DNA of 63,043 nt, counting the filler, from Lophium mytilinum (lineage: Eukaryota), in the NCBI GenBank assembly GCA_010093605.1. It is 4 parts of 3 records of this genome, joined end to end, with 100 filler letters (N's around TTAATTAATTAA, not from the genome) between each part and the next. Parts side by side here need not be neighbours in the genome. Positions count along the whole stretch, not along the records: positions 19,633 to 41,100 come from MU004185.1; 3 more parts are not named here. One strand, written 5' to 3'. Position numbers and translations under genes: made by a program. Positions 1 to 63,043 of the stretch are shown here, piece by piece; position 1 is the stretch's first letter, and each line of letters starts with the position of its first letter. Under the pieces are notes generated by a model that saw nothing but the letters and a program-made list of their open reading frames with translations, was not told the DNA's origin and did not search any database.

Positions 1-3000
1 CTACTCTATAGTAGAATTAACTCTATCTATATTAGCTATATATATATCTAGACTTATAGTTAAGTTAATAATTATTTTATCTAGAGCGTTAGTAGTAGTA
101 GGTTTAGATAGACTCTTAGCCGCGGTAGCCTTAGACTTACTATAGTGGGGGCGTTTCTTAGCTAGGCGGATACTAGAGGGCGGGGACTTAAAAAAGTATA
201 GACCTAGCTATATATTAGTTAGTAGTAATATTTAATAATTAATAATAATTAATATATATTTAGTCTTAAGTTTAGATATTACCTTTTTAATATTAAGGCC
301 CTTTACTATAAAACTAAGCACTATCTCTTTAAATATACTCTTTATTTTCTTTAATAGTATAGTTAGATAGAAGTTATTCTCTATTAACTTCTAGATTCTA
401 TTAACTATAATAACGTGCTCTAGAGAGTTAAAGTCTATAAAAGTTCTATTAATAGCTTCTAGAAACTTTATAAAGCTATAGTTTTTTAGCTTTAGGCCTT
501 TACTACTAGACCTTATAAAATAGAGAGTAAAAAGGTATCTAGTACTTTTCTACTATAGTAGCTAGTATATTATAGTAAGGACTATATATAATAGCTAGGG
601 CTTAAATAAAGTATTTTAGATAGTAATATCTAGGGATTTTATTAAAGAGCTAAGGCCTACTAATATAACTAACTTTATAGATAAGGCTAACTTAAACTAC
701 TTTTACTTTTTATTACTTTTAATAATACTACTCTATATCTTATATTTCTTATAGACTTTATACTAGATTAATATTTAATATACTTACTTCTACTTAGCTA
801 ATATAGAAGACTTCTTAAATATATAACTCTATATATCTATAAAAAGTGTATATATTTTAGACTAAGTACCTAAGTAGATATTATTCTTACTATAGTTATT
901 TTAGCCTAGTTATAAGAGATATTTTATCTATAGGTATACTTTAGAGTTCTCTATTAGTATAAATAAGTTAGCTTCTATCTAGTACTATATCTTAGAAGCT
1001 AGACCTAAGCTAGCTATAATATTTATTTAACTTAAGTAGCCTTTAAAGTTCTTAGTAAAATTAGATACTATTTTACTCTATATAGATATATTATATAGTA
1101 GGTCTACTAGAGGTATTATAGCCTTCTTCTAAGTAGGTCTAGAGCATTAGTAGCTACTATAGAAAGGCTAGCGGCTATAGTAGTTATCTAGCTTATCTAG
1201 CTCTAAATTACTATTATAGTCTACTTAACTAGAGTCTATACTTAATAACTATTTATCTAGATTAAACTTCTTATTATTTTAATTATTAGGGAGGCGTTAT
1301 TAGTAACTAGTATATTAACCTAATTCTTTAGCTATATTAGGTAAATAAAATAAGAAGTTAGAGTATAAGAAAGGTAGATAGAAGGGGGTAGAGTTAGTAG
1401 ATAGAATAGCGTTATGCAGTAATATAGGCAAGGGCGGGCGGAAGGCTAATAATATTAAATAAATAGTAATAGTAAGTAATAAGTAAGATAGTTACTTACC
1501 TATAAAGTTATAATAGTAGACGCTACTTATAGTATAATTAACCTTAGAATTACGCGCATTAAAAAATAAGGTAACTATAGTAGAAGATATATAAATCTAT
1601 ATACGCTAGTAATAAAAGTAGCTACTCTTAGTTATACTTTTAAATAGGTATAATATCTATTAAAAAAGTACTTATAGAGTAGTACTAGAAATATAGTAAG
1701 TATAGATAAGCCTAAGGCGTAGAAAAGAAAGTTAGCGTATAAGAAAGAGAGAAGAAGAAAAAGAGAGAGAGGGAAGAGAGAGATAGAGGAGAAGGAGAAT
1801 AAGAGAGGAAAGATAGGTAAGAATAGTAGATAAGAATTAGAATTAAAAGGCTAGATAGAAGGTAAAGTTTAAAGTAGCGTATAATTAAGTATATAATTAA
1901 TAAATAGGCTATATTATAATATAATAGAAGTAAAGAGTTATATAGCTTAAAAAACTCTACTACCTAATAATTAGTAATAATTAGCCTCTACCTTAATATT
2001 TATCTATACCTATTAGCTTTTAGTAATACTTAATAGATTAGTAATAACTTTTATTTAATATTATCTTCTACTTACCTAGATTAGTTAATATAGAAAGGAA
2101 GGCTAATTTCTATATATAGGTACCCCCTTCTATTATTTAAGTTAGCGTTATAAGCTCTACTAGATTAGTAGCTAATAGGTTAAGATTCTTAGAATAGAAA
2201 GAAAAGTTAGCTATAGCTATCTAAAAAGATACTATACTACTTATTATTATCTAAGCTACTACGCGCCTTTCTATCTTTAATAGTAGCTTATATCTACTAA
2301 AGTTGCGCCCTATAAGCTAGTAGATAGTAGTACTAATTTATATATCTTTTTACTATCTACTCTTTTTATAAGTATTACTAATTTAGCTTATACTATAGAA
2401 TAGCTTACTTACCTACTTTCTCCCCCGCTAAATAAGTACTTTTACTCTCTAGCCTTTCTACTAGCGCGTATACCGCCTCTATATAGAGAATGCCTACTTT
2501 AATCTACTTAGAAAAACTAGTATTACCTACCTATATATTTATTATACTTCTTATCTACTTACTTACCTCTACTAGTACTAGGCTAACTATAGTTTATATT
2601 TAACTAGCCTATATATCTCTCTCTTTTATAGCTCTCTACTACTCTAGGTAGTACTTTCTAGAGGCTCTACTTAGTAGTTTCTACTCTTTCTCTATCTCTT
2701 ATAGCTTGCGCTTTAATAACTAGGTTAGTATACTTCTTTTTATAGATTTAGCCTTTCTAGAAGTAGTAGAATTATATAGTTATATTTTATAGGCTACACC
2801 TCTAGAATATATATAGGTTAGTAATACTTAGGTTTACCTATTATAGTATACTATAAGGCTAACTCTTAAGTATAGCTTAAAATTAGTAGAGGTAGGTTAA
2901 AAGTAGATAAGAAAGATAATAGAGTAATACTTAGATATTTAGGGGACTAATTAACTACTATATAGTACCTATATTTTACTAGATAATTTAGCTATTAAAT

Positions 3001-4324
3001 ATATATTTAGATAAAAGCCTCTTAATATAACTAATATCTTACTAGATATAATAGTGCTTAGTTTTAATTTAATTATTAGTCTAATATTATACTAGCCTTA
3101 ACTTTAACCCTCTAGAAGATAGCTACTACTATAGTAACTTACGCCTTTTATAATAATAGCTAATATACTACTAGCGCATATTAGACTAAAGCCTTAAACT
3201 CTTCTAATAATCTACTTACTATTAAATTATAGCCTCTTCTCTAACTCTAACTATTTTATTTAGAATATAAGCATATCTATCTATACTAATACTAACTAAC
3301 TATTTAAATATATTAGGCCTAATAGTAATATATAGTCTAGAATAGTAAAGGCTAATATACTTTAAATAGAGACTAAGTAGTAAGTCTAGCTTATATATAG
3401 TAGTATCTAGACTTAATAGACTAATTTATATATAGAGAGGTTACTACTAAGCTCTTTTTTTAACTTTACTTTAAGGGTACTAACTAATTCTTTAATCTTT
3501 TATATAGTATATATAAAATCTTAATTATAAGAAATAAATTAAATAAACTATAGAAAGTAGAACTTAAGAAAATACTTACTACTTAAATAACTATAATATA
3601 GTCTACTAATAGGTCTAAACCTATAGTAACCTTTAAAGATAAATATAGTAACCTCTAAAAGCGCTAGAGATATACTAAATACTAACTTAATTCTATAGTA
3701 AATATCCTAATCTTAGAAGACTAAATAGAGGTAATAGATGCCTATACCCTTACTATTATTCTAATAACTATACCTAATACCACCTATATAGTAAAGCTTA
3801 CTAAGGCGCTATAAAACTAAGAGCTACTAAAGTAAGTTATAATTAAGTACTAATTTAGAATTTCTACTTAGATACGCCCTAGCCTACCTACTAATATACC
3901 GGGTGTATAATAGTATACTTACTCTTATTATTTTAATCTAGATATATATAAACTATAAAAGGTAGCCTTTATAAATAAGCCTAAGTACTACTATAACCTT
4001 ACTATTAAGGGCATTCTTAAGGTTTTTAAGATTCTAGGAGAATACCTACCGCCCTTATTTAGAGGCTAGATAATTAGGTATAATACTAACGCAACCGCTA
4101 GTAAAAAGCTAGCGGAGGTCCCTATCTTTCTTACTATTATTTTAATCTAACTAGCTACCCCCGCTAAGCTAGTAGAACCCTATAAAAGGTTAATATAGAA
4201 CGCTATTTACTATATAAGAGTCTAAAATAAGTATAAGTCTTATATTAGTCTACCTTAGAATCTATATTCTAAATAGTATATACCTATTATCTTATATATA
4301 ATCTATAGAGAATTAGCTAATAGA
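1..4324. mobile_element. Partial copy A1 of a large RIP-degraded Plavaka-transposase element (accessory-gene region)
   Basis: 185-4324 is colinear with 52281-~56420 and differs almost only by C>T/G>A. It carries the empty Gypsy target site (TTCTAAATAGTATATACC, ~4267-4284). Copy B continues into a Plavaka transposase. Confidence 0.8.
200..1340 (-). pseudogene. RIP-degraded accessory gene of the Plavaka element, unknown function (acidic N-terminal region)
   Basis: The reverted minus frame reads as a long coding-like stretch with an acidic start (roughly MAKELG...DDEEFDPDE). A GTAAGT donor lies upstream near 1498. No domain recognised. Confidence 0.35.
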
Positions 4325-5046
4325 NNNNNNNNNNAAAAAGATACTTACTACTTAAATAACTATAATATAGTCTACTAATAGGTTTAAGTCTATAGTAACC
4401 TTTAAAGAGAAATATAGTAACCTTTAAAACTACTAGAGATATACTAAATACTAACTTAATTCTATAGTAAATATTCTAATCTTAAAAGGCTAAATAGAGG
4501 TAATAGATATCTATACTCTTACTATTATTTTAATAACTATACCTAATACTACCTGTATAGTAAAGCTTACTAAGGTACTATAAAACTAAAAGCTACTAAA
4601 GTAAGTTATAATTAAGTACTAATTTAGAATCTCTACTTAAATGCGCTCTAGCCTATCTACTAATATACTAGGTATATAATAGTATACTTACTCTTATAAT
4701 TTTAATCTAGATATATATAGACTATAAAAGGTAGCCTTTATAAATAAGCTTAAGTACTACTATAACCTTACTATTAAAGGCACTTTTAAGGTTCTTAAAA
4801 TTCTAGAAGAATACCTACCGCCCTTATTTAGAGGCTGGATAATTAGGTATAATACTAATATAACTGCTAGTAAAGAGCTAGTAGAGGTCTCTATCTTTCT
4901 TACTATTATTTTAACCTAACTAGCTACCCCTACTAAGCTAGTAGAACCCTATAAGAGGTTAATATAGAATACTATTTACTATATAAAAGTTTAAAATAAA
5001 TATAAGTCTTATATTAGTCTATCTTAAAATCTATATTTTAAATAAT

Positions 5047-5209
5047 TATTACGGTTCTATAGATGATAGGCTCTGGCGTACAGCATGTAACGGACATTTA
5101 CGTGCACGCCCAGCCGGACGCCGGCGTCCTATACGCCGACGCCCGCGTAGCCCTTAAGGCTACACCTACTAGCTAGTAATAGGATACCTTTTACACCACG
5201 TTCTTAATA
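5047..5209 (+). repeat. 5' LTR (163 bp)
   Basis: TATTACGGTTCT...TTCTTAATA. Matches 13112-13274 with about a dozen differences, all transitions. Confidence 0.95.
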
Positions 5210-5211
5210 TA

Positions 5212-5224
5212 TGGTAGCTTCAGC
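5212..5224 (+). promoter_or_regulatory. Probable primer-binding site (tRNA-Met-like)
   Basis: TGGTAGC lies 2 nt after the 5' LTR and is complementary to a tRNA 3' end GCUACCA, as in the yeast Ty1/Ty3 PBS. Confidence 0.55.
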
Positions 5225-5541
5225 TTAGCGCCACTAAAGCCGTTAATTACGAGGGCTTACTAGCTCTGCACATCGCGAGCACTAGATCCAACTCACGCAG
5301 TCCCATTTCTCGTTATTGTACGGACTTCTGACGACGTCGCCAGCCTCTAGCTCGCCAGCGTCTTTAGCTCCACAGCCTCTTACGACGTCAATTCCGCAAC
5401 CCTAACAGCCTACGTCGGCAACAGCTTCTATAAGCTAGACGTATCTATCTATCAACTCTCCATAACCCGCGTTTAACGGACATCCACATCGTGGACGTCT
5501 TTAAACGCTACAAAACCACCTTGCAAGCTTTAATCAACAAG

Positions 5542-5672
5542 CCGTCTTCCACGACTTCCTGGAAAACCGTTAACAACTTCCTGGAAACCGGTCGTCGTCC
5601 ACAACTTCCTAGAAATCGTCGTCTTCCACGACTTCCAGGAAACTGTCGCCTTCCACGACTTCGTGGAACTTG
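5542..5672 (+). repeat. Degenerate ~24-27-bp tandem repeat in the Gypsy 5' leader
   Basis: Recurring CCACGACTTCCTGGAAA-like unit, about 5 copies. Confidence 0.75.
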
Positions 5673-5974
5673 CCGTTGTGTGGGGCTCTAAGGAAGCAGT
5701 CCCGTGGTTCAGAGGAAACCACGTCATCAACATACTGTCTTCTCTTGCTCTCCTTCTCTAAATCTCCTTCATCAACGTCTCCTTCATCTCGTACAGAGGC
5801 GTTCTCATCTGGAGCTCCTCCATCATCTTGTACACGTTCCTGTTCAGCTAGTTCCTGACGCCACTGTCGCGGAGCTCGCCTCGGACGTCAACGTCGAGGA
5901 AACCCTCACCTGCGACAGCTTTACCGGCCGCCATCAGGTAACCGGGCGTCGCCGTCGCTTTACAGGGCGCCGTC

Positions 5975-6107
5975 GTTCACAGGCCGCCATAGTTCACAGG
6001 CCGCCATAGTTCACAGGCCGCCATAGTTCATAGGCCGCCATAGTTCACAGGCCGCCATAGTTCACAGGCCGCCATAGTTTACAGGCCGCTATAGTTCACA
6101 GGCCGCC
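5975..6107 (+). repeat. 17-bp tandem repeat (GTTCACAGGCCGCCATA) x ~8 upstream of gag
   Basis: Directly visible, nearly perfect copies with no spacers. Confidence 0.95.
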
Positions 6108-6138
6108 TTCTTTCACAGGTCGCCTACGTCTGTACTCC

Positions 6139-7900
6139 ATGTCCACAAATAGCTCCAGTAGCAACCTCCCGCAGTATAACTACCCCAACCTGCTATAAGA
6201 TCTCGTTAACCTCGGGTACTAGCTGTACGCGTTCAAGCGTGCGAACGCCGGGCAGCTTTAGAGTGCTTCTCTCAACGCGGCTCTTGGCAGTGGCTTTCTT
6301 GCCCAATTTCCAGCCGCCAAACGGGCTCTAGGGCAAGCGTATCCTCCTAAGTAGTTAACGTCCGCTTAAACCCTCTAAGCCAACATTAGGAACTTTACAA
6401 GCTAACTTAAACGGTATTAAGTTCCTATTATTAACTCCCTATATAGCTAAACTAATTCCGTCCGCATAGAGTAAATTACTTATAATAAGAATTAGAACCC
6501 TCTTCTAGATATAGCGTTTAATATAGCCCAGCTCTAACAGCTTAATAATCTTATTTAGTAAGCTATCGCACAAGTTACTAGCTAGGTGGCCCCCCCTCTA
6601 GGCCCTTCTAGACCTTCTAGACCTCCTGGACCTTCTAGAGGATAAGCTAATAATAGTAGCGGCGCTAGAGGCTTCTAAGTTTAGAAGATTAGCTTCTTTT
6701 AGCTAAATCTTAACGCCTTCTATAGGCTAGGCAATATTATCTACGCTAGGTCTAATACGTACGTCTATAATATATTTATCTTTATTAATTAAGTTTAGAA
6801 TTGCGTTACCCTATATAGTAAGAATATAGTTAAAAGCTAGCTTCTTTAAGCTCTTTAAGAAGACGCCTTTAAGTAGTATACTTCTAGCCTCTCTAATCTT
6901 AAAAAGATTAGTCTCTAATATAGGAATGTTAATAATTAGTATACTACTCTAATTAACTAGTTTAAGCCCCCTCTTAGTAACTCTCTTAACTAGCTTATCT
7001 TATTAAAGTACTCTCTCTATAATACTAGAAACTAGCGTAATATCGCTTTCTATATTTATTATATAACGCGGCTATTAAAGGCGTCTAACCTTAATAATAT
7101 ACTTAACTAGCTAACATTTATATAGAATAGTATTTACACACTTCTATAGTATAATATTCTAGCGCCTATAGCTATAATAATAGTATAGACATTTATACGC
7201 TCTCTATAAGAGAAGCGTAAGTAATAGTACTAGTTATTAGGTATCTATCTTAGAGCTTAACCTGTTAATAATTAGTTTAAAGAGAATAGTTAGTATAATA
7301 ACTCTTATTAATAATAGAATTTCTAGCTATTAGACTATAAATCTTAGAGCTAGAATTAGTAGTATAGGTAGTATAGTAGATTTAGCTAAGGTTATAGTTA
7401 TAGAGACTTATATAATACTTATAAACCTTTATTATAGCCTCTACTATATAACTAGTATAGGTAGTACTCTTAGTATAGATAGTACGGCTAGAACTAGCGT
7501 CTATAAGAAAGCGCGCCTATTATAATAATAATAATAACTACTATAAATCTATAATAACTCCCGGCTTCTTATTAGCCTCTCTAACTTATAAATAGTAACG
7601 CCTAGAACCTTTAAAACGCTTCTACTTTATAAAACCCGGGCGCCTTATAAGGCGGGTTTACTAGCTAAAAGCTATTTACTAGCTCTAACTAGTATAGTAG
7701 GTAGTTTAGGTAGGAAGTCTATAATACTAACGCTAATAAGTAACCTTAGCCTAATAAATAGACTACTCTAGAGAAACCTATAGCTTAAATAGGTTATTAT
7801 AATAACTAGAACTACTATACTAACTAAGAACCTTATAATAAGGTTGCCGCTAAGAAAGACTACTCTAATATAATTAATTCCGGCTTTATTAATATCTTTA
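6139..7900 (+). pseudogene. gag: gag (RIP-degraded)
   Basis: ATG at 6139 follows the leader, and a coding-like frame with Pro/Gly- and Gln/Tyr-rich parts lies upstream of pol. The 3' boundary is approximate. Confidence 0.6.
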
Positions 7901-10900
7901 ACGCTGCAATATCTCTAGCTATTCTTTAGCTGCCTAAGTAATACTATTATACTTATAATACTAGTTTCCTATTAAAGAACACTCTATTTAAATATCTATA
8001 TTTAGACTACTAGCTAAGTAGTTATAGACGTTCTATAAAATAGAAAGTAGAAGTAAAAGTGTTAAACTTTACTAATAGTAGCGACGCAACTATAACCTTA
8101 CACGCTATTATTAGCCCTAGAGCTAAGCTTATTACCTTAGAAGTTAAGAACTATAAGCTTAGCTCTAGCCTTTTCTTTTATAGATATTACTATGTTACTA
8201 TAAAAGCGGCCTTCCGTAATAACCTTAACTTAGATAACCTAGATACTTATAACTTAGACGCCTATAACGCGTTTAAACTCTATAATATTGCGCTAGATAT
8301 AGAAAATACTATAACGCTAATTAAATAGAATTTTATTAACGCCCTTAGCCTAAAACCTATTATATAAGTAGTAAAGAAGGCTATTATAGTATAAGAAGTT
8401 AGAAACTAATTAGTCTTATCTACTAAGTTTTATATTATAATAATATATATTCTAGAACGCCTTAGTAATAGTAAGCCTATAGTAGCTATAATTTACCTTA
8501 AAGCCTATATTATTAACTATTTACGGGTAAACCTTCTTATTAGTACTAACGTTCTAGATCTAAAAGGTATAGTTATTAACCTAAGATACTATTATATATA
8601 GTTTATAAGCTATAAAGGTATTAAGGTACTAGTATCTATAAAAGCCCGCGACAACGCTATTAGAGTATAATAAGTTATAACGGCTAAGAAAGCAACTATA
8701 ATACCTATAAATGCTATTACCTCTATACCTTTTACTATTTAATAACTATAGATTCTTCTACTAGACTATAATTACTTATTCTAGCCTAACTTTTTAAACG
8801 CCCGCCTAGGTCTAGAAGGTAGCGTTTACGCCTATATTTTAGACGTTAATATTACTTTTATTTAGGTCTATAATACTTTTAGCACGGCCTTTATAGTTTC
8901 TTAGAATGCTAGGCTTAGAATACTTAAGGACTACCTTATTAAGGGCGCGTATCTAGCTAATCTAGACGTCTATAAGCTTACTATATAGTAAGCGCCTCTC
9001 TAGAGACTAGCTAATAGCGGCCTCTTCTAATTTTTTAGCGCCTATAATAGCTCTACTAAATAGATTAAGGTAGCTTTTTTTAAGACTCTAGCCTCTAAGA
9101 GCTCTAGAACTATAGTATCTCTAGCTACGCTATACTCTTTATAACCTAAAATAGAGTATGCTAGCTACTTTAGTATTACTATCTATAGCTTCTTACTATC
9201 TATAGCTACTATAGTAAATAACCTTATTACGGGCTTTAAGCTATTATTCTTAGATAATAGTAAGCTTACTAATATTCTAGAGGACTACTAGCTCTAAATA
9301 CCTCTTATTAGTAATCTTAGCTTATTAGAAGCTAGGCTTGCGCACTATATATATCCGCTTAGCCCTTAGAAACGGGCCCTAGTTAATAATAAGTTTAATA
9401 AGCTGCACTAATAAGGGCGTATAGAGTAGTCTATAGGAATATAATTTAGCTTTCTAGTTTTTATAGTATAGTAAACTATTATACTTAATAGCACTCTAAC
9501 CTATAAAGGCCGCGTGGTTATTAATATCCGGGGCCTAAATAAGGCGACTATAAAAGATAGCTATCTACTACCTTATTAAGAAGATTTAATAAGCGCTATA
9601 GCTAGTTATACCTATATCTCTATACTTAACGCTATCTTTTTCTTCTACTAGTAGCTAGTTTATATTAAGAATAGACCTAAGTTTATAGTTATCTTTTATA
9701 GAGAATAGAAATACTTTAATGTAGCCGTTATAGGGTTCTATAATTTACCCCCTTATATCTAATAATAGATTAATAGAATTATCTATATCTATAAACTAAA
9801 GTAGTTCTATAGGGCGTATATTAATAATATTATTATATATAGTAAAAGCCTAGATAACTATATTAAATACCTCCGCGCCCTATTTAAGGCCCTTATAACG
9901 GCTAATATTACGCTTAAGGGCCCTAAATCTTACCTTACGTACCCGTTCTTAACGCTACTAGGCTAGAAAGTTAACGCTCTTAGGCTCTTAATAATAGCTA
10001 AGAAGCTAGCTACTATTTATAAGCTATAGCTTTCTACTAGCCTAAAGGACTTAAAATACTACCTTAGCTTAATAGAGTAGCTTAGATAGTATATTAGCTA
10101 CTATATATAGTTATTTAAGCCCCTATAATATAAGAAAACCTATCTCTTAAAATTAGCTCTATTAGCTAGTTAGGCACGAGCGTATTATATATAAATAATA
10201 AGTGTAGATAACTATATAGAGCTAAGAGACTCTTATAAGGTCTTATAATAAGCCTTTACTTATAAAAGGATTCTAGCCTACTTTATTATATCTAGACGTC
10301 TATATATTAATATAGACGCCTTAAAAGCTTATAGCTTTAGAGTTATAGTTTACTATATTACTAGTAATTCTACTAACCTTAATCTTATTAAAAGAAATAA
10401 GATACAGCCTATACTATTTCTTAGTAAGCTGCTATCTATAGCTAAGCGTAATTACTAGTCTATAGAACTTAAAGTTGCCTACCTAGTATAGGTAGTATAA
10501 CGCGTCTATTATATAATAGAGGCCTTTAAACTTATAATAATTATAATTATAAATTACGCCGCAACGCTAGATATTATACAGGTAATAAGCCTAATATTTT
10601 TAGCCGTTAATAAGCTTAATATACATCTAATTAGAGTATTATAGTATCTTTTATAATTCCGCCTAGATATCTGCTATAGGCCCGGTAAGTAATACCTTAT
10701 TTTTAATGCCTTATTGCAACTTCCTTCTATAATATAAGCTATTAGTAATACTATATTTAATACTCTTAATAATCTCTCTACCTTTTATAGCGCTAATAAG
10801 GCGTATATATATAATATTATAGTTATCTAGCTTACTAATAACTTCTATTACTAGCTTAAGTAGGCCTATAAGACTAATAAATACTAGTCTAGTATTTTTA

Positions 10901-12555
10901 AACTTTTAAGCGGGCCTAAGCCCGGCGTTCTCTTTAAGCTAATAGAAGGCCTTATCTATTATAAGGACCTTAATAGCCGCCTGCAACTATATATACTAAA
11001 AAGCTTAAAAGGTAATATCTTTAAAGAAGCCTATAACGCCTATTTATACGCGGGCTTCTACTATAGCTATAAGCGCGTTTAGGCAACTTATTATATTTAA
11101 AATCTTACTTAGTATCTACGCCTATACTTATACTACTATAAGACTTATAATATTAATACTACTCTTTAGTATAAGCTATACGGGACGCTAGTTTCTATTT
11201 AAACTCTAGTAATTCTATTCTATATAGTTATAATAGACTTTATTATAGGCCTATCTATTAATAAGACTACTAGCTTTAATTTCTTTATAACTATTATAGA
11301 TAAGTTCTCTAAACGCGTTACTATAATCCCGGGTAAGAATACTTAGATAGCTAAAGACTAGGCATGCGCTATACTAGATACTCTTATAGATTAGGGCGTT
11401 CTAGTAGCTATAATTATAGACTGCAACCGCAAGTTTATTTTAAGCTTCTAGAAGGCGGTATTTAAGAAGCTTAGTACTAAGATTTTAATAAGTACGGCCT
11501 ATTACCTATATATAGATAGTTAATTAGAGCGCATAAACTAGACTATTAAAATTACTATCTACTACTATCTATTATTAGGTAGAGATAGCTAGCTAGAGTT
11601 CTTAATAACCTTACGGTATATTCTAAATAACTCTATTAACTAGACTACCGGGCTTTTACTAAATAAAGTTATCTATAGCTTCCGGCTAAATAAAGGCCTA
11701 CCGTAAGTATATCTATTACTAGAGAAGCTATTATTAAACGCTAACTCTATAAAGCCGCTCTTAAACGCTAACTCTATAAAGCTATTAAAGATACTATAGT
11801 TAAAGAAGCTATTATTAGATACTAACTCTATAAAGCTATTAAAGACGCTATTATTAAAGAAGCTATTATTAGATGCCTACTCTATAAAGCTGTTGCCGGA
11901 ACCCGCGAAGCCGTTAATAAAGATATTCTTACCCCTTAATTCTAGAGCCTTAAGCTTTTTAAAAGCCTGTAAGGTTATATAATAAGAGGCCGCTAATACT
12001 ATTATCTTTACTATAGTATATATAAAGCTCCGCTTTAACGCCTCTAGAAGCAACCTATAGCTTAAACCTAGTAATCTAGTATATATCTAGCTCTATAAGG
12101 GCTTTAATATACTAGGCATCTATAGAAAGTTTAGCTAATAGTATATAGGCCTCTAAATAATTAAGCGTAAGGTTAGTAAAAATATATATAAAGTTAACCT
12201 ACTATTAATATAGTAGATTTATCTAGTAATTTCTATAGAGCTGCTAGAGCCGGCCACTAATATTAAGGACCTCTACAACCGAGAGAGCCTAGCTTATGCT
12301 TAGCCACTAGCTATTAAGGATGAATATAACGACGACACCGGCGCCTTCTACACTATAAGATGTCTTCTTAGCCGTCGCTAGCGTTGTATTAGGCGTTCTA
12401 AGAAGAAGTTTATAGAGTACTTAGTAGAGTAGGACAGCTATAGACCTAAAGAGAACTGCTAGGTACGCTTAGAGGATATTAATAGCGACTTGGTAGCTGC
12501 GTACAACGCTAAATACTTAGCAAACTCTACTAATCTAGTTGTCGACGGAGCTTAA
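7900..12555 (+). pseudogene. pol: pol polyprotein: zinc finger-like motif, aspartic protease, RT, RNase H, integrase, chromodomain (RIP-degraded)
   Basis: Reverted motifs: CxxC..FPSKNTLFKHL (~7945), ALDTG (~8290), GRVVIDIRGLNK..KDSYPLP (~9508), RAYIDDIIIYS (~9811), IDVDAS and NYWPTELE (~10305, ~10450), TMDFITGL, TDRDRKF and AYHPHTDGQSERTNQ (~11230-11545), EYLVEWDGYGPEENRW (~12415-12462). Confidence 0.92.
11722..11900 (+). repeat. Tandem repeats (27/57-bp units) inside the integrase C-terminal region
   Basis: GAAGCTATTATTAGAYRCTAACTCTATAAAGC-type unit recurs about 4 times. Confidence 0.8.
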
Positions 12556-13111
12556 TCGCTACAGCTTGATCGCTCGTTAGAGCTCGATCGCCGCGGCTTA
12601 ATTGCTCTCATCTTCGCCGCCTCTTACGACAGCCCGTACAACGACTCTAGCATAGCCTTGCACGCCCTTTATTACTTACGCGCCCTTTATTAATTGCTTA
12701 TGCGCCCGTTATTATTTACAAGGCCTCCATTATACCTTAAAACCGCGGACATCCTCTACGTCCTTATTATTCGGATGTCCCTGTTATTAGCGAACCTCTA
12801 TTAGTACCTGCTTATACTATTACATCCTTCCCACAACCTTATATTTCTAGGTAGGATTGCAAGCTATTATATTTCACAACTTCTACAAACCCGTTGTCTT
12901 TTACGGCTCCTATAAACACGTCGCCGGACCCCTTCTATAACTGTTATCCTTCACGGCTCCCGCAATGAAGCCGTCGGGACTCCCCGTTTACTATTACTTA
13001 CACGCCGCCATTACTTATAAGCCGTTATTATTCTAGAACGCAGTTGTCTAGGTAGGATACCTTAGATATGTAGTCGTTAAGAACGACAACGTTTTTCTTA
13101 TTTAGGGCAGT

Positions 13112-13274
13112 TGTTACAGTTCTATAGATAATAGGCTCTAGCGTATAGTACGTGACGGACGTTTACGTGCACGCCCAGCCGGACGCCGGCGTCCTATACG
13201 CCGACGCCCGCGTAGCCCTTAAGGCTATACCTACTAGCTAGTAATAGGATACCTTTTATACCACATTCTTAATA
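13112..13274 (+). repeat. 3' LTR (163 bp)
   Basis: Starts TGTTAC (canonical TG) and ends TTCTTAATA (CA end converted by RIP). Matches the 5' LTR. Confidence 0.95.
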
Positions 13275-16173
13275 ATAATATATACTTATTATCTTATATA
13301 TAATCTATAGAGAATTAGCTAATAGAAGTCTAGCCTTATAAATATAGCTTATATTTATAGTTCTAGTATTTAAAGTACTATATACTAATAAGCTATACTA
13401 GATTATATTCTATAGCTAAGTAGACTCTCTACTTAATACTATCTATACTAATAAGAAGTTTAAGGCTATAATATTAGATAGTTTTATCTAGATATACCTA
13501 GTTATATCTATACTAGATACTCTAGAAAAGTTAGTATTTATAAAAGTATAAGCTAGAGAATTTTATAGCCTTAAGTAGCCTTTAAATCTACTAGAAACTA
13601 TACCCCCGCTTCTAAAGTTATAGAAGGCTAAACTTCTTACCTAAACTAACCTACTATTTATTAGAATTATAGAAAATCTACTAGTACTCTAGTATAACTA
13701 CTATACCTACTTTTCTATTAATACTTTAAGTAAGTATATAGACCTAGATTATATTTTCTATTTTAAAGTTACTACTTCTAATATAGAGAAGTAAAGTCTA
13801 GATAATAAGTACTAGTATACTACTTAGATAGTATATAAAAATATTACCTAGTATACTATACTAGTTAACTTATTATAGAAATAGATTAATACCTAGACTT
13901 ATAAGAAGTTTTATAAGGTATTATATAATATAGCTACTAAAATACTTATAGTATTATCTATAATACTAAATATAGTAAATATAATAAATAATATAGTAAA
14001 GAGCTTTATAGACGTAACTAAGCTTCTATATATATATCTAGATTAGTACTAAATTCTAATAATAAAGAGTTATATACTACTAGAGGGACTATATACTATT
14101 AATATTTTCTACTAAGGCTACTCTAACTAGTTTCTATCTCTATTTAAGTTAGTATAGGTTATAGTTAAGCAAGTTTATAACTTTAAGATAACTAGTAAAC
14201 TAGAAGAATATAGTAAATATAATATTAAGAATATTCTTAGGTACTATACTAAGGTACTAGATAAGTTTAAGGCTAGCTAGGCTAAGGCTAGTAATAGTAT
14301 AGAGGGGGATAAATAAAATACTACTAAAGTCTACTATATTAATAGTCTAACCTTCTATATAGACTACTATATAGCTAGAGGTTTTACTATATTTATTTAA
14401 GAACTAATTACTAATAGTACTATTAACTATTATAAAGTAAGTAGTTATCTAGTAGTTAGCTATTACTACTCTATCTTTAGCTATAATAAAAGTAATAACT
14501 TCTACTCTAAGTATAATACTAGTAAAGATAATAATACTAACTAAGATAGTATCTATATACTATACTCGGGCGATAATAAATTAATATGCTAGTAGCTAAC
14601 TATCTTAGATTATATCTATAAGGCTATTCTAGACCTTAAAAACTGCGCTAGGCTTCTTAATAGAGATAGTAATAGTAGTAATAACTTAAATGCATAAGAT
14701 AATTATAGACTATAGAATCTATATAAAAATAAGCTTAGCTAGAGAATATAGAACTATATAGCTAAAGCGTTAGCTAAAGTATAGTAAGTAGTAAAGGGCT
14801 ACTATAATTAGAAATAATTAATAATAATTAAAAATAATTAGATATTCTATAGGCGGCCCGGGTAGACTATAGTATAAGAGTTACTACTAGTACTAGTTAT
14901 AGGCGCCGGCGACTTAAATAGAAGGTAGTATCCCTGCTACTAATTTAGAGGTATTAGTAATCTAGAAGTCTTCTATACCTATATACTTAATTTAAAATAC
15001 TAAGTTATTATTATATTTACTATAGGTTATATATATAAATACTAGATAGTAATATATATAGCCTATAAGCTAATATTTTTCTAGAACTAAATATCTACTA
15101 GCTTAATTTCTAGCACTATTAATAAGGGCTTAATAATTCTTTAGCTTCTTTATTAACCTAGTATAGAATAGAGCCTAGAGTTTTACCGGGGTATTATTAT
15201 AAAAGTAGCTAAAGAACTTAATCTACTTCTAATAGCGCAGTATAGACTATTAAAGAAAGGCTTAAGTACTCTTATAATTTATAAGAAAATAGTTCTCTAC
15301 CCTTACTACTTACTAGTTCTTATAAGTTATCTACTCTCTATCTACCTTATTTTTATTAAGTATAGTTATTACTAATATATATACTGCTAATTCTACTATA
15401 TATAAGAGGCTTAAGCAGCTAAATTAATAATATTATAAAACTCTCTACCTAACTAGCGCCTTCTAGCTATTATCTAATTTTACGCCGGCTAAAAGAGATA
15501 TAGAGTTTAACCTAGGGTACTTAATACGCATTTAATATTACTATCTTATAGCTATTCTATAACTAGTACTTACTCTAGTAGCTATCTTCTTAATAATGCT
15601 AGCACTCTTAGTAGATACCTATTAACTTTATTCTACTAGACTAGTAATATATTACTACCTAGTGCTTACCTTATAGAAGGGAGTAATATACTTAAACTTA
15701 GTATCTTCTTCTATATTACCTAGATAGTACTTACCTAGAGTTAAGAGTTCTTTACTATAGCTAGTAACTATAGTAGAAAGTTAGATACTAGAAATTAGTA
15801 AGAGATAATACTTACTTTTAATATATACTATACTATTAAAACTAGAAAAACTAGATATAACTACTAGTACGCGCTTAAAACTACGCCTACTATAAAGGTT
15901 TATACTAGCTATAAAGAATATAGAGATAATAAAAATAATTATATATAGGCTTTAGAGTTATAGTTTAAAAAAGTAAGCTATAGTTTTTAACGCGTAGATA
16001 TATTAAGGTTCTAGGCTAATAAAATAGCCCGCCCTCTATTAAAATGCGTTATATACTATTAAAGAATAATAAGTACTATATACTAGCCTATAATCTAATA
16101 TAATCTATAATAATTACTTATAATCTATAAGTTTCTATATAGGGCTAACTAAATTTAACTAGAAATAGAGTAT

Positions 16174-19100
16174 ATACCTTCTACTAAATATAAATACTAC
16201 TATAAGTTATTTTAAATACTTAGTACTCTAAATAAATATATACTATACTATAAAAAGCTTCTTAAAATACTATAGTAGGTTCTACTTACTAATACTAGAA
16301 CTACTAGATCTATAATCTAGTTTTATATACTCTACATTATTTAGATAATAGATAGAATATTATTTAGAACGCCTAGATTACTACTAGTAAGTCTACTTCT
16401 ACTAGCTAACCTCTATAATAAGATAAAGTATAAGATAAATAAAATAGAGCTATATATCTCTAGTAAACTAGAAAAGTACTAGAGTCCGCCTTTTATAAAT
16501 AAAGGCCCTATAAGCTTAATATATAATAACCCGCTAAAGGCTACTAAATTCTATATTCCACACTAATAAGGCTAACTAATAATATTATCTATATTATTAC
16601 TATAAGAGGAAGTATATCTCTCTACTAAATTAGGTATATCTATAGGGGTGTCTATTAGATAGGCTAATACTAGATAGTAGATATAAGTATTATTAGGAAC
16701 TATTATTCCCCCCGCCTATAAAGGTAGTATTAAAGCTTACTAACTAGTTACTCTATTATAGAAACTAATCCCCCTTCTATTTATTCTAATTAGTATTTAA
16801 CTATACTTTTATATTATAGCTTTAGTAGATTAGCTATACTAAAAATAATATTAACCTACTATTTAATAATATCTACCTTAAAAGTATATTTTTTAACTTT
16901 CTTATATTTATATTAGGCGATTTATAGAATAGTAAACTAGAGAAAATTAAATATAGTGTTAGTAATACTAACTATATAGTAGAGATGCTGCATTTTCTAA
17001 ATAAAAAATAAAGCTTAAGTAGAGAGTAGTATCTAGTATACTACTTTAATATAATAGCAGCTATATTATTTCTAATTAAATACCGCCCTTTCTATAATTA
17101 CCTTATATTTATACTAGTTTAAGTCTATAATATAGAAGGCTAGTAGGTATATACTAAGTTATATATATTAGACTAGTAGTAGTAGACTTAGTTAAAGCTT
17201 TTAGTAAAGGCTATAGTAATACCTATTTTACTCTCTATAGATAAGATATAGCTTACCTAATATTATAGTAATAAGAGTATATAGCTAGTCTATTTAACTA
17301 TTAGTAATCTAGATAAAACTACGCGGCGCTTAAATATATTATTTAGTACTCTACTACTAGGCTTTATACTAAGCACGGCGGATAAAAAAGACTATCTAAA
17401 GTATTAGCTATACTATAGCTCTTTAGGCTATATTCTTAGATATTAGTAAAATTCTTACTAATACTAAGTAGTTTTCTAATATAAAATAAGCTATTATAGA
17501 ATATACTACTAATAGAATTATACTAGAATANNNNNNNNNNNNNNNNNNNNNNNNNNNNNNNNNNNNNNNNNNNNNNNNNNNNNNNNNNNNNNNNNNNNNN
17601 NNNNNNNNNNNNNNNNNNNNNNNNNNNNNNNNNNNNNNNNNNNNNNNNNNNNNNNNNNNNNNNNNNNNNNNNNNNNNNNNNNNNNNNNNNNNNNNNNNNN
17701 NNNNNNNNNNNNNNNNNNNNNNNNNNNNNNNNNNNNNNNNNNNNNNNNNNNNNNNNNNNNNNNNNNNNNNNNNNNNNNNNNNNNNNNNNNNNNNNNNNNN
17801 NNNNNNNNNNNNNNNNNNNNNNNNNNNNNNNNNNNNNNNNNNNNNNNNNNNNNNNNNNNNNNNNNNNNNNNNNNNNNNNNNNNNNNNNNNNNNNNNNNNN
17901 NNNNNNNNNNNNNNNNNNNNNNNNNNNNNNNNNNNNNNNNNNNNNNNNNNNNNNNNNNNNNNNNNNNNNNNNNNNNNNNNNNNNNNNNNNNNNNNNNNNN
18001 NNNNNNNNNNNNNNNNNNNNNNNNNNNNNNNNNNNNNNNNNNNNNNNNNNNNNNNNNNNNNNNNNNNNNNNNNNNNNNNNNNNNNNNNNNNNNNNNNNNN
18101 NNNNNNNNNNNNNNNNNNNNNNNNNNNNNNNNNNNNNNNNNNNNNNNNNNNNNNNNNNNNNNNNNNNNNNNNNNNNNNNNNNNNNNNNNNNNNNNNNNNN
18201 NNNNNNNNNNNNNNNNNNNNNNNNNNNNNNNNNNNNNNNNNNNNNNNNNNNNNNNNNNNNNNNNNNNNNNNNNNNNNNNNNNNNNNNNNNNNNNNNNNNN
18301 NNNNNNNNNNNNNNNNNNNNNNNNNNNNNNNNNNNNNNNNNNNNNNNTACTAATTAAACTAGAGACTTATAAATAACTAGGCTATAAATAATATACTAAA
18401 CTACTAATATTACTATTCTTAACTAGTAGTAATAAGAGATATACTAATATAATAGATAATAGTATTAGAAAGTATTAATATTTTAAACTTTAAATAGCCT
18501 AGATATAATAATTTCTATAAAGGCTAAATAGTATACTATTTAAAAGTAAGTATTAAGTATATAGCTAATATAAGCTAGAAGCTAGACTTTCTAGCCGCCG
18601 CCGCTATATTTATTTAAGAAGAGAGGTATAAGATTTAAGGCTAATATACTAAGCCTAGTAGCCTAAATATATTAGACCCTAATCTATTCTAGGTTAGCTA
18701 TCTCTAGCTTAAGTTTTATGCTAGTATTTTTTATTAGAAGTAATTAGGTACTAGTAAGAACCTAGAAAGCCTTATAAAAGAAAATCTATAGTATAACTTT
18801 AAATAGTAGAACTAAGAATAGTAATATAACTATCTATAGGTATAAGAGTATAGCTTAGACTATACTAAAAATAGAAAGACGCGTATTAGTATTACTAATA
18901 GAAGGTTAGTAGGGTAGCTATAATTTATAGTAACTATTATAAACTCTATTCTAAAGAGTAAAGATACTCTATAGATAGTATACTCTAGAGTTTTTATTTA
19001 CCTTCTAGCGCTAATTAATAATAGGAAGCTATATTATATCTATAGCCTAGTAGAGGTAGCTTTTTAGGCTTCTAATAATAGCCGCTACTAATAAAAGCTA

Positions 19101-19451
19101 GAAGTATATTAATTCTATCTACTACTATAAGTCCTCTAAAGTATATATATTATACTAGCTACCTCTAGCCTAGACTCTACCTATTTTTTTATTAATAACT
19201 ATATTAACTAGAATTAATATAATATACTCTATATAGAAGACTAGAAAATAAAGGCATAAAAAGTAATAAGGTAGTACTAGCTTAGTAGTTATACTAAAGA
19301 GATTAAAGCTACTCTAAAAGTTAAAGATATAGTAGAGATTTTAGTAAAGCGCGTAAGAGTAAGAGTACTTACTAATACCTCTTTTCTATAACTAAGCTAG
19401 TAAATACTAAAAAGTAGTATAGTAAAAAGGGGCTATAGCACTAGTAAGTAA
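16174..19451 (+). pseudogene. Plavaka-family transposase with N-terminal C2H2 finger (RIP-degraded, spans an N gap)
   Basis: Reverted motifs: CKYCHKSF..L.KH...H (~16190), RVYTELHTSDWWWQTQ, TVIPILLSTDKTQLT..GDKSVWPVYLTIGNL...RR.....LLGFIP (~17145-17370), and C-terminal FFINNYIDWNQYNTLY (~19185). Confidence 0.85.
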
Positions 19452-19532
19452 TAGCGTAGATAGAAATAAGGCTATAAAAAAAGATATTCTTAATTTTTCC
19501 CTACTATTAAGAGATAATTAAGTATTATTTAG

Positions 19533-19632
19533 NNNNNNNNNNNNNNNNNNNNNNNNNNNNNNNNNNNNNNNNNNNNTTAATTAATTAANNNNNNNNNNNN
19601 NNNNNNNNNNNNNNNNNNNNNNNNNNNNNNNN
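19533..19632. other. Artificial contig linker N44-TTAATTAATTAA-N44
   Basis: The same 100-bp six-frame-stop spacer occurs three times. Confidence 0.97.
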
Positions 19633-19727
19633 AACCCTAACCCTAACCCTAACCCTAACCCTAACCCTAACCCTAACCCTAACCCTAACCCTAACCCTAA
19701 CCCTAACCCTAACCCTAACCCTAACCC
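19633..19727 (+). repeat. Telomere (CCCTAA)n, ~15-16 units, at the start of a contig
   Basis: Perfect CCCTAA array right after the linker. The C-rich strand is on +, the correct polarity for a left chromosome end. Confidence 0.97.
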
Positions 19728-19748
19728 CGTGCTAGCGGGCGGCCAACA

Positions 19749-20062
19749 GTACAGTATAGAAACATCGAGTAAAATTTCGTTACGCGTACTGTATACCTAC
19801 TAGTAAGCGTACAGTATAGAAGCATCTACTAAAATCCCTAGATGCGTACTGTATACCTACTATTAAGCGTATAGTATAGAAACATTTAGTAAAATTTTAT
19901 TAGGCGTACTATATACGTTTATCTTAGTATATACTATAGAAATATTTATTAAGGCTTTATTAGGCGTACCCTATACTTACACATTAGTATATAGTATAGA
20001 AACATTTCTATTAGTCTTATTAGGCGTAATATATGTCTATATACTAGTATATAGTATAAAAC
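19749..20062 (+). repeat. Subterminal 60-bp tandem repeat x ~5
   Basis: GTACAGTATAGAAACAT...GCGTACTGTATAC recurs at exactly 60-bp spacing and degenerates away from the telomere. Confidence 0.9.
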
Positions 20063-20354
20063 ACTTCTTTAAATTCTATTAAGTTTACATCTATTTTAAT
20101 ATATATTATAGTGTTCTTACTAGAAGACTTTCTATAGAGATCCTTTTAATTATAAATTTATATATCTTTTTTATATATATATATTATACTAATATTTTTT
20201 ATAGGGCCTTTATAGGAAGCCTTTCTATAGTAACCCTTATATTACTGCGGTAGTAATTATACTTTCTACTTACTATAGTTCTAATATGCTTCCCCTACTA
20301 TAACCTAAATTAAGTAAGTATAAATAAGTTTCTATTATATATCTCTCTATACTC

Positions 20355-23267
20355 CTAATAAGAATAATAGTTCTTATCCCCCTCCCTTATCTCTACCTCC
20401 CTCTTCCCCTCCTCTAATACCTTTCCTAACACCCCCTTCCTCCTCTCTAATACTTCTTCTAACTCTATTACTATTAACCGCGTATACTTTTCCCTTACCG
20501 CCTTCTTTCTAACTATATACCTTACTATTACTACTACCCTATTCTCCCCGTCTACTCTACTCCCCGGGAATAAACTACTTACTATAGATAGCCCCGGCGC
20601 CAGCGCACTTAGCGCCGCCTACTAATACTCCGGCTGCGGTAGCCCTAGCTCGCTCGCCAGCGCTAGCACCCGCGCCGCCGCACTGCCCGGCAGCTGCACC
20701 GCGGCGTCCTTAGAACCCCCTGCTATCTTCTACTACTTCTTTGCGGACGCGGGCTTATATATAGCGGGCAGCTATCCCTATATATAGCTAGAGTACCGCC
20801 TCCCTTACTATAGCTATATAAGCCGCTTTCTTTAATAGGTAGAGCATAGCGCGGCCGCTAAAGGGGGCGTCCTCCGGGCGGTGTAAGGCCAGCAATAGCT
20901 TAGCGGAGAAGTAGGTGCCGGTTTTAAACTTAGTAAAGGTCGGGACGGAGATTTTAAAGGCTTAGTAGAATTCTATAAAAATGCTAGTAAAGTTTTCCTA
21001 GGGTTCCTTAGGGGTAGTAGTAGTAGGAGTTAGAGTTAAAGTATATTTTTTAGTTTTACTAGGGGTGGAGACTATACCTAAGGCTTTAAGAGAGGAGAGG
21101 AGGGCAAGGCTAAGAGTAGAGGCGGCTTCTTTAGCTTCTTTCTTAGAGGTAAAGGGGCTAGTAGTAGTAAGGGAGTAGGGGGAGCTAGCAGCATAGAGGG
21201 TTAGAGTACAGTTCTAGAAGAGTAGGGAGGCGTTACTATTAAACAAGAAGATAGGTTAGGGGATAGTAAGGGCCTAGTAGCGCTAGATAAAGAGCTAGGT
21301 GTTTGCTAATAAGCGTATAGAGATAGAAATAGGTTAGAGAGTAGATTAGGCTTAGGCTCTAGCGGCGGCAACGGCGGCTTTATACTACTTCTTAAACTTA
21401 TTAATACTAAGAAGGTTTTATAGCACGCTTAGGGCACCTAGAATAGAGCCTCTATATATCTAATCTATTAACGGCGGGGTAGAGTTCTAACTGCTAAGGA
21501 AAGCTACAACCTCTATCTTTCTTTTCTTCTTAAAGCTAGAAAGCGGCGTAGTAATTAAGCTTAGTATAAAGAAAGGATAAGAATAATTATTACTGCCTAC
21601 GCTGGTGTATATATAAGGTTAAAGGCTAGCCTAAAAAGGCTAAGGTAGGGTGCTAGTTTAATCTATATAAGCTGGGGTAGCTATAGCTACTCTACTAGAA
21701 GTTATTCTTTAGTGCTTAGGTAGGAGAGACTCTATATTTATGCGTAGCGGGCTAAGTTTATAAGAGGTAAAGTGTATCGCCGCTTATAGTTACATAATAG
21801 AGCTGGAGCCCGTTTTAATTTCTACCCCTTAGATAATCTACTAAACTTTACGCTCTTTACTATCTATTAGTAAATTTAAGCTAAAGTACAGAAGTCTTAT
21901 TACGGTGCAACAACCTTTATGCAAGAAGGCGGTATATTAGATAATTTCTAGTTAGCCTTTTAATAATCCACATTGCAGTAGATAACGCTAGCGTAGCAAC
22001 TGCACCTTAGAGTGGCTTTCTTTCTATAATGTCCGCAATTTTAGGGCTTGCAAGTTAGCAACGCGGTAGTAGTAGTAATGGAAGATAAATCTTTAGGTTT
22101 TACTATAGTAGTAAAGGGTAAACTAGTGCTATTACTAGGGGTTAGGTCTAGAGGCTCCGCTATAGTAGAAGAAGATAAGACTAATAGTAGAAGAGTAGAG
22201 ATAAAGCTATTAAAGAAGAAAATAAGAGTAAGGTAAAGTAAAAGAGTAAAGCCTATTAGATAATTTCTGCGTAGATAGCGTGGAGGGCTAGGGTGCAGTT
22301 CTAGAAGGGCAGGGACGCGTTACTATTAAAGGAGAAGATGGGTTAGGGGATAGCGAGGGCCTGGCAGCGCTAGATAAAGAGTTGGGTGTTTACTAATAAG
22401 CGCGTAGAGATAGGGATAGATTAGAGCACTGCTGCTCCCGTCTAAGGTTTAGATTTAGGAGTAGATTAGGCCCTGCTGCTTCCGCTCTCTAGCTATAGCC
22501 TTAAACCTTATTTATACAGCCCTTACCTTCTTCTCTTCTATATTAATCCGCAAGCGCAGAAGCTCCTTATTCTTAGAATTATTCTTAAAAAACTTGTAGT
22601 ATCTAGGCTGCTTATAAGGCCGGGCTTAATCTTAATACTAGGCTTAATCTTTATGTTAACTTCGTCGGCTGGTTTAGGCTTAATATTAATATTAGACTTA
22701 GAAGGTGGGGCGCTGTCTCTAGTAGCTTAGAATAGGGGGTTAGCATAGTTATAGAGAGTTTAAGACTTAGTTATAGTAGGCTGCATATTAAGAGCAGTAT
22801 TAGTAGGCGTGCCTAGGCTATTACTAAAGAGGGAACCTCCATTTTAATTCTAGATAGTTGCAAGAAGTGCTTCTCTCTAGGCACAGATGCAGGTAGGGTC
22901 GGCAGTGTCCTCCGCAGTAAGCGGTTTAGTCGTGTAGGGTTAGTCTATATTAGCTAGCTTAGGAGTTATTTTAGAAATAAATAATAAGGACTCCTCTCTA
23001 GCGTTTTGTGCGGTAAGATCTGCGGCATTGCTGGGTGTATTAGGGTTAAAAAGAGGGTTCTAAGTAATAGTACCCGAGCCCATTAGTATGCCTGTTATAG
23101 CGGTGCCATTCTTAGCGTACTGCTCTTCTAAGTTAGTTACATGGGTATTTCTATAGCCTGCCGGCTTTAAAACTTTACGCACTATTAATCTATCTCTCTA
23201 AAGTGCTTTAAATGCAATTAAGAGTCTCTCCCGTGCTAGTTCTAGCTGTTAGTTTGCCTATAGCTAT
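20355..23267 (-). pseudogene. MYND zinc-finger-containing gene (possibly two genes), RIP-degraded
   Basis: The reverted minus frame at ~21950-22045 reads CGHCGKKATLRCS.CASVIYCNADCQKADWK, the zf-MYND pattern. A long frame starts near 23267, and the C-terminus matches ORF 51868-52119 of the other copy. Confidence 0.65.
21211..22426. repeat. ~130-bp internal direct duplication (21211-21339 and 22298-22426)
   Basis: GTTCTAGAAG...GATAGGTTAGAG occurs twice, flanking the MYND motif. It is also duplicated in the contig-3 copy (~50050-50175 and ~51135-51265). Confidence 0.85.
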
Positions 23268-23699
23268 AGTATAGAGAGGAATAAGCTAAAGAAGTAAGAA
23301 AAGAGAGGAAGAGTAAATTAGGCGGGCGCTAAAGCAACGCAGGGTATAGTTACGTAAACTGTATATTATAGGGACCTACTAGTTCCGCCTAAGGTAAAAT
23401 ATATATATAGTATAGTAATAAAATAAAACTCTTAGAGCTACCATTTATGTATAGTATATAGAGTTAACCTTTAAAGGTTAATTATAAGTATAGGTATAAT
23501 ATAAGTAGTTAGCACGTAATATGCTAAGATTAATAGAAACTAGCGCATTAAACCTTTTTCTAACTACTATCTATCCCTTATAGTATAGCAGCAGCCCACG
23601 CATAATACTATACGCAAGTCTTAATTAGTATACTATATACATCCTTCCTAGAGCGTTCTAGCAGATATTTATAAGATAAGAAGCGGCCTAACCTAATAT

Positions 23700-24450
23700 A
23701 GAGACGGCTGCAACCCTAAACTAGGCTAAAGTATATAAAATATAGCCCGGCACACTAAGGTTAACGCGCAGCAGCACAGCAACTCTAAATGCTAAGGATG
23801 ACGTTCGGCAGGGGTAGATATATCTACGTCTGCCCGATATATATATCCTAATAGAGCGGTTAGCTTCTCCTCTTACCACACCTAATACCCTATCTAGGCG
23901 CAAGGTTACAAATGCCACCCTAGATTTGGTTGCAAGAAGGAAGCTTATACAGCTAAAGCGCTTATTAAGACGGCTATAAGAATAGAAGCAAAGGAAAATA
24001 CTAGAATAAAAGAGCAGTTCTATTTATAATATAGAGACTATTTATAACTGCAAGAAGAAGGAAAGTTATATTAAAAGCGATAAATGGTAAGACTGTAACC
24101 CCTTAAGGATTACTATCCTTACTAATAATAAGCAGGTCTAAATACATCGCCAATAAACTAGAAAGTACAACTGCGATACCTAAATTGCCTTCCGCCGCCT
24201 AGCATGCTAAAGACTTAACAACAATATATGCAAATAACTCTTCTTCTAGTTAGTTTAGGCATTATATAATAATACACGCTTTAGGGAACTATAGGTAGAA
24301 TAAAGTTATATACAGCGTATTAATAGATAGGGTCTATAGAGAGGACTTAGCCTAGCTGTATAACTAATATTAGTAAAGAGGGTTAAATTGCAGGGTATAT
24401 AATAGTAGATTCTTTACTATAAAAAAGATAGGGAGCACATATTAATAGTG
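23700..24450 (+). pseudogene. Small divergently oriented gene with one predicted intron, unknown function
   Basis: Coding-like frame with a GTAAG...CTAAT...CAG intron at ~24087-24135. No confident domain. Confidence 0.35.
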
Positions 24451-24913
24451 CAGATATAACAGAGCAGTATTAGAATATAATTACCCTCCCTAACTATATA
24501 AACTATAGCGGATAAGACCGCCCCCTATAATATAGATAAATAAAATAAATATTATATTATATATAAGATACGCAAGGCATAGTTATAGTGGTGAATATTA
24601 CGCTATATTCTATAGTTAAGTAAGCCGCTATCTAGAGGCTAAATATAAACTAGGAAATTTTAAGGGTATAAAGTATACTACTACTATAGAGCAGTGCTAA
24701 CTATTAGGGGGTAGGGGATGGAACGCAAGTAAGAAATTAGAATAGTAAAAAGTTGGCAGTACTAAGTAAGTAGGTGCAAACTAATAGCAAGAAAAGTAGT
24801 CCTAATTAGAACCGTTAGAAAGAAAAAGAAAAAGATATTAAGAGATACTAAACTAAATCTAAAAAGTAGAATAAGGGCCCCTACGGGAAGCCTTTCTATA
24901 AAGACCCTACTAG

Positions 24914-27900
24914 TTATACCTTACTATTAGACTTCTCCGGCGCTATGCTAGTTCCCTTTAATTTACTACCATCCTCTTTACTATTAGGGTCGGTATCTGC
25001 ACCTAATGCCGCGGGTGGTCGGCCGACGTTAGAATTATTCTTCCGCCTGCGTAGGTCTATTTTTGGTCTAGTAGAGTTTGCAGACTTCTACGCGGCAGCT
25101 TTCTTCTTAGCAGCCTTCCTTTCGCGCTAAGGGCGCTACTTAGTAATCTCTTTCTTTATTATATACTTATACGGACGATATATAAGGGATTTAGATATAG
25201 GGTCTTTCTTAGCTGCTTTATCCTTCTTTATAGTAGGCTTCTTTTTTGCGCCTTAGCGCTTCCAACTCTTATTAGTATTGCTAGAGGATATAGTCTTTAG
25301 GGTTGGCTGCAAGGCCCCTTCTATAAATTCTAGCGGGTTATCTAAGTTACTACTATAGTTGCTATTACGCTTAAAGGCAACTTTAGATGGTATAGTAGTA
25401 AAATCCGGGTAATTATTAAGATACTCCCCGTTTTACTTATTAGTCTTAGACGGGACGTTCTCTATATTAACGTCGGGGGTTTTAATATTCTTCTTATTCT
25501 GCTTATTATCTATATTAATATTAGCTTTTAGTAGTAAATAAAAAACTAGATCATCTATAGAATCCTGCGAGGAGATAGTAGATATTTCGCGCTGCCTCTT
25601 CTTCTATATATTAGGCAACGGGACGGGGTCTATAGAAGGGGTCCTAATAAGGCGTCTATTAAAGGTGCTAAGAGGGCTAGAAGGTAGGGTTAAAGTAGGT
25701 TAACGGGTGGAAGTAGGAGCTGCTATAATAGTTAGCACTTAAGCAATATAATAGGCGATACTAAAGGGCCCTAGCAGGAAGGCTTTCTAAAAAGGCCCTA
25801 GAATGAATTCTTACCTATATACTTTACAAGAAATAAAGTATTATTCTTATACTCTTTACCTTTAGAGTTATTACTATTTAGCCTACTAAAAGGGTTATCG
25901 CCGTTTATATTACTAAAAATAGCGGGTACTTAACGCAAAGGGTTACGCTCCGGCCTATGTTAATGGATAAAAGGGGTATAAGCATTTCTAGTAGCGCTCT
26001 TTATAGGGGTGGGCATATTAGATTTAGTAGAATCTAAGTCTTTAACTATAATAGTAGACTTAGGGTTAGGCTTGCGCTTCTTAATAGCAGCCGCTGGTAT
26101 AGTACTAGCTTTACGCTTCTACTTTAAAGCTTTACTATTTTATTGCTCTAGCGTCTTTAGCTTTAGCTTTAGGGTGGCTTTTACTATAAAACACGAATTA
26201 GCAAAGTATAAAGAGGCAAGTAGGGCCCTAGCAGGAAGCCTTCCCGCTAGAACCTATAAGGGCGAACTTACTGCTTGCAGGATAACGCTTAAGCCTTAAA
26301 CCTAGCTTATTAACACGCGGTTTCTTAGGCGCTCTACTTGCACCCTTCTCCTACTCTTCTTCTAATTCCAATTTGGTGAATTCGTACGCTTATTCTTCTT
26401 AGAACTTATTACTAAACCCACTAGACTAAAAAGTTATATTGCCTCGCGTAAGGGTTATTAGAAATATAAGGATATCTTATAGGGAGTTAAAGCGCTTAAT
26501 ATATAATTCTACCGGCATATTTAAAATATCTATTTCGCCTATAATAAGGCGGGGTGTAATGCTCTTATTATTATAGGTTACCTACGCATACTGGCTATCT
26601 AGGGTTAGCTTTTCCTTAGAGGTCCCCTCCACCTTAATCTAGTTAGTGTTTAACGCAGCAGTAAGACTAGGAAGCGCTATCTACACCTAGCGCGAGAGAG
26701 TAAAGGCATTAAATGTGTCCTGGATAAAGAACGCAGTTACTATAATAGTAAACTTCTGGCTAATCCTATATAAACGCGCTATTATTTACTTCTTAATCTA
26801 AATAGAGCCTGTAGGGTTAAAAAGATATATATTATAGTAAGTAGACTATAGATTAAGCCTAGCTCTATTAGCCTGGTAACTAGTAATAAGGATCTTTACT
26901 TTAGAGTTAGGGTCGTTAAACACTAAGATAAGGTTGTCCCGGTTAGTAGTAGAGAGATTAGAGGCTAATATATAAGCATCTATTTTATAATAGTTAATAA
27001 TCTTAGCAAGAATTATTTACTTATCCAGGTAGTTAGTCTAGATAATAACCTTCTCTATACGCTTAATAACGTTGTTAGCTAAATAGTATAGTAGTATAGC
27101 CACTTTAGGGGCATTATAGATAAAAAGGGCGACAATATAATAAAAGGATGCGGACTTTACTTTAAAGTCTTTTTAATTAGGGTTAGTTTAGACGTTCTTA
27201 TTCCGGGCAATTTACTTTATTATGCCTCGCAAAACGTCTATTTCCTTTAACTAGTGACCGCCATTATTCTTAAGAGGGATAATTTTCGGGCCGTCCTTAA
27301 TCTTATTGCCTTCTAAATCTAAAACCTTCTCTTGCGGATATACTATTATGGCGCGCTTAGAGTAGACTAAAAATGGCGCAGTACTTATAAGGTTAAAAGC
27401 ACGCATAGAGCATGCGTTAAATGCATAGGTGCGCTAGCCTACGCGGTTCTTAGTAGGAACTATTAATAACTTAAGGTAGGCTGGCGATTTATTGGCATAG
27501 ATAATATGGCCTAGTTTTATAGGCTGTAGCTTAATTACTCGCGTAACTAACCGCGGAAGTAATTCTCTAATTCGGGTGGCAGGATTAGTAGAATTATTTA
27601 GGCATGTAGAAGGGTATAAGCAAGTAATTATATACTTGCTAAAAATTAAGCGCAAATAAAGCCCCTGTATAATCCTGGAGAAATATTAGAAAATTAAAGT
27701 AAATAAGAGGAGAGATAAGGGCCCTGGCTAGAAGCCTTTCTACTAGGGCCCTTTATATAATAACTTACGGGTTAAATAAAGGCAGAATAAAATTTTTAAA
27801 AGCCTTGCGTGTATACTAGAAAATTATACCTAAATAGTTATTAGGAAGCTTAAACGGATTATTAGTACCCGGAATAAACTTAGCTTTACCGGGTTTTAAG

Positions 27901-30702
27901 CAGTACGTGCGGAATTATAGATGCTTATCTCTTAGTTCTATAAAAGATATATAAGCAGGCATATTAGTAATGCCTATATATAGCGGGGTTCTACTATAGA
28001 GCATAGTAAAGTCTAAGTAAAGCTATAACGCAGTTAGGTGGAGGTTTACTTAGTTGCTTTTAATAAGCTAGCACTTGTCTATAAATTGGACGTTAAAACA
28101 GCCACTTAAGAGACCGGGCTAGGTGGAGCTTAGGCGATATTTAACCTAATTCTTTAGCTTAGTAAGATTATTGTTGCTATACTACTTTAATGCGGGCTAG
28201 GGACCGTGCCAACCGGCCATTACCTAATAGCTGGCAATTACGATGCTCTTAGTATTTACCTTATTTTTAGTATTAAATAAGGGATGGTCCCTGGTTAAGG
28301 TGTTATATAGAAACGTAGCGCTATAGAAAGCAACTTAGCCCTTTAATAAATAGATGTAGAGCTTAAGTTTAGAACTAAACTTTGCAAGTTTATTCGCTAT
28401 TTAGTGTACTAAAACGGAAGGCACAAGAAAAAGGAAGGGCTTCGCCGGCCCGGGGTCTTTCTTATCTATAACTTTGCGCTGGCGCTTAGTAATAAGCTAT
28501 AATTAAATTAGTAGATGCTAAGAGAAACTATTAGGGGGGTAGTAGAAAGGCTTTCTATTAATACTCTTTAAAGAGAAATTGCTTACATATCTAATAAGGG
28601 TAGCCATTAAAAATATCTTTCTAATACTAACCTTATCTATAATTAAAGCCCTACTAAGAAAGCCTTTCTATATAATATAGTATATATAGTAAGCCCTAGT
28701 AATCTACTACCACCTTAAGTAAATATTGCCATTTATTATAATAAGGCGGGGTTTCTAATAGTTATAAATGCGTAGGGCCTTTATTACTTCTTTTAGGTTA
28801 TCTAGCTAATAGGCTTTATTAGTTATTAGAAGGCGGAGTATACTCTATATTGTAAGATCTACCGCGGTTAGTATAGTAAAGGGGATAATATTCTTTACAT
28901 TAATAGCGGTAGCCCTTATATTAGCCTCCATATCTTAGGCATGTTTAATACTGTCTAGATTAGCATACTTGTCCTTATTTAGATCTACAGCGCGCATATT
29001 TAGGTGCTATTTAACGGTATATATAAAATCTCCTGCTATCTATCTAATTACCCGATATGCGTTGTATTAAAACTTTAACGAGTTCTAGTTAATTATTGCT
29101 CCGGTGCGCTTAGCATGCATAATTACTAACTTAAGCTCCTGTTTTATAGTGCCGGTGATGTACTTAGCACTAGTAATATTAACGTTGCCTTTCTTCTTAT
29201 TAACTAGGTTTGCAGCAATTTCCTCTTTAGATAACCCCTAGATAGGGTTGTCTGCGTTAACCTCTATATTAATGGCCGCGAGTTCCTCCTTAGTAAAATA
29301 AGAGGGCAACTGCCGACAGGGAGGCCTAGAAGGGCCTTAACGGAAAGGCTTCCTATTAATATTCTTACTACTATAAGCAATGGTTTTGGCCGGGGTCTTA
29401 GGTGCCGGTGCTAGACTAAGCTTTATTTTTTAAAGAATATTCTATATCTTAATTTAGTTCTTAGTACAGGCGGTTCTACTAGCTTAAGACGGGCCACTCT
29501 TAAACTCTATATTTTTCTTTAATTTAAAGAAGATTCTAAGCGCTTTATTATTAGTAATATTAGCGCGGTTGTGCAAAAACCCACTAAACCGCTTCCGGTA
29601 GTAATTAAAGCATTAACTAATAAATTAAGCTGCCTAATCCACGGGTTTGTAGTTATCCGTCTTAGGCTAAGAAGTAGTATATCGCTGCAGATTATGCAAC
29701 TTGCCAGTCTTAAAAGCGTTTAGAATAGTAGTAAAACTGGCCCCTTAATCCTAACTATGCATAGCGCGCTTTAGGTCTAAATACCTATCCTTATACTTAT
29801 TCTAAATTGCTTAGAAATTAGGCTTAGCTAGAATTACTTTAAGTTCTGCTTTTATTTAACTATAAAGCTTGGCTAACTTTATTCTACTAGCATACAGCGT
29901 GTTTACTAAGGCCTATAACTTCTCTAACTCTTTATCTTTTCTAGTACTAGTAACTAGCGCTTAAAGCTTCTCCTGCTCTTTATTAGAGTTCTTAGGGATA
30001 TTAGAGTTATTACTATAGTTATCGCTATCTAGATAAACTACTTTACTATTTGCTAATGTAAGCGTCTCCGGATCTATTATAGTGGCCGGCTAATCGCGCT
30101 TTAAATTAACATGGGCATTAACCCTTAATTTAGTAACTAGTAGGGAGGTAGAATTTAGATCTTCTAGCACTTTAGAAGAAGTAGATTATTTCTTATAGCT
30201 ATCTACTAGGTTAGTTGCAGGTAATATGCGCAGGAATGCAACCTTTACTACTACTTTGCTAGGGTCCCTATTACTTAAGGTATTTATAGCTAGTCTATTA
30301 ATATGTTAGCTTATTTTAAATAATAGAAGAAAGAAGGCAGGCAAAGGGCCCTAGTAGGAAGGCTTTCTGCCAAGACCCTTTGCACTATGCCGGGTATTTT
30401 TAGTATTATTATTTTCTCGACATTTTCTACCGCCGCATCTTTAAAATTAAGGCAGACTAATCTACTAAGACTAGTAAAGGGCCCTAGCAGAAAGCCTTCC
30501 TGCAATAATTCTTATAATATACTTACCTCACTCCACTCTTAGAGAAATTGCGATGGAATAAACCTGTTAGCAGAATTAGCTATAACGTAACTTAATTTTA
30601 CCTGCTGGACAGTAAACTTACTAAAAGGCTTAACCGCTAGCTAAAAAGACGCCTAAAATAAGCTAATTGCGGCTCTAATGTAGCTAGGAAACTACTAACT
30701 AT
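24914..30702 (-). pseudogene. SNF2/SWI2-family helicase-like ATPase, 6 predicted introns, RIP-degraded
   Basis: Reverted motifs: GGALIADEVGIGKT (Walker A, ~28615-28655), KPFLFLVPSVLVHQ, FMDECQLIK (~28060-28087), YSGTP, KVIIWT, and GAGLNLQSACHNVHLFDP...EKQAIARLYRIGQ (~26755-26870). Introns GTAAG...CTAAY...YAG at 25723-25814, 26184-26271, 27675-27768, 28497-28586, 30295-30526 and 30564-30621. Confidence 0.9.
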
Positions 30703-31379
30703 TATCTAGTAAGTAAGGGTCTAGCGCGCAACTGTTCTATAGGTAGCTAGATAAGTGGAAGTAATAGGAGTGCGGTGGTGTAGAAGGAGAGGTTAGTATA
30801 GAAGTAAGAAAGTTAAAGCTGCCAGGCGGTAGATAAGTTCGTGGGCGGCCGGGCCGATAGCCGCCGGCCGCTAAGACGCTAAGCCTTTAACAGTAAACTA
30901 CTTAAGTTAACTCTTAAGGTTAACGTAATAGCTGTATATTATATAAGGTTAAAATATTGCGGGTGTAAATATATCAGCGTTTTACTTAATTTCGCCGATA
31001 TATAAATATTTACGGTTAATCTATAATACTACGCTATATATTACCTAGTTCTAGTAATATAGTACTACGCTAAGATAGGTTAATAGAACATTGCGCGTTG
31101 TTGTATAACTATTTGCCTACAGTATAAGAGTCTTGCTAGAAAGCCTTCCTGCTAGGGCCCTTTGCTACTTATATTAAGCACGCCTATTATTACCTCTCTT
31201 CTTATATATATTACCGCTACGCACCTACTAGATAAGCATTTGCGTACTATATAAGAGCCTGGCTAGAAGCCTTTCTACTAACGCCCTTTATATCTTATAC
31301 TAATTACTTTACTATCTTCCTTATTAATAATTCTTCTTTATAACGCCGCCCCTGCTAGTCTACCTATTAACGCTTAAAT

Positions 31380-34300
31380 CTATATACTCCTTAGAACTCT
31401 TCTACTTAAGCCTTATTCTTCTAGGCCTCTTACTCTAAGTCCTCTAAGTCCTCTATTTCTAAGCTGTAGTTACCTAAACTCTCTTTATACTTATACTCTT
31501 TATCTAATAACTAACTACTTATATCCCCCTCTTACTCCTTCTATATCGCTAAATAATTCTAGAATTCTTTAATTATTAGAATTCTGCCTAAATAAGCCCT
31601 TAGGCTATTTAGTGTATAGTGCTTAAACCTAAGCTGGACACGTTTTAGATTAACTTAACCCCTAGGGCCTATAATATTATCCTCTATTATTATTATCTTT
31701 AACTTTCCTGGGCTTCCCTAGGTTATATTCTATACTTCCTTTGCAACTACGTCTATGCTAAGGTTAACTGCCCCCCCTTAAGCCTGTTCTTTAATATATT
31801 AGCTTAGTTAGGCTACCTTATAGTAGTAGCTATTTAGTAGTTGCATATAGATCTACTATATATTTATAATTATATCTCTTCCCCTAATATTATCTTATAT
31901 ATCTTTAGAGTTGTTTTATTTAGCTTAACGCGTGGTTAAAATTTTGTTGTTATTATATCTTAAAAGAACCTAGAGTAATAAGGCGGCTCTTGCTTATAGA
32001 TTATTAAGGAATTATTCTACCGTTTTTAGTAACGCTTCATTTCTAATTATTGCATTTAATCTTCGCAATTTTATGCGGAAGGGACTGTTGTTCTATTTTT
32101 AAGTTTCTGCAGCTGGATCTATAATATTAAATAGCGGCTAGACTTAATTAATCCAGCGTCTAGTTAAGTGCCTTAGATAATTTGTATTACTATTTCTAGC
32201 TACATTCTACACGTAGGTGTAGCTTACTATAAGTTCTAACTTTCTATATAGCTTTATAAGCATATTAGGATAAAGCGCAACTATAGATCTATTTAGAATA
32301 CTCTTAAGAAATTAGTCGCGTAGTTCTTTACTCTTCTATTACGTCTTAGTATTTCTATCTTCTCCTATATACTATCTACTTAGAAGCTCGTATATATTAG
32401 TATAGTATGCCTTAATAATAAGCGCAGCTGCCTTACCTATCCATAGCGGTGCCAATCGCCAATCTTTTTGCACTTTAGTCCTATTTTCGCGTTAAATAGC
32501 TGGCGTGTACTATGCTGCAATACTATACTATAGATACCGCATCTCTATATTCTCCCTAGTAAGAGATACCTAAATCTAAGCTTTAGTAAACGTAGCTTAG
32601 AATTAATTCCTAAGGCCGGCTTGCAGTTAATTAACGCCTTAAGGGCTAAGTTGTGGGGGCGTTGTTGTCTAATCTAAGTACTCTAACTTTAGCTAAGCTA
32701 TGCTATACTTCTTAAGGGAGTCTAATAACCTAAGGCTATACAAGGTTACAGGATTCTAGGGGTCTTTTTAATTTATCCACTCTTTTTTCTACAGTATAGA
32801 TAATTAAGTAGGATTACCACATCTAGCAGTAATTTACGCAAGGCGGATATAAAGAGATGCTAAATAACTATTTACTAGCTATTTATCTAGTATTACTATA
32901 TGCCTAGCATTACGCCCCGGGGTAACCTAAAGAGACAGTACCTGGAAAAGAAATACCTAGCAATTAAGGTTTACAATAGTAAAGGCATTAACTTCTTCTA
33001 TAGAAAGAACCTAGTAGGGGTAATAAGGCTTACTACTATTGTCCGGCCCATCCTTTATAGTAAATTTAGGACTTGCGCTTTCTTTAAGTTGCTTAAGTAT
33101 AGTAAGAAGTACTTAGAACTTAGTTTAAACCCTATAGAATAAGTGTCTATCTCTCTAGAGTATAGTATAGTGGCGTTAGAGAATAGCAGCAAGACTATCC
33201 TAAAGCTATTTTCTTTTTAATAATTCTCTAGAGCTACCTGCCGCTTTAAACCACCGCTTAATTATTTTAGTTAAGAACGTAAGAGCTTCTAGTTAAGTAT
33301 TATAAAAGGGCGTAATATTCTTAACGGGTAACTTAAGTATAATCTTATTACTATTATAGATTTTATTATATACTATACTACTAATACAGCTATAGTTACC
33401 TACTTAGAGCTCTACTATTAGAGATAACGCGCCCTAGATAAGATAGTAGGGGTACAATGTTATATAAATCTTTTCTTTTCCGCCGTTGTAGAAGTAAGTG
33501 GCCTAGTAGTTATTATAGCTAGTTTTGCGTAGAAGGGTAACCCCGGTATCTAGCTAATTAGTAGTTAGGATATCTTTATATCTATAGTTAATCTATATCC
33601 CCTTATCTAGTATATTAATTGGGTTTTTATTAAAAGTAGTAGTTAAAGTACGTAGTAGCTAATCTCTACTTTAAATTATACTTAAGGACTTATATGCCAT
33701 TTTTAGATTATAACCCGAGACTACTAGGAATACTCCTTTAAATAAATCTTTAGGTATAGTATCTATTTCTGCAAAGTTTTCTATGTTATAAAGAACTTAG
33801 TTCTAGAATTCTTAGAGTTAACACTATAGAATTATATACTTAGTATTAATATAAGAGTCTCTAGATAATATTATATATTTTTCTTTCTTAACGCTTGCTT
33901 TACCCTATATAATATTAAAACTGTGTAGTATATGCTACTACTTATTAGGTGTTAGAGTATACTTTACTACAGGTAAGATAATATTATTGAGCTAAGCTGC
34001 TTACATTATATCTAGTAGATGCAAAGTATTGCCCTTTTGCTTATTTAGTGTTGGCATCTAGGGGAAAAACACGTAAGTTTTAAATTAATGCTTATACCTG
34101 TGCCCTATGCAAAGCTACTTTATTATATAGAGCTTATGGCCGCGTATTATAATGCGTTAGTTTTAAGTAATACTTTAGAGGAAGGATAGTTATAGAGATA
34201 GTAAGAAGTACAAATTATAGGCCGCTAAAGTAGAGATGCCAATAATAACGCTATTAATATTATACACTCGCTGGATTTTAATCTCTTTATTTGCTATAAA

Positions 34301-36520
34301 GCTAGCTTTAGACCTTATAAAACTAAGCCTTAGAGTTTCTATATTACTAGTTTCTCCGCTTAACATTAATTTCTATAGGACATTATTAAAGTTATTAGAA
34401 TTATTCTCTCTCTATAATAGCTCTAGTTGGCTTATTAGATAGAAGGCTGTATTGGCTATAATAGGCTCTTATTAGGAGGGAAGGTTCTAAGCCAGAAGAA
34501 AGCTAGTAACTTAGCTAAGGGATCTGCTCTAAGAAACTATTATATAGTTACTTGCTATATTATAATATTAGCTACTATATTATCTAAATAGAAAGAGTTA
34601 AGATATATAGTAAGTACACTAGACTTCTAACGCTAATTAGATTATACTTACTACATATAGAGTATTTACTAATAGATTATTATGCCTACGTATATTAGCT
34701 TTATATAAACTATAGGGCTTATAATACTTGCCTATTAGGGTCTATCTTATCTATAACTTTGTCTATAATCTCGCTGTTACCTTCACTATTTAAGGCTGTA
34801 TTATCTACCCTACTGCCTTAATTCTCTAGTATAACTTCGTTAAGTAAACCCAGTAATTTATCTATAGTGTCTTGCTATCCTTGCATATATATACCTTCTC
34901 TACCCTCTTTAACTCTATTATCTAATACCTTATCTATATCTGCACCTGCTTCTATCTTATTCTTAAGTTAGGTAAATTCCTCTTCTATAACCTCGGTTAC
35001 TGGCGTTAGGCGGAGAGATAATAAGGTAGCGTACCACTCCATCTAAACCTAACCGTTGTTGTGCGCTAGTTGCATAAACCAACTTATATTAGCTAGCATT
35101 TCCTCCTTATCTATTTATTCCGCAGCGTCTATTCTAGAGAGCACTTCTACGGCCTTATTTTATTGCGCTAAGAATAATTCCGCTGTAATCTCTTTGTTAG
35201 TTATTTGCGCGAGTATATAGAGCAGTAATACAGTAATAAGGGCTAGTGTTTAGCGTTATATTATTAGTTCTAGTTATGCAGGAGTAGAAGCTACTATAGT
35301 TTATTAAGCGCGTAAACTTGCGCGTAGTATTATAGCCGTCTATAAAGTATTCTAGAGGGCAAGGATAGTATATACGCCTGTATATATATATAGTATAGCT
35401 GCGGGTTTAAGAAATACTTTGCAGAGATAGCGTATAGCGGGTAGAACCCAGCCCGGAGCTCTATTATTATTATTTACGGCTTGCCGAGGTGTCCCTACGC
35501 TGGAAGGTAGTAATAGAGAGGGCAACACCTCTCTAGTATCTAGAGGCGGTGGTAACGCAGGTGTATAAGGAGACAACGCGGAAGATATAGGTAACAGCAA
35601 CTCTAATACTGCCTCTTCTACTTCTTTATCTACTTAGGCTACTTCTTTATTTACTTTACTTTCTTTAGCTACTTCTTCTTCTTCTTTAACTGCTGCTCCC
35701 TTAATAGTCTATATAACAGCATACTTACTACTATTACTCTAATCTTACTCTATAGCTTCCGTTAATTCTATGTTGCTTTAAATTTTAGGTATATATTAGG
35801 CCGCTCTTAACTTACTAGAGCGTGTACTACTGCTAGTAGACTGCTAGGTATAAGAAAGTTATATTAGTTAAGTAGGTTAAGAGGTTAAAGGAGCGAAAGA
35901 ACAAGTACTACTATAAGTAGCCCGCCCTAGAGTAGAATATTAGGTAGGTTTAGTAGATAGAGGAGGAGCGGTAGAATAGATACTACTATAGGTAGACCGC
36001 TATAGAGAAGTATATTACGTAGATTACGTAGGTTAGATAGATAGAGGAGGAATAGTAGAACGGGTACTACTATAAGTAGACTGCTGCGGAGGAGTATATT
36101 ACGTAGATTAAGTAGAGGTAGAAGGTAATAATTCTTCTATTAAGACGGGTTCTACTTAAGTTTATTAGAACCTAACTATAAATACTAGGAGATTATAAAA
36201 GATATACTAATTATAAGTTATGCAATAGTTTCCTCTAAAGGCTCCTAAGGTGCAATTAGTTATTAAAAGGGCGTAGGCGCAGGGCGGGTGGGATAAGGGG
36301 CCCTAATATTTATACTAGAAAGACCTCTAGGGTTTTTAAAGATAATTAGAAACAGATCTAGAATAGAAGTAGGAGTAGGCTTGCTAGCCTCTCCTACTAT
36401 AGCTGTTTAGTCTATAGCCCTCTTCTTTTTATCTCTTTTACGTTGGTTCAAATCCACTATTAAACGTAATTTAGCTGCTTTTCGCTCTTCTTTATTCTAG
36501 TACTTTCGGGGGCGTCCTAT
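31380..36520 (-). pseudogene. Large protein of unknown family with N-terminal AT-hook (MGRPRKY), Pro/Ser-rich linker and acidic tail
   Basis: Start at 36520 reads M(ATA)GRPRKYQNEEERKAAK. A long continuous reverted frame at ~34200-32200 has motifs YVFFP, WLDDIILPA, QHMPHSF, SGHDLK, WIDYGYED, TLLRK, YNKIYN, PFHNTQLEAL and GLGL..SLKKYGMAW. Confidence 0.6.
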
Positions 36521-36799
36521 ACTAACTACTAGGTATAGTAGTAAGGGGAATAATAGTTTAGAATATAGAGCTAAGGAGCGGAAAGCGGTTAGGGAGTGTA
36601 ATTAGTTAAAAATAAGGATTTATTAATATTCTTATTATAGGGCTTACCCCGCCTAACCCGTTTTAACACCCCTTACAGATACGGCCACTCGGTTAAGGTC
36701 GCTGGGGAAGGGCCCTAGTAGAAAGGCTTTCTGCGGTAGCCCTATTAATTGCTTTATCTATAAACGTTGTATAAACTATATCCTGCCCTTTACTTTATA

Positions 36800-37715
36800 T
36801 ATTTTATTTAATGCGGCTGAAATTTCTATTATATAAGAATACTATCTAGTAGCAACCTATACTAAGGCGAGGCTATTATAACGCAAAACCCTTTCTATTA
36901 TATCTATTACCCTCTATAGGCACCTACTACTAGGACTTCGCCTTTTCTATAATGCTTTAAATTTAATTGCGTATACTGCATATAGTATTATAGCTCTATT
37001 ATAGTATCTTAATATCTAGGAGTTATTATATGCAGCGGTAGAAAGGCTGCTTAATTATAGGGCTATACTCTCTGCTGCTAGCTACCCTCTTCTCTTACCC
37101 TCTACACCTACCTAGAGCCATAACTACAGCCTATAAAATATTTCTAAATTGCTAGAATACTATTGCATTGCATAATAAGTAATTTTCCTTATAAATATCT
37201 TTAACCTTATATTGTAGTGGTTCTATGCAGCGCTAGTTAAGGTCTTTATTAAGTGCAAGGCTGGCATTACGCTAAACTCTTTAAGTAACTTCTATTATTT
37301 AGAATCTTACCTCTGCATATAACTGCCACTACTACTATAGCCTGCATATTAATTCTAAGTTAATAGATTACTATCGCATTATATATTATATATAATTCTT
37401 TATATATTTCTTCTATGCTATATTATAGTAGTTGCATGCAGTAGTAGTTACACTAATTCTTAAGCACAAGGCTATTCTTACGCTAAACCCTTTAAGTAAT
37501 TTCCATTCTATGCCTGCGCACCCTGCGGCCTCTCTATATCTACCTTAAGCTACTACTACGGCTTGTAAATTAAATTAAAGTTAATAGAACGCTATTATAT
37601 TGCGTTCTAAGTATTATTCTTCGCATGCATACTCTATTTCATGTTATGGTGGTTAAATGCGGCGGTGCAAGGTTATGCTGCACGTAATTCTTAAAGGTTA
37701 ATTTTCTCTATATTA
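36800..37715 (-). pseudogene. Probable gene built from ~200-bp internal repeats, unknown function
   Basis: Three to four diverged units begin GCA..AAC(C/T)AC on the minus strand, and two share a WKLLKxFSV-like segment. The frame is uncertain. Confidence 0.35.
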
Positions 37716-37759
37716 AACTCGCTTCTCCCTACCTAACTTTAACCCTCTAGCCCCTATAA

Positions 37760-37771
37760 TAACCCTAACCC
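37760..37771 (+). repeat. Two telomeric repeats (TAACCC)2 at the junction between element copies
   Basis: Absent from the homologous positions on either side (37300-37310 and after 38220). Confidence 0.8.
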
Positions 37772-38220
37772 TTTATATATAACTACTACTACTACTATAG
37801 CCTATATATTAATTCTAAGTTAATAGATTACTATTATATTATATATTATATATAATCCTTTATATATTTCTTCTATACTATATTATAGTAGTTGCATGCA
37901 GTAGTAGTTATACTAATTCTTAAGCGCGAGGCTATTCTTACGCTAAACCCTTTAAGTAATTTCTATTCTATGCCTGCGCACTCTATAGCCTCTCTATATC
38001 TACCTTAAGCCACCACTACGGCTTATAAATTAAATTAAAGTTAATAGAACGCTATTATATTATATTCTAAGCATTATTCTTTGCATGCATACTCTATTTC
38101 ACGTTATAGTAGTTAAATGCAGCAGTGTAAGGTTATACTGCACGCAATTCTTAAAGGTTAATTTTCTCTATATTAAACTTACTTCTCCCTATCTAACCCT
38201 AACCCTCTAGCCCCTATAAT
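37770..38220. mobile_element. Truncated tandem copy: last ~450 bp of the telomere-linked element
   Basis: Direct repeat of 37310-37760 with the same end, CCCTCTAGCCCCTATAAT. Confidence 0.92.
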
Positions 38221-41100
38221 AGTAGGAAGCCTTTCTATAATAATTCTTATAATACGCTTACCTTACTCTACTCTTAGAGAAATTATAATAGAATAAACCT
38301 ATTAGTAGAATTAGCTATAATATAACTTAATTTTACCTGCTAGATAGTAAACTTACTAAAAGGCTTAACTACTAGCTAAAAAGACGCCTAAAATAGGCTA
38401 ATTGCGGCTCTAATATAGCTAGAAAGCTGCTAACTATTATCTAGTAAGTAAGAAACTAGCGCGTAACTATTCTATAGGTAGCTAGATAAATAGAAGTAAT
38501 AGGGGTGCGGTAGTATAGAAGGAGAAGTTAGTATAAAAGTAAGAAAGTTAAAGCTACTAGGCGGTAGATAAGTTTATAGGCGGCCGGGCTAATAGCCGCC
38601 GGCTACTAAGACGCTAAGCCTTTAATAGTAAACTACTTAAGTTAACTCTTAAAATTAATATAATAGCTATATATTATATAAGGTTAAAATATCGCGGGTA
38701 TAAATATATTAGTGTTTTACTTAATTTTACTAATATATAAATATTTATAGTTAATCTATAATACTACGCTATATATTACCTAGTTCTAGTAATATAGTAC
38801 TGCGCTAAGATAGGTTAATAGAATATTGCGCGTTATTATATAACTATTTACCTATAGTATAAGGGTCTTACTAGAAAGCCTTTCTACTAGAGCCCTTTAC
38901 TACTTATATTAAGTATATCTATTATTACCTCTCTTCTTATATATATTACTGCTATATATTTACTAGATAAGTATTTACGTACTATATAAGAGCCTAGCTA
39001 GAAGCCTTTCTACTAATACTTTTTATATCTTATACTAATTACTTTACTACCTTTCTTATTAATAATTCTTCTTTATAACGCCGCCTCTACTAGTCTACCT
39101 ATTAATGCTTAAATCTATATACTCCTTAAAACTCTTCTACTTAAGCCTTATTCTTCTAGGCCTTTTACTCTAAGTTCTCTAAGTCCTCTATTTCTAAGCT
39201 ATAGTTACCTAAACTCTCTTTATACTTATACTCTTTATCTAATAACTAACTATCTATATCCCCCTCTTACTCTTTCTATATTACTAAATAATTCTAGAAT
39301 TCTTTAATTATTAGAATCCTACCTAAATAAGCCCTTAGGCTATTTAGTATATAGTACTTAAACTTAAGCTAGATATATTTTAGATTAACTTAACCTCTAG
39401 GGCCTATAGTATTATCCTCTATTATTATTATCTTTAACTTTCCTGGGCTTCCCTAGATTATATTCTATACTTTCTTTGCAACTATATCTATACTAAGGTT
39501 AACTACCCCCCTTTAAGCCTATTCTTTAATATATTAGCTTAGTTAGGCTACCTTATAGTAGTAGCTATTTAGTAGTTATATATAGATCTACTATATATTT
39601 ATAATTATATCTCTTTTCCTAATATTATCTTATATATCTTTAGAGTTATTTAGTTTAGCTTAACGCGTAGTTAAAATTTTATTGTTGTTATATCTTAGAA
39701 GAACCTAGAGTAATAATACGGCTCTTACTTATAGATTATTAAGGAATTATTCTACTGTTTTTAGTAACGCTTTATTTCTAATTATTATATTTAATCTTTA
39801 TAATTTTATATAGAAGGGACTATTATTCTATTTTTAAGTTTCTATAGCTGGATTTATAATATTAAATAGCGGCTAGACTTAATTAATCTAGCGTCTAGTT
39901 AAGTATATTAGATAATTTATATTACTATTTCTAGCTATATTCTATATATAGGCATAGCTTACTATAAGTTCTAACTTTCTATATAGCTTTATAAGCATGT
40001 TAGAATAAAGTATAACTATAAATCTATTTAGAATACTCTTAAGAAATTAGTTATATAGTTCTTTACTCTTCTATTATATCTTAGTATTTTTATTTTCTTC
40101 TATATACTATCTACTTAGAAGCTTATATATATTAGTATAGTATACCTTAATAATAAGCGCAGCTACCTTACCTATCTATAGTGGTGCTAATTGCTAATCT
40201 TTTTATACTTTAGTTCTATTTTTATATTAAATAGCTAGCGTATACTATACTATAATGCTATACTATAGATACTATATCTCTATATCCTCCCTAGTAAGAG
40301 ATACTTAGATCTAAGCTTTAGTAAATATAGCTTAAAATTAATTCCTAAGGCCGGCTTATAGTTAATTAACGCCTTAAGGGCTAAGTTATAGGGGCGTTAT
40401 TATCTAATCTAAGTACTCTAACTTTAGCTAAGCTATGCTATACTTCTTAAGGGAGTCTAATAACCTAAGGCTATATAAGGTTATAGAATTCTAGGAGTCT
40501 TTTTAATTTATCTACTCTTTTTTCTATAGTATAGATAATTAAGTAGAATTACTATATCTAGCAGTAATTTACGCAAGGCGGATATAAAGAGATGCTAAAT
40601 AACTATTTACTAGCTATTTATCTAGTATTACTATATACCTAGTATTACGCCCGGGGGTAACCTAAAGAGATAGTACCTAGAAAAGAAATACCTAGTAATT
40701 AAGGTTTATAATAGTAAAGGTATTAACTTCTTTTATAGAAAGAACCTAGTAGAGGTAATAAGGCTTACTACTATTATCTGGCCTATTCTTTATAGTAAAT
40801 TTAGGACTTGCGCTTTCTTTAAGTTACTTAAGTATAGTAAGAAGTACTTAGAACTTAGTTTAAACTCTATAGAATAAGTATCTATCTCTCTAGAGTATAG
40901 TATAGTAGTGTTAGAGAATAGTAGTAAGACTATTCTAAAGCTATTTTCTTTTTAATAATCCTCTAGAGCTATCTACTGCTTTAAACTACTACTTAATTAT
41001 TTTAGTTAAGAATATAAGAGCTTCTAGTTAAGTATTATAAAAGGGCGTAATATTCTTAATAGATAACTTAAGTATAATCTTATTACTATTATAGATTTTA
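38220..41100. mobile_element. Truncated tandem copy of the telomere-linked element (matches 30485-33365), running into the contig end
   Basis: Colinear direct repeat, visibly more RIP-mutated than copy 1. Confidence 0.92.
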
Positions 41101-41200
41101 NNNNNNNNNNNNNNNNNNNNNNNNNNNNNNNNNNNNNNNNNNNNTTAATTAATTAANNNNNNNNNNNNNNNNNNNNNNNNNNNNNNNNNNNNNNNNNNNN
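41101..41200. other. Artificial contig linker
   Basis: N44-TTAATTAATTAA-N44. Confidence 0.97.
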
Positions 41201-41929
41201 AAGAGGCCTAGAAGAATAAGGCTTAAGTAGAAGAGTTCTAAGGAGTATATAGATTTAAGTATTAATAGGTAGACTAGTAGGGGCGGCGTTATAAAGAAGA
41301 ATTATTAATAAGAAAGATAGTAAAGTAATTAGTATAAGATATAAAGAGCGTTAGTAGAAAGGCTTCTAGCTAGGCTCTTATATAGTACATAAATGCTTAT
41401 CTAGTAGGTGTATAGCGGTAATATATATAAGAAGAGAGGTAATAATAGGCGTACTTAATATAAGTAGTAAAGGGCCCTAGTAGGAAGACTTTCTAGCAAG
41501 ACCCTTATACTATAGGTAAATAGTTATATAATAATGCGCGATATTCTATTAACCTATCTTAGCGCAGTACTATATTACTAGAACTAGGTAATATATAGCG
41601 TAGTATTATAGATTAACCGTAAATATTTATATATTGGCGAAATTAAGTAAAATACTAATATATTTACACCTGCAATATTTTAACCTTATACAATATATAG
41701 CTATTATATTAACCTTAAGAGTTAACTTAAGTAGTTTACTATTAAAGGCTTAGCGTTTTAGCGGCCGGCGGCTATTAGCCCAGCCGCCTATAAACTTATC
41801 CGCCGCCTAGCAGCTTTAACTTCTTTACTTCTATACTAACCTCTTCTTCTATACCACCGCACCCCTATTACTTCCACTTATCTAGCTACCTGCGGAACAG
41901 TTGCGCGCTAGTTTCTTACTTGCTAGATA

Positions 41930-44900
41930 ATAGTTAGTAGCTTTCTAGCTACGTTGGAGCCGCAATTAGCTTATTTTAGGCGTCTTTTTAGCTAGCGGTT
42001 AAGCCTTTTAGTAAGTTTACTATCTAGTAGGTAAAATTAAGTTATATTATAGCTAATTCTACTAACAGGTTTATTCTATTGCAATTTCTCTAAGAGTAGA
42101 GTAAGGTAAGCGTATTATAAGAATTATTACAGGAAGGCTTCCTGCTAGGGCCCTTTACTAGTCTTAGTAGATTAGTCTGCCTTAATTTTAAAGATGCGGC
42201 GGTAGAAAATGTTAAGAAAATAATAATACTAAAAATACCCGGTATAGTGTAAAGGGTCTTAGTAGAAAGCCTTTCTACTAGGGCTCTTTATCTACCTTCT
42301 TTCTTCTATTATTTAAGATAAGCTAATATATTAATAGGCTAGCTATAAATACCTTAAGTAATAGGGACCCTAGCAAAGTAGTAGTAAAGATTACATCCCT
42401 GCGCATATTACCTGCAACTAACCTAGTAGATAGCTATAAGAAACTATCTACTTCTTCTAAAGTACTAGAAAATCTAAATTCTACCTTCCTACTAGTTACT
42501 AAATTGGGGGTTAAGGCCCATGTTAATTTAAAGCGCAATTAGCCGGCCACTATAATAGATCTAGAGACGCTTACATTAGTAAATAGTAAAGTAGTTTATC
42601 TAGATAGCGATAACTATAGTAATAACTCTAATGTCCCTAAAAACTTTAATAAAGAGCAAGAAAAGCTTTAAGCGCTAGTTACTAGCAGTAGGAAAGATAA
42701 AGAGTTAGAGAAGTTATAGGCCTTAGTAAACACGCTATATGCTAGTAGAATAAAGTTAGCTAAGCTTTATAGTTAAATAAAAGTAGAACTTAAAGTAATT
42801 CTAGCTAAGCCTAATTTCTAAGTAATTTAAAATAAGTATAAGGATAGGTATTTAGACCTAAAGCGCGCCGTATATAGTTAGAATTAAGGGGCTAGTTTTA
42901 CTACTATTCTAAACGCTTTTAAGACTAGTAAGTTGCATAATCTACAGCAATATACTACTCCTTAGCCTAAGACGGATAACTATAAACCCGTGGATTAGGT
43001 AGCTTAATTTATTAGTTAATGCTTTAATTACTACTAGAAGCGGTTTAGTAGGTTTTTATATAACTGCGCTAATGTTACTAATAATAAAGCGCTTAGAATC
43101 TTCTTTAAATTAAAGAAAAATATAGAATTTAAGAGTGGCCTATCTTAAGCTAGCAGGACTGCCTATACTAAGAACTAAATTAAGATATAGAATGTTCTTT
43201 AAAAAATAAAGCTTAGTCTAGCACTAGCACCTAAGACCCCGGCTAAAACTATTACTTATAGCAGTAAGAATATTAATAGGAAGCCTTCCCGTTAAGGCCC
43301 TTCTAGGCCTCCCTGTTAGCAGTCGCCCTCTTATTTTACTAAGGAGGAACTCGCGGCCATTAATATAGAGGTTAACGTAGATAACTCTATCTAGGGGTTA
43401 TCTAAAGAGGAAATTACTATAAACCTAGTTAATAAGGAGAAAGGTAATATTAACGTTACTAGCGCTAAGTATATTACCGGCACTATAAAATAGGAGCTTA
43501 AGTTAGTAATTATGCATGCTAAGCGCACTAGAGTAATAATTAACTAGAACTTATTAAAGTTTTAATATAACGCATATTAGGTAATTAGATAGATAGTAGA
43601 AGATTTTATACATGCTATTAAATAGCACCTAAACATGCGCGCTGCAGATCTAAATAAGGACGAGTACGCTAATCTAGATAGTATTAAACATGCCTAAGAT
43701 ATAGAGGCTAATATAAGGGCTACTGCTATTAATATAAAGGATATTATCCCCTTTACTATACTAACCGCGGTAGATCTTACAACGTAGAGTACACTCCNNN
43801 NNNNNNNNNNNNNNNNNNNNNNNNNNNNNNNNNNNNNNNNNNNNNNNNNNNNNNNNNCTTATTAGATATATAAGTAATTTCTCTTTAAAGAGTATTAATA
43901 GAAAGCCTTTCTACTACCCCCCTAATAGTTTCTCTTAGCATCTACTAATTTAATTATAGCTTATTGCTGAGCGCTAGCGCAAAGTTGCAGATAAGAAAGA
44001 CCCTAGGCCGGTAAAGCCCTTCCTTTTTCTTATACCTTCTGTTTTAGTATACTAAATAGTAAATAAACTTATAAAGTTTAGTTCTAAACTTAAGCTCTAT
44101 ATCTATTTATTAAAGGGCTAAGTTACTTTCTATAGCGCCACGTTTCTATATAACACCTTAACTAGGGACTATCCCTTATTTAATACTAAAAATGAGACGA
44201 ATACTAAGAGTATTATAATCGCCAGCTATTAGGTAATAGCTAGTTAGCACGGTCCCCAGCCCGCATTAAAGTGGTATAGCAATAACAACCTTGCTAAGCT
44301 AAAGAACTAGGTTAAATATTACCTAAGCTCTACCTAGCCTAGTCTCTTAAGTAGCTATTTTAACGTCTAATTTATAGATAAGTGCTAGCTTATTAAAAGC
44401 AACTAAGTAAATCTCTACCTAACTATGTTATAGCTTTACTTAGACTTTACTATACTCTATAGTAGGACCCTACTATATATAGGCATTACTAATATGCCTG
44501 CTTATATATCTTTTATAGAACTAAGAGATAAGCATCTATAATTCCGCACGTACCGCTTAAAACCTAGTAAAGCTAAGTTTATTCTAGGTACTAATAATCC
44601 ATTTAAGCTTCCTAATAACTATTTAGGTATAATTTTCTAGTATACACGCAAGGCTTTTAAAAATTTTATTCTATCTTTATTTAACCTGTAAGTTATTATA
44701 TAAAGGGCCCTAGTAGAAAGGCTTCTAGCTAGGGCCCTTATCTCTCCTCTTATTTACTTTAATTTTCTAACATTTCTCTAGAATTATATAGGGGCTTTAT
44801 TTACGCTTAATTTTTAGCAAGTATATAATTACTTACTTATACCCTTCTATATGCCTAAATAATTCTACTAATCCTGCCACCCGAATTAGAGGATTACTTC

Positions 44901-47560
44901 TGCGGTTAGTTATGCAAGTAATTAAGCTATAGCCTATAAAACTAGGCTATATTATCTATGCTAATAAATCGCTAAGCTACCTTAAGTTATTAATAGTTTC
45001 TACTAAGAACCGCGTAGGCTAGCGCACCTATGCATTTAACGCATGCTCCGTGCGTGCTCTTAACCTTATAAGTACTACGCCATTTTTAGTCTACTCTAAG
45101 CGCGCTATAATAGCATATCCGTAAGAGAAGGTCTTAGATTTAGAGGGTAATAAGATTAAAAACGGCCCGAAAATTATCCCTCTTAAGAATAATGGCGGTT
45201 ACTAGTTAAAGGAAATAGACATTTTGCAAGGTATAATAAAGTAAATTGCCTAGAATAAGGACGTCTAAACTAACCCTAATTAGAAAGACTTTAAAGTAAA
45301 GTCCGCACCCTTTTATTATATTATTACCCTTTTTATCCGTAATGCCCCTAAAGTAGCTGCACTACTATACTATTTAGCTAATAACGTTATTAAGCGTATA
45401 GAGAAGGTTATTATCTAGACTAACTACCTAGATAAGTAAATAATTCTTGCTAAGATTATTAACTATTATAAAATAGATGCTTATATACTAGCCTCTAATC
45501 TCTCTACTACTAACCGGGACAACCTTATCTTATTATTTAATAACCCTAACTCTAAAGTAAAGATCCTTATTACTAGTTACTAGGCTAATAGAGCTAGGCT
45601 TAATCTATAGTCTACTTATTATAATATATATCTTTTTAACCCTGCAGGCTCTATTTAGATTAAGAAGCAGGCAATAGCGCATTTATATAGAATTAGCTAG
45701 AAGTTTACTATTATAGTAACCGCGTTCTTTATCTAGGATACATTTAATACCTTTACTCTCTCGCGCTAGGTGTAGATAGCGCTTTCCGGTCTTACTACTG
45801 CGTTAAATACTAACTAGATTAAGGTAGAGGGGACCTCTAAGGAAAAGCTAACCCTAGATAGCTAGTATATATAGGTAACCTATAATAATAAGAGTATTAT
45901 ACCCCGCCTTATTATAGGCGAAATAGATATTTTAAATATGCTAGTAGAATTATATATTAAGCGCTTTAACTCCCTATAAGATATTCTTATATTTTTAATA
46001 ACCCTTATGCAAGGCAATATAACTTTTTAGTCTAGTAGGTTTAGTAATAAGTTTTAAGAAGAATAAGTATATAAATTTACTAAATTGGAATTAGAAGAAG
46101 AGTAGAAGAAGGGTATAAGTAGAGCGCCTAAGAAACCGCGTATTAATAAGCTAGGTTTAAGGCTTAAGTGTTATCCTGCAAGTAGTAAGTTCGCCCTTAT
46201 AGGTTCTAGCGGGAAGGCTTCCTGCTAGGGCCCTACTTACCTTTTTATACTTTACTAATCCGTGTTTTATAGTAAAAGCCACCCTAAAGCCGAAGCTAAA
46301 GACGCTAGAGTAATAAAATAGTAAAGCTTTAAAGTAGAAGCGTAAAGCTAGTGCTGCACTAGCAGCTGCTATTAAGAAGTATAAGCCTAACCCTAAGTCT
46401 ACTATTATAGTTAAAGACTTAGATTCTACTAAATCTAATATGCCTACCCCTATAAAGAGCGCTACTAGAAAGGCTTATGCCCCTTTTATCTATTAATATA
46501 GGCCGGAGCGTAACTCTTTATATTAAGTACCCGCTATTTTTAGTAATATAGACGGCAACAACTCTTTTAGTAGACTAAATAGTAATAACTCTAAAGGTAA
46601 AGAGTATAAGGATAATACTTTATTCCTTATAAAGTATATAGGTAAGAATTTATCCTAGGGCCTTTTTAGGAAGCCTTTCTACTAGGGCCCTTTAGTATTA
46701 CCTATTATATTACTTAAGTGCTAACTATTATAGTAGCTTCTACTTCTGCCCGTTAACCTACTTTAACTCTACCTTCTAGCCCTCTTAGTACCTTTAATAG
46801 ACGCCTTATTAGGACCCCTTCTATAAACCCCGTCCCGTCGCCTAATATATAGAAGAAGAGGCAGCGTAAAATATCTACTATCTTCTTATAGAATTCTATA
46901 GATAATCTAGTTTTTTATTTACTACTAAAAGCCAACATTAATATAGATAATAACTAGACTAAGAGTAATAAGTAGAATAAGAAGAATATTAAAACCCCCG
47001 ATGTTAATATAGAGAATATCCCGTTTAAGACTAATAAGTAAAATAGGGGGTATCTTAATAATTACCTAGATTTTAATGCTACGCTATCTAAAGTTACCTT
47101 TAAGCATAATAGTAACTATAGTAGTAACTTAAACGACCCGCTAGAATTTATGGAAGAGGCCTTATAGCTAACCTTAAAGACTATATCCTCTAGTAATACT
47201 AATAAGGGTTAGAAGCGCTAAGGCGCAAAAAAGAAGCCCACTATAAAGAAGGATAAAGCGGCTAAGAAAGACTCTATATCTAAATCCCTTATATATTATC
47301 TATATAAGTATATAATAGAGAAAGAGATTACTAAGTAGCGCCCTTAGCGCGAAAGAAAGGCTACTAAGAAGAAAGCTGCCGCGTAGAAGTCTATAAACTC
47401 TACTAGACTAAAAATAGACCTATATAGGCGGAAGAATAATTCTAATATTAGCTAACCGCCCGCGGTATTAGGTGTAGATACTAACCCTAATAGTAAAGAG
47501 GATAGTAGTAAATTAGAGGGGACTAGTATAGCGCTAGAGAAGTCTAATAGTAAGGTATAA
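41930..47560 (+). pseudogene. SNF2-family ATPase, second copy (Walker A falls in the 43798-43857 gap)
   Basis: Same motifs on +: KPFLFL (~44014), DECQLIK (~44377), GLNLQ...RLYRIGQ (~45596-45700). Introns at 42011-42068, 42106-42337, 43870-43959, 44688-44781, 46185-46272 and 46642-46733. Confidence 0.88.
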
Positions 47561-49206
47561 CTAGTAGGGTCTTTATAGAAAGGCTTTCTATAGAGGCCCT
47601 TACCCTACTTTTTAGATTTAGTTTAGTATCTCTTAATATCTTTTTCTTTTTCTTTCTAACGGTTCTAATTAGGACTACTTTTCTTACTATTAGTTTGCAC
47701 CTACTTACTTAGTACTGCTAACTTTTTACTATTCTAATTTCTTACTTGCGTTCTATCCTCTACCCCCTAATAGTTAGTACTACTCTATAGTAGTAGTATA
47801 CTTTATACCCTTAAAATCTTCTAGTTTATATTTAGCCTCTAGATAGCGGCTTGCTTAACTATAGAATATAGCGTAATATTTACTACTATAACTATGCCTT
47901 GTATATCTTATGCGTAATATAATATTTATTTTATTTATCTATATTATAGGGGGCGGTCTTATCTACCGTAGTTTATATAGTTAGGGAGGGTAATTACATT
48001 TTAATACTACTCTATTATATCTGCACTATTAGTATATGCTCCCTATCTTTTTTACAGTAAAGAATCTGCTATTATATACCCTATAATTTAACCCTCTTTA
48101 CTAATATTAGTTATACGGCTAGGCCAAGTCCTCTCTATAGACCCCATTTATTAACACGCTATATATAACTTTATTCTATCTATAGTTCCCTAAAGTATAT
48201 ATTATTATATAATGCCTAAACTAACTAGAAGAAGAGTTATTTATATATATTATTATTAAGTCTTCTATATACTAGGTAGTAGAAGGTAATTTAGGTGTTG
48301 CAGTTATACTTTCTAGTTTATTGGCGATGTATTTAGACCTGCTTATTATTAGTAAGGATAGTAATTCTTAAGGGGTTACAGTCTTACCGTTTATTACTTT
48401 TAATATAACTTTCCTTCTTCTTATAGTTATAAATAGTCTCTATATTATAAATAAAACTACTCTTTTATTCTAGTATTTTCCTTTACTTCTATTCTTATAG
48501 CTATCTTAATAAGCGCTTTAGCTATATAAGCTTTCTCCTTGCAACTAAATCTAGGGTAGCATTTATAACCTTGCGCCTAGACAGGGTATTAGGCGTAGTA
48601 AGGGGAGAAGCTAACTGCTCTATTAGGATATACGTATTAGGTAGACGTGGATATATCTGCCCCTGCTAAACGTTATCCTTAGCGTTTAGAGTTGCTGTGC
48701 TACTGCACGTTAACCTTAGTATACCGGGCTATATTTTATATACTTTAGCCTAGTTTAGAGTTGCAGCCGTCTCTATATTAGGTTAGGCCGCTTCTTATCT
48801 TATAAATATCCACCAGAACGCTCTAGAAAGAATATATATAGTATACTAATTAAAACTTACATATAGTATTATACGTAGGCTGCTACTATACTATAAGGGG
48901 TAGGTAGTAGTTAGAAAAAGGTTTAATGCGCTAGTTTCTATTAATCTTAGTATATTACGTGCTAACCTCTTATATTCTACCTATACTTATAATTAACCTT
49001 TAGAGGTTAACTCTATATACTATATATAAATAGCAGCTTTAAGAGTTTTATTTTATTACTATACTATATATATATTTTACCTTAGGCGGGACTAGTAGGT
49101 CCCTATAATATACAGTTTATGTAACTATACTCTACGTTACTTTAGCGCCCGCCCGATTTACTCTTCCTCTTTTTTCTTACTTCTTTAGCTTATTCCTCTC
49201 TACACT

Positions 49207-52119
49207 ATAGCTATAGGTAAACTAATAGCTAGAACTAGTATAGAAGAGACTCTTAATTATATTTAAAGCACTTTAGAGAGATAGTTTAATAGTATATAAA
49301 GTTTTAAAGCCGGTAGGCCGTAGAAATACCTATATAACTAACTTAAAAGAGTAGCACGCTAAGAATAGCACCGCTATAATAGGCACACTAATAGGCTTAG
49401 ATACTATTACTTAGGACCCTCTCCTTAACTCTAATATATCTAGTAATGCCGCAGATCTCGCTGCATAAAACGCTAGAGAGGAGTCTTTATTATTTATTCC
49501 TAAAATAACTTCTAAGCTAGCTAATATAGACTAACCCTATATAACTAAACTACTTACTATAGAGGATACTACTAACTCTACCTGCATCCATGCCTAGAGA
49601 GAAGCACTTCTTGCAACTATCTAGAATTAAAATAGAGGTTCCCTCTTTAGTAATAGCCTAGGCACGCCTACTAATACTACTCTTAATATGCAGCCTACTA
49701 TAACTAAGTCTTAAACTCTCTATAACTATACTAACCCCCTATTCTAAGCTACTAGAGATAGCGCCCCACCTTCTAAGTCTAATATTAATATTAAGCCTAA
49801 ACTAGCTAATAAAGTTAATATAAAGATTAAGCCTAGTATTAAGATTAAGCCTAGCCTTATAAGTAGCCTAGATACTATAAGTTTTTTAAGAATAATTCTA
49901 AGAATAAGGAGCTCCTGCGCTTATAGATTAATATAGAAGAGAAGGAGGCAAGGGCTATATAAATAAGGTTTAAGGCTATAGCTAGAGAGCGGAAGCAGTA
50001 GGGCCTAATCTACTTCTAAATCTAAACCTTAGATAGAAGTAGCAGCGCCCTAACCTATTTCTATCTCTACGCGCTTATTAGTAAATACCTAACTCTTTAT
50101 CTAGCGCTGCTAGGCCCTTACTATTCTCTAACCTATCTTCTCCTTTAATAGTAACGCGTCCCTACTCTTCTAGAACTGCACCCTAGCCCTCTACGCCGCC
50201 TACGCGGAAATTGTCTAATAGGCTTTACTCTTTTACTTTATCTTACTCTTATTTTCTTCTTTAATAGCTTTATCTCTGCTCTTCTACTATTAGTCTTATC
50301 TTCTTCTACTATAGCGGAGCCTCTAGACTTAACCCCTAGTAATGGCACTAGTTTACCCTTTACTACTATAGCAAAACCTAAAGATTTATCTTCTATTACT
50401 ACTACTACTGCGTTACTAACTTGCAAGCCCTAAAATTACGGACATTATAGGAAGAAAGCTACTCTAAGGTATAGTTACTGCGCCAGCGTTATCTACTGCA
50501 ATGCGGATTGTTAAAAGGCTAACTAGAAATTATTTAATGCGCTGCCTTCTTATATAAAGGTTATTGCACTATAATAAGACTTCTATACTTTAGCTTAAAT
50601 TTACTAATAGACGGTAAAGAGTGTAAAGTTTAGTAGATTATTTAAGGGGTAGAAATTAAAATGGGCTCTAGCTTTATTATATAACTATAAGCTGTAATAT
50701 ACTTTACCTCTTATAAACTTAGCCCGCTACGCATAAATATAGAGTCTCTTCTATCTAAGTACTAAAGAATAACTTCTAGTAGAGTAGCTATAGCTACCCT
50801 AGCTTATATAGATTAAACTAGCACCCTACCTTAGTCTTCTTAGGCTAGCCTTTAACCTTATATATATACTAGCGTAGGTAGTAATAATTATTCTTATTCT
50901 TTCTTTATACTAAGCTTAATTACTACGCCGCTTTCTAGCTTTAAAAAGAAAAGAAAGATAGAGGTTATAGCTTCTCTTAGTAGTTAGAACTCTACCCCGC
51001 CGTTAATAGATTAAATATATAGAGGCTCTATTCTAGATGCCCTAAGTATACTATAAAACCTTTTTAGCATTAATAAGTTTAAGAAGTAGTATAAAGCCGC
51101 TATTACCGCCGCTAGAGCCTAAGCCTAATCTACTCTCTAACCTATCCCTATCTCTATACGCTTATTAGTAAATACCTAGCTCTTTATCTAGCACTACTAG
51201 GCCCTTACTATCCCCTAACCTATCTTCTTATTTAACGGTAACGCCTTTCTACTCTTCTAGAACTATACTCTAACCCTCTACGCCGCCGGCTTCCTCTACT
51301 TTCTTACTACTACTAGCCCCTTTACCTCTAAGAAAAAAGCTAAAGAAGCCGCCTCTACTCTTAGCCTTGCCCTCCTCTCCTCTCTTAAAGCCTCGGGTAT
51401 AGTCTCCACCCCTAGTAAAACTAAAAAATATACTTTAACTTTAACTTCTACTACTACTACCTCTAAGGAACCCTAGGAAAACTTTACTAGCATTCTTATA
51501 GAATTCTACTAAGCCTCTAAAATCTCTATTCTAACCTTTACTAAGTTTAAAGCCGGCACCTACTTTTCTACTAAGCTATTACTAGCCTTGCACTGCCCGG
51601 AGGACGCCCCCTTTAGCGGCCGCGCTATGCTCTACCTATTAAAGAAAGCAGCTTATATAGCTATAGTAAGGGAGGCAGTACTCTAGCTATATATAGAAAT
51701 AGCTACCTGCTATATATAAGCCCGCGTCTGTAAAAAAGTAGTAGAAGATAGTAGGGGGTTCTAAAAACGCCGCGGTATAGCTACCGGGTAGTGCAGTAGC
51801 GCAGGTACTAGCGCTAGTAAGTAAGCTAGGGCTACCGCAGCTAGAGTATTAGTAGGCGGCGCTAAGTGTGCTAGCGCCGGGGCTATCTATAGTAAGTAGT
51901 TTATTCCCAGGAAGTAGAGTAGGCAGGGAGGATAGGGTAGTAGCAGTAGTAAGATATATAGTTAGAAAGAAGGCGGTAAAAGAGAAGTATGCGCAGTTAA
52001 TAGTAATAGAGTTAGAAGGAGTATTAGAGAGGAGGAAGGGGGTGTTAGAAAAGGTATTAGAGAAGGGAAAGAGGGAGGTAGAGATAAGGGAGGGAAATAA
52101 GAACTATTATTCTTATTAG
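49207..52119 (+). pseudogene. MYND-finger gene, second copy
   Basis: MYND pattern at ~50430-50525 (...ATCTACTGCAATGCGGATTGT = IYCNADC). Confidence 0.62.
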
Positions 52120-52180
52120 AAGTATAGAGAGATATATAATAGAAACTTATTTATACTTACTTAATTTAGGTTATAGTAGG

Positions 52181-52280
52181 NNNNNNNNNNNNNNNNNNNN
52201 NNNNNNNNNNNNNNNNNNNNNNNNTTAATTAATTAANNNNNNNNNNNNNNNNNNNNNNNNNNNNNNNNNNNNNNNNNNNN
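52181..52280. other. Artificial contig linker
   Basis: N44-TTAATTAATTAA-N44. Confidence 0.97.
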
Positions 52281-55200
52281 GACTTAAGAAAGTATAGACC
52301 TAGCTATATATTAGTTAGTAGTAATATTTAATAATTAATAATAATTAATATATATCTAGTCTTAAGTTTAGATATTACCTTTCTAATGTTAAGGCCCTTT
52401 ACTATAAAACTAAGTACTATCTCTTTAGGTATGCTCTTTATTTCCTCTAATAGTATAGTTAGATAGAAGTTATTCTCTATTAACTTCTAGATTCTATTAA
52501 CTATAATAATATACTCTAGAGAGTTAAAGTCTATAAAAGTTCTATTAATAGCTTCTAGAAACTTTATAAAGCTATAGTCTTCTAGCTCTAGGCCTTTACC
52601 GCTAGACCTTATAAGATAGAGAGTAAAAAGGTATTTAGTACTTTCCCGCTGCGGTAGCTAGTATATTATAGTAAGGACTGCGTGTAATAGCTAGAGCTTA
52701 AATAGAGTATTTTAGGCAGTAATATCTAGGGATTTTATTAGAAAGCTAAGGCCTACTAATGTAACTAACTTTATAGATAAGGCTAACTTAGACTACTTCC
52801 GCTTTTTATTACTTTTAATAATACTGCCCTATATCTTATATTTCTTATAGACTTTATACTAGATTAATATCTAATATACTTACTTCTACTTAGCTAATAT
52901 AGAAGACTTCTTAAATATATAACTCTATATATCTATAAAAAGCGTATATATTTTAGACTAAGTATTTAAGTAGGCGTTATTCTTACTATAGTTATTTTAG
53001 CCTAGTTATAAGAGATATTTTACCTATAGGTATACTTTAGAGTTCTCTATTAGTATAAATAAGTTAGCTTCTATCTAGCGCTATACCTTAAAAGCTAAAC
53101 CTAAGCCGGCTATAATATTTATTTAACTTAAGTAGCCTTTAGAGTTCTTAGTAAAATTAAATACCGCCTTACTCTATATAGATATATTATATAGCAGGTC
53201 TATTAGGGGTATTATAGCCTTCCCCTAAGTAGATCTAGAGCGTTAGTAGCTACTATAAAAAGGCCGGCGGCTATAGTAGTTATCTAGCTTATTTAGCTCT
53301 AAATTACTATTATAGTCTACTTAACTAGAGTCTATACTTAATAACTATTTATCCGGGTTAAACTTCTTATTATTTTAATTATCGGGGAGGCGTTATTAGT
53401 AACTAGTGCGTTAACCTAATTCTTTAGCTATATTAGGCGAATAAGATAAGAAGTTAAAGTATAAGAAAGATAGATAGAAGGGGGTAGAGTTAGTAGATAG
53501 AATAGCGTTATATAGCAATGCAGGTAAGAGCGGGCGGAAGGCTAATAATATTAGATAAATAGTAATAGTAAGTAATAAGTAAGGTAGTTACTTACCTATA
53601 AAGTTATAATAGTAGACGCTACTTATAGTATAATTAACCTTAGAATTACGCGCGTTAAAAAATAAGGCGACTGTAGTAGAAGATATATAAATCCGCGCGC
53701 GCTAGTAATAGAAGTAGCTACTCTTAGTTATACTTTTAAATAGGTATAATATCTATTAAAGAAGTACTTATAAAGCGGTACTAGAAATATAGTAAGTATA
53801 GGTAAGCCTAAAGCGTAGAGAAGAAAGTTAGTATATAAGGGAGGAAGGAGAAGAAAAAGAGAGAGAGAGAAGAGAGAGATGGAGGAGGAGGAGGATAAGA
53901 GAGAGAAGATAGGTAAGAATAGTAGATAAGAATTAGAATTAAAAGGCTAGATAGAAGGTAAAGTTTAAAGTAGCGCATAATTAAGTGCGTAATTAGTAAA
54001 TAGGCCGTATTATAATATAATAGAAGTAAAGAGTTATATAGCTTAAAAAACTCTACTACCTAATAATTAGTAATAATTAGCCTCTATCTTAATATTTATC
54101 TATATCTATTAGCTTTTAGTAACGCTTAATAGATTAGTAATAACTTCTACCTAATATTATCTTCTACTTACCTAGATTAGTTAATATAGAGAGGAAGGCT
54201 AATTTCTATATATAGATGCCCCCCCCTATTATTTAAGTTAGTATTATAAGCTCTACTAGATTAGCAGCTAATAGGTTAAGGTTCTTAGAATAGAAAGAGA
54301 AGTTAGCTATAGCTACCTAAGGAGGTACTATACTACTTATTATTACCTAAGCTACTGCGCGCCTCTCTATCTCTAATAGTAGCTTATTATCTACTAAAGT
54401 TGCGCCCTATAAGCTAGTAGATAGTAGTACTAATTTATATATCTTTTTACTATCTACCCTTCTTATAAGTATTACTAATTTAGCTTATACTATAGAATAG
54501 CTTATTTATCTACTCTCTCCCTTACTAAATAAGTACTTTTACTCTCTAGCCCCTCTACTAGCGCGCATACCGCCTCTATATAGAGAACGCCTACTTTAAC
54601 CTATCTAGAAAGACTAGTGTTACCTATCTATATATTTATTATACTTCTTATCTACTTACTTACCTCTACCGGCGCTAGGCTAACTATAGTCCGCATTTAA
54701 CTAGCCTATATATCTCTCTCTCTTATAGCTCTCTACTACTCTAGGCGGCGCTTTCTAGAGGCTCTACTTAGTAGTTTCCACTCTCTTTCTATCTCTTATA
54801 GCTCGCGCTCTAATAACCGGGTTAGCGCGCTTCTTTTTATAGATTTAGCCTTTCTAGAAGTAGTAGAATTATATAGTTATATCTTATAGGCTATACCTCT
54901 AGAATATATATAGGTTAGTAATGCTTAGGTTTACCTATTATAGTATGCTATAAGGCTAACCCTTAAGTATAGCTTAAAATTAGTAGAGGCAGGTTAGAAG
55001 TAGATAAGAAAGATAATAGAGTAATACTTAGATATTTAGGGAACTAATTAACTACTATATAGTACCTATATTCTACTAGATAATTTAGCTATTAAATGCG
55101 CGTTTAGATAAAAGCCTCTTAATATAACTAATATCTTACTAAATATAATAGTGCTTAGTTCTAATCTAATTATTAGCCTAATATTATACTAGCCTTAACC

Positions 55201-58200
55201 CTAACCCTCTAGAAAGTAGCTACCACTATAGTAACTTACACCTTCTATAATAATAGCTAATATACTACTAGCGCATATTAGACTAAAGCCCTAAACTCTT
55301 TTAATAACCTACTTACTATTAAATTATAGCCTCTTCTCTAACCCTAACTATTTTATTTAGAATATAAGCGTATCTACCTATACTAATACTAACTAACTAT
55401 TTAAATATATTAGGCCTAATAGTAATATATAGTCTAGAATAGTAAAGGCTAATATACTTTAAATAGAAACTAAGTAGTAAGTCTAGCTTATGCGCGGTAG
55501 TACCTAGACTTAATAGACTAATCTATATATAAAGAGGTTACTACTAAGCCCTTCTTTTAACTCTACTCTAAGGGCGCTAACTAATTCTTTAATCTTCTAT
55601 ATAGCATACGCGAAATCTTAGTTATAAGAGATAAATTAAATAAACTATAGAGAGTAGAACTTAAGAAGATACTTACTACTTAAATAACTATAATATAGTC
55701 TACTAATAGGTCTAAATCTATAGTAACCTTTAAAGATAAATATAGTAACCTTTAAAAGCGCTAGAAATATACTAAATACTAACTTAATTCTATAGTAAAT
55801 ATTCTAATCTTAAAAGGCTAAATAGAGGTAATAGACGCCTACGCCCTTACTATTATTCTAACAACTATACCTAATGCCACCCGTGCGGTAAAGCTTACTA
55901 AGGCGCTATAAGACTAAGAGCTACTAAAGCAAGTTATAATTAAGTACTAATTTAGAATCTCTACTTAGATGCGCCCTAGCCTACCTACTAATATACCGGG
56001 TGCATAATAGTGCACTTACTCTTATTATTTTAATCTAGATATATATAAACTATAAAAGGTAGCCTCTATAAATAAGCCTAAGTACTACTATAATCTTACT
56101 ATTAAGGGCACCCTTAAGGTTCTTAAAATTCTAGAAGAATACCTACCGCCCTTATTTAGAGGCTAGATAATTAGGTATAATACTAATGTAACCGCTAGTA
56201 AAGAGCTAGCGGAGGTCCCTATCTTTCTTACTATTATTCTAACCTAACTAGCTACCCCCGCTAAGCTAGTAGAACCCTATAAGAGGTTAATATAGAACGC
56301 TATTTACTATATAAGGGTCTAAGACAAGTATAAGTCTTATATTAGTCTACCTTAGAATCTATATTCTAAATAGTATATACCTATTATCTTATATATAATC
56401 TATAGAGAATTAGCTAATAGAAGTCTAGCCTTATAAATATAGCTTATATTTATAGTTCTAGTATTTAAATTACTATATACTAATAAGCTATACTAGATTA
56501 TATTCTATAGCTAAGTAGACTCTCTACTTAATACTATCTATACTAATAAGAAGTTTAAGGCTATAATAATAGATAGTTTTGCCTAGATGCACCTAGTTAT
56601 ATCTATACTAGATACTCTAAAGAAGTTAGTATCTATAGAAGTATAAGCTAGAGAATTTTATAGCCTTAAGTAGCCTTTAAATCTACTATAAACTATACCC
56701 CCGCTTCTAGAGTTATAGAAGGCTAAACTTCTTACCTAAACTAATCTACTATTTATTAGAATTATAGAGAACCTACTAGTGCCCTAGTATAACTACTATA
56801 TCTACTCTTCTATTAATACTCTAAGTAAGTATATAGACCTAGATTATATTCTCTATTTTAAGGTTACTACTCCTAATATAGAGAAGTAAAGTCTAGATAA
56901 TAAGCGCCGGTATACTACTTAGATAGCATATAAAAATATTGCCTAGTATACTATACTAGTTAACTTATTATAGAAATAGGTTAATGCCTAGACTTATAAG
57001 AAGTTTTATAAGGTATTATATAACGCAGCTACTAAAATACTTATAGTATTACCTATAACGCTAAATATAGTAAATATAATAAATAATATAGTAGAGGGCT
57101 TTATAGATGCAACTAAGCCCCTTTATATATATCTAGATTAGTACTAGGTTTTAATAATAGAGGATTATATACTGCTAGAGGAACTATATACTATTAATAT
57201 TTCCTACTAAGGCTACTCTAACTAGTTTCTATCCCTGTTTAAGTTAGTATAGGTTGCAGTTAAGTAAGTTTATAACTTTAAGATAACTAGTAGACTGGAA
57301 GGGCATAGTAAATATAATATTAAGAATATTCTTAGGTACTATACTAAGGTACTAGATAAGTTTAAGGCTAGCTAGGCTAAGGCTAGCGATAGTGCGGAGG
57401 GGGATAAATAGAACGCTGCTAAAGTCTACTATATTAATAGTTTAACCTTCTATATAAACTACTATATAGCTAGAGGTTTTACTATATTTATCTAAGAACT
57501 AATTACTAACAGTACTATTAACTATTATAAAGTAAGTAGCTACCTAGTAGTTAGCTATTACTACTCCGCCTTTAGCTATAATAGAAGCAATAACTTCTAC
57601 TCTAAGTATAATACTAGTAAAGATAATAATACTAACTAAGATAGTACCTATATACTATACTTAGGCAATAATAAATTAATATACTAGTAGCTAACTATCT
57701 TAGATTATATCTATAAGGCTATTCTAGACCTTAAGAACTACGCTAGGCTCCTTAATAGAGATAGTAATAGTAGTAATAACTTAGACGCGTAAGATAATTA
57801 TAGACTATAGAATCCGCGCAAAGATAAGCTTAGCTAGAGAATGCAGGACTATATAGCTAAAGCGTTAGCTAAAATATAGTAAGTAGTAGAGGGCTACTAT
57901 AATTAGGAATAATTAATAATAATTAAAAATAATTAGATATTCTGCGGGCGGCCCGGGTAGACTATAGTATAAGAGTTGCTGCTAGTACTAGTTATAGGCG
58001 CCGGCGACTTAGATAGAAGGTAGTATCCCCGCTACTAATTTAGAGGTATTAGTAATCTAGAAGTCTTCTATACCTATATACTTAATTTAAAATACTAAGT
58101 TATTATTATATTTACTATAGGTTATATATATAAATACTAGATAGTAATATATATAGCCTATAAGCTAATATCTTTCTAGGGCTAAATATCTACTAGCCTA

Positions 58201-61200
58201 ATTTCTAGTACTATTAATAAGGGCTTAATAATTCTTTAGCTTCCCTATTAACCTAGTATAGAATAGGGCCTAGAGTTTTACCGGGGTGTTATTATAAAAG
58301 TAGCTAAAGAACTTAACCTACTTCTAATAGCGCAGTATAGACTATTAAAGAAAGGCTTAAGTACTCTTATAATCTATAAGAAGATAGTCCTCCGCCCTTA
58401 CTACTTACTAGTTCTTATAAGTTATTTACTCTCTATCTACCTTATTCTTATTAAGCGTAGTTATTGCTAATATATATACCGCTAATTCTACCGCGTATAA
58501 GAGGCTTAAGTAGCTAAATTAGTAATATTATAAAACTCCCTACCTAACTAGCGCCTTCTAGCTATTATCTAATTTTGCGCCGGCTAAGAGAGACGCGGAG
58601 TTTAACCTAGGCTACTTAATGCGCATCTAATATTACTATCTTATAGCTATTCTATAACTAGTACTTACCCTAGCAGCCGTCTTCTTAATAACGCCGGCAC
58701 CCTTAGTAGATACCTATTAACTCTATTCTACTAGACTAGTAATATATTACCGCCTAGCGCTCGCCTTATAGAAGAGAGTAATGCACTTAGACTTAGTATC
58801 TTCTTCTATATTACCTAGATAGTACTCGCCTAGAGTTAAAAGTTTTTTACTATAGCTAGTAACTGCGGTAGAAAGTTAGATACTAGAAATTAGTAAGAGG
58901 TAATACTTACTTTTAATACACGCCGTGCTATTAGAACTAGGGAAACTAGATATAACTACTAGTACGCGCTTAAAACTATACCTACTATAAAGGTTTATAC
59001 TAGCTATAAAAAATATAGAAATAATAGAAATAATTATATATAGGCTTTAGAGTTATAGTTTAAAAAAGTAAGCTATAGTCTTTAATATATAGATGCGTTA
59101 AGGTTCTAGGCTAATAGAATAGCCCGCCCCCTATTAAAACGCGTTGCATGCTATTAAAGAATAATAAGTACTATATACTAGCCTATAATTTAATATAATC
59201 TATAATAATTACTTATAATCTATNNNNNNNNNNNNNNNNNNNNNNNNNNNNNNNNNNNNNNNNNNNNNNNNNNNNNNNNNNNNNNNNNNNNNNNNNNNNN
59301 NNNNNNNNNNNNNNNNNNNNNNNNNNNNNNNNNNNNNNNNNNNNNNNNNNNNNNNNNNNNNNNNNNNNNNNNNNNNNNNNNNNNNNNNNNNNNNNNNNNN
59401 NNNNNNNNNNNNNNNNNNNNNNNNNNNNNNNNNNNNNNNNNNNNNNNNNNNNNNNNNNNNNNNNNNNNNNNNNNNNNNNNNNNNNNNNNNNNNNNNNNNN
59501 NNNNNNNNNNNNNNNNNNNNNNNNNNNNNNNNNNNNNNNNNNNNNNNNNNNNNNNNNNNNNNNNNNNNNNNNNNNNNNNNNNNNNNNNNNNNNNNNNNNN
59601 NNNNNNNNNNNNNNNNNNNNNNNNNNNNNNNNNNNNNNNNNNNNNNNNNNNNNNNNNNNNNNNNNNNNNNNNNNNNNNNNNNNNNNNNNNNNNNNNNNNN
59701 NNNNNNNNNNNNNNNNNNNNNNNNNNNNNNNNNNNNNNNNNNNNNNNNNNNNNNNNNNNNNNNNNNNNNNNNNNNNNNNNNNNNNNNNNNNNNNNNNNNN
59801 NNNNNNNNNNNNNNNNNNNNNNNNNNNNNNNNNNNNNNNNNNNNNNNNNNNNNNNNNNNNNNNNNNNNNNNNNNNNNNNNNNNNNNNNNNNNNNNNNNNN
59901 NNNNNNNNNNNNNNNNNNNNNNNNNNNNNNNNNNNNNNNNNNNNNNNNNNNNNNNNNNNNNNNNNNNNNNNNNNNNNNNNNNNNNNNNNNNNNNNNNNNN
60001 NNNNNNNNNNNNNNNNNNNNNNNNNNNNNNNNNNNNNNNNNNNNNNNNNNNNNNNNNNNNNNNNNNNNNNNNNNNNNNNNNNNNNNNNNNNNNNNNNNNN
60101 NNNNNNNNNNNNNNNNNNNNNNNCTTACTCTCTATAGATAAGATATAGCTTACCTAATATTGCGGTAATAAGAGCGTATAGCTAGTCTATCTAACTATTA
60201 GCAACCTAGATAGAACTACGCGGCGCTTAAATATATTATCTAGTACTCTACTACTAGGCTTTATACTAAGTATAGCGGATAAAGAAAACTACCTAAAGTA
60301 TTAGCTATACTACAGCTCTTTAGGCTATATTCTTAGGCGTTAATAAAATTCTTACTAATACTAAGTAGTTTTCTAATATAAAATAAGCTATTATAGAATA
60401 TACTACTAATAGAATTATACTAGAATATAGAGATAGTAAGAATTAAAGGTGCTATCTAGTATTATACGGGATTATAGCTAATTATAAAGAATAGAGCCTA
60501 CTTATAGGTATTAAATTTAGAAAACACTATACTATATACTAGGTACTATTGCATTAATATAAAGACCTAGAGACTAAATACGCTATAAGGTCTTACTACT
60601 TAACTATTATTTAGATTAAATAGTAACGTAATAATAAAGAGCGTTTAAAACTTCTACTAAATAAAGCGCTATATAATATAGAGGCTATAGAGCTTAATAT
60701 AGAGTTATATATATATCCTATAAATAACTTTATCTAGAAACACCCCTATACTAATATCTACTAGATAATAATAATAGATATTCTATACTAACTATTTACA
60801 GGCGTTATTTATAACCTTATTAAATAGGTCTAGCTACTAGTAGCAGAGGTCTGCACCCTAGTAATTAGAAGAAAAGATGCCCATATTCTAATAGAAAATA
60901 AGAGCGGCTTAATCTAGCTAAATAAGCAATTTAAAAATGTGCCGCCTTTCCCGGGTCTATCTATATTTAATAAGAAGAATTTTAGTAAACTCTTATAGTA
61001 TACTAGCTCTAAATAAAAGTCTATAGCCCGCTAGCTTATAGTAGTAGTAGCACCGCTACTAAAAGTAAAGGCGCTAAACGCGCTCTAGTTTATCTATGCA
61101 ATACTTAATTTTACTATTCTAGCGCAGTATAAGACGCATAATAAGGCTACGCTAAAGTATATAGAGCTAGTAATAGCTTAAATTAATATATATAAGTTAG

Positions 61201-63043
61201 AATTTAGAATATTTAGATCTAGAAATAAGGATAGAAACTATACCTTCTACTATCTAAAATTCTACATTATATAGTACTACGTTAATTTTATATAGAAATT
61301 TAGCGCCATTAATAGCTATAATACCGGCTTAAATAGTAAAGTAAAATACTAACACCTAGTTAAATTATAGTATTAGTTAATAAACTATAAGGACTTTCTA
61401 TTCTAGATCTACTAATTAAACTAGAGACTTATAAATAACTAGGCTATAAATAACATACTAAACTACTAATATTACTATTCTTAACCGGCAGTAATAAGAG
61501 ATATACTAATATAATAGATAATAGTATTAGAAAGTATTAATATCTTAAACTTTAAATAGCCTAGATATAATAATTTCTATAAAGGCTAAATAGTGCACTA
61601 TTTAAAAGTAAGCGTTAAGTATATAGCTAATATAAGCTAGAAGCTAGACTTTATAGCCGCCGCCGCTGTATTTATTTAAGAAGAGAGGTGCAAGATCTAA
61701 GGCTAATATACTAAGCCTAGTAGCCTAGATATATTAGACCCTAATCTATTCTAGGTTAGCTACCTCTAGCTTAAGTTCTATACTAGTATTTTATATTAGA
61801 AGTAATTAGATACTAGTAAGGACCTAGAAAGCCTTATAAAAGAAAATCTATAGTATAACCCTAAGTAGTAGAACTAAAAATAGTAATATAACTATCTATA
61901 GGTATAAGAGTATAGCTTAGACTATACTAAAAATAGAAAGACGCGCGTTAGTATTACTAATAGAAAGTTAGTAGGGTAGCTATAATTTATAGTAACTATT
62001 ATAAACCCTATTCTAAAGAGTAAAAATACTCTATAGGCGGTATACTCTAGAGTTTTTATTTACCTTCTAGCGCTAATTAATAACGGGAAGCTATATTACG
62101 TCTATAGCCTAGTAGAGGTAGCTTCTTAGGCTTTTAATAATAGCTGCCGCTAATAAAAGCTAGAAGTATATTAATTCTATCTACTACTATAAGTTCTCTA
62201 AAGTGCATATATTGTACTAGCTACCTCTAGCCTAGACTCCACCTATTTTTTTATTAATAACTATATTAACTAGAATTAATATAATACACTCTATATAGAA
62301 GACTAAAAGATAAAGGCGTAAGAGGTAATAAGGTAGTACTAGCTTAGTAGTTGCGCTAAAGAGATTAAAGCTACCCTAAGAGTTAAAGACGTAGCGGAGT
62401 TTTTAGTAAAGCGCGTAAGAGTAAGAGCACTTACTAACGCCTCTCTTCTATAACTAAGCTAGTAAATACTAAGAAGTAGTATAGTAAAGAGGGGCTATAG
62501 TACTAGCAAGTAATAGTATAGATAGAAATAAGACTATAAGAAAAGATGTTCTTAATTTTTCCCTACTATTAAGAGATAATTAAGTATTATTTAGCTTTAT
62601 TAACCTCTAAGGCTAATTAATATAAGATAATAACTATATACTTTCCTATATAATTTCTATAAAACTAGGTAACGCTAGTATACCCTGCTAGCGCTGCCTT
62701 ACTTTACTTTTTAAAATTATATATTACTACTTTTACCTATTTCCCTTTACTAATAATAGCCGCCTAATTAAATTTACTAGCTACTTAAACTTACTACCCT
62801 CTAATTACTTTCTTTTCTTAATACTTTATAGTAATTAACCCTAAATAGCGCCTATAGTAAGTATATTATCTATACTAGAGGTTTTAGGCTATAGTTAAGT
62901 TATAAACTACTTTCTAGTAGATTAATACTATAAAATAGAGGTATAAGGTATAGACCTTAATATACTTAAACTATACTTACCTATTCTAGTCTAGTTAGAC
63001 GCGGATAAACCTCTCTCTAAACTAGGTTAAAACTATAAGATAC
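52281..63043. mobile_element. Copy B of the large Plavaka element (no Gypsy insertion, less RIP-mutated); neither terminus visible
   Basis: Colinear with copies A1 and A2. Empty target site at ~56364-56381. Confidence 0.88.
60124..62513 (+). pseudogene. Plavaka-family transposase (5' part lies in an N gap), RIP-degraded
   Basis: Reverted motifs: DKTQLTQHCGDKSVWPVYLTIGNL, LDERFKNVPPFPGL, AMLDFTILAQYKTHDEATLKYM, YPKFHIMQHYVDFIQKFGAIDSYDT, SAHIVPA and FFINNYIDWNQYNTLY. Confidence 0.88.

Follow-up and report, generated by a model that had tools for sequence, protein, structure and literature searches.

Organization of the window and of the chromosome end

The window analysed (63,043 nucleotides from Lophium mytilinum) consists of four unplaced scaffolds (A–D) in one concatenated record, with artificial 100-bp spacers (N44 + TTAATTAATTAA + N44) at 19533-19632, 41101-41200 and 52181-52280. 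Because these spacers join different scaffolds, the telomere tract stands at the very start of a distinct scaffold of 21.5 kb, B. It has the orientation expected of a left chromosome end, a telomeric 18-mer matches 13 times in it against 0 expected, and it adjoins a repeated unit with subterminal 60-bp repeats, as the initial annotation had described. Scaffold B is uninterrupted by N gaps and most likely represents a true chromosome end in a filamentous ascomycete with active RIP, with the one unit-telomere junction visible in the window. Scaffolds A and D hold a repeat family unrelated to the scaffold B unit, even in RY space, in which purines and pyrimidines are collapsed before copies are compared. 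The features are as follows (strand in brackets where assigned).

19633..19727 (+): terminal telomere tract, (CCCTAA)15.8, at the start of scaffold B directly after the linker
19728-37759: subtelomeric repeat unit of ~18 kb
19749..20110: subterminal 60-bp tandem repeats, ~6 units with 74-76% matches, five copies in register
20300..23000 (-): telomere-proximal coding relics, from RIP-invariant purine periodicity
21187-21339 and 22274-22426 (span 21187..22426): 153-bp direct repeats, 98.7% alike in RY space
21900..22055 (-): probable MYND-like zinc-finger relic, with a copy in scaffold C at 50419-50574 (+)
24925..30294 (-): predicted SNF2-family ATPase pseudogene, at least 1698 codons, from library, PDB and Pfam matches and the spliced frame; exons 1-4 at 30294-27769, 27674-26272, 26183-25815 and 25722-24925; N-lobe ~28976-27771, C-lobe ~27673-26396
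34560..35700 (-): acidic coiled-coil-like ORF relic, tentatively Snf7-like
37060..38219: the unit's right end, satellite-like, with five subrepeats of 220-250 bp that make up two 460-bp units
37760..37772 (+): TAACCCTAACCCT, a telomere vestige inside the array, lying where the 18-kb unit ends and the solo 0.45-kb copy follows
37770-38223: solo 0.45-kb unit end, equivalent to 37310-37763
38220..41100 (+): second unit copy, left-truncated, equivalent to B 30485-33365 at 91% identity, running off the scaffold end
41201..52180 (-): 11-kb copy in scaffold C, equivalent to B 20294-31431 reverse-complemented, ~92% identity

Coding relics of the unit

The SNF2 ATPase gene of the initial annotation is recovered as a minus-strand relic at 28976-26393, which matched 153 library proteins at E<=1e-3 (best E 7.1e-37). 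SNF2-rel_dom and/or Helicase_C were present in 17 of the 18 library matches scanned, all nine PDB matches were SNF2-family proteins, and in Pfam the SNF2 domains scored E 0.012 and 0.038. When three introns carrying a common palindrome are removed, one spliced frame contains fewer stops than either alternative in each of the four exons (45/841, 19/467, 4/122 and 7/265 stops/codons, compared with 88-125, 47-63, 13-25 and 18-46 stops in the other two frames) and aligns with the homologue P0159 in one piece over two exon joints (E 2e-65). Purine periodicity, which RIP leaves unchanged, indicates coding on the minus strand from 20.3 to 30 kb, and the gene reads toward the telomere. At the level of sequence these data show the SNF2 identity and the predicted gene model, and more 5' exons probably reach ~31.2 kb. 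Exons 3-4 form a K/R-rich tail. The large AT-hook gene proposed earlier is not a separate gene and corresponds to the K/R-rich C-terminal exon, in which an AT-hook was not established; with at least two of the supposed genes being exons of one gene, the multi-gene set does not stand as claimed.

The introns splitting this gene all carry one 33-nt palindrome and belong to a family with at least nine copies within one 18-kb unit, including the following predicted members.

20189..20273 (-): 85 nt, nearest the telomere; GTAAGT donor, RIP-degraded palindrome, TAG acceptor, no branch site recognised
24802..24924 (-): 123 nt, after the K/R-rich exon
25723..25814 (-): 92 nt, frame kept on removal
26184..26271 (-): 88 nt, spliced frame continues and the P0159 alignment spans the junction
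27675..27768 (-): 94 nt, separating the SNF2 N-lobe from the C-lobe; residues of homologues are contiguous across it
30295..30385 (-): 91 nt; GTGCAA donor, CTAAC branch site, TAG acceptor
30476..30508: half-palindrome of the family
31070..31172 (-): 103 nt, donor RIPped to ATAAGT, duplicate at ~38805-38907

The earlier claim of a MYND finger holds weakly: a codon-wise comparison of copies B and C recovered five of the eight zinc ligands, a sixth being RIP-compatible, but Pfam zf-MYND scored below its cut-off (E 0.05; 14.1 bits against 22.7) and in copy C only. We regard the MYND relic as probable; of the earlier proposal of chromatin-type proteins, the SNF2 ATPase is upheld. The 153-bp direct repeats bracket the MYND segment, and a single contig from run X1 connects 21233 with 22326. 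Among the telomere-proximal coding relics, purine periodicity lies in frame -,1 at 20.3-21.2 kb and in frame -,2 at 22.1-23.0 kb; no Pfam or PDB matches were found for 20300..23000. All four PDB matches of the ORF relic at 34560..35700 were to Snf7 (E 0.09-0.26), with no Pfam match and with a purine periodicity that is ambiguous as to strand.

Array structure and RIP decay

Scaffold B reads, head to tail, as telomere, 18-kb unit, two-repeat telomere vestige, solo 0.45-kb unit end and left-truncated unit; the last two and the scaffold C copy account for the three further partial copies reported before. The scaffold C copy is more heavily RIPped than the matching stretch of B, and both its termini are scaffold ends, not element ends. 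The second unit copy is truncated on the telomere side at 30485, a boundary that falls inside the half-palindrome at 30476..30508, and all truncations seen are losses of the telomere side. The vestige TAACCCTAACCCT has the orientation of the terminal tract, and each 460-bp unit terminates in CTAAC(C/T)(C/T)TAACCCTCTAGCCCCTATAA. Beyond the terminal tract, exact matches to the 10-mer CCCTAACCCT are confined to 37763, 38197 and 55199, with ~0.03 occurrences expected by chance.

Differences between copies are 98% transitions (868/881 and 255/260), and in RY space three copy pairs are 99.7-100% identical, showing that the copies were near-identical before RIP. The longest ORF in any copy is below 150 aa, and no intact copy was found among those seen: every one was killed by RIP, so the block can today act solely as AT-rich end-buffer DNA. 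In contigs of two runs, summed depth, which is not copy number, climbs away from the telomere side: X1 goes from ~200 there to ~2100 at 35.6-37 kb, and X2 from 130-180 to ~6300. Both runs represent one sample and are possibly the assembly's own source, so we take this gradient as a hint.

Search for mobility enzymes

Searches of the scaffold B unit in six frames revealed neither RT nor integrase nor transposase, and scaffold B showed no TIR or TSD. A RIP-tolerant YxDD motif occurred 0 times in B versus once in A. Applied to scaffold A, which is RIPped more heavily, this search did recover RT_RNaseH_2 (E 3.7e-4) from a gypsy RT-RNase H relic, and the earlier statement that the unit has no recognisable RT or transposase is upheld. 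In the three plus-strand frames of 31.4-37.8 kb, no RT, RNase H or endonuclease appeared at E<=10. Because domain searches perform weakly on RIPped DNA, as the Pfam scores of SNF2 itself and of a copia element in the related locus L001 illustrate, an RT or recombinase relic could have been missed, with the greatest risk at 31.4-37 kb, where the coding strand is uncertain by purine periodicity.

Comparison with known telomere-linked systems

Helicase-bearing multi-kb subtelomeric repeats are already described, as yeast Y' and RecQ TLH, and the unit is therefore not clearly the undescribed class of chromosome-end element that had been suggested. RecQ TLH blocks (filamentous fungi, fission yeast) and yeast Y' are likewise multi-kb, multi-copy and adjacent to telomere repeats, with a large SF2 helicase or ATPase as the main gene, and short telomere tracts separate tandem Y' copies as they do in scaffold B. 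The scaffold B unit differs in its helicase, which is of the SNF2 family instead of RecQ/OrsD or Y'-Help1, in at least one further putative gene (MYND-like) and the palindromic intron family, and in that all copies seen are dead and one chromosome-end junction is visible. Terminal Penelope-like elements and the bdelloid 'Terminons' are also giant multi-ORF telomere-attached units with intron-containing genes and telomere-type repeats at the proximal end, as in scaffold B. Their defining feature is an Athena-type RT, for which scaffold B gave no match, and to our knowledge they occur in rotifers and not in ascomycetes.

The 'host-specific subtelomeres' of Fusarium and Colletotrichum are 10-19-kb repeats common to chromosome ends (Huang, bioRxiv 10.1101/721753), among them helicase-bearing forms of 11/18 kb in Colletotrichum and 13 kb in Fusarium. 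Some in Fusarium oxysporum f.sp. melonis and F. equiseti carry genes for a ~400-residue MYND-finger protein and for an unannotated protein of 1255-1830 residues; RIPped copies of helicase subtelomeres are reported from Pyrenochaeta, and Y'-like recombinational maintenance was proposed for those of Fusarium and Colletotrichum (10.1101/721753). The accessible portion of that preprint, compared by description only, reports no SNF2 domain for the Fusarium and Colletotrichum subtelomeric proteins, and lists a 1276-residue SNF2/Helicase_C protein on C. higginsianum chromosome 11 without stating a subtelomeric location; the copies it describes are intact and near-identical, whereas those in scaffold B are RIP-dead. 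The telomeric non-LTR retrotransposons MoTeR and FoTeR, as presented in the available text of PMC8381367 and PMC12857005, likewise form head-to-tail telomeric arrays with truncated members, short telomere tracts between members and built-in telomere-like repeats. Unlike the 18-kb unit, in which RT was not found, they measure ~5 kb or less and encode RT, and the genes of the scaffold B unit lie on the strand opposite to that which TPRT requires.

Interpretation of the scaffold B unit

The reading that we prefer, with about even chances of being right, is that of a Y'/TLH-like subtelomeric helicase repeat that spread through erosion, healing and recombination before RIP killed it. Since SNF2 replaces the usual RecQ and palindromic introns are added, it would rank as a variant among the telomere-linked helicase elements already known and not as a new class. 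All orientable genes are encoded by the minus strand in the direction of the telomere. The main one is the SNF2 ATPase gene (at least 1700 codons), and a putative gene with a MYND-like finger follows on the telomere side. The helicase-bearing block would have been copied from end to end by recombination, not as a transposon with its own integration enzyme; we infer this mechanism, and any former ATPase role in spreading, from the array. A chromosome end may erode or break within a unit (one break lying inside an intron palindrome) and keep or regain a very short telomere, which would invade the telomere-like tract at the proximal unit edge on another end, whereupon break-induced replication would copy the invaded unit out to its telomere. 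Repeated rounds would yield head-to-tail arrays, left-truncated units and two-repeat telomere vestiges at the joints, and proximal unit parts would come to outnumber distal ones. In Pyricularia, the available part of PMC8381367 describes compromised telomeres invading interstitial telomere motifs, which produces tandem arrays as well as truncated elements that retain small vestiges of telomere. Helicase subtelomeres, RIPped and intact, are on record in Fusarium, Colletotrichum and Pyrenochaeta in the portion available of 10.1101/721753.

An ordinary AT-rich RIPped repeat block, with SNF2 derived from a dispersed repeat or unknown DNA transposon and the scaffold B copy merely beside a healed chromosome break without special telomere tie, is unlikely. 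It would account for a highly repeated family (~3900 short variant contigs per run on 20 kb), for a telomere-adjoining bin with the lowest depth in X1 and nearly the lowest in X2, and for the many library matches that are short fragments. A RIP-like metagenome contig, L001, has a related SNF2 relic as the only part in common with the scaffold B unit; a copia element recognised by eye adjoins it (Pfam gave only rve, E 0.062), and (CCCTAA)>=2 is absent from the 22-kb locus, which begins 4.4 kb inside a 45.7-kb contig, so that it fits a dispersed repeat equally well. Against this, two internal joints in scaffold B have telomere-type motifs oriented as in the terminal tract, every truncation takes away the telomere side, the 60-bp satellite repeats directly follow the telomere as in subtelomeres, and neither TIR, TSD nor transposase was seen.

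A retroelement that targets telomeres, of the MoTeR/FoTeR, terminal Penelope-like or Terminon kind, with a plus sense strand and added at ends by target-primed reverse transcription, is in our view improbable. Its RT relic would be too RIP-degraded to detect, and the intron-bearing minus-strand SNF2 gene would be an antisense cargo whose introns would survive retrotransposition. Truncation on the telomere (5') side with a solo 0.45-kb 3' end, the short telomere tract between units, a telomere-like motif 13 nt from the unit right end, contig depth increasing toward that end and poor RT detection in RIPped DNA all suit such an element. However, RT, RNase H and endonuclease gave no match in the plus frames of 31.4-37.8 kb or elsewhere, the YxDD motif is missing in B while the control in A was found, and purine periodicity gives no long plus-strand coding block, although scaffold A shows one of 4.8 kb. 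All orientable genes are on the minus strand, as is the sole match in 34.6-35.7 kb.

An assembly artefact, with telomere reads or the 60-bp satellite misjoined to a collapsed repeat scaffold, is highly improbable: scaffold B is small and unplaced, within a concatenated record, and repeats of this family break the X1 and X2 assemblies into 200-340-bp contigs, but contigs of both runs give depth in all 30 bins, including 19633-20299, no N gap interrupts the scaffold, and the array made up of internal telomere vestiges and truncated units is coherent.

Introner-like introns

Introner-like elements (ILEs) and the internally symmetrical 'sister' introns of fungi are near-identical spliceosomal introns in many copies (PMC3609843; PMC8469720). 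As far as the available text of these papers goes, the palindromic introns of scaffold B resemble ILEs in their normal GT..AG and branch signals and in a built-in stable hairpin or symmetry. They differ in a 33-nt perfect palindrome core, against the 45-55-nt terminal inverted repeats of ILEs, and in having at least nine copies, with predicted splicing, inside one repeat unit. Intact SNF2 homologues are unbroken over two of the intron sites, and the 94-nt intron at 27675..27768 is missing from the L001 relative; because that site is intron-free, we liken the scaffold B introns to ILEs as recent gains.

Scaffold composition and RIP state

The record is a chain of four unplaced scaffolds (A, 1-19532; B, 19633-41100; C, 41201-52180; D, 52281-63043) separated by 100-bp spacers of the form N44 + TTAATTAATTAA + N44 at 19533-19632, 41101-41200 and 52181-52280, and adjacency across the spacers is meaningless. 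Because these artificial spacers divide the window, the (CCCTAA)15.8 tract is the start of scaffold B.

All four scaffolds carry the signature of repeat-induced point mutation (RIP), with TpA/ApT of 1.8-2.0 and (CpA+TpG)/(ApC+GpT) of 0.15-0.45, and outside the N runs the window holds no stop-to-stop frame of 150 aa or longer. RIP alters only C to T and G to A, and we therefore compared copies after collapsing bases to purine or pyrimidine (RY space). Between B and C, 868 of 881 mismatches were transitions, as were 255 of 260 between two copies inside B, with the RIP-type changes favoring CpA context. In RY space, B and C were 99.7-99.85% identical, the internal B copies 99.83%, and two 0.45-kb end pieces 100% over 454 nt, so the copies were near-identical prior to RIP. 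Scaffold A matched D (about 92% alike over parts of A), and neither A nor D had a match to B, RY space included. Records of this type call for caution on two counts, the chaining of unplaced scaffolds via spacers and the concealment of domains by RIP from standard profile searches; frames and copies were recovered by purine/pyrimidine-level comparison, which RIP does not affect.

Anatomy of the chromosome end

The initial annotation had described a unit of about 18 kb joined directly to a (CCCTAA)n tract. Most of this observation holds, and the chromosome end is more elaborate than that description. Reading inward on B, the order is telomere, 60-bp repeats, MYND-like gene, SNF2 gene, about 6 kb of unassigned relics and a satellite-like end, with the MYND-like and SNF2 genes both pointing toward the telomere.

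Features of scaffolds A, B and C
19633-19727 (B): telomere tract (CCCTAA)15.8, in the orientation expected for a left chromosome end
19749-20110 (B): 60-bp repeats, directly inward of the telomere tract
22055-21900 (B), minus strand: MYND-like stretch
20189-31172 and 36710-36742 (B), 41472-47599 (C): palindrome-intron family, 11 + 8 cores
34560-35700 (B), minus strand, strand call ambiguous: acidic helical ORF relic; four of four PDB matches are Snf7 (ESCRT-III) chains, E 0.09-0.26
37060-38219 (B): satellite-like right end of the unit, five 220-250-bp subrepeats
7500-12300 (A), plus strand: relic of a gypsy-kind LTR retrotransposon, a 4.8-kb coding block by periodicity, used as positive control

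The telomere 18-mer had 13 matches, compared with none in 100 shuffles. An assembly artefact at the join is highly improbable. Only one copy of the unit reaches a scaffold end, and it adjoins the terminal telomere repeats as Y' and TLH blocks do. That the unit is instead a dispersed repeat which happens to adjoin a healed break is rather unlikely in our assessment.

The unit terminates at 37759 in ...CTAAC(C/T)(C/T)TAACCCTCTAGCCCCTATAA. Y' elements are arranged as tandem units with short telomere tracts between them, and the same arrangement is seen here: TAACCCTAACCCT (37760-37772) follows the unit end and precedes a lone copy of the unit's terminal 0.45 kb, which closes with the same motif as the unit and is followed, from 38220, by a unit copy that lacks everything telomere-side of 30485. 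The exact 10-mer CCCTAACCCT is found in the window, terminal tract aside, only at 37763, 38197 and 55199, where our own arithmetic gives a chance expectation of about 0.03 matches. Position 30485, the truncation point, falls inside an intron palindrome, a link between the introners and breakage; by our own arithmetic, palindromes make up about 2% of the unit.

Three further partial copies had been claimed, and we recovered all of them. Scaffold C is over its full length the reverse complement of B 20294-31431; it stops 660 bp short of the scaffold-end position reached by the B copy, at a scaffold end of its own, and sets no element boundary because both its ends are scaffold ends. The other two lie on B, where 38220-41100 duplicates 30485-33365 and continues off the scaffold, and 37770-38223 duplicates 37310-37763.

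Two minor repeats were also seen. About three units of an 84-bp tandem repeat lie inside the unit at 35864-36115, and the motif CCTTAACCCTAACCCTCTAG, at 55193-55208 on D and at 3098-3113 on A (RIPped there), resembles ...CTAACCCTAACCCTCTAG... at the B unit's right end; beyond the motif, the regions showed no homology.

A SNF2-family pseudogene

Minus-strand read-through translations (stops as X) gave Pfam matches to SNF2-rel_dom (E 0.012) and then Helicase_C (E 0.038), both below cut-off, in the correct order on one strand. Shorter tiles were needed for this, the 3666-aa whole-frame read-through translations giving no Pfam match. Against PDB sequences, nine of nine matches of the C-lobe tile were to SNF2-family proteins, led by the Rad54-like 1z3i (E 3.7e-4), and the N-terminal tile drew chance matches only. 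An exhaustive HMMER search covering 1.84 billion representative proteins returned 153 proteins at E<=1e-3 and 23 at E<=1e-10, with the homologue P0008 as top match (7.1e-37). SNF2-rel_dom and/or Helicase_C were present in 17 of the 18 matches scanned out of 150 listed. One relative, from an Aspergillus, bears the source name 'putative DNA repair helicase rad5,16', and the closest solved structure to the family is an archaeal SNF2/Rad54 helicase core. Local tblastn of the homologues matched only B 28976-26393 (minus) and C 43984-46150 (plus). Judged by homology rather than by the sub-cut-off Pfam scores, the relic is a SNF2-family ATPase, assigned at family level only.

Once three introns (27768-27675, 26271-26184 and 25814-25723) were removed, one frame had the fewest stops in all four exons, with 45 in 841, 19 in 467, 4 in 122 and 7 in 265 codons; the other two spliced frames had 88-125, 47-63, 13-25 and 18-46 stops in the same exons. 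The spliced model aligned to the homologous protein P0159 in a single alignment from residue 622 to 1376 (E 2e-65), spanning the exon joints at residues 841 and 1309, and on unspliced DNA the homologue alignments break off at 27771 and restart at 27673. Since the spliced frame and the P0159 alignment both run through, the 'SNF2' gene and the separate 'large AT-hook gene' of the initial annotation belong together as exons of a single gene, which spans at least 1698 codons. Its K/R-rich tail, made up of the two final exons, is a feature the homologues share and does not establish an AT-hook. The SNF2 ATPase itself stands, on the strength of the 153 homologues and the P0159 alignment, as a RIP-dead pseudogene whose spliced frame of 1695 codons is broken by 75 stops.

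A family of palindromic introns

The 33-nt perfect palindrome GGGCCCTAGCAGGAAG-C/G-CTTCCTGCTAGGGCCC occurs 11 times in B, eight times in C and nowhere in scaffolds A and D. On the minus strand, well-kept copies have a GTAAGT-like donor 10-20 nt ahead of the palindrome and a CTAAC-like branch site plus a YAG acceptor 40-70 nt past it. We modelled seven copies as introns of 85-123 nt with donor and acceptor, six of them with a branch site. All three introns tested by removal restored the frame, and homologues are contiguous across two of these three. The palindrome forms a hairpin in the minimum-energy fold of all seven introns, with z <= -1.95 against shuffles in two and a fold worse than the shuffle mean in three; RIP has broken hairpin base pairs.

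With several near-identical GT..AG introns carrying branch sites and predicted to splice, the family agrees with introner-like elements as described in PMC3609843 and with the symmetrical 'sister' introns of Hypoxylaceae as described in PMC8469720. In L001, a related locus on a metagenome contig, the SNF2 frame is contiguous over residues 16-769, so the intron at the lobe junction was gained in the present lineage. The family is a compact natural example of intron gain, at a site that is intron-free in a relative.

L001 is itself RIP-like, with TpA/ApT of 1.62 and just three frames of at least 120 aa. It has only the SNF2 part in common with the unit; the 33-nt palindrome is absent from it, and its 22 kb contain no telomere repeats. 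L001 shows the SNF2 gene to belong to repeated DNA in another fungus too, and it does not support telomere linkage there. By eye, L001 also carries a copia-like element at 14700-20500 (minus), with a zinc knuckle, integrase (rve E 0.062), RT and flanking repeated ends.

A MYND-like relic and other coding relics

Purine periodicity, which RIP leaves unaffected, reproduced the known SNF2 frames and pointed to more minus-strand coding at 20.3-21.2 kb and 22.1-23.0 kb. MYND zinc fingers follow a C6HC ligand pattern with a His-x3-Cys end. When the codons of the MYND-like stretch were compared between B and C, several Tyr codons in one copy were Cys in the other, and the stops were compatible with RIPped Gln and Trp codons; the two copies together yielded five Cys ligands, with a sixth RIP-compatible. 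The MYND finger that had been claimed is thus weakly supported by these five ligands and by a sub-cut-off Pfam match to zf-MYND (PF01753) in copy C (E 0.05, 14.1 bits, cut-off 22.7); copy B gave no zf-MYND match, and the spacing of the terminal His-x3-Cys does not fit the consensus. Longer, fused versions of P0008 were sought and a single weak match came up, leaving an intact SNF2+MYND fusion without support. In Fusarium, subtelomeres are described in which a MYND-finger gene neighbours one encoding a large protein (1255-1830 residues) that lacks annotation (10.1101/721753).

Direct repeats of 153 bp (21187-21339 and 22274-22426) flank a 1.09-kb segment with the MYND relic. One contig of the sequencing run X1 connects 21233 to 22326 with 5 other letters between, so some copies are without the MYND segment. 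Beside the relic, a 3469-nt GC-rich contig from X3, another record under the same species label and possibly RNA, matches 46 nt (21884-21929) and diverges on both sides; X3 matched in this one 46-nt piece only, and the contig may come from an intact MYND-type gene.

Elsewhere in the unit, a PDB search of 22.2-23.3 kb and a six-frame Pfam search of 31.4-37.8 kb gave no match. The Snf7 match of the acidic helical relic may be mere coiled-coil likeness. We dropped plus-strand coding at 32-37 kb, an earlier call from stop-codon density, since periodicity is ambiguous there and the sole protein match is on the minus strand.

Mobility enzymes and retroelement origin

The unit had been described as without a recognizable RT or transposase, and this held: a six-frame Pfam search of B found no RT, RNase H, integrase, transposase or recombinase, and a RIP-tolerant [YF]x[DN][DN] motif had no site in B versus one in A. 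Scaffold A, more heavily RIPped than B, served as the control. Its gypsy-kind relic was detected by the same Pfam procedure (RT_RNaseH_2 E 3.7e-4, RT_RNaseH E 0.0075), with the RT motif RIPped to YINN at 9817, and the procedure is therefore able to see retroelement relics in such DNA, at a sensitivity that is low in RIPped DNA (the SNF2 domains reached E 0.01-0.04, and the copia-like element of L001 gave only the rve match). Scaffold A also has a GC-rich island (5000-6700, GC 0.42-0.55) in the AT-rich RIPped DNA, where a 17-bp repeat (5962-6124) counts 9.6 copies and a 27-bp repeat (5543-5668) counts 4.8.

No terminal inverted repeats (TIRs) span the unit; the only inverted repeats detected in it were the 33-nt intron palindromes plus a single local pair at 30.3-31.2 kb. 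A cut-and-paste or Starship-type DNA transposon is not supported, given the lack of spanning TIRs and of any transposase or recombinase match, the latter at low sensitivity. AcademH, as described in PMC10799480, has DEAD and Helicase_C domains, with SNF2_N counted there as a non-TE domain.

A retroelement with a hidden RT, inserted by target-primed reverse transcription at chromosome ends, would explain the left-truncated copies, the telomere vestiges at the joints and the higher depth of proximal parts, all of which also fit erosion and telomere invasion; distal (5') truncated copies joined via telomere repeats are indeed present, and recombination gives the same outcome (PMC8381367). Such an element needs a plus sense strand, yet every orientable gene is on the minus strand: the SNF2 gene, the introns and the 20.3-23 kb relics all lie opposite to the strand whose 5' end faces the chromosome end. 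This is not the gene strand of telomeric non-LTR and Penelope-like elements (MoTeR, FoTeR, Athena, Terminon), with 31.4-37 kb ambiguous by purine periodicity. Given this strand and the lack of an RT match beside a positive control, we consider a retroelement distinctly improbable.

Relation to subtelomeric helicase repeats

Subtelomeric blocks with a helicase gene (Y', TLH) are regarded as a recombination-based backup for telomerase, and those known so far carry RecQ-like or Y' helicases. We regard it as an even call that the unit is a Y'/TLH-like subtelomeric helicase block, now RIP-dead. We chose this reading because the orientable genes are all on the minus strand, no RT was found, and a process of erosion and invasion fits the array. 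A chromosome end would erode or break, the resulting short telomere would invade a telomere-like stretch bordering another unit, and the invaded unit would be copied outward. PMC8381367 reports this process as experimentally shown for Pyricularia arrays, where truncated elements and 'small telomere vestiges' are its outcome. For Colletotrichum, Fusarium and Pyrenochaeta, 10.1101/721753 describes subtelomeric repeats of 10-20 kb that bear a helicase gene, some of them RIPped.

The unit differs from the known TLH and Y' blocks in its motor. Those blocks have a RecQ or Y'-Help1 helicase, whereas the relic and its homologues belong to the SNF2 family, and neither RecQ nor OrsD appeared among the relic's Pfam and PDB matches or the scanned homologue domains. 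A limited literature search found no SNF2-type telomere-linked helicase family in print. The new class of chromosome-end element proposed by the initial annotation is nonetheless unwarranted, the known kind, a subtelomeric helicase repeat, sufficing with SNF2 in place of RecQ and an introner family added. A SNF2-motor block would broaden the picture of such repeats and supply a second, independent instance in which to ask what draws helicase genes to chromosome ends.

A bolder reading is that the unit is a fossil end element that propagated itself without RT or transposase, a 'recombinational transposon' distinct from RecQ and Y' blocks. Its own SNF2 (Rad54-like) recombination motor and a telomere-like proximal landing pad would let eroded telomeres invade and copy it to new ends, with the palindromic introners also acting as preferred sites of breakage and invasion. 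We think this reading improbable.

Contig depth across the unit

X1 and X2, two DNA runs from one sample, contain 0.57 and 0.49 of sampled words and may have been used to build the assembly; no RNA run was found to contain the stretch. In each of the two DNA runs, about 3900 short contigs match B at >=85% likeness, with differences almost all transitions. In X1, summed depth climbed from about 200 beside the telomere to about 2100 (35.6-37 kb), and in X2 from 130-180 to about 6300. Depth dropped again at the start of the second copy. The rise is a hint that the unit's proximal parts outnumber its distal ones, summed depth being distinct from copy number.

Follow-up and report, generated by a model that had tools for sequence, protein, structure and literature searches.

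The populating of fungal introns by short symmetrical sequences is an open point in the intron-gain debate, and a locus of Lophium mytilinum (GCA_010093605.1) raises the question of how one palindrome came to lie in most introns of a single gene. The window, i.e., the whole stretch of 63,043 nt that was analysed, consists of four contigs and linkers. The contig carrying the palindromes opens with a CCCTAA telomere tract, which marks a fungal-type chromosome end, is RIP-degraded throughout, and contains a multi-copy, likewise degraded block beginning about 570 bp from that tract.

19633-41100, palindrome-bearing contig, flanked by N44-TTAATTAATTAA-N44 linkers
19633..19727, plus strand, telomere tract (AACCCT) x15.8 with which this contig begins
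19749..20110, strand not applicable, tandem repeats of ~60 bp separating the telomere tract from the repeated block

With respect to the gene concerned, HMMER returned 159 relatives (best E = 1.7e-31), and of the seven relatives scanned five contain SNF2-rel_dom and five Helicase_C, the window's own Helicase_C match being under the Pfam cut-off (16.2 vs 23.5 bits, E = 0.013). In the minus-strand alignments the N-lobe and the Helicase_C lobe are collinear, together with a motif I remnant, and the closest matches among solved structures are generic SNF2/Rad54, Rad5, Mot1-like and Fft3. To judge from these sequence comparisons, the host gene is an SNF2-family ATPase and, given that no ORF of at least 130 aa is found anywhere in the window, now a pseudogene.

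24800..31200 (ends approximate), minus strand, RIP-degraded SNF2-family pseudogene
28811-26594, minus strand, its ATPase core
~28621-28590, minus strand, Walker A remnant, aligned to SNF2 homologue P0059
~27136-26600, minus strand, its Helicase_C

The dispersed palindrome itself, as reported in the preliminary description, is real: the 16-mer arm CTTCCTGCYAGGGCCC has 14 matches with at most two mismatches vs 0.00 expected (100 shuffles), and a 45-bp profile built from 14 palindrome copies yields 26 distinct sites at E < 0.01, all within 20200-47603, with none at this threshold in 1-19532 and 47604-63043 (~31 kb readable). The confinement claimed for it holds within the window only, and what was called an element is a multi-copy RIP-degraded block rather than a demonstrated transposon. 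The consensus is AAGGGCCCTAGC(A/G)GGAAG-S-CTTCC(T/C)GCTAGGGCCCTT, i.e., two inverted 18-nt arms plus one central base and nothing else. Arm conservation runs from AA to the centre (42 arms compared), and since the flanking AA/TT is conserved the unit measures 37 bp, not the ~33 bp first proposed. There are 12 independent copies, located at 20.2-36.7 kb (E from 1e-12 to 4e-4), with a mean pairwise core identity of 0.68, or 0.89 when transversions alone are counted, and their core is far better kept than the surrounding sequence. At arm position 11 the A of the earlier consensus may have arisen from G by RIP. Read on the minus strand, seven of the 12 copies have a central G and five a central C (4/7 and 3/7 in intron-context copies), and this base matches the paralogue in 8/8 comparable pairs, one with a RIP G>A change; because a central G and a central C differ by a transversion, a change that RIP does not produce, the unit is present in both orientations.

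The palindromes are unevenly spaced (114 to 5456 bp). For 27719 and 26223, which are among the better-kept copies, a hairpin is still predicted; compared with shuffles, present-day folds have z values of -1.95 to +1.67, and 7 to 192 of 200 shuffles fold equally well, behind which there may be RIP decay of the arms. Apart from the AA/TT that belongs to the unit, the flanks of the 12 copies show neither a consistent target-site duplication nor a target consensus, a 2-nt TA being undecidable in this AT-rich context. Neither a solo arm (at most four mismatches) nor a source element with matching ends was found in the window, and the palindrome has no Rfam match.

Within the SNF2-like gene, 6/8 GTAAG donors have a palindrome 15-20 nt downstream, vs a chance of 0.011 per site. 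The described concentration in SNF2 introns is thereby borne out for six palindromes, with the corrections that the gene is on the minus strand and that one intron is palindrome-free.

27675..27768, minus strand, 94-nt intron (GTAAGT..TCTAAT..CAG) containing palindrome 27719-27751
28497..28586, minus strand, 90-nt intron containing palindrome 28534-28566, directly after Walker A
26184..26271, minus strand, 88-nt intron (GTAAGT..GCTAAT..ATAG) with palindrome 26223-26255 and a reading-frame switch 1 to 0
25723..25814, minus strand, 92-nt intron (GTAAGA..GCTAAC..ATAG) with palindrome 25766-25798 and a reading-frame switch 0 to 1
30439..30526, minus strand, putative 88-nt intron (signals only, GTAAGT..AAAG) with palindrome 30479-30511
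30564..30621, minus strand, single canonical palindrome-free intron of 58 nt (GTAAGT..GCTAAC-AG)

Five introns combine a GTAAG(T/A/C/G) donor with a CTAAY or TTAAT branch-like site and a YAG acceptor. Support by homology and frame together exists for 27675-27768: its excision restores the frame between two homology-supported exons, protein alignments pass over it seamlessly (P0005, 5-230 then 229-333; P0019, 440-612 then 621-918), and from the frame arithmetic of its coordinates it would be a phase-2 intron. The intron at 28497-28586 is consistent with homologue spacing, the distance between motif I and the aligned block that follows (computed by hand) being 23 aa spliced and 53 aa unspliced vs 26 aa in homologue P0036; an alternative acceptor at 28518 would give 69 nt, or 32 nt without the unit. 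Two further introns are consistent with frame switches, and the one at 30439..30526 may instead extend to 30295 (232 nt), then also containing palindrome 30346-30378. In total, the palindrome occupies 6 or 7 of 7 or 8 introns. Palindromic introns are 88-94 nt long and, without the 37 bp, 51-57 nt, which is a normal size beside the 58 nt of the palindrome-free one (n = 1 regular intron). The core always begins 15-20 nt past the donor G, and 35-42 nt separate its end from the acceptor. So narrow a donor distance (p of about 0.006-0.02, a rough estimate) is hard to obtain by random insertion plus selection and points to targeting or function.

Aligned outside the palindrome, the introns gave no sign of the common origin that had been considered for them. 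The donor-to-core stretch has a score of 0.431 vs 0.455 +/- 0.03 shuffled, a value reached by 158/200 shuffles, and the 3' stretch has 0.621 vs 0.542 shuffled, with 0.55-0.68 against the palindrome-free intron and 0.55-0.71 among the palindromic introns. Outside the core, intron sequence is thus no more alike than generic introns are.

The remaining copies are situated as follows.

20204..20236, palindrome copy, with the telomere tract ~480 bp away
24875..24907, palindrome copy with a minus-strand GTAAGG donor (24924) 17 nt upstream of it, a donor signal without assigned acceptor
29332..29364, degenerate palindrome copy, read through in a low-stop frame (..NINRKPFRxGPS..)
30346..30378, palindrome copy after which a pyrimidine tract, GCTAAC and AG come on the minus strand
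31128..31160, palindrome copy close to the 5' end of the SNF2-like gene
31254..31286, palindrome copy upstream of the SNF2-like gene
36710..36742, palindrome copy outside the SNF2-like gene

Outside introns are the copies 20204, 31254 and 36710, the last with no splice signals nearby, as well as the in-frame copy 29332, at which no usable donor or branch point was found. No recognisable donor of its own accompanies the copy at 30346, and there is no GTAAG within 40 nt of 31128 on either strand; ATAAGT lies 12 nt upstream of the latter in all three paralogues. Copies 27719 and 31254 have in common the variant arm CTTCTAGCCAGG, in the same orientation, and as this variant is derived they are sister copies ~3.5 kb apart. 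Twelve of the 13 copies listed in the preliminary description were thus recovered (20204, 24875, 25766, 26223, 27719, 28534, 29332, 30346, 30479, 31128, 31254 and 36710), the exception being 28648 (E 0.065-0.096, not significant), which lies a short way upstream of Walker A, in sequence aligning gap-free to coding sequence of the SNF2 homologue P0059, and is therefore probably not a palindrome copy. A weaker copy proposed near 20113 is likewise not significant (E 0.38), and of the two copies placed in coding sequence, 29332 (RKPFRQGP) is indeed read through in frame, while 28534, said to be next to Walker A, is intronic.

Palindrome paralogues are located in two further copies of the block, including those already noted at 44705, 46201 and 46658.

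41201..52180, minus strand, inverted paralogue of 20294-31431 on a separate contig, ~92% identity, with palindromes at 41342, 41467, 42118, 42249, 43273, 43886, 44700, 46198, 46656 and 47564
38220-41100, direct duplicate of 30485-33365, with three palindrome sites common to both
38220..38242, truncated palindrome with which the direct duplicate starts on its left side

Each of the 11 sites in block 20294-31431 has a counterpart at the corresponding place in 41201-52180, and between the paralogues no presence/absence difference was found, every site being shared.

These observations lead us to prefer, at somewhat less than an even chance, a palindromic mini-insertion that colonised introns and spacers already in place, ahead of the multiplication of the block. 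The 37-bp unit would have spread by DNA-level copying, in one orientation or the other, to AT-rich non-coding sites within a single gene region; most of these sites would have been existing short spliceosomal introns of the SNF2-type gene, and a few of them spacers. Since the two arms of a perfect palindrome pair with each other in the pre-mRNA, the unit would add little effective length to an intron; copies 13-18 nt past the donor, with 35-42 nt left to the acceptor, would have left splicing undisturbed and hence been retained, exonic copies would have been lost, and one (29332) would have been tolerated in frame. Colonisation would have preceded both the multiplication of the block near chromosome ends and the RIP destruction of all copies. 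Insertion as the mechanism, filtering by selection and this order of events are what we infer. Counting against such a mini-insertion are the lack of any copy in the remaining ~31 kb of the window, unexpected if the repeat moves freely, the missing target-site duplication, presence/absence difference, and source element or solo arm in the window, and the near-complete occupancy of introns at a narrow donor distance. To our knowledge, 37 bp is also smaller than any known eukaryotic inverted-repeat element.

It is unlikely, by comparison, that the palindromes mark introner-like elements, in which case the whole ~90-nt intron would have been copied, creating the SNF2 introns, and the flanks would since have decayed. 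The frequency of GTAAG donors at 15-20 nt, the narrow lengths of 88-94 nt, above that of the one regular intron (58 nt), and the several copies in one gene without target-site duplication, as in Hypoxylaceae sister introns according to the relevant sections of that report (PMC8469720), would all be in line with this, as would acceptor 28518 if real, since a 69-nt intron minus the unit (32 nt) would be too short. However, outside the 37-bp core, kept at 0.89 at the transversion level, the introns are no closer to one another than to the palindrome-free intron, both orientations occur among the intronic copies, some copies lack any splice signals, and subtraction of the unit leaves a regular intron length. 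Together with the seamless alignments across 27675-27768, these points speak against the intron-generating mini-element proposed earlier. Less likely still is a maintained DNA site, each palindrome being a putative binding site for a dimeric protein, either block-encoded or a telomere-repeat-binding factor; equally doubtful is the corollary that placement is intronic because coding sequence cannot hold such sites. Twofold symmetry, by which either orientation works, confinement to the block within the window, the adjoining telomere tract and the well-kept core would fit a binding site, and each arm holds CCCTAG vs telomeric CCCTAA, which may resemble a telomere-factor site. Yet no candidate palindrome-binding protein was identified by Pfam in read-through translations, the sole match being DUF389 at a sub-threshold E of 0.079. 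The GGGCCC ends, which contain no CpA and no TpG, would moreover be poor RIP targets whose survival needs no selection, the spacing is irregular, and a copying process would still be required to place the sites.

The occupancy and narrow position that trouble a simple mini-insertion would be explained, together with the unrelated surrounding intron sequence, if the unit were an intron-seeking hairpin module, a parasite of introns and not their maker, that, with no target duplication and in whichever orientation, inserts new copies of itself at a preferred spot ~14 nt past the donor of short spliceosomal introns, perhaps via transcription or splicing, e.g., by R-loop single-stranded DNA or hairpin-templated repair; we regard this as more doubtful again than a binding site. 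Least probable appears a function at the RNA level, selected in each intron, by which a hairpin just past the donor would regulate splicing or stability of the pre-mRNA, e.g., by a shorter donor-to-branch distance or the recruitment of a double-strand RNA-binding factor. The position within the intron and the hairpins still predicted in 27719 and 26223 are consistent with it, but folds are no better than shuffles and copies outside introns could have no such role.

Short palindromes dispersed by copying are well known as miniature inverted-repeat and foldback elements, yeast mitochondrial GC clusters, Rickettsia palindromic elements and bacterial REP sequences. Non-coding DNA tolerates such units, and at times genes do so in frame, as is the case here at 29332. 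The present unit has terminal inverted repeats like the miniature inverted-repeat elements, but differs from these families in that no target duplication, autonomous partner or polymorphism was seen, and in being nuclear and fungal; we know of no link to introns as a feature of the MITE, foldback, GC-cluster, Rickettsia or REP families.

Introner-like elements (ILEs) of Capnodiales were reportedly described by van der Burgt in 2012. Their unit is the whole near-identical intron, present in tens to hundreds of genes (Collemare 2013, PMC3609843; Collemare 2015, PMC4457414). Like ILEs, the introns described here have canonical signals, occur several per gene, and have an inverted-repeat structure (stable in ILEs) without a transposon-type target duplication (PMC3609843; PMC4457414); ILEs are longer than regular introns, and here 88-94 nt compare with 58 nt in a single regular intron. 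Unlike in ILEs, what the copies share is limited to a 37-bp core, which occurs in both orientations and lies outside introns as well. Published repeats inside otherwise ordinary introns, which make introns look alike without being the intron, match our preferred mini-insertion, the part of that account considered here giving neither sequence and size nor near-full occupancy of one gene or a fixed donor distance. In symmetrical sister (stw)introns of Hypoxylaceae, as far as the extracts go, a 45-55-nt terminal inverted repeat spans the intron, overlapping at TTTCTAGAAA, and only the coding strand gives a functional intron (PMC8469720). Common to both systems, on the same partial texts, are canonical introns of ~93 nt around a palindrome, several in some genes, with no target-site duplication and no Rfam match, whereas the symmetry here comprises 37 bp in the intron's 5' third, of other sequence and in both orientations (PMC8469720).

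Both ILEs and the sister introns of Hypoxylaceae are symmetrical and lack target duplications. The present locus separates what is usually confounded, the symmetrical core as a unit of its own and the intron, and ties the palindrome to introns much more tightly than random insertion predicts. Confirmation by a genome scan would point to some 'introner-like' families being hairpin modules settling in existing introns, and the counting of intron gains would then change; if the motif is an ordinary genome-wide repeat, this is a modest note on a RIP-degraded block beside a telomere. Finally, the listing of the ~3500 contig pieces per DNA run (two runs) includes neither a joint nor a deletion at a palindrome, and the breakpoint of the direct duplicate falls inside the left arm of a palindrome.

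The inverted-arm repeat on which the preliminary description centred is real and statistically strong: its arm 16-mer, with up to two mismatches, occurs 14 times in the window against 0.00 expected, and a profile built from 14 palindrome copies finds 26 distinct sites in a scan of the window at a threshold of E < 0.01, all of them within 20200-47603. At this threshold none falls in the contigs 1-19532 and 52281-63043 or in 47604-52180. With paralogous duplicates removed, 12 independent copies remain, each named here by its first base:

20204, 24875, 25766, 26223, 27719, 28534, 29332, 30346, 30479, 31128, 31254 and 36710

Two further copies listed before did not survive the scan, namely a weaker one at 20113 (E 0.38) and one at 28648 (E 0.065-0.096), where there is a gap-free alignment to the N-lobe of the SNF2 homologue P0059, just before Walker A. 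A profile of 42 arms sets the length of the unit at 37 bp: an arm AAGGGCCCTAGC(A/G)GGAAG, then a single G or C at the centre, then the same arm mirrored. CGGGAAG is retained in several copies, and at arm position 11 the A may derive from G by repeat-induced point mutation (RIP). Each arm (e.g., in 27719-27751) has CCCTAG / CTAGGG, one base off the telomeric CCCTAA / TTAGGG of the organism, and the two telomere-like motifs of a palindrome are separated by about two helical turns; a link to a telomere-repeat-binding protein is purely putative.

Separate contigs make up the window, linked by three N44-TTAATTAATTAA-N44 spacers (19533-19632, 41101-41200 and 52181-52280), and distances and neighbourhoods across these positions are therefore not real. 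Self-comparison shows the contigs 1-19532 and 52281-63043 to be copies of one another, and the following features frame the palindromes:

Start of contig 19633-41100, the contig with the palindromes: telomere tract, AACCCT x15.8
After the telomere tract, up to ~20110: ~60-bp tandem repeat, about 4-6 copies
20294-31431, inverted with respect to the next contig: repeated block, matching 52180-43858 at 91.6% and 43797-41201 at 92.5% (self-comparison)
30485-33365 = 38220-41100, direct: 2.9-kb duplication at 91.0% (self-comparison)

Since the contig opens with the AACCCT tract followed by the tandem repeats, 19633-20110 is a chromosome end. An alignment of the two large copies of the block over 10,902 positions shows 881 differences, of which 868 are transitions, CpA>TpA being the commonest context and CpG the next, and no open reading frame of at least 130 codons exists anywhere in the window, N runs aside. 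In filamentous fungi RIP produces transitions and does not cause transversions. Because the differences are almost all transitions and no frame of 130 codons is open, the decay throughout the window bears, on established knowledge of the process, the signature of RIP in a filamentous fungus. At 80% likeness, about 3500 contig pieces from each of two DNA runs match the window, again with differences that are almost all transitions, and their summed depth over the window exceeds that of long single-copy contigs several-fold; the block is therefore multi-copy in the genome and can be read as a transposon or as a subtelomeric repeat, both readings standing. De-RIP from two copies brought the GC content no higher than 0.40, and no long open reading frame reappeared, so that the exons of the SNF2 gene upstream of 28.8 kb are placed by stop density alone.

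This SNF2-family pseudogene lies on the minus strand, where stop-codon density suggests former coding sequence over about 31.2-24.8 kb; its direction of transcription is towards the telomere tract. With the read-through exon 26597-27706 as query, HMMER returned 159 relatives (top E 1.7e-31), and SNF2-rel_dom and Helicase_C were each found in 5 of the 7 relatives scanned, the Helicase_C match of the window itself being weak (E 0.013, 16.2 bits vs a cut-off of 23.5). Compared with the six frames, 66 relatives of at least 550 aa align to the minus strand only, in two collinear blocks at about 28505-27771 and 27685-26594; the alignment of P0059 extends to 28811-28575 and includes a Walker A remnant. 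The closest solved structures are generic SNF2 enzymes. Pfam recognised no family in the read-through translation (X at stops) of 25500-31501 on the minus strand, and in that of 20285-23286, on both strands, only a sub-threshold DUF389 match (E 0.079), and a word-index search with the relative P0001 gave nothing beyond P0001 itself. A run guessed to be RNA matched with 4 pieces, none of them on the SNF2 gene, and is uninformative on expression. The papers found on subtelomeric SNF2 genes or telomere-linked helicases concern, in their available parts, RecQ-type helicases.

The concentration of palindromes in the SNF2 introns, as first described, is borne out by the splice donors. Between 24.5 and 31.4 kb the minus strand contains GTAAG only eight times, and six of the eight have a palindrome 15-20 nt downstream, the chance of a GTAAG 14-22 nt upstream of a given position being 0.011; the seventh overlaps the degenerate copy 29332, and the eighth opens a canonical, palindrome-free intron of 58 nt. 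On the plus strand the 40 nt upstream of each palindrome are free of GTAAG. In five palindromic introns, of 88, 88, 90, 92 and 94 nt, a branch-like CTAAY or TTAAT is followed by a YAG acceptor 35-42 nt past the unit. The introns and donor are as follows:

27675-27768, minus: intron; residues 5-230 of the relative P0005 stop at 27771 and residues 229-333 resume at 27679, and the relative P0019 behaves alike
28497-28586 (alternative acceptor 28518), minus: intron after Walker A, from homologue spacing and splice signals
26184-26271, minus: intron; length fits the frame switch 1>0
25723-25814, minus: intron; length fits the frame switch 0>1
30439-30526, minus: intron, from splice signals only
24924, minus: donor, from splice signals only

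By our own arithmetic, taking out the 94 nt of 27675-27768 joins the two frames via one split codon, and for 28497-28586 the distance from motif I to the next aligned block is 23 residues spliced and 53 unspliced, compared with 26 in the relative P0036. Copy 30346 is followed by a pyrimidine tract, GCTAAC and AG and has no donor; it may lie with 30479 inside one common intron of 232 nt.

Four lines of evidence identify the 37-bp palindrome, rather than the intron, as what was copied: the contrast between core and flanks, the orientation, the size of the introns, and copies that lack splice signals. Identity of the core is 0.68, and 0.89 with transversions only, which RIP leaves aside, whereas the donor-to-core stretch stands at shuffle level (0.431 vs 0.455; 158 of 200 shuffles as high). 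The 3' stretch does lie above shuffles (0.621 vs 0.542; 0 of 200 reach it), but since the palindrome-free intron is about as similar (0.55-0.68, compared with 0.55-0.71 among the palindromic introns), this likeness reflects generic intron features. Read on the minus strand, 7 of the 12 copies have G as the central base and 5 have C, with four G and three C in intron context, and paralogues inherit the base unchanged; both orientations therefore occur. Less 37 bp, the palindromic introns measure 51-57 nt, compared with 58 nt for the single ordinary intron, and the copies 20204, 31254 and 36710, as well as the in-frame copy 29332, are without splice signals. A derived arm, CTTCTAGCCAGG, is common to 27719 and 31254 in the same orientation, which makes these two sister copies 3.5 kb apart and demonstrates real copying within the block. 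An extension of the symmetry to the donor was considered and rejected: two of the folds pair GUAAGU with AUUUAC or ACUUGC, the spacing is asymmetric, and the other folds show no such pairing.

We lean, with a confidence just short of even, towards a palindromic mini-insertion: it would have entered introns already in place, the block would have multiplied with the palindromes inside it, and RIP would have hit it afterwards. The closest description of this reading, in the available part of PMC3609843, is that of near-identical introns in three species, which are repeats inserted into regular introns. Simple transposition nevertheless fits poorly, as neither a target-site duplication nor a target consensus was found at the palindromes, the window holds no solo arm or partner element, and comparison of the paralogues, and of the two DNA runs, gave no presence/absence difference. 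The remaining ~31 kb of window sequence are devoid of copies. Nearly every intron of the SNF2 gene is occupied, with the unit, once removed, always 13-18 nt from the donor; on a rough estimate that assumes uniform placement within the insert-tolerant part of an intron, so narrow a placement has a probability of 0.006-0.02.

These misfits keep three rivals alive. An introner-like origin, by which the palindromic introns themselves would have spread, is nonetheless unlikely, given that the flanks of the core are no closer than generic introns, that both orientations are found in introns, and that some copies do without splice signals while the introns without the unit keep a length of 51-57 nt. 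A putative DNA binding site, maintained in place, seems rather improbable, and we give still less credence to a putative RNA hairpin with a role in splicing. Folds of 7 stretches were no better than shuffles (z -1.95 to +1.67), weak folding of the present-day copies being expected after RIP and carrying no information, and Rfam at gathering thresholds gave 0 matches in the window.

According to the available parts of the sources, fungal introner-like elements consist of entire introns that recur in many genes, exceed regular introns in length and have stable structures (PMC3609843), the sister introns of Hypoxylaceae are about 93 nt long, symmetrical throughout, without target duplications and functional on the coding strand only (PMC8469720), and introners overall stem from many transposon types (PMC12130899). 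From all of these the present unit differs by its 37-bp core, unrelated flanks, both orientations and fixed place in the intron. The exact palindrome, scanned with the A-variant of arm position 11, has 0 matches in JGI metagenome contigs, and an R/Y-degenerate pattern matches neither the viral contigs nor the prokaryote genomes scanned; as a literature string, the A-variant matched two unrelated primers only and the G-variant nothing. The inner 21-mer TAGCAGGAAGACTTCCTGCTA (A-variant) occurs in metagenomes at 4 loci representing 2 independent places, which were judged probably unrelated for lack of GGGCCC ends and of further copies. In the related metagenome contigs L001, L003 and L004 it sits inside a different, longer imperfect palindrome with CATAC..GTATG ends, followed by GTAAGT and present once in each contig.

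The 2.9-kb direct duplication has its left breakpoint (30485/38220) within the left arm of the palindrome 30479-30511, which, as a single case, may have been a point of breakage or recombination. The units of a 460-bp tandem repeat at 37317-38221 (2 copies, 91% identity) end in the telomere-like dimer CTAACCCTAACCCTCTAG; the same AACCCTAACCCTCTAG is present at 55199, and GGGTTAGGG at 22340. The segment 20285-23146 is matched at about 82-88% identity by long DNA-run contigs and by one contig from the putative RNA run. These contigs are missing 1.1 kb of window sequence (between 21233 and 22332), in a manner tied to the internal repeat 21190-21339 / 22277-22426, and, with G/C at positions that are A/T in the window, they resemble a paralogue untouched by RIP.

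What the first reader, a model, noticed from the sequence alone, without database searches (positions are those of the whole stretch)
37700..38260. Head-to-tail array with a fixed inner end, variable outer truncation and telomere repeats at a junction
Seen: two units end at the same sequence ...TAACCCTCTAGCCCCTATAAT (37760 and 38220). The units that follow start at different internal points (equivalent to 37310 and 30485), and (TAACCC)2 sits at the first junction with CCT microhomology. Inference: older copies were broken or eroded from the chromosome-end side, one was healed by telomerase, and a new element was then added by its defined end. This resembles Y', MoTeR or Terminon arrays. The defined end itself carries telomere-like CTAACCCTAACCC, which could pair with a G-rich overhang.
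Basis: partly seen in the sequence, partly recalled or inferred. Interest (0 to 1): 0.8.

Follow-up and report, generated by a model that had tools for sequence, protein, structure and literature searches.

The report
Telomere-end array of SNF2-bearing fungal repeat
At a real chromosome end of a fungus, copies of a dead 18-kb repeat carrying a helicase gene are stacked head to tail, the inner copies cut short on the telomere side, which records repeated loss and re-capping of the end; how the new copies were added is still open.

Summary
The window is four small records joined by N spacers. Record 2 (19633-41100) begins with (CCCTAA)15, so it is a true chromosome end.

An about 18-kb unit (A, 19728-37760) ends at ...TAACCCTCTAGCCCCTATAAT. 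Then come TAACCCTAACCC, a 451-nt copy of the unit's last part (B, 37770-38220) with the same end, and directly a third copy (C) that starts at the equivalent of 30485. A contig of another organism joins the homologous end to yet another internal point (33737).

All copies are wrecked by RIP (fungal repeat-induced point mutation). The inner copies are the more mutated, which fits outward growth of the array.

The only recognisable gene is an SNF2-family helicase, and it points towards the telomere. I found no reverse transcriptase, hammerhead ribozyme or oligo(A).

I therefore read it as a Y'-like subtelomeric helicase unit that was re-added after end loss, most likely as DNA (0.45). Terminal retrotransposition of the Penelope/Terminon/HeT-A kind is the main rival (0.3).

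Earlier notes of this scan describe an SNF2/palindrome repeat in the same genome, and a telomere-joined LINE array in another genome.

The parts
19633..19727 (+). Terminal telomere array (AACCCT)15.8 at the first base of record 2; the chromosome end is on the left
   Evidence: N-TTAATTAATTAA-N spacers between records
19749..20110 (+). 60-nt tandem array (about 5-6 copies) next to the telomere; outer end of unit A
   Evidence: (D5)
19728..37760 (+). Unit A, the outermost and longest copy (about 18.0 kb), RIP-mutated, no ORF of 120 aa or more
26600..29876 (-). Remnant of an SNF2-family helicase gene transcribed towards the telomere. Family-specific N-terminal region 29876-28539, SNF2 N-lobe 28976-27700, Helicase_C 27136-26600, with a frame change near 27700 next to a palindrome motif
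30479..30500 (+). One of 15 matches in the window to the palindrome-type motif GGGCCCTAGNAGGAAGGCTTTC; copy C starts inside its equivalent
36857..37760 (+). Four degenerate ~215-nt subrepeats (W, X, Y, Z) forming the inner end of the unit
37733..37745 (+). Telomere-like motif, RIP-altered in A (CTAACTTTAACCC), 15 nt inside the end
37740..37760 (+). Fixed inner end of A (TAACCCTCTAGCCCCTATAAT)
37760..37771 (+). Junction 1: TAACCCTAACCC, two telomere repeats in the same orientation as the terminal array; the last CC(T) is shared with B
37770..38220 (+). Unit B, 451 nt, equals the last two subrepeats (A 37310-37760); 41 transitions and 0 transversions against A
38193..38205 (+). Intact telomere-like motif CTAACCCTAACCC in B
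38200..38222 (+). Fixed inner end of B and junction 2 (...CCCCTATAAT|AGTAGG...), no telomere repeat, TA overlap
38220..41100 (+). Unit C, equals A 30485-33365 (91%), runs off the record; the most RIP-mutated copy
41201..52180 (-). Record 3: a separate record holding another copy of the unit (equals A 20294-31431, about 92%), with the SNF2 remnant at 43984-45856 on its + strand

Best explanation
The stretch holds the two inner junctions of a chromosome-end array of a large (about 18 kb), RIP-inactivated subtelomeric unit. The unit carries an SNF2-family helicase gene pointing to the telomere, which makes it a functional analogue of yeast Y' and of fungal telomere-linked-helicase regions. The array grew outward. 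A copy at the end lost its telomere-side part by erosion or breakage (C back to the equivalent of 30485, inside a palindrome; B back to 451 nt). At least once the stump was healed by telomerase (two repeats and a CCT overlap remain). A complete unit with its own telomere was then placed outside it, always joined by the same inner boundary ...CCCCTATAAT. I think the new units were most likely added as DNA. They would have been copied or captured from another chromosome end by break-induced / telomere-attrition-induced replication, or by end joining at the short interstitial telomere tract that flanks the unit's inner boundary, as in Y' amplification and in Pyricularia arrays after telomere failure. 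RIP in later sexual cycles then killed all copies. Shown: the anatomy, the telomere, the RIP pattern, the gene and its direction. Inferred: the order of events and the DNA route.
For: Real chromosome end: (AACCCT)15.8 at the first base of record 2. Array anatomy. Telomere vestige at junction 1, in the orientation of the terminal array. RIP: 868 transitions against 13 transversions between A and record 3. Order of events: A keeps C/G at 232 sites where C has T/A, against 23 the other way. For A against B the figures are 31 against 10, and for A against record 3 they are 646 against 222. The inner copies are therefore the more mutated. Gene content and direction: HMMER with the stop-read-through minus-strand frame gave 17 proteins at E up to 1e-3 (best 1.7e-35). 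Of the 10 I scanned with Pfam, 6 matched the SNF2-related domain at E up to 0.01 (4 of them above Pfam's own cut-off) and 2 of these 6 also Helicase_C. tblastn places the N-lobe at 28976-27700 and Helicase_C at 27136-26600 on the minus strand, and the same in record 3. Motif I and motif V/VI remnants are readable. No RT-type Pfam family in any of the six frames of 19725-37763, no PDB relative in the + frames of 33001-37300, no hammerhead ribozyme at E up to 1. No oligo(A) at the two junctions read in the window, nor in the letters reported between the two sides of organism B's joint. Precedent read in PMC8381367 (section 27 and passages). A compromised telomere invades an interstitial telomere tract and copies the distal sequence, giving tandem arrays. 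A 4-kb subtelomeric repeat occurs with 'variously truncated copies' bounded by interstitial telomeres. PMC4522978 (passage) states that Y' elements carry a helicase and are amplified when telomere replication fails.
Against: Two of the three junctions seen have no telomere repeat at all, yet use the same end to within 1 nt (junction 2; the contig of organism B). Copying primed from an interstitial telomere tract predicts a tract at each junction. A microhomology-primed event has no reason to start at that nucleotide. A precise end joined to unrelated stumps is the classical mark of a discrete molecule end, such as the 3' end of an RNA template. The telomere-like motif lies at the inner end in C-strand orientation, pointing away from the telomere, the same geometry as reported for telomeric Penelope-like elements of Zymoseptoria (PMC4522978, passage). 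The absence of an RT is weak evidence, because RIP is so heavy that the SNF2 domain itself reached only 12.5 bits in Pfam. A stump inside a repeated unit should normally be repaired by homologous copying, which leaves no new junction.
Confidence: 0.45

Rival explanations
1. Terminal retrotransposition. The unit, or at least its inner part, is a telomere-attaching retroelement of the endonuclease-deficient Penelope/Coprina-Terminon or HeT-A kind. A + strand RNA ending at ...CCCCUAUAAU is reverse transcribed from the 3' end of an eroded or freshly healed chromosome end. This gives a fixed inner (3') end, outer (5') truncations and head-to-tail arrays. The RT is either destroyed beyond recognition or supplied in trans, and the SNF2 gene is cargo or a nested insertion in antisense.
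For: The same end to within 1 nt is joined to three different sequences, two without telomere repeats. A C-strand telomere-like motif near the end points away from the telomere. There is a 451-nt stump capped by two telomere repeats. There is a 60-nt VNTR at the outer end, as upstream of FoTeRs (PMC12857005, abstract). Telomeric Penelope-like elements are known in Dothideomycetes: Zymoseptoria family 4 (PMC4522978), RPP-Circe of Leptosphaeria (PMC3105345) and Coprina-1_Alen of Ascochyta (PMC13159263), passages read in each. Terminons are giant, mostly 5'-truncated by telomere repeats, and arrayed (PMC6431247, passage). The related SNF2 gene sits in a different many-copy repeat in a metagenome, so it could be a passenger.
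Against: No RT in six frames. No hammerhead ribozyme, though Terminons and telomeric PLEs place their repeats just behind one. No oligo(A). The only gene established runs antisense to the required RNA. The telomere-like motif is not at the very end but 15 nt inside.
Confidence: 0.3
2. cDNA capture of a telomere-directed transcript. A minus-strand (gene-sense, TERRA-like) RNA starts at the fixed end and runs into the telomere repeats. An RT supplied in trans copies it, and the linear cDNA, with telomere repeats at one end and the transcription start at the other, is joined to an eroded end. This is as I recall for Ty1-mediated Y' mobilisation in yeast (recalled, no paper seen here).
For: It reconciles a precise end with genes pointing to the telomere, and with junctions that lack telomere repeats.
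Against: The SNF2 remnant changes frame next to a palindrome motif near 27700 in both A and record 3. That looks like a retained intron and argues against a spliced RNA intermediate. No transcript data are available (one search listed no RNA holder). This reading is purely inferential.
Confidence: 0.08
3. Nothing end-specific. Junction 1 is an in-register expansion of the ~215-nt subrepeat array of one unit, and junction 2 an ordinary deletion or segmental rearrangement (or a mis-assembly) in a repeat-rich, RIP-mutated region that happens to lie near a telomere.
For: B is exactly two subrepeats long, so 37310 is in phase with the array. The 17-mer TAACCCTAACCCTCTAG also occurs in an unrelated repeat, record 4 at 55196-55212, and RIP-altered in record 1. 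The records are short draft pieces, and no bridging read evidence could be obtained.
Against: X and Z are only about 60% alike, so homologous unequal exchange is unlikely, and it would not create a perfect (TAACCC)2. B differs from A by 41 RIP-type transitions, so it is not a collapsed or duplicated assembly of one copy. An independent contig of another organism shows the homologous end joined to a different internal point. All truncations face the telomere.
Confidence: 0.12

Closest known systems
Y' elements of Saccharomyces cerevisiae
   Same: Lies directly inside the terminal repeats, arrayed head to tail, with a short telomere tract between units (junction 1). It carries a large helicase gene, transcribed towards the telomere (the direction in Y' is recalled). 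Y' elements are amplified when telomere replication fails (PMC4522978, passage).
   Different: The helicase here is SNF2-type, and no sequence relation to Y'-Help1 was tested. The unit is about 18 kb against about 5-7 kb (recalled). The inner copies are truncated at different points and two junctions lack telomere repeats. All copies are RIP-dead.
Subtelomeric tandem arrays made by telomere attrition-induced replication in Pyricularia oryzae (PMC8381367)
   Same: Units bounded by interstitial telomere tracts, with variously truncated copies, at chromosome ends. A vestigial telomere is internalised when a new distal copy is added.
   Different: There every copy is said to be separated by a telomere tract. 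Here that holds for 1 of 2 junctions, and for 0 of 1 in the other organism. The repeated unit there is MoTeR or a 4-kb retroelement-derived repeat, not a helicase unit.
Endonuclease-deficient Penelope-like elements (Coprina, RPP-Circe, Zymoseptoria family 4) and rotifer Terminons
   Same: Telomere-only arrays, reverse-complement telomere repeats at the end that points away from the telomere, 5' truncations capped by telomere repeats, and giant size in Terminons.
   Different: No PLE reverse transcriptase and no hammerhead ribozyme were found. The only gene runs antisense. The telomere-like motif lies 15 nt inside the end.
MoTeR / FoTeR telomeric non-LTR retrotransposons
   Same: Fungal, telomere-linked, RIP-decayed copies, tandem repeats at the outer end, TAACCC repeats behind the inner (3') end.
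   Different: Those are 1.7-5 kb (recalled for MoTeR) and encode an RT. FoTeRs have 3-7 TAACCC copies behind every 3' end (PMC12857005, section 19). Here there are 2 and 0.
Telomere-linked RecQ helicase (TLH) gene families of fungi
   Same: A helicase gene family next to telomeres, duplicated among ends, of low GC.
   Different: Those are RecQ family, not SNF2. They are described as genes in duplicated subtelomeres, not as units with a precise end joined to truncated copies.

Membership tests
Y' element | Immediately internal to the terminal telomere repeats | tested here: met
   Unit A starts at 19728, right after (AACCCT)15.8
Y' element | Head-to-tail units separated by short telomere tracts | tested here: inconclusive
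   Junction 1 has (TAACCC)2, junction 2 has none
Y' element | Sequence relation to Y'-Help1 helicase | not tested
The helicase here is SNF2-type
Y' element | Whole units of fixed size classes | tested here: not met
   B is 451 nt; C starts at the equivalent of 30485
EN-deficient Penelope-like element / Terminon | PLE-type reverse transcriptase | tested here: inconclusive
   No RT family in six stop-read-through frames, and none in PDB for the + frames 33001-37300. RIP is heavy enough to hide it: SNF2 reached only 12.5 bits
EN-deficient Penelope-like element / Terminon | Hammerhead ribozyme just upstream of the terminal repeats | tested here: not met
   Rfam at E up to 1 over 19633-41100 gave only two chance-level miRNA matches. 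RIP could have destroyed it
EN-deficient Penelope-like element / Terminon | Reverse-complement telomere repeats at the 3' end, pointing away from the telomere | tested here: met
   CTAACCCTAACCC at 38193-38205 (RIP-altered at 37733-37745), but 15 nt inside the end
EN-deficient Penelope-like element / Terminon | Genes co-oriented with the element (3' end inward) | tested here: not met
   The SNF2 gene is on the minus strand, towards the telomere
MoTeR / FoTeR | RT with restriction-enzyme-like endonuclease | tested here: inconclusive
   Not found; same caveat on RIP
MoTeR / FoTeR | Several TAACCC repeats behind every 3' end | tested here: not met
   2 repeats at junction 1, none at junction 2, against 3-7 in FoTeRs (PMC12857005, section 19)
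HeT-A / TART | Oligo(A) at the inner junction | tested here: not met
   Junctions read TATAAT|AACCC and TATAAT|AGTAGG. The feature itself is recalled
Telomere-linked RecQ helicase (TLH) | RecQ-family helicase | tested here: not met
   Relatives carry SNF2-rel_dom and Helicase_C. Named relatives are SNF2 proteins of Leptosphaeria and a 'rad5,16' of Aspergillus
TAIR-type subtelomeric array (PMC8381367) | Interstitial telomere tract at each unit boundary | tested here: inconclusive
   1 of 2 junctions here; 0 of 1 in the contig of organism B
SNF2 family | SNF2 N-lobe and Helicase_C in order on one strand | tested here: met
   tblastn 28976-27700 and 27136-26600, minus strand, repeated in record 3. 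Direct Pfam hit is only sub-threshold (E 0.079)

The most novel reading that the evidence does not exclude
A filamentous ascomycete once had an 18-kb, helicase-carrying element that capped receding chromosome ends by attaching its precise terminus directly to eroded, repeat-free stumps. That would be chromosome-end healing by a mobile element of the HeT-A/Terminon type, RNA- or cDNA-mediated, working beside telomerase. Its SNF2 helicase would be its own gene, a kind of telomeric element not described so far.
Probability: 0.25. Interest if true: 0.8.

Novelty: new variant of a known kind. Interest (0 to 1): 0.5.

Why it matters
Fungal chromosome ends are known to hold RecQ helicase genes, Penelope-like elements and MoTeR/FoTeR retrotransposons. 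A large unit with an SNF2-type helicase, a nucleotide-precise inner end and a layered record of loss and re-capping would add a further solution to end maintenance. The RIP gradient gives a rare built-in clock for the order of additions. If intact relatives exist, the family would allow a direct test of whether such helicase units are passengers of recombination, as Y' is thought to be, or true end-targeting mobile elements.

Tried and rejected
The whole genome is not held, so I could not tabulate every occurrence of the terminal 21-mer.

Metagenome scan for the 21-mer: 0 matches.

Reads. Only Logan contigs of 3 runs could be laid, and they are 200-400-nt pieces. No contig bridging 37760 or 38220 was listed, and the tables were cut (7744 pieces and 172 loose ends not shown). 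The junctions are therefore neither confirmed nor contradicted. The summed word depth rises from the outer to the inner part of the unit (X1 about 270 to 2100, X2 about 150-200 to 6500). The tool states that contig depth cannot rank parts of a stretch, so I do not use this as evidence. No RNA holder was listed.

Coding content:
- Pfam on all six frames read through stops gave only a sub-threshold SNF2 hit.
- The word-based protein search found nothing for the SNF2 exon ('longer') nor for a possible upstream frame at 35810-34742 ('near').
- PDB phmmer found nothing for the SNF2 exon.
- Low stop density on the minus strand at 35663-35363 is within what about 360 bins give by chance, so I claim no second gene.
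- A C/G-restoring comparison of two copies did not reopen frames.

Look-ups of earlier findings by sequence: no look-alike.

Older subrepeat boundaries as relics of the same junction: X->Y scores about 3 sd above shuffles, largely from the shared unit start, and W->X and Y->Z about 1 sd. Not claimed.

Homology of record 4 (55100-55420) across junction 2: local score 99 against a shuffle maximum of 95, driven by one 17-mer and AT-rich runs. Left open.

The metagenome loci L001 and L002 share no DNA similarity with the window and have no exact telomere 12-mer.

Helitron, Starship and Crypton readings: no Rep, DUF3435 or tyrosine-recombinase family was seen in the Pfam scans, and the end features do not fit. 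Not pursued.
Full report
WHAT THE WINDOW IS. The 63-kb window is not one piece of chromosome. N44-TTAATTAATTAA-N44 spacers at 19533-19632, 41101-41200 and 52181-52280 split it into four records: R1 1-19532, R2 19633-41100, R3 41201-52180 and R4 52281-63043. No record holds an ORF of 130 aa or more, and GC is 19-39%. R2, which holds the finding, starts at its first base with (AACCCT)15.8 (19633-19727). That is the C-rich strand read inward, so the left end of R2 is a chromosome end, and the finding lies 18 kb inside it. An earlier AI note names the genome Lophium mytilinum (e1-7554509). I did not test that, and no whole genome is held.

- The 21-mer TAACCCTCTAGCCCCTATAAT occurs exactly twice, ending at 37760 and 38220.
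- Self-comparison and alignment give three copies of one unit in R2:
  - A: about 19728-37760.
  - B: 37770-38220, equal to A 37310-37760, 91% identical.
  - C: 38220-41100, equal to A 30485-33365, 91% identical, running off the record.
- R3 in reverse is a fourth copy, equal to A 20294-31431 at about 92%.
- Junction 1 reads ...CCCCTATAA|TAACCCTAACC(CT)|TTATATATAAC. The exact 12-mer TAACCCTAACCC at 37760-37771 has the orientation of the terminal array (17 exact matches against 0.04 expected; 14 lie in the terminal telomere, one at this junction, one in B's end motif, one in R4).
- Junction 2 reads ...CCCCTATAAT|AGTAGGAAGCC, with no telomere repeat and a TA overlap.

THE UNIT. Differences between copies are almost all transitions (A against R3: 868 transitions, 13 transversions; A against B: 41 and 0). 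This is the signature of repeat-induced point mutation (RIP). It also shows that B is a real diverged copy and not an assembly duplicate.

Six-frame Pfam scans with stops read as X gave one sub-threshold hit, SNF2-rel_dom (E 0.079, 12.5 bits, minus strand). A full HMMER search with the minus-strand frame 30263-28071 found 17 proteins at E up to 1e-3:
- Three (P0001, E 1.7e-35; P0002; P0012) cover query residues 109-569. They have no Pfam family, but they end in the SNF2 motif I (LLADxVGxGKT in their alignment).
- The other 14 cover residues about 588-731.
- I scanned 10 of the 17 with Pfam. Six matched SNF2-rel_dom at E up to 0.01, four of them above Pfam's own cut-off (P0004, P0008, P0011, P0017), and two of the six (P0008, P0017) also Helicase_C.

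tblastn places the family-specific N-terminal region at 29876-28539, the SNF2 N-lobe at 28976-27700 and Helicase_C at 27136-26600. All lie on the minus strand, and the same parts appear in R3. Remnants of motifs V and VI are readable in the frame from 27562. Named relatives are SNF2 proteins of Leptosphaeria maculans JN3 and a 'rad5,16' helicase of Aspergillus ibericus. The one gene that can be established is therefore an SNF2-family helicase transcribed towards the telomere, and the fixed end lies upstream of it.

A palindrome-type motif (GGGCCCTAGNAGGAAGGCTTTC) gives 15 matches in the window against 0 expected, two of them overlapping readings of one palindrome on opposite strands. One lies at the frame change of the SNF2 remnant near 27700. 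Copy C begins inside the equivalent of the one at 30479-30500. Earlier notes of this scan (e1-7554415, e1-7554416, e1-7585904) describe an SNF2 repeat with a 39-40-nt palindrome in its introns in this genome. My sequence look-ups found no shared stretch, so the link is by kind only.

Two metagenome contigs (L001, L002; 91% alike over 14.4 kb, also without long ORFs) carry a distant relative of the same gene inside another many-copy repeat. They share no DNA similarity with the window.

THE INNER END. The last ~900 nt of the unit are four degenerate ~215-nt subrepeats (W-Z), and B is exactly Y+Z. The point 37310 is therefore in phase with this array. Chance would give that about 3% of the time (my estimate: a 7-nt tolerance over a 215-nt period). 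I have no tested explanation for it.

B keeps an intact CTAACCCTAACCC (38193-38205). In A it is RIP-altered to CTAACTTTAACCC. This motif lies 15 nt inside the end, and the 15 nt (TCTAGCCCCTATAAT) are kept in both copies.

When Logan contigs of three runs were laid on 19730-39700 at 85% likeness, 3961 and 3759 short pieces of the two runs of organism A were laid, 950 and 928 of them 99% alike or more. The differences from the window were almost all transitions, so the family has many diverged copies. One contig of a different organism (X3, depth 4, shorter side 46 nt) runs to 37726, has 32 other letters that align loosely with the last 34 nt of the unit, and then continues at 33737. Its end (...CTACAA|TTTAAAT) falls within 1 nt of ...CTATAA|T. 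This is a single low-depth contig at below 95% likeness, so it is weak. It is nevertheless an independent third case of the same end joined to a different internal point, again without telomere repeats.

ORDER OF EVENTS. A keeps C/G at 232 sites where C has T/A, against 23 the other way (GC 0.345 against 0.272). For A against B the figures are 31 against 10, and for A against R3 they are 646 against 222. The innermost copy is the most mutated and the outermost the least. That fits units added outside older ones over several sexual cycles. RIP intensity can differ between copies within one cycle, so this is support and not proof.

MECHANISM. Shown: a real end, a precise inner boundary, losses that all face the telomere, one internalised two-repeat telomere with a 3-nt overlap, a helicase gene pointing outward, and RIP after amplification. 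Inferred: how new units were added.

The DNA route has direct precedent. In Pyricularia, a compromised telomere invades an interstitial telomere tract and copies the distal sequence, giving tandem arrays. A 4-kb subtelomeric repeat there occurs with variously truncated copies bounded by interstitial telomeres, and microhomology-mediated and end-joining repairs were also seen (PMC8381367, section 27 read whole, plus passages). Y' elements carry a helicase and are amplified when telomere replication fails (PMC4522978, passage). Junction 1 is exactly what this route predicts. The gene direction, the lack of RT, hammerhead ribozyme and oligo(A), and a probable retained intron also fit it.

Against it, two of three junctions have no telomere tract yet use the same nucleotide. 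That is what a discrete molecule end would give, such as the 3' end of an RNA template. Telomeric Penelope-like elements with telomere repeats at a 3' end pointing away from the telomere are known in Dothideomycetes (PMC4522978, PMC3105345 and PMC13159263, passages). Terminons are giant, mostly 5'-truncated by telomere repeats, and arrayed (PMC6431247, passage). RIP is heavy enough here to hide an RT.

I weigh these as follows:
- DNA-mediated, Y'-like addition: 0.45.
- Terminal retrotransposition: 0.30.
- cDNA of a telomere-directed transcript: 0.08.
- No end-specific process, or an artefact: 0.12.

WHAT IS KNOWN. I found no description of a telomere-end unit with an SNF2-type helicase in fungi. 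That statement rests on two full-text searches of which I saw listings only, plus the papers read in part above. Supplements were not opened. FoTeR (PMC12857005: abstract and section 19 read) and MoTeR differ in size, coding content and junctions. TLH families are RecQ. Facts about Y' gene direction, HeT-A oligo(A), MoTeR size and Ty1-mediated Y' mobilisation are recalled and come from no call. The scan has noted a telomere-joined array of LINE elements in another genome (e1-7551391). I did not examine it.

VERDICT. Y' is the best analogue, while membership of MoTeR, FoTeR, Terminon or TLH fails on tested features. I rate it a new variant of a known kind, dead in this genome, with interest 0.5.

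Noticed in passing
window 19533-19632, 41101-41200, 52181-52280: The window is four separate records joined by N44-TTAATTAATTAA-N44 spacers. Features must not be read across these points. There are further N gaps inside records at 4325-4334, 17531-18347, 43798-43857 and 59224-60123.
   Followed up: yes
window 36857-37760 and 37770-38220: The inner end of the unit is four degenerate ~215-nt subrepeats, and copy B is exactly the last two. The 'truncation point' 37310 is therefore in phase with the subrepeat array. This is unexplained; it may mark a preferred healing site.
   Followed up: partly
window 55196-55212 (R4) and 3099-3115 (R1): The 17-mer TAACCCTAACCCTCTAG of the unit's end also occurs in an unrelated repeat (RIP-altered in R1), followed there by different sequence. 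Weak similarity may extend across the equivalent of junction 2 (local score 99 against a shuffle maximum of 95).
   Followed up: partly
window 25766, 26223, 27730, 30346, 30479, 31139, 36710, 38874 and eight positions in R3: The palindrome-type motif GGGCCCTAGNAGGAAGGCTTTC gives 15 matches against 0 expected, two of them overlapping readings of one palindrome on opposite strands. One lies at a frame change of the SNF2 remnant and one at the start of copy C. It resembles the palindrome family described in earlier notes on this genome.
   Followed up: partly
window 1-19532 (R1) and 52281-63043 (R4): R1 and R4 are about 93% identical RIP-mutated copies of another repeat. R1 has an extra ~8.9-kb segment (4335-13274) flanked by short direct repeats (3566-4275 = 4335-5044; 5046-5209 = 13111-13274).
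   Followed up: no
window 5942-6158: GC-rich 17-nt tandem array (9 copies, TTCACAGGCCGCCATAG) inside the extra segment of R1.
   Followed up: no
window 19728-19750 and 19749-20110: A GC-rich, apparently un-RIPed 23 nt (CCCCGTGCTAGCGGGCGGCCAAC) sits directly behind the telomere, followed by a 60-nt tandem array. It may be the defined outer end of the unit.
   Followed up: no
window 35939-36115: 84-nt tandem repeat (2.1 copies, 82%) inside the unit, upstream of the SNF2 gene on the minus strand.
   Followed up: no
L001 1-14376 and L002 1008-15354: Two metagenome contigs are 91% identical copies of a large repeat without long ORFs. It carries a distant relative of the same SNF2 gene (L001 about 8895-12146) and an internal 2.08-kb direct repeat (L001 2786-4843 and 5256-7330). 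The SNF2 gene therefore seems to travel with large repeats in other fungi too.
   Followed up: partly
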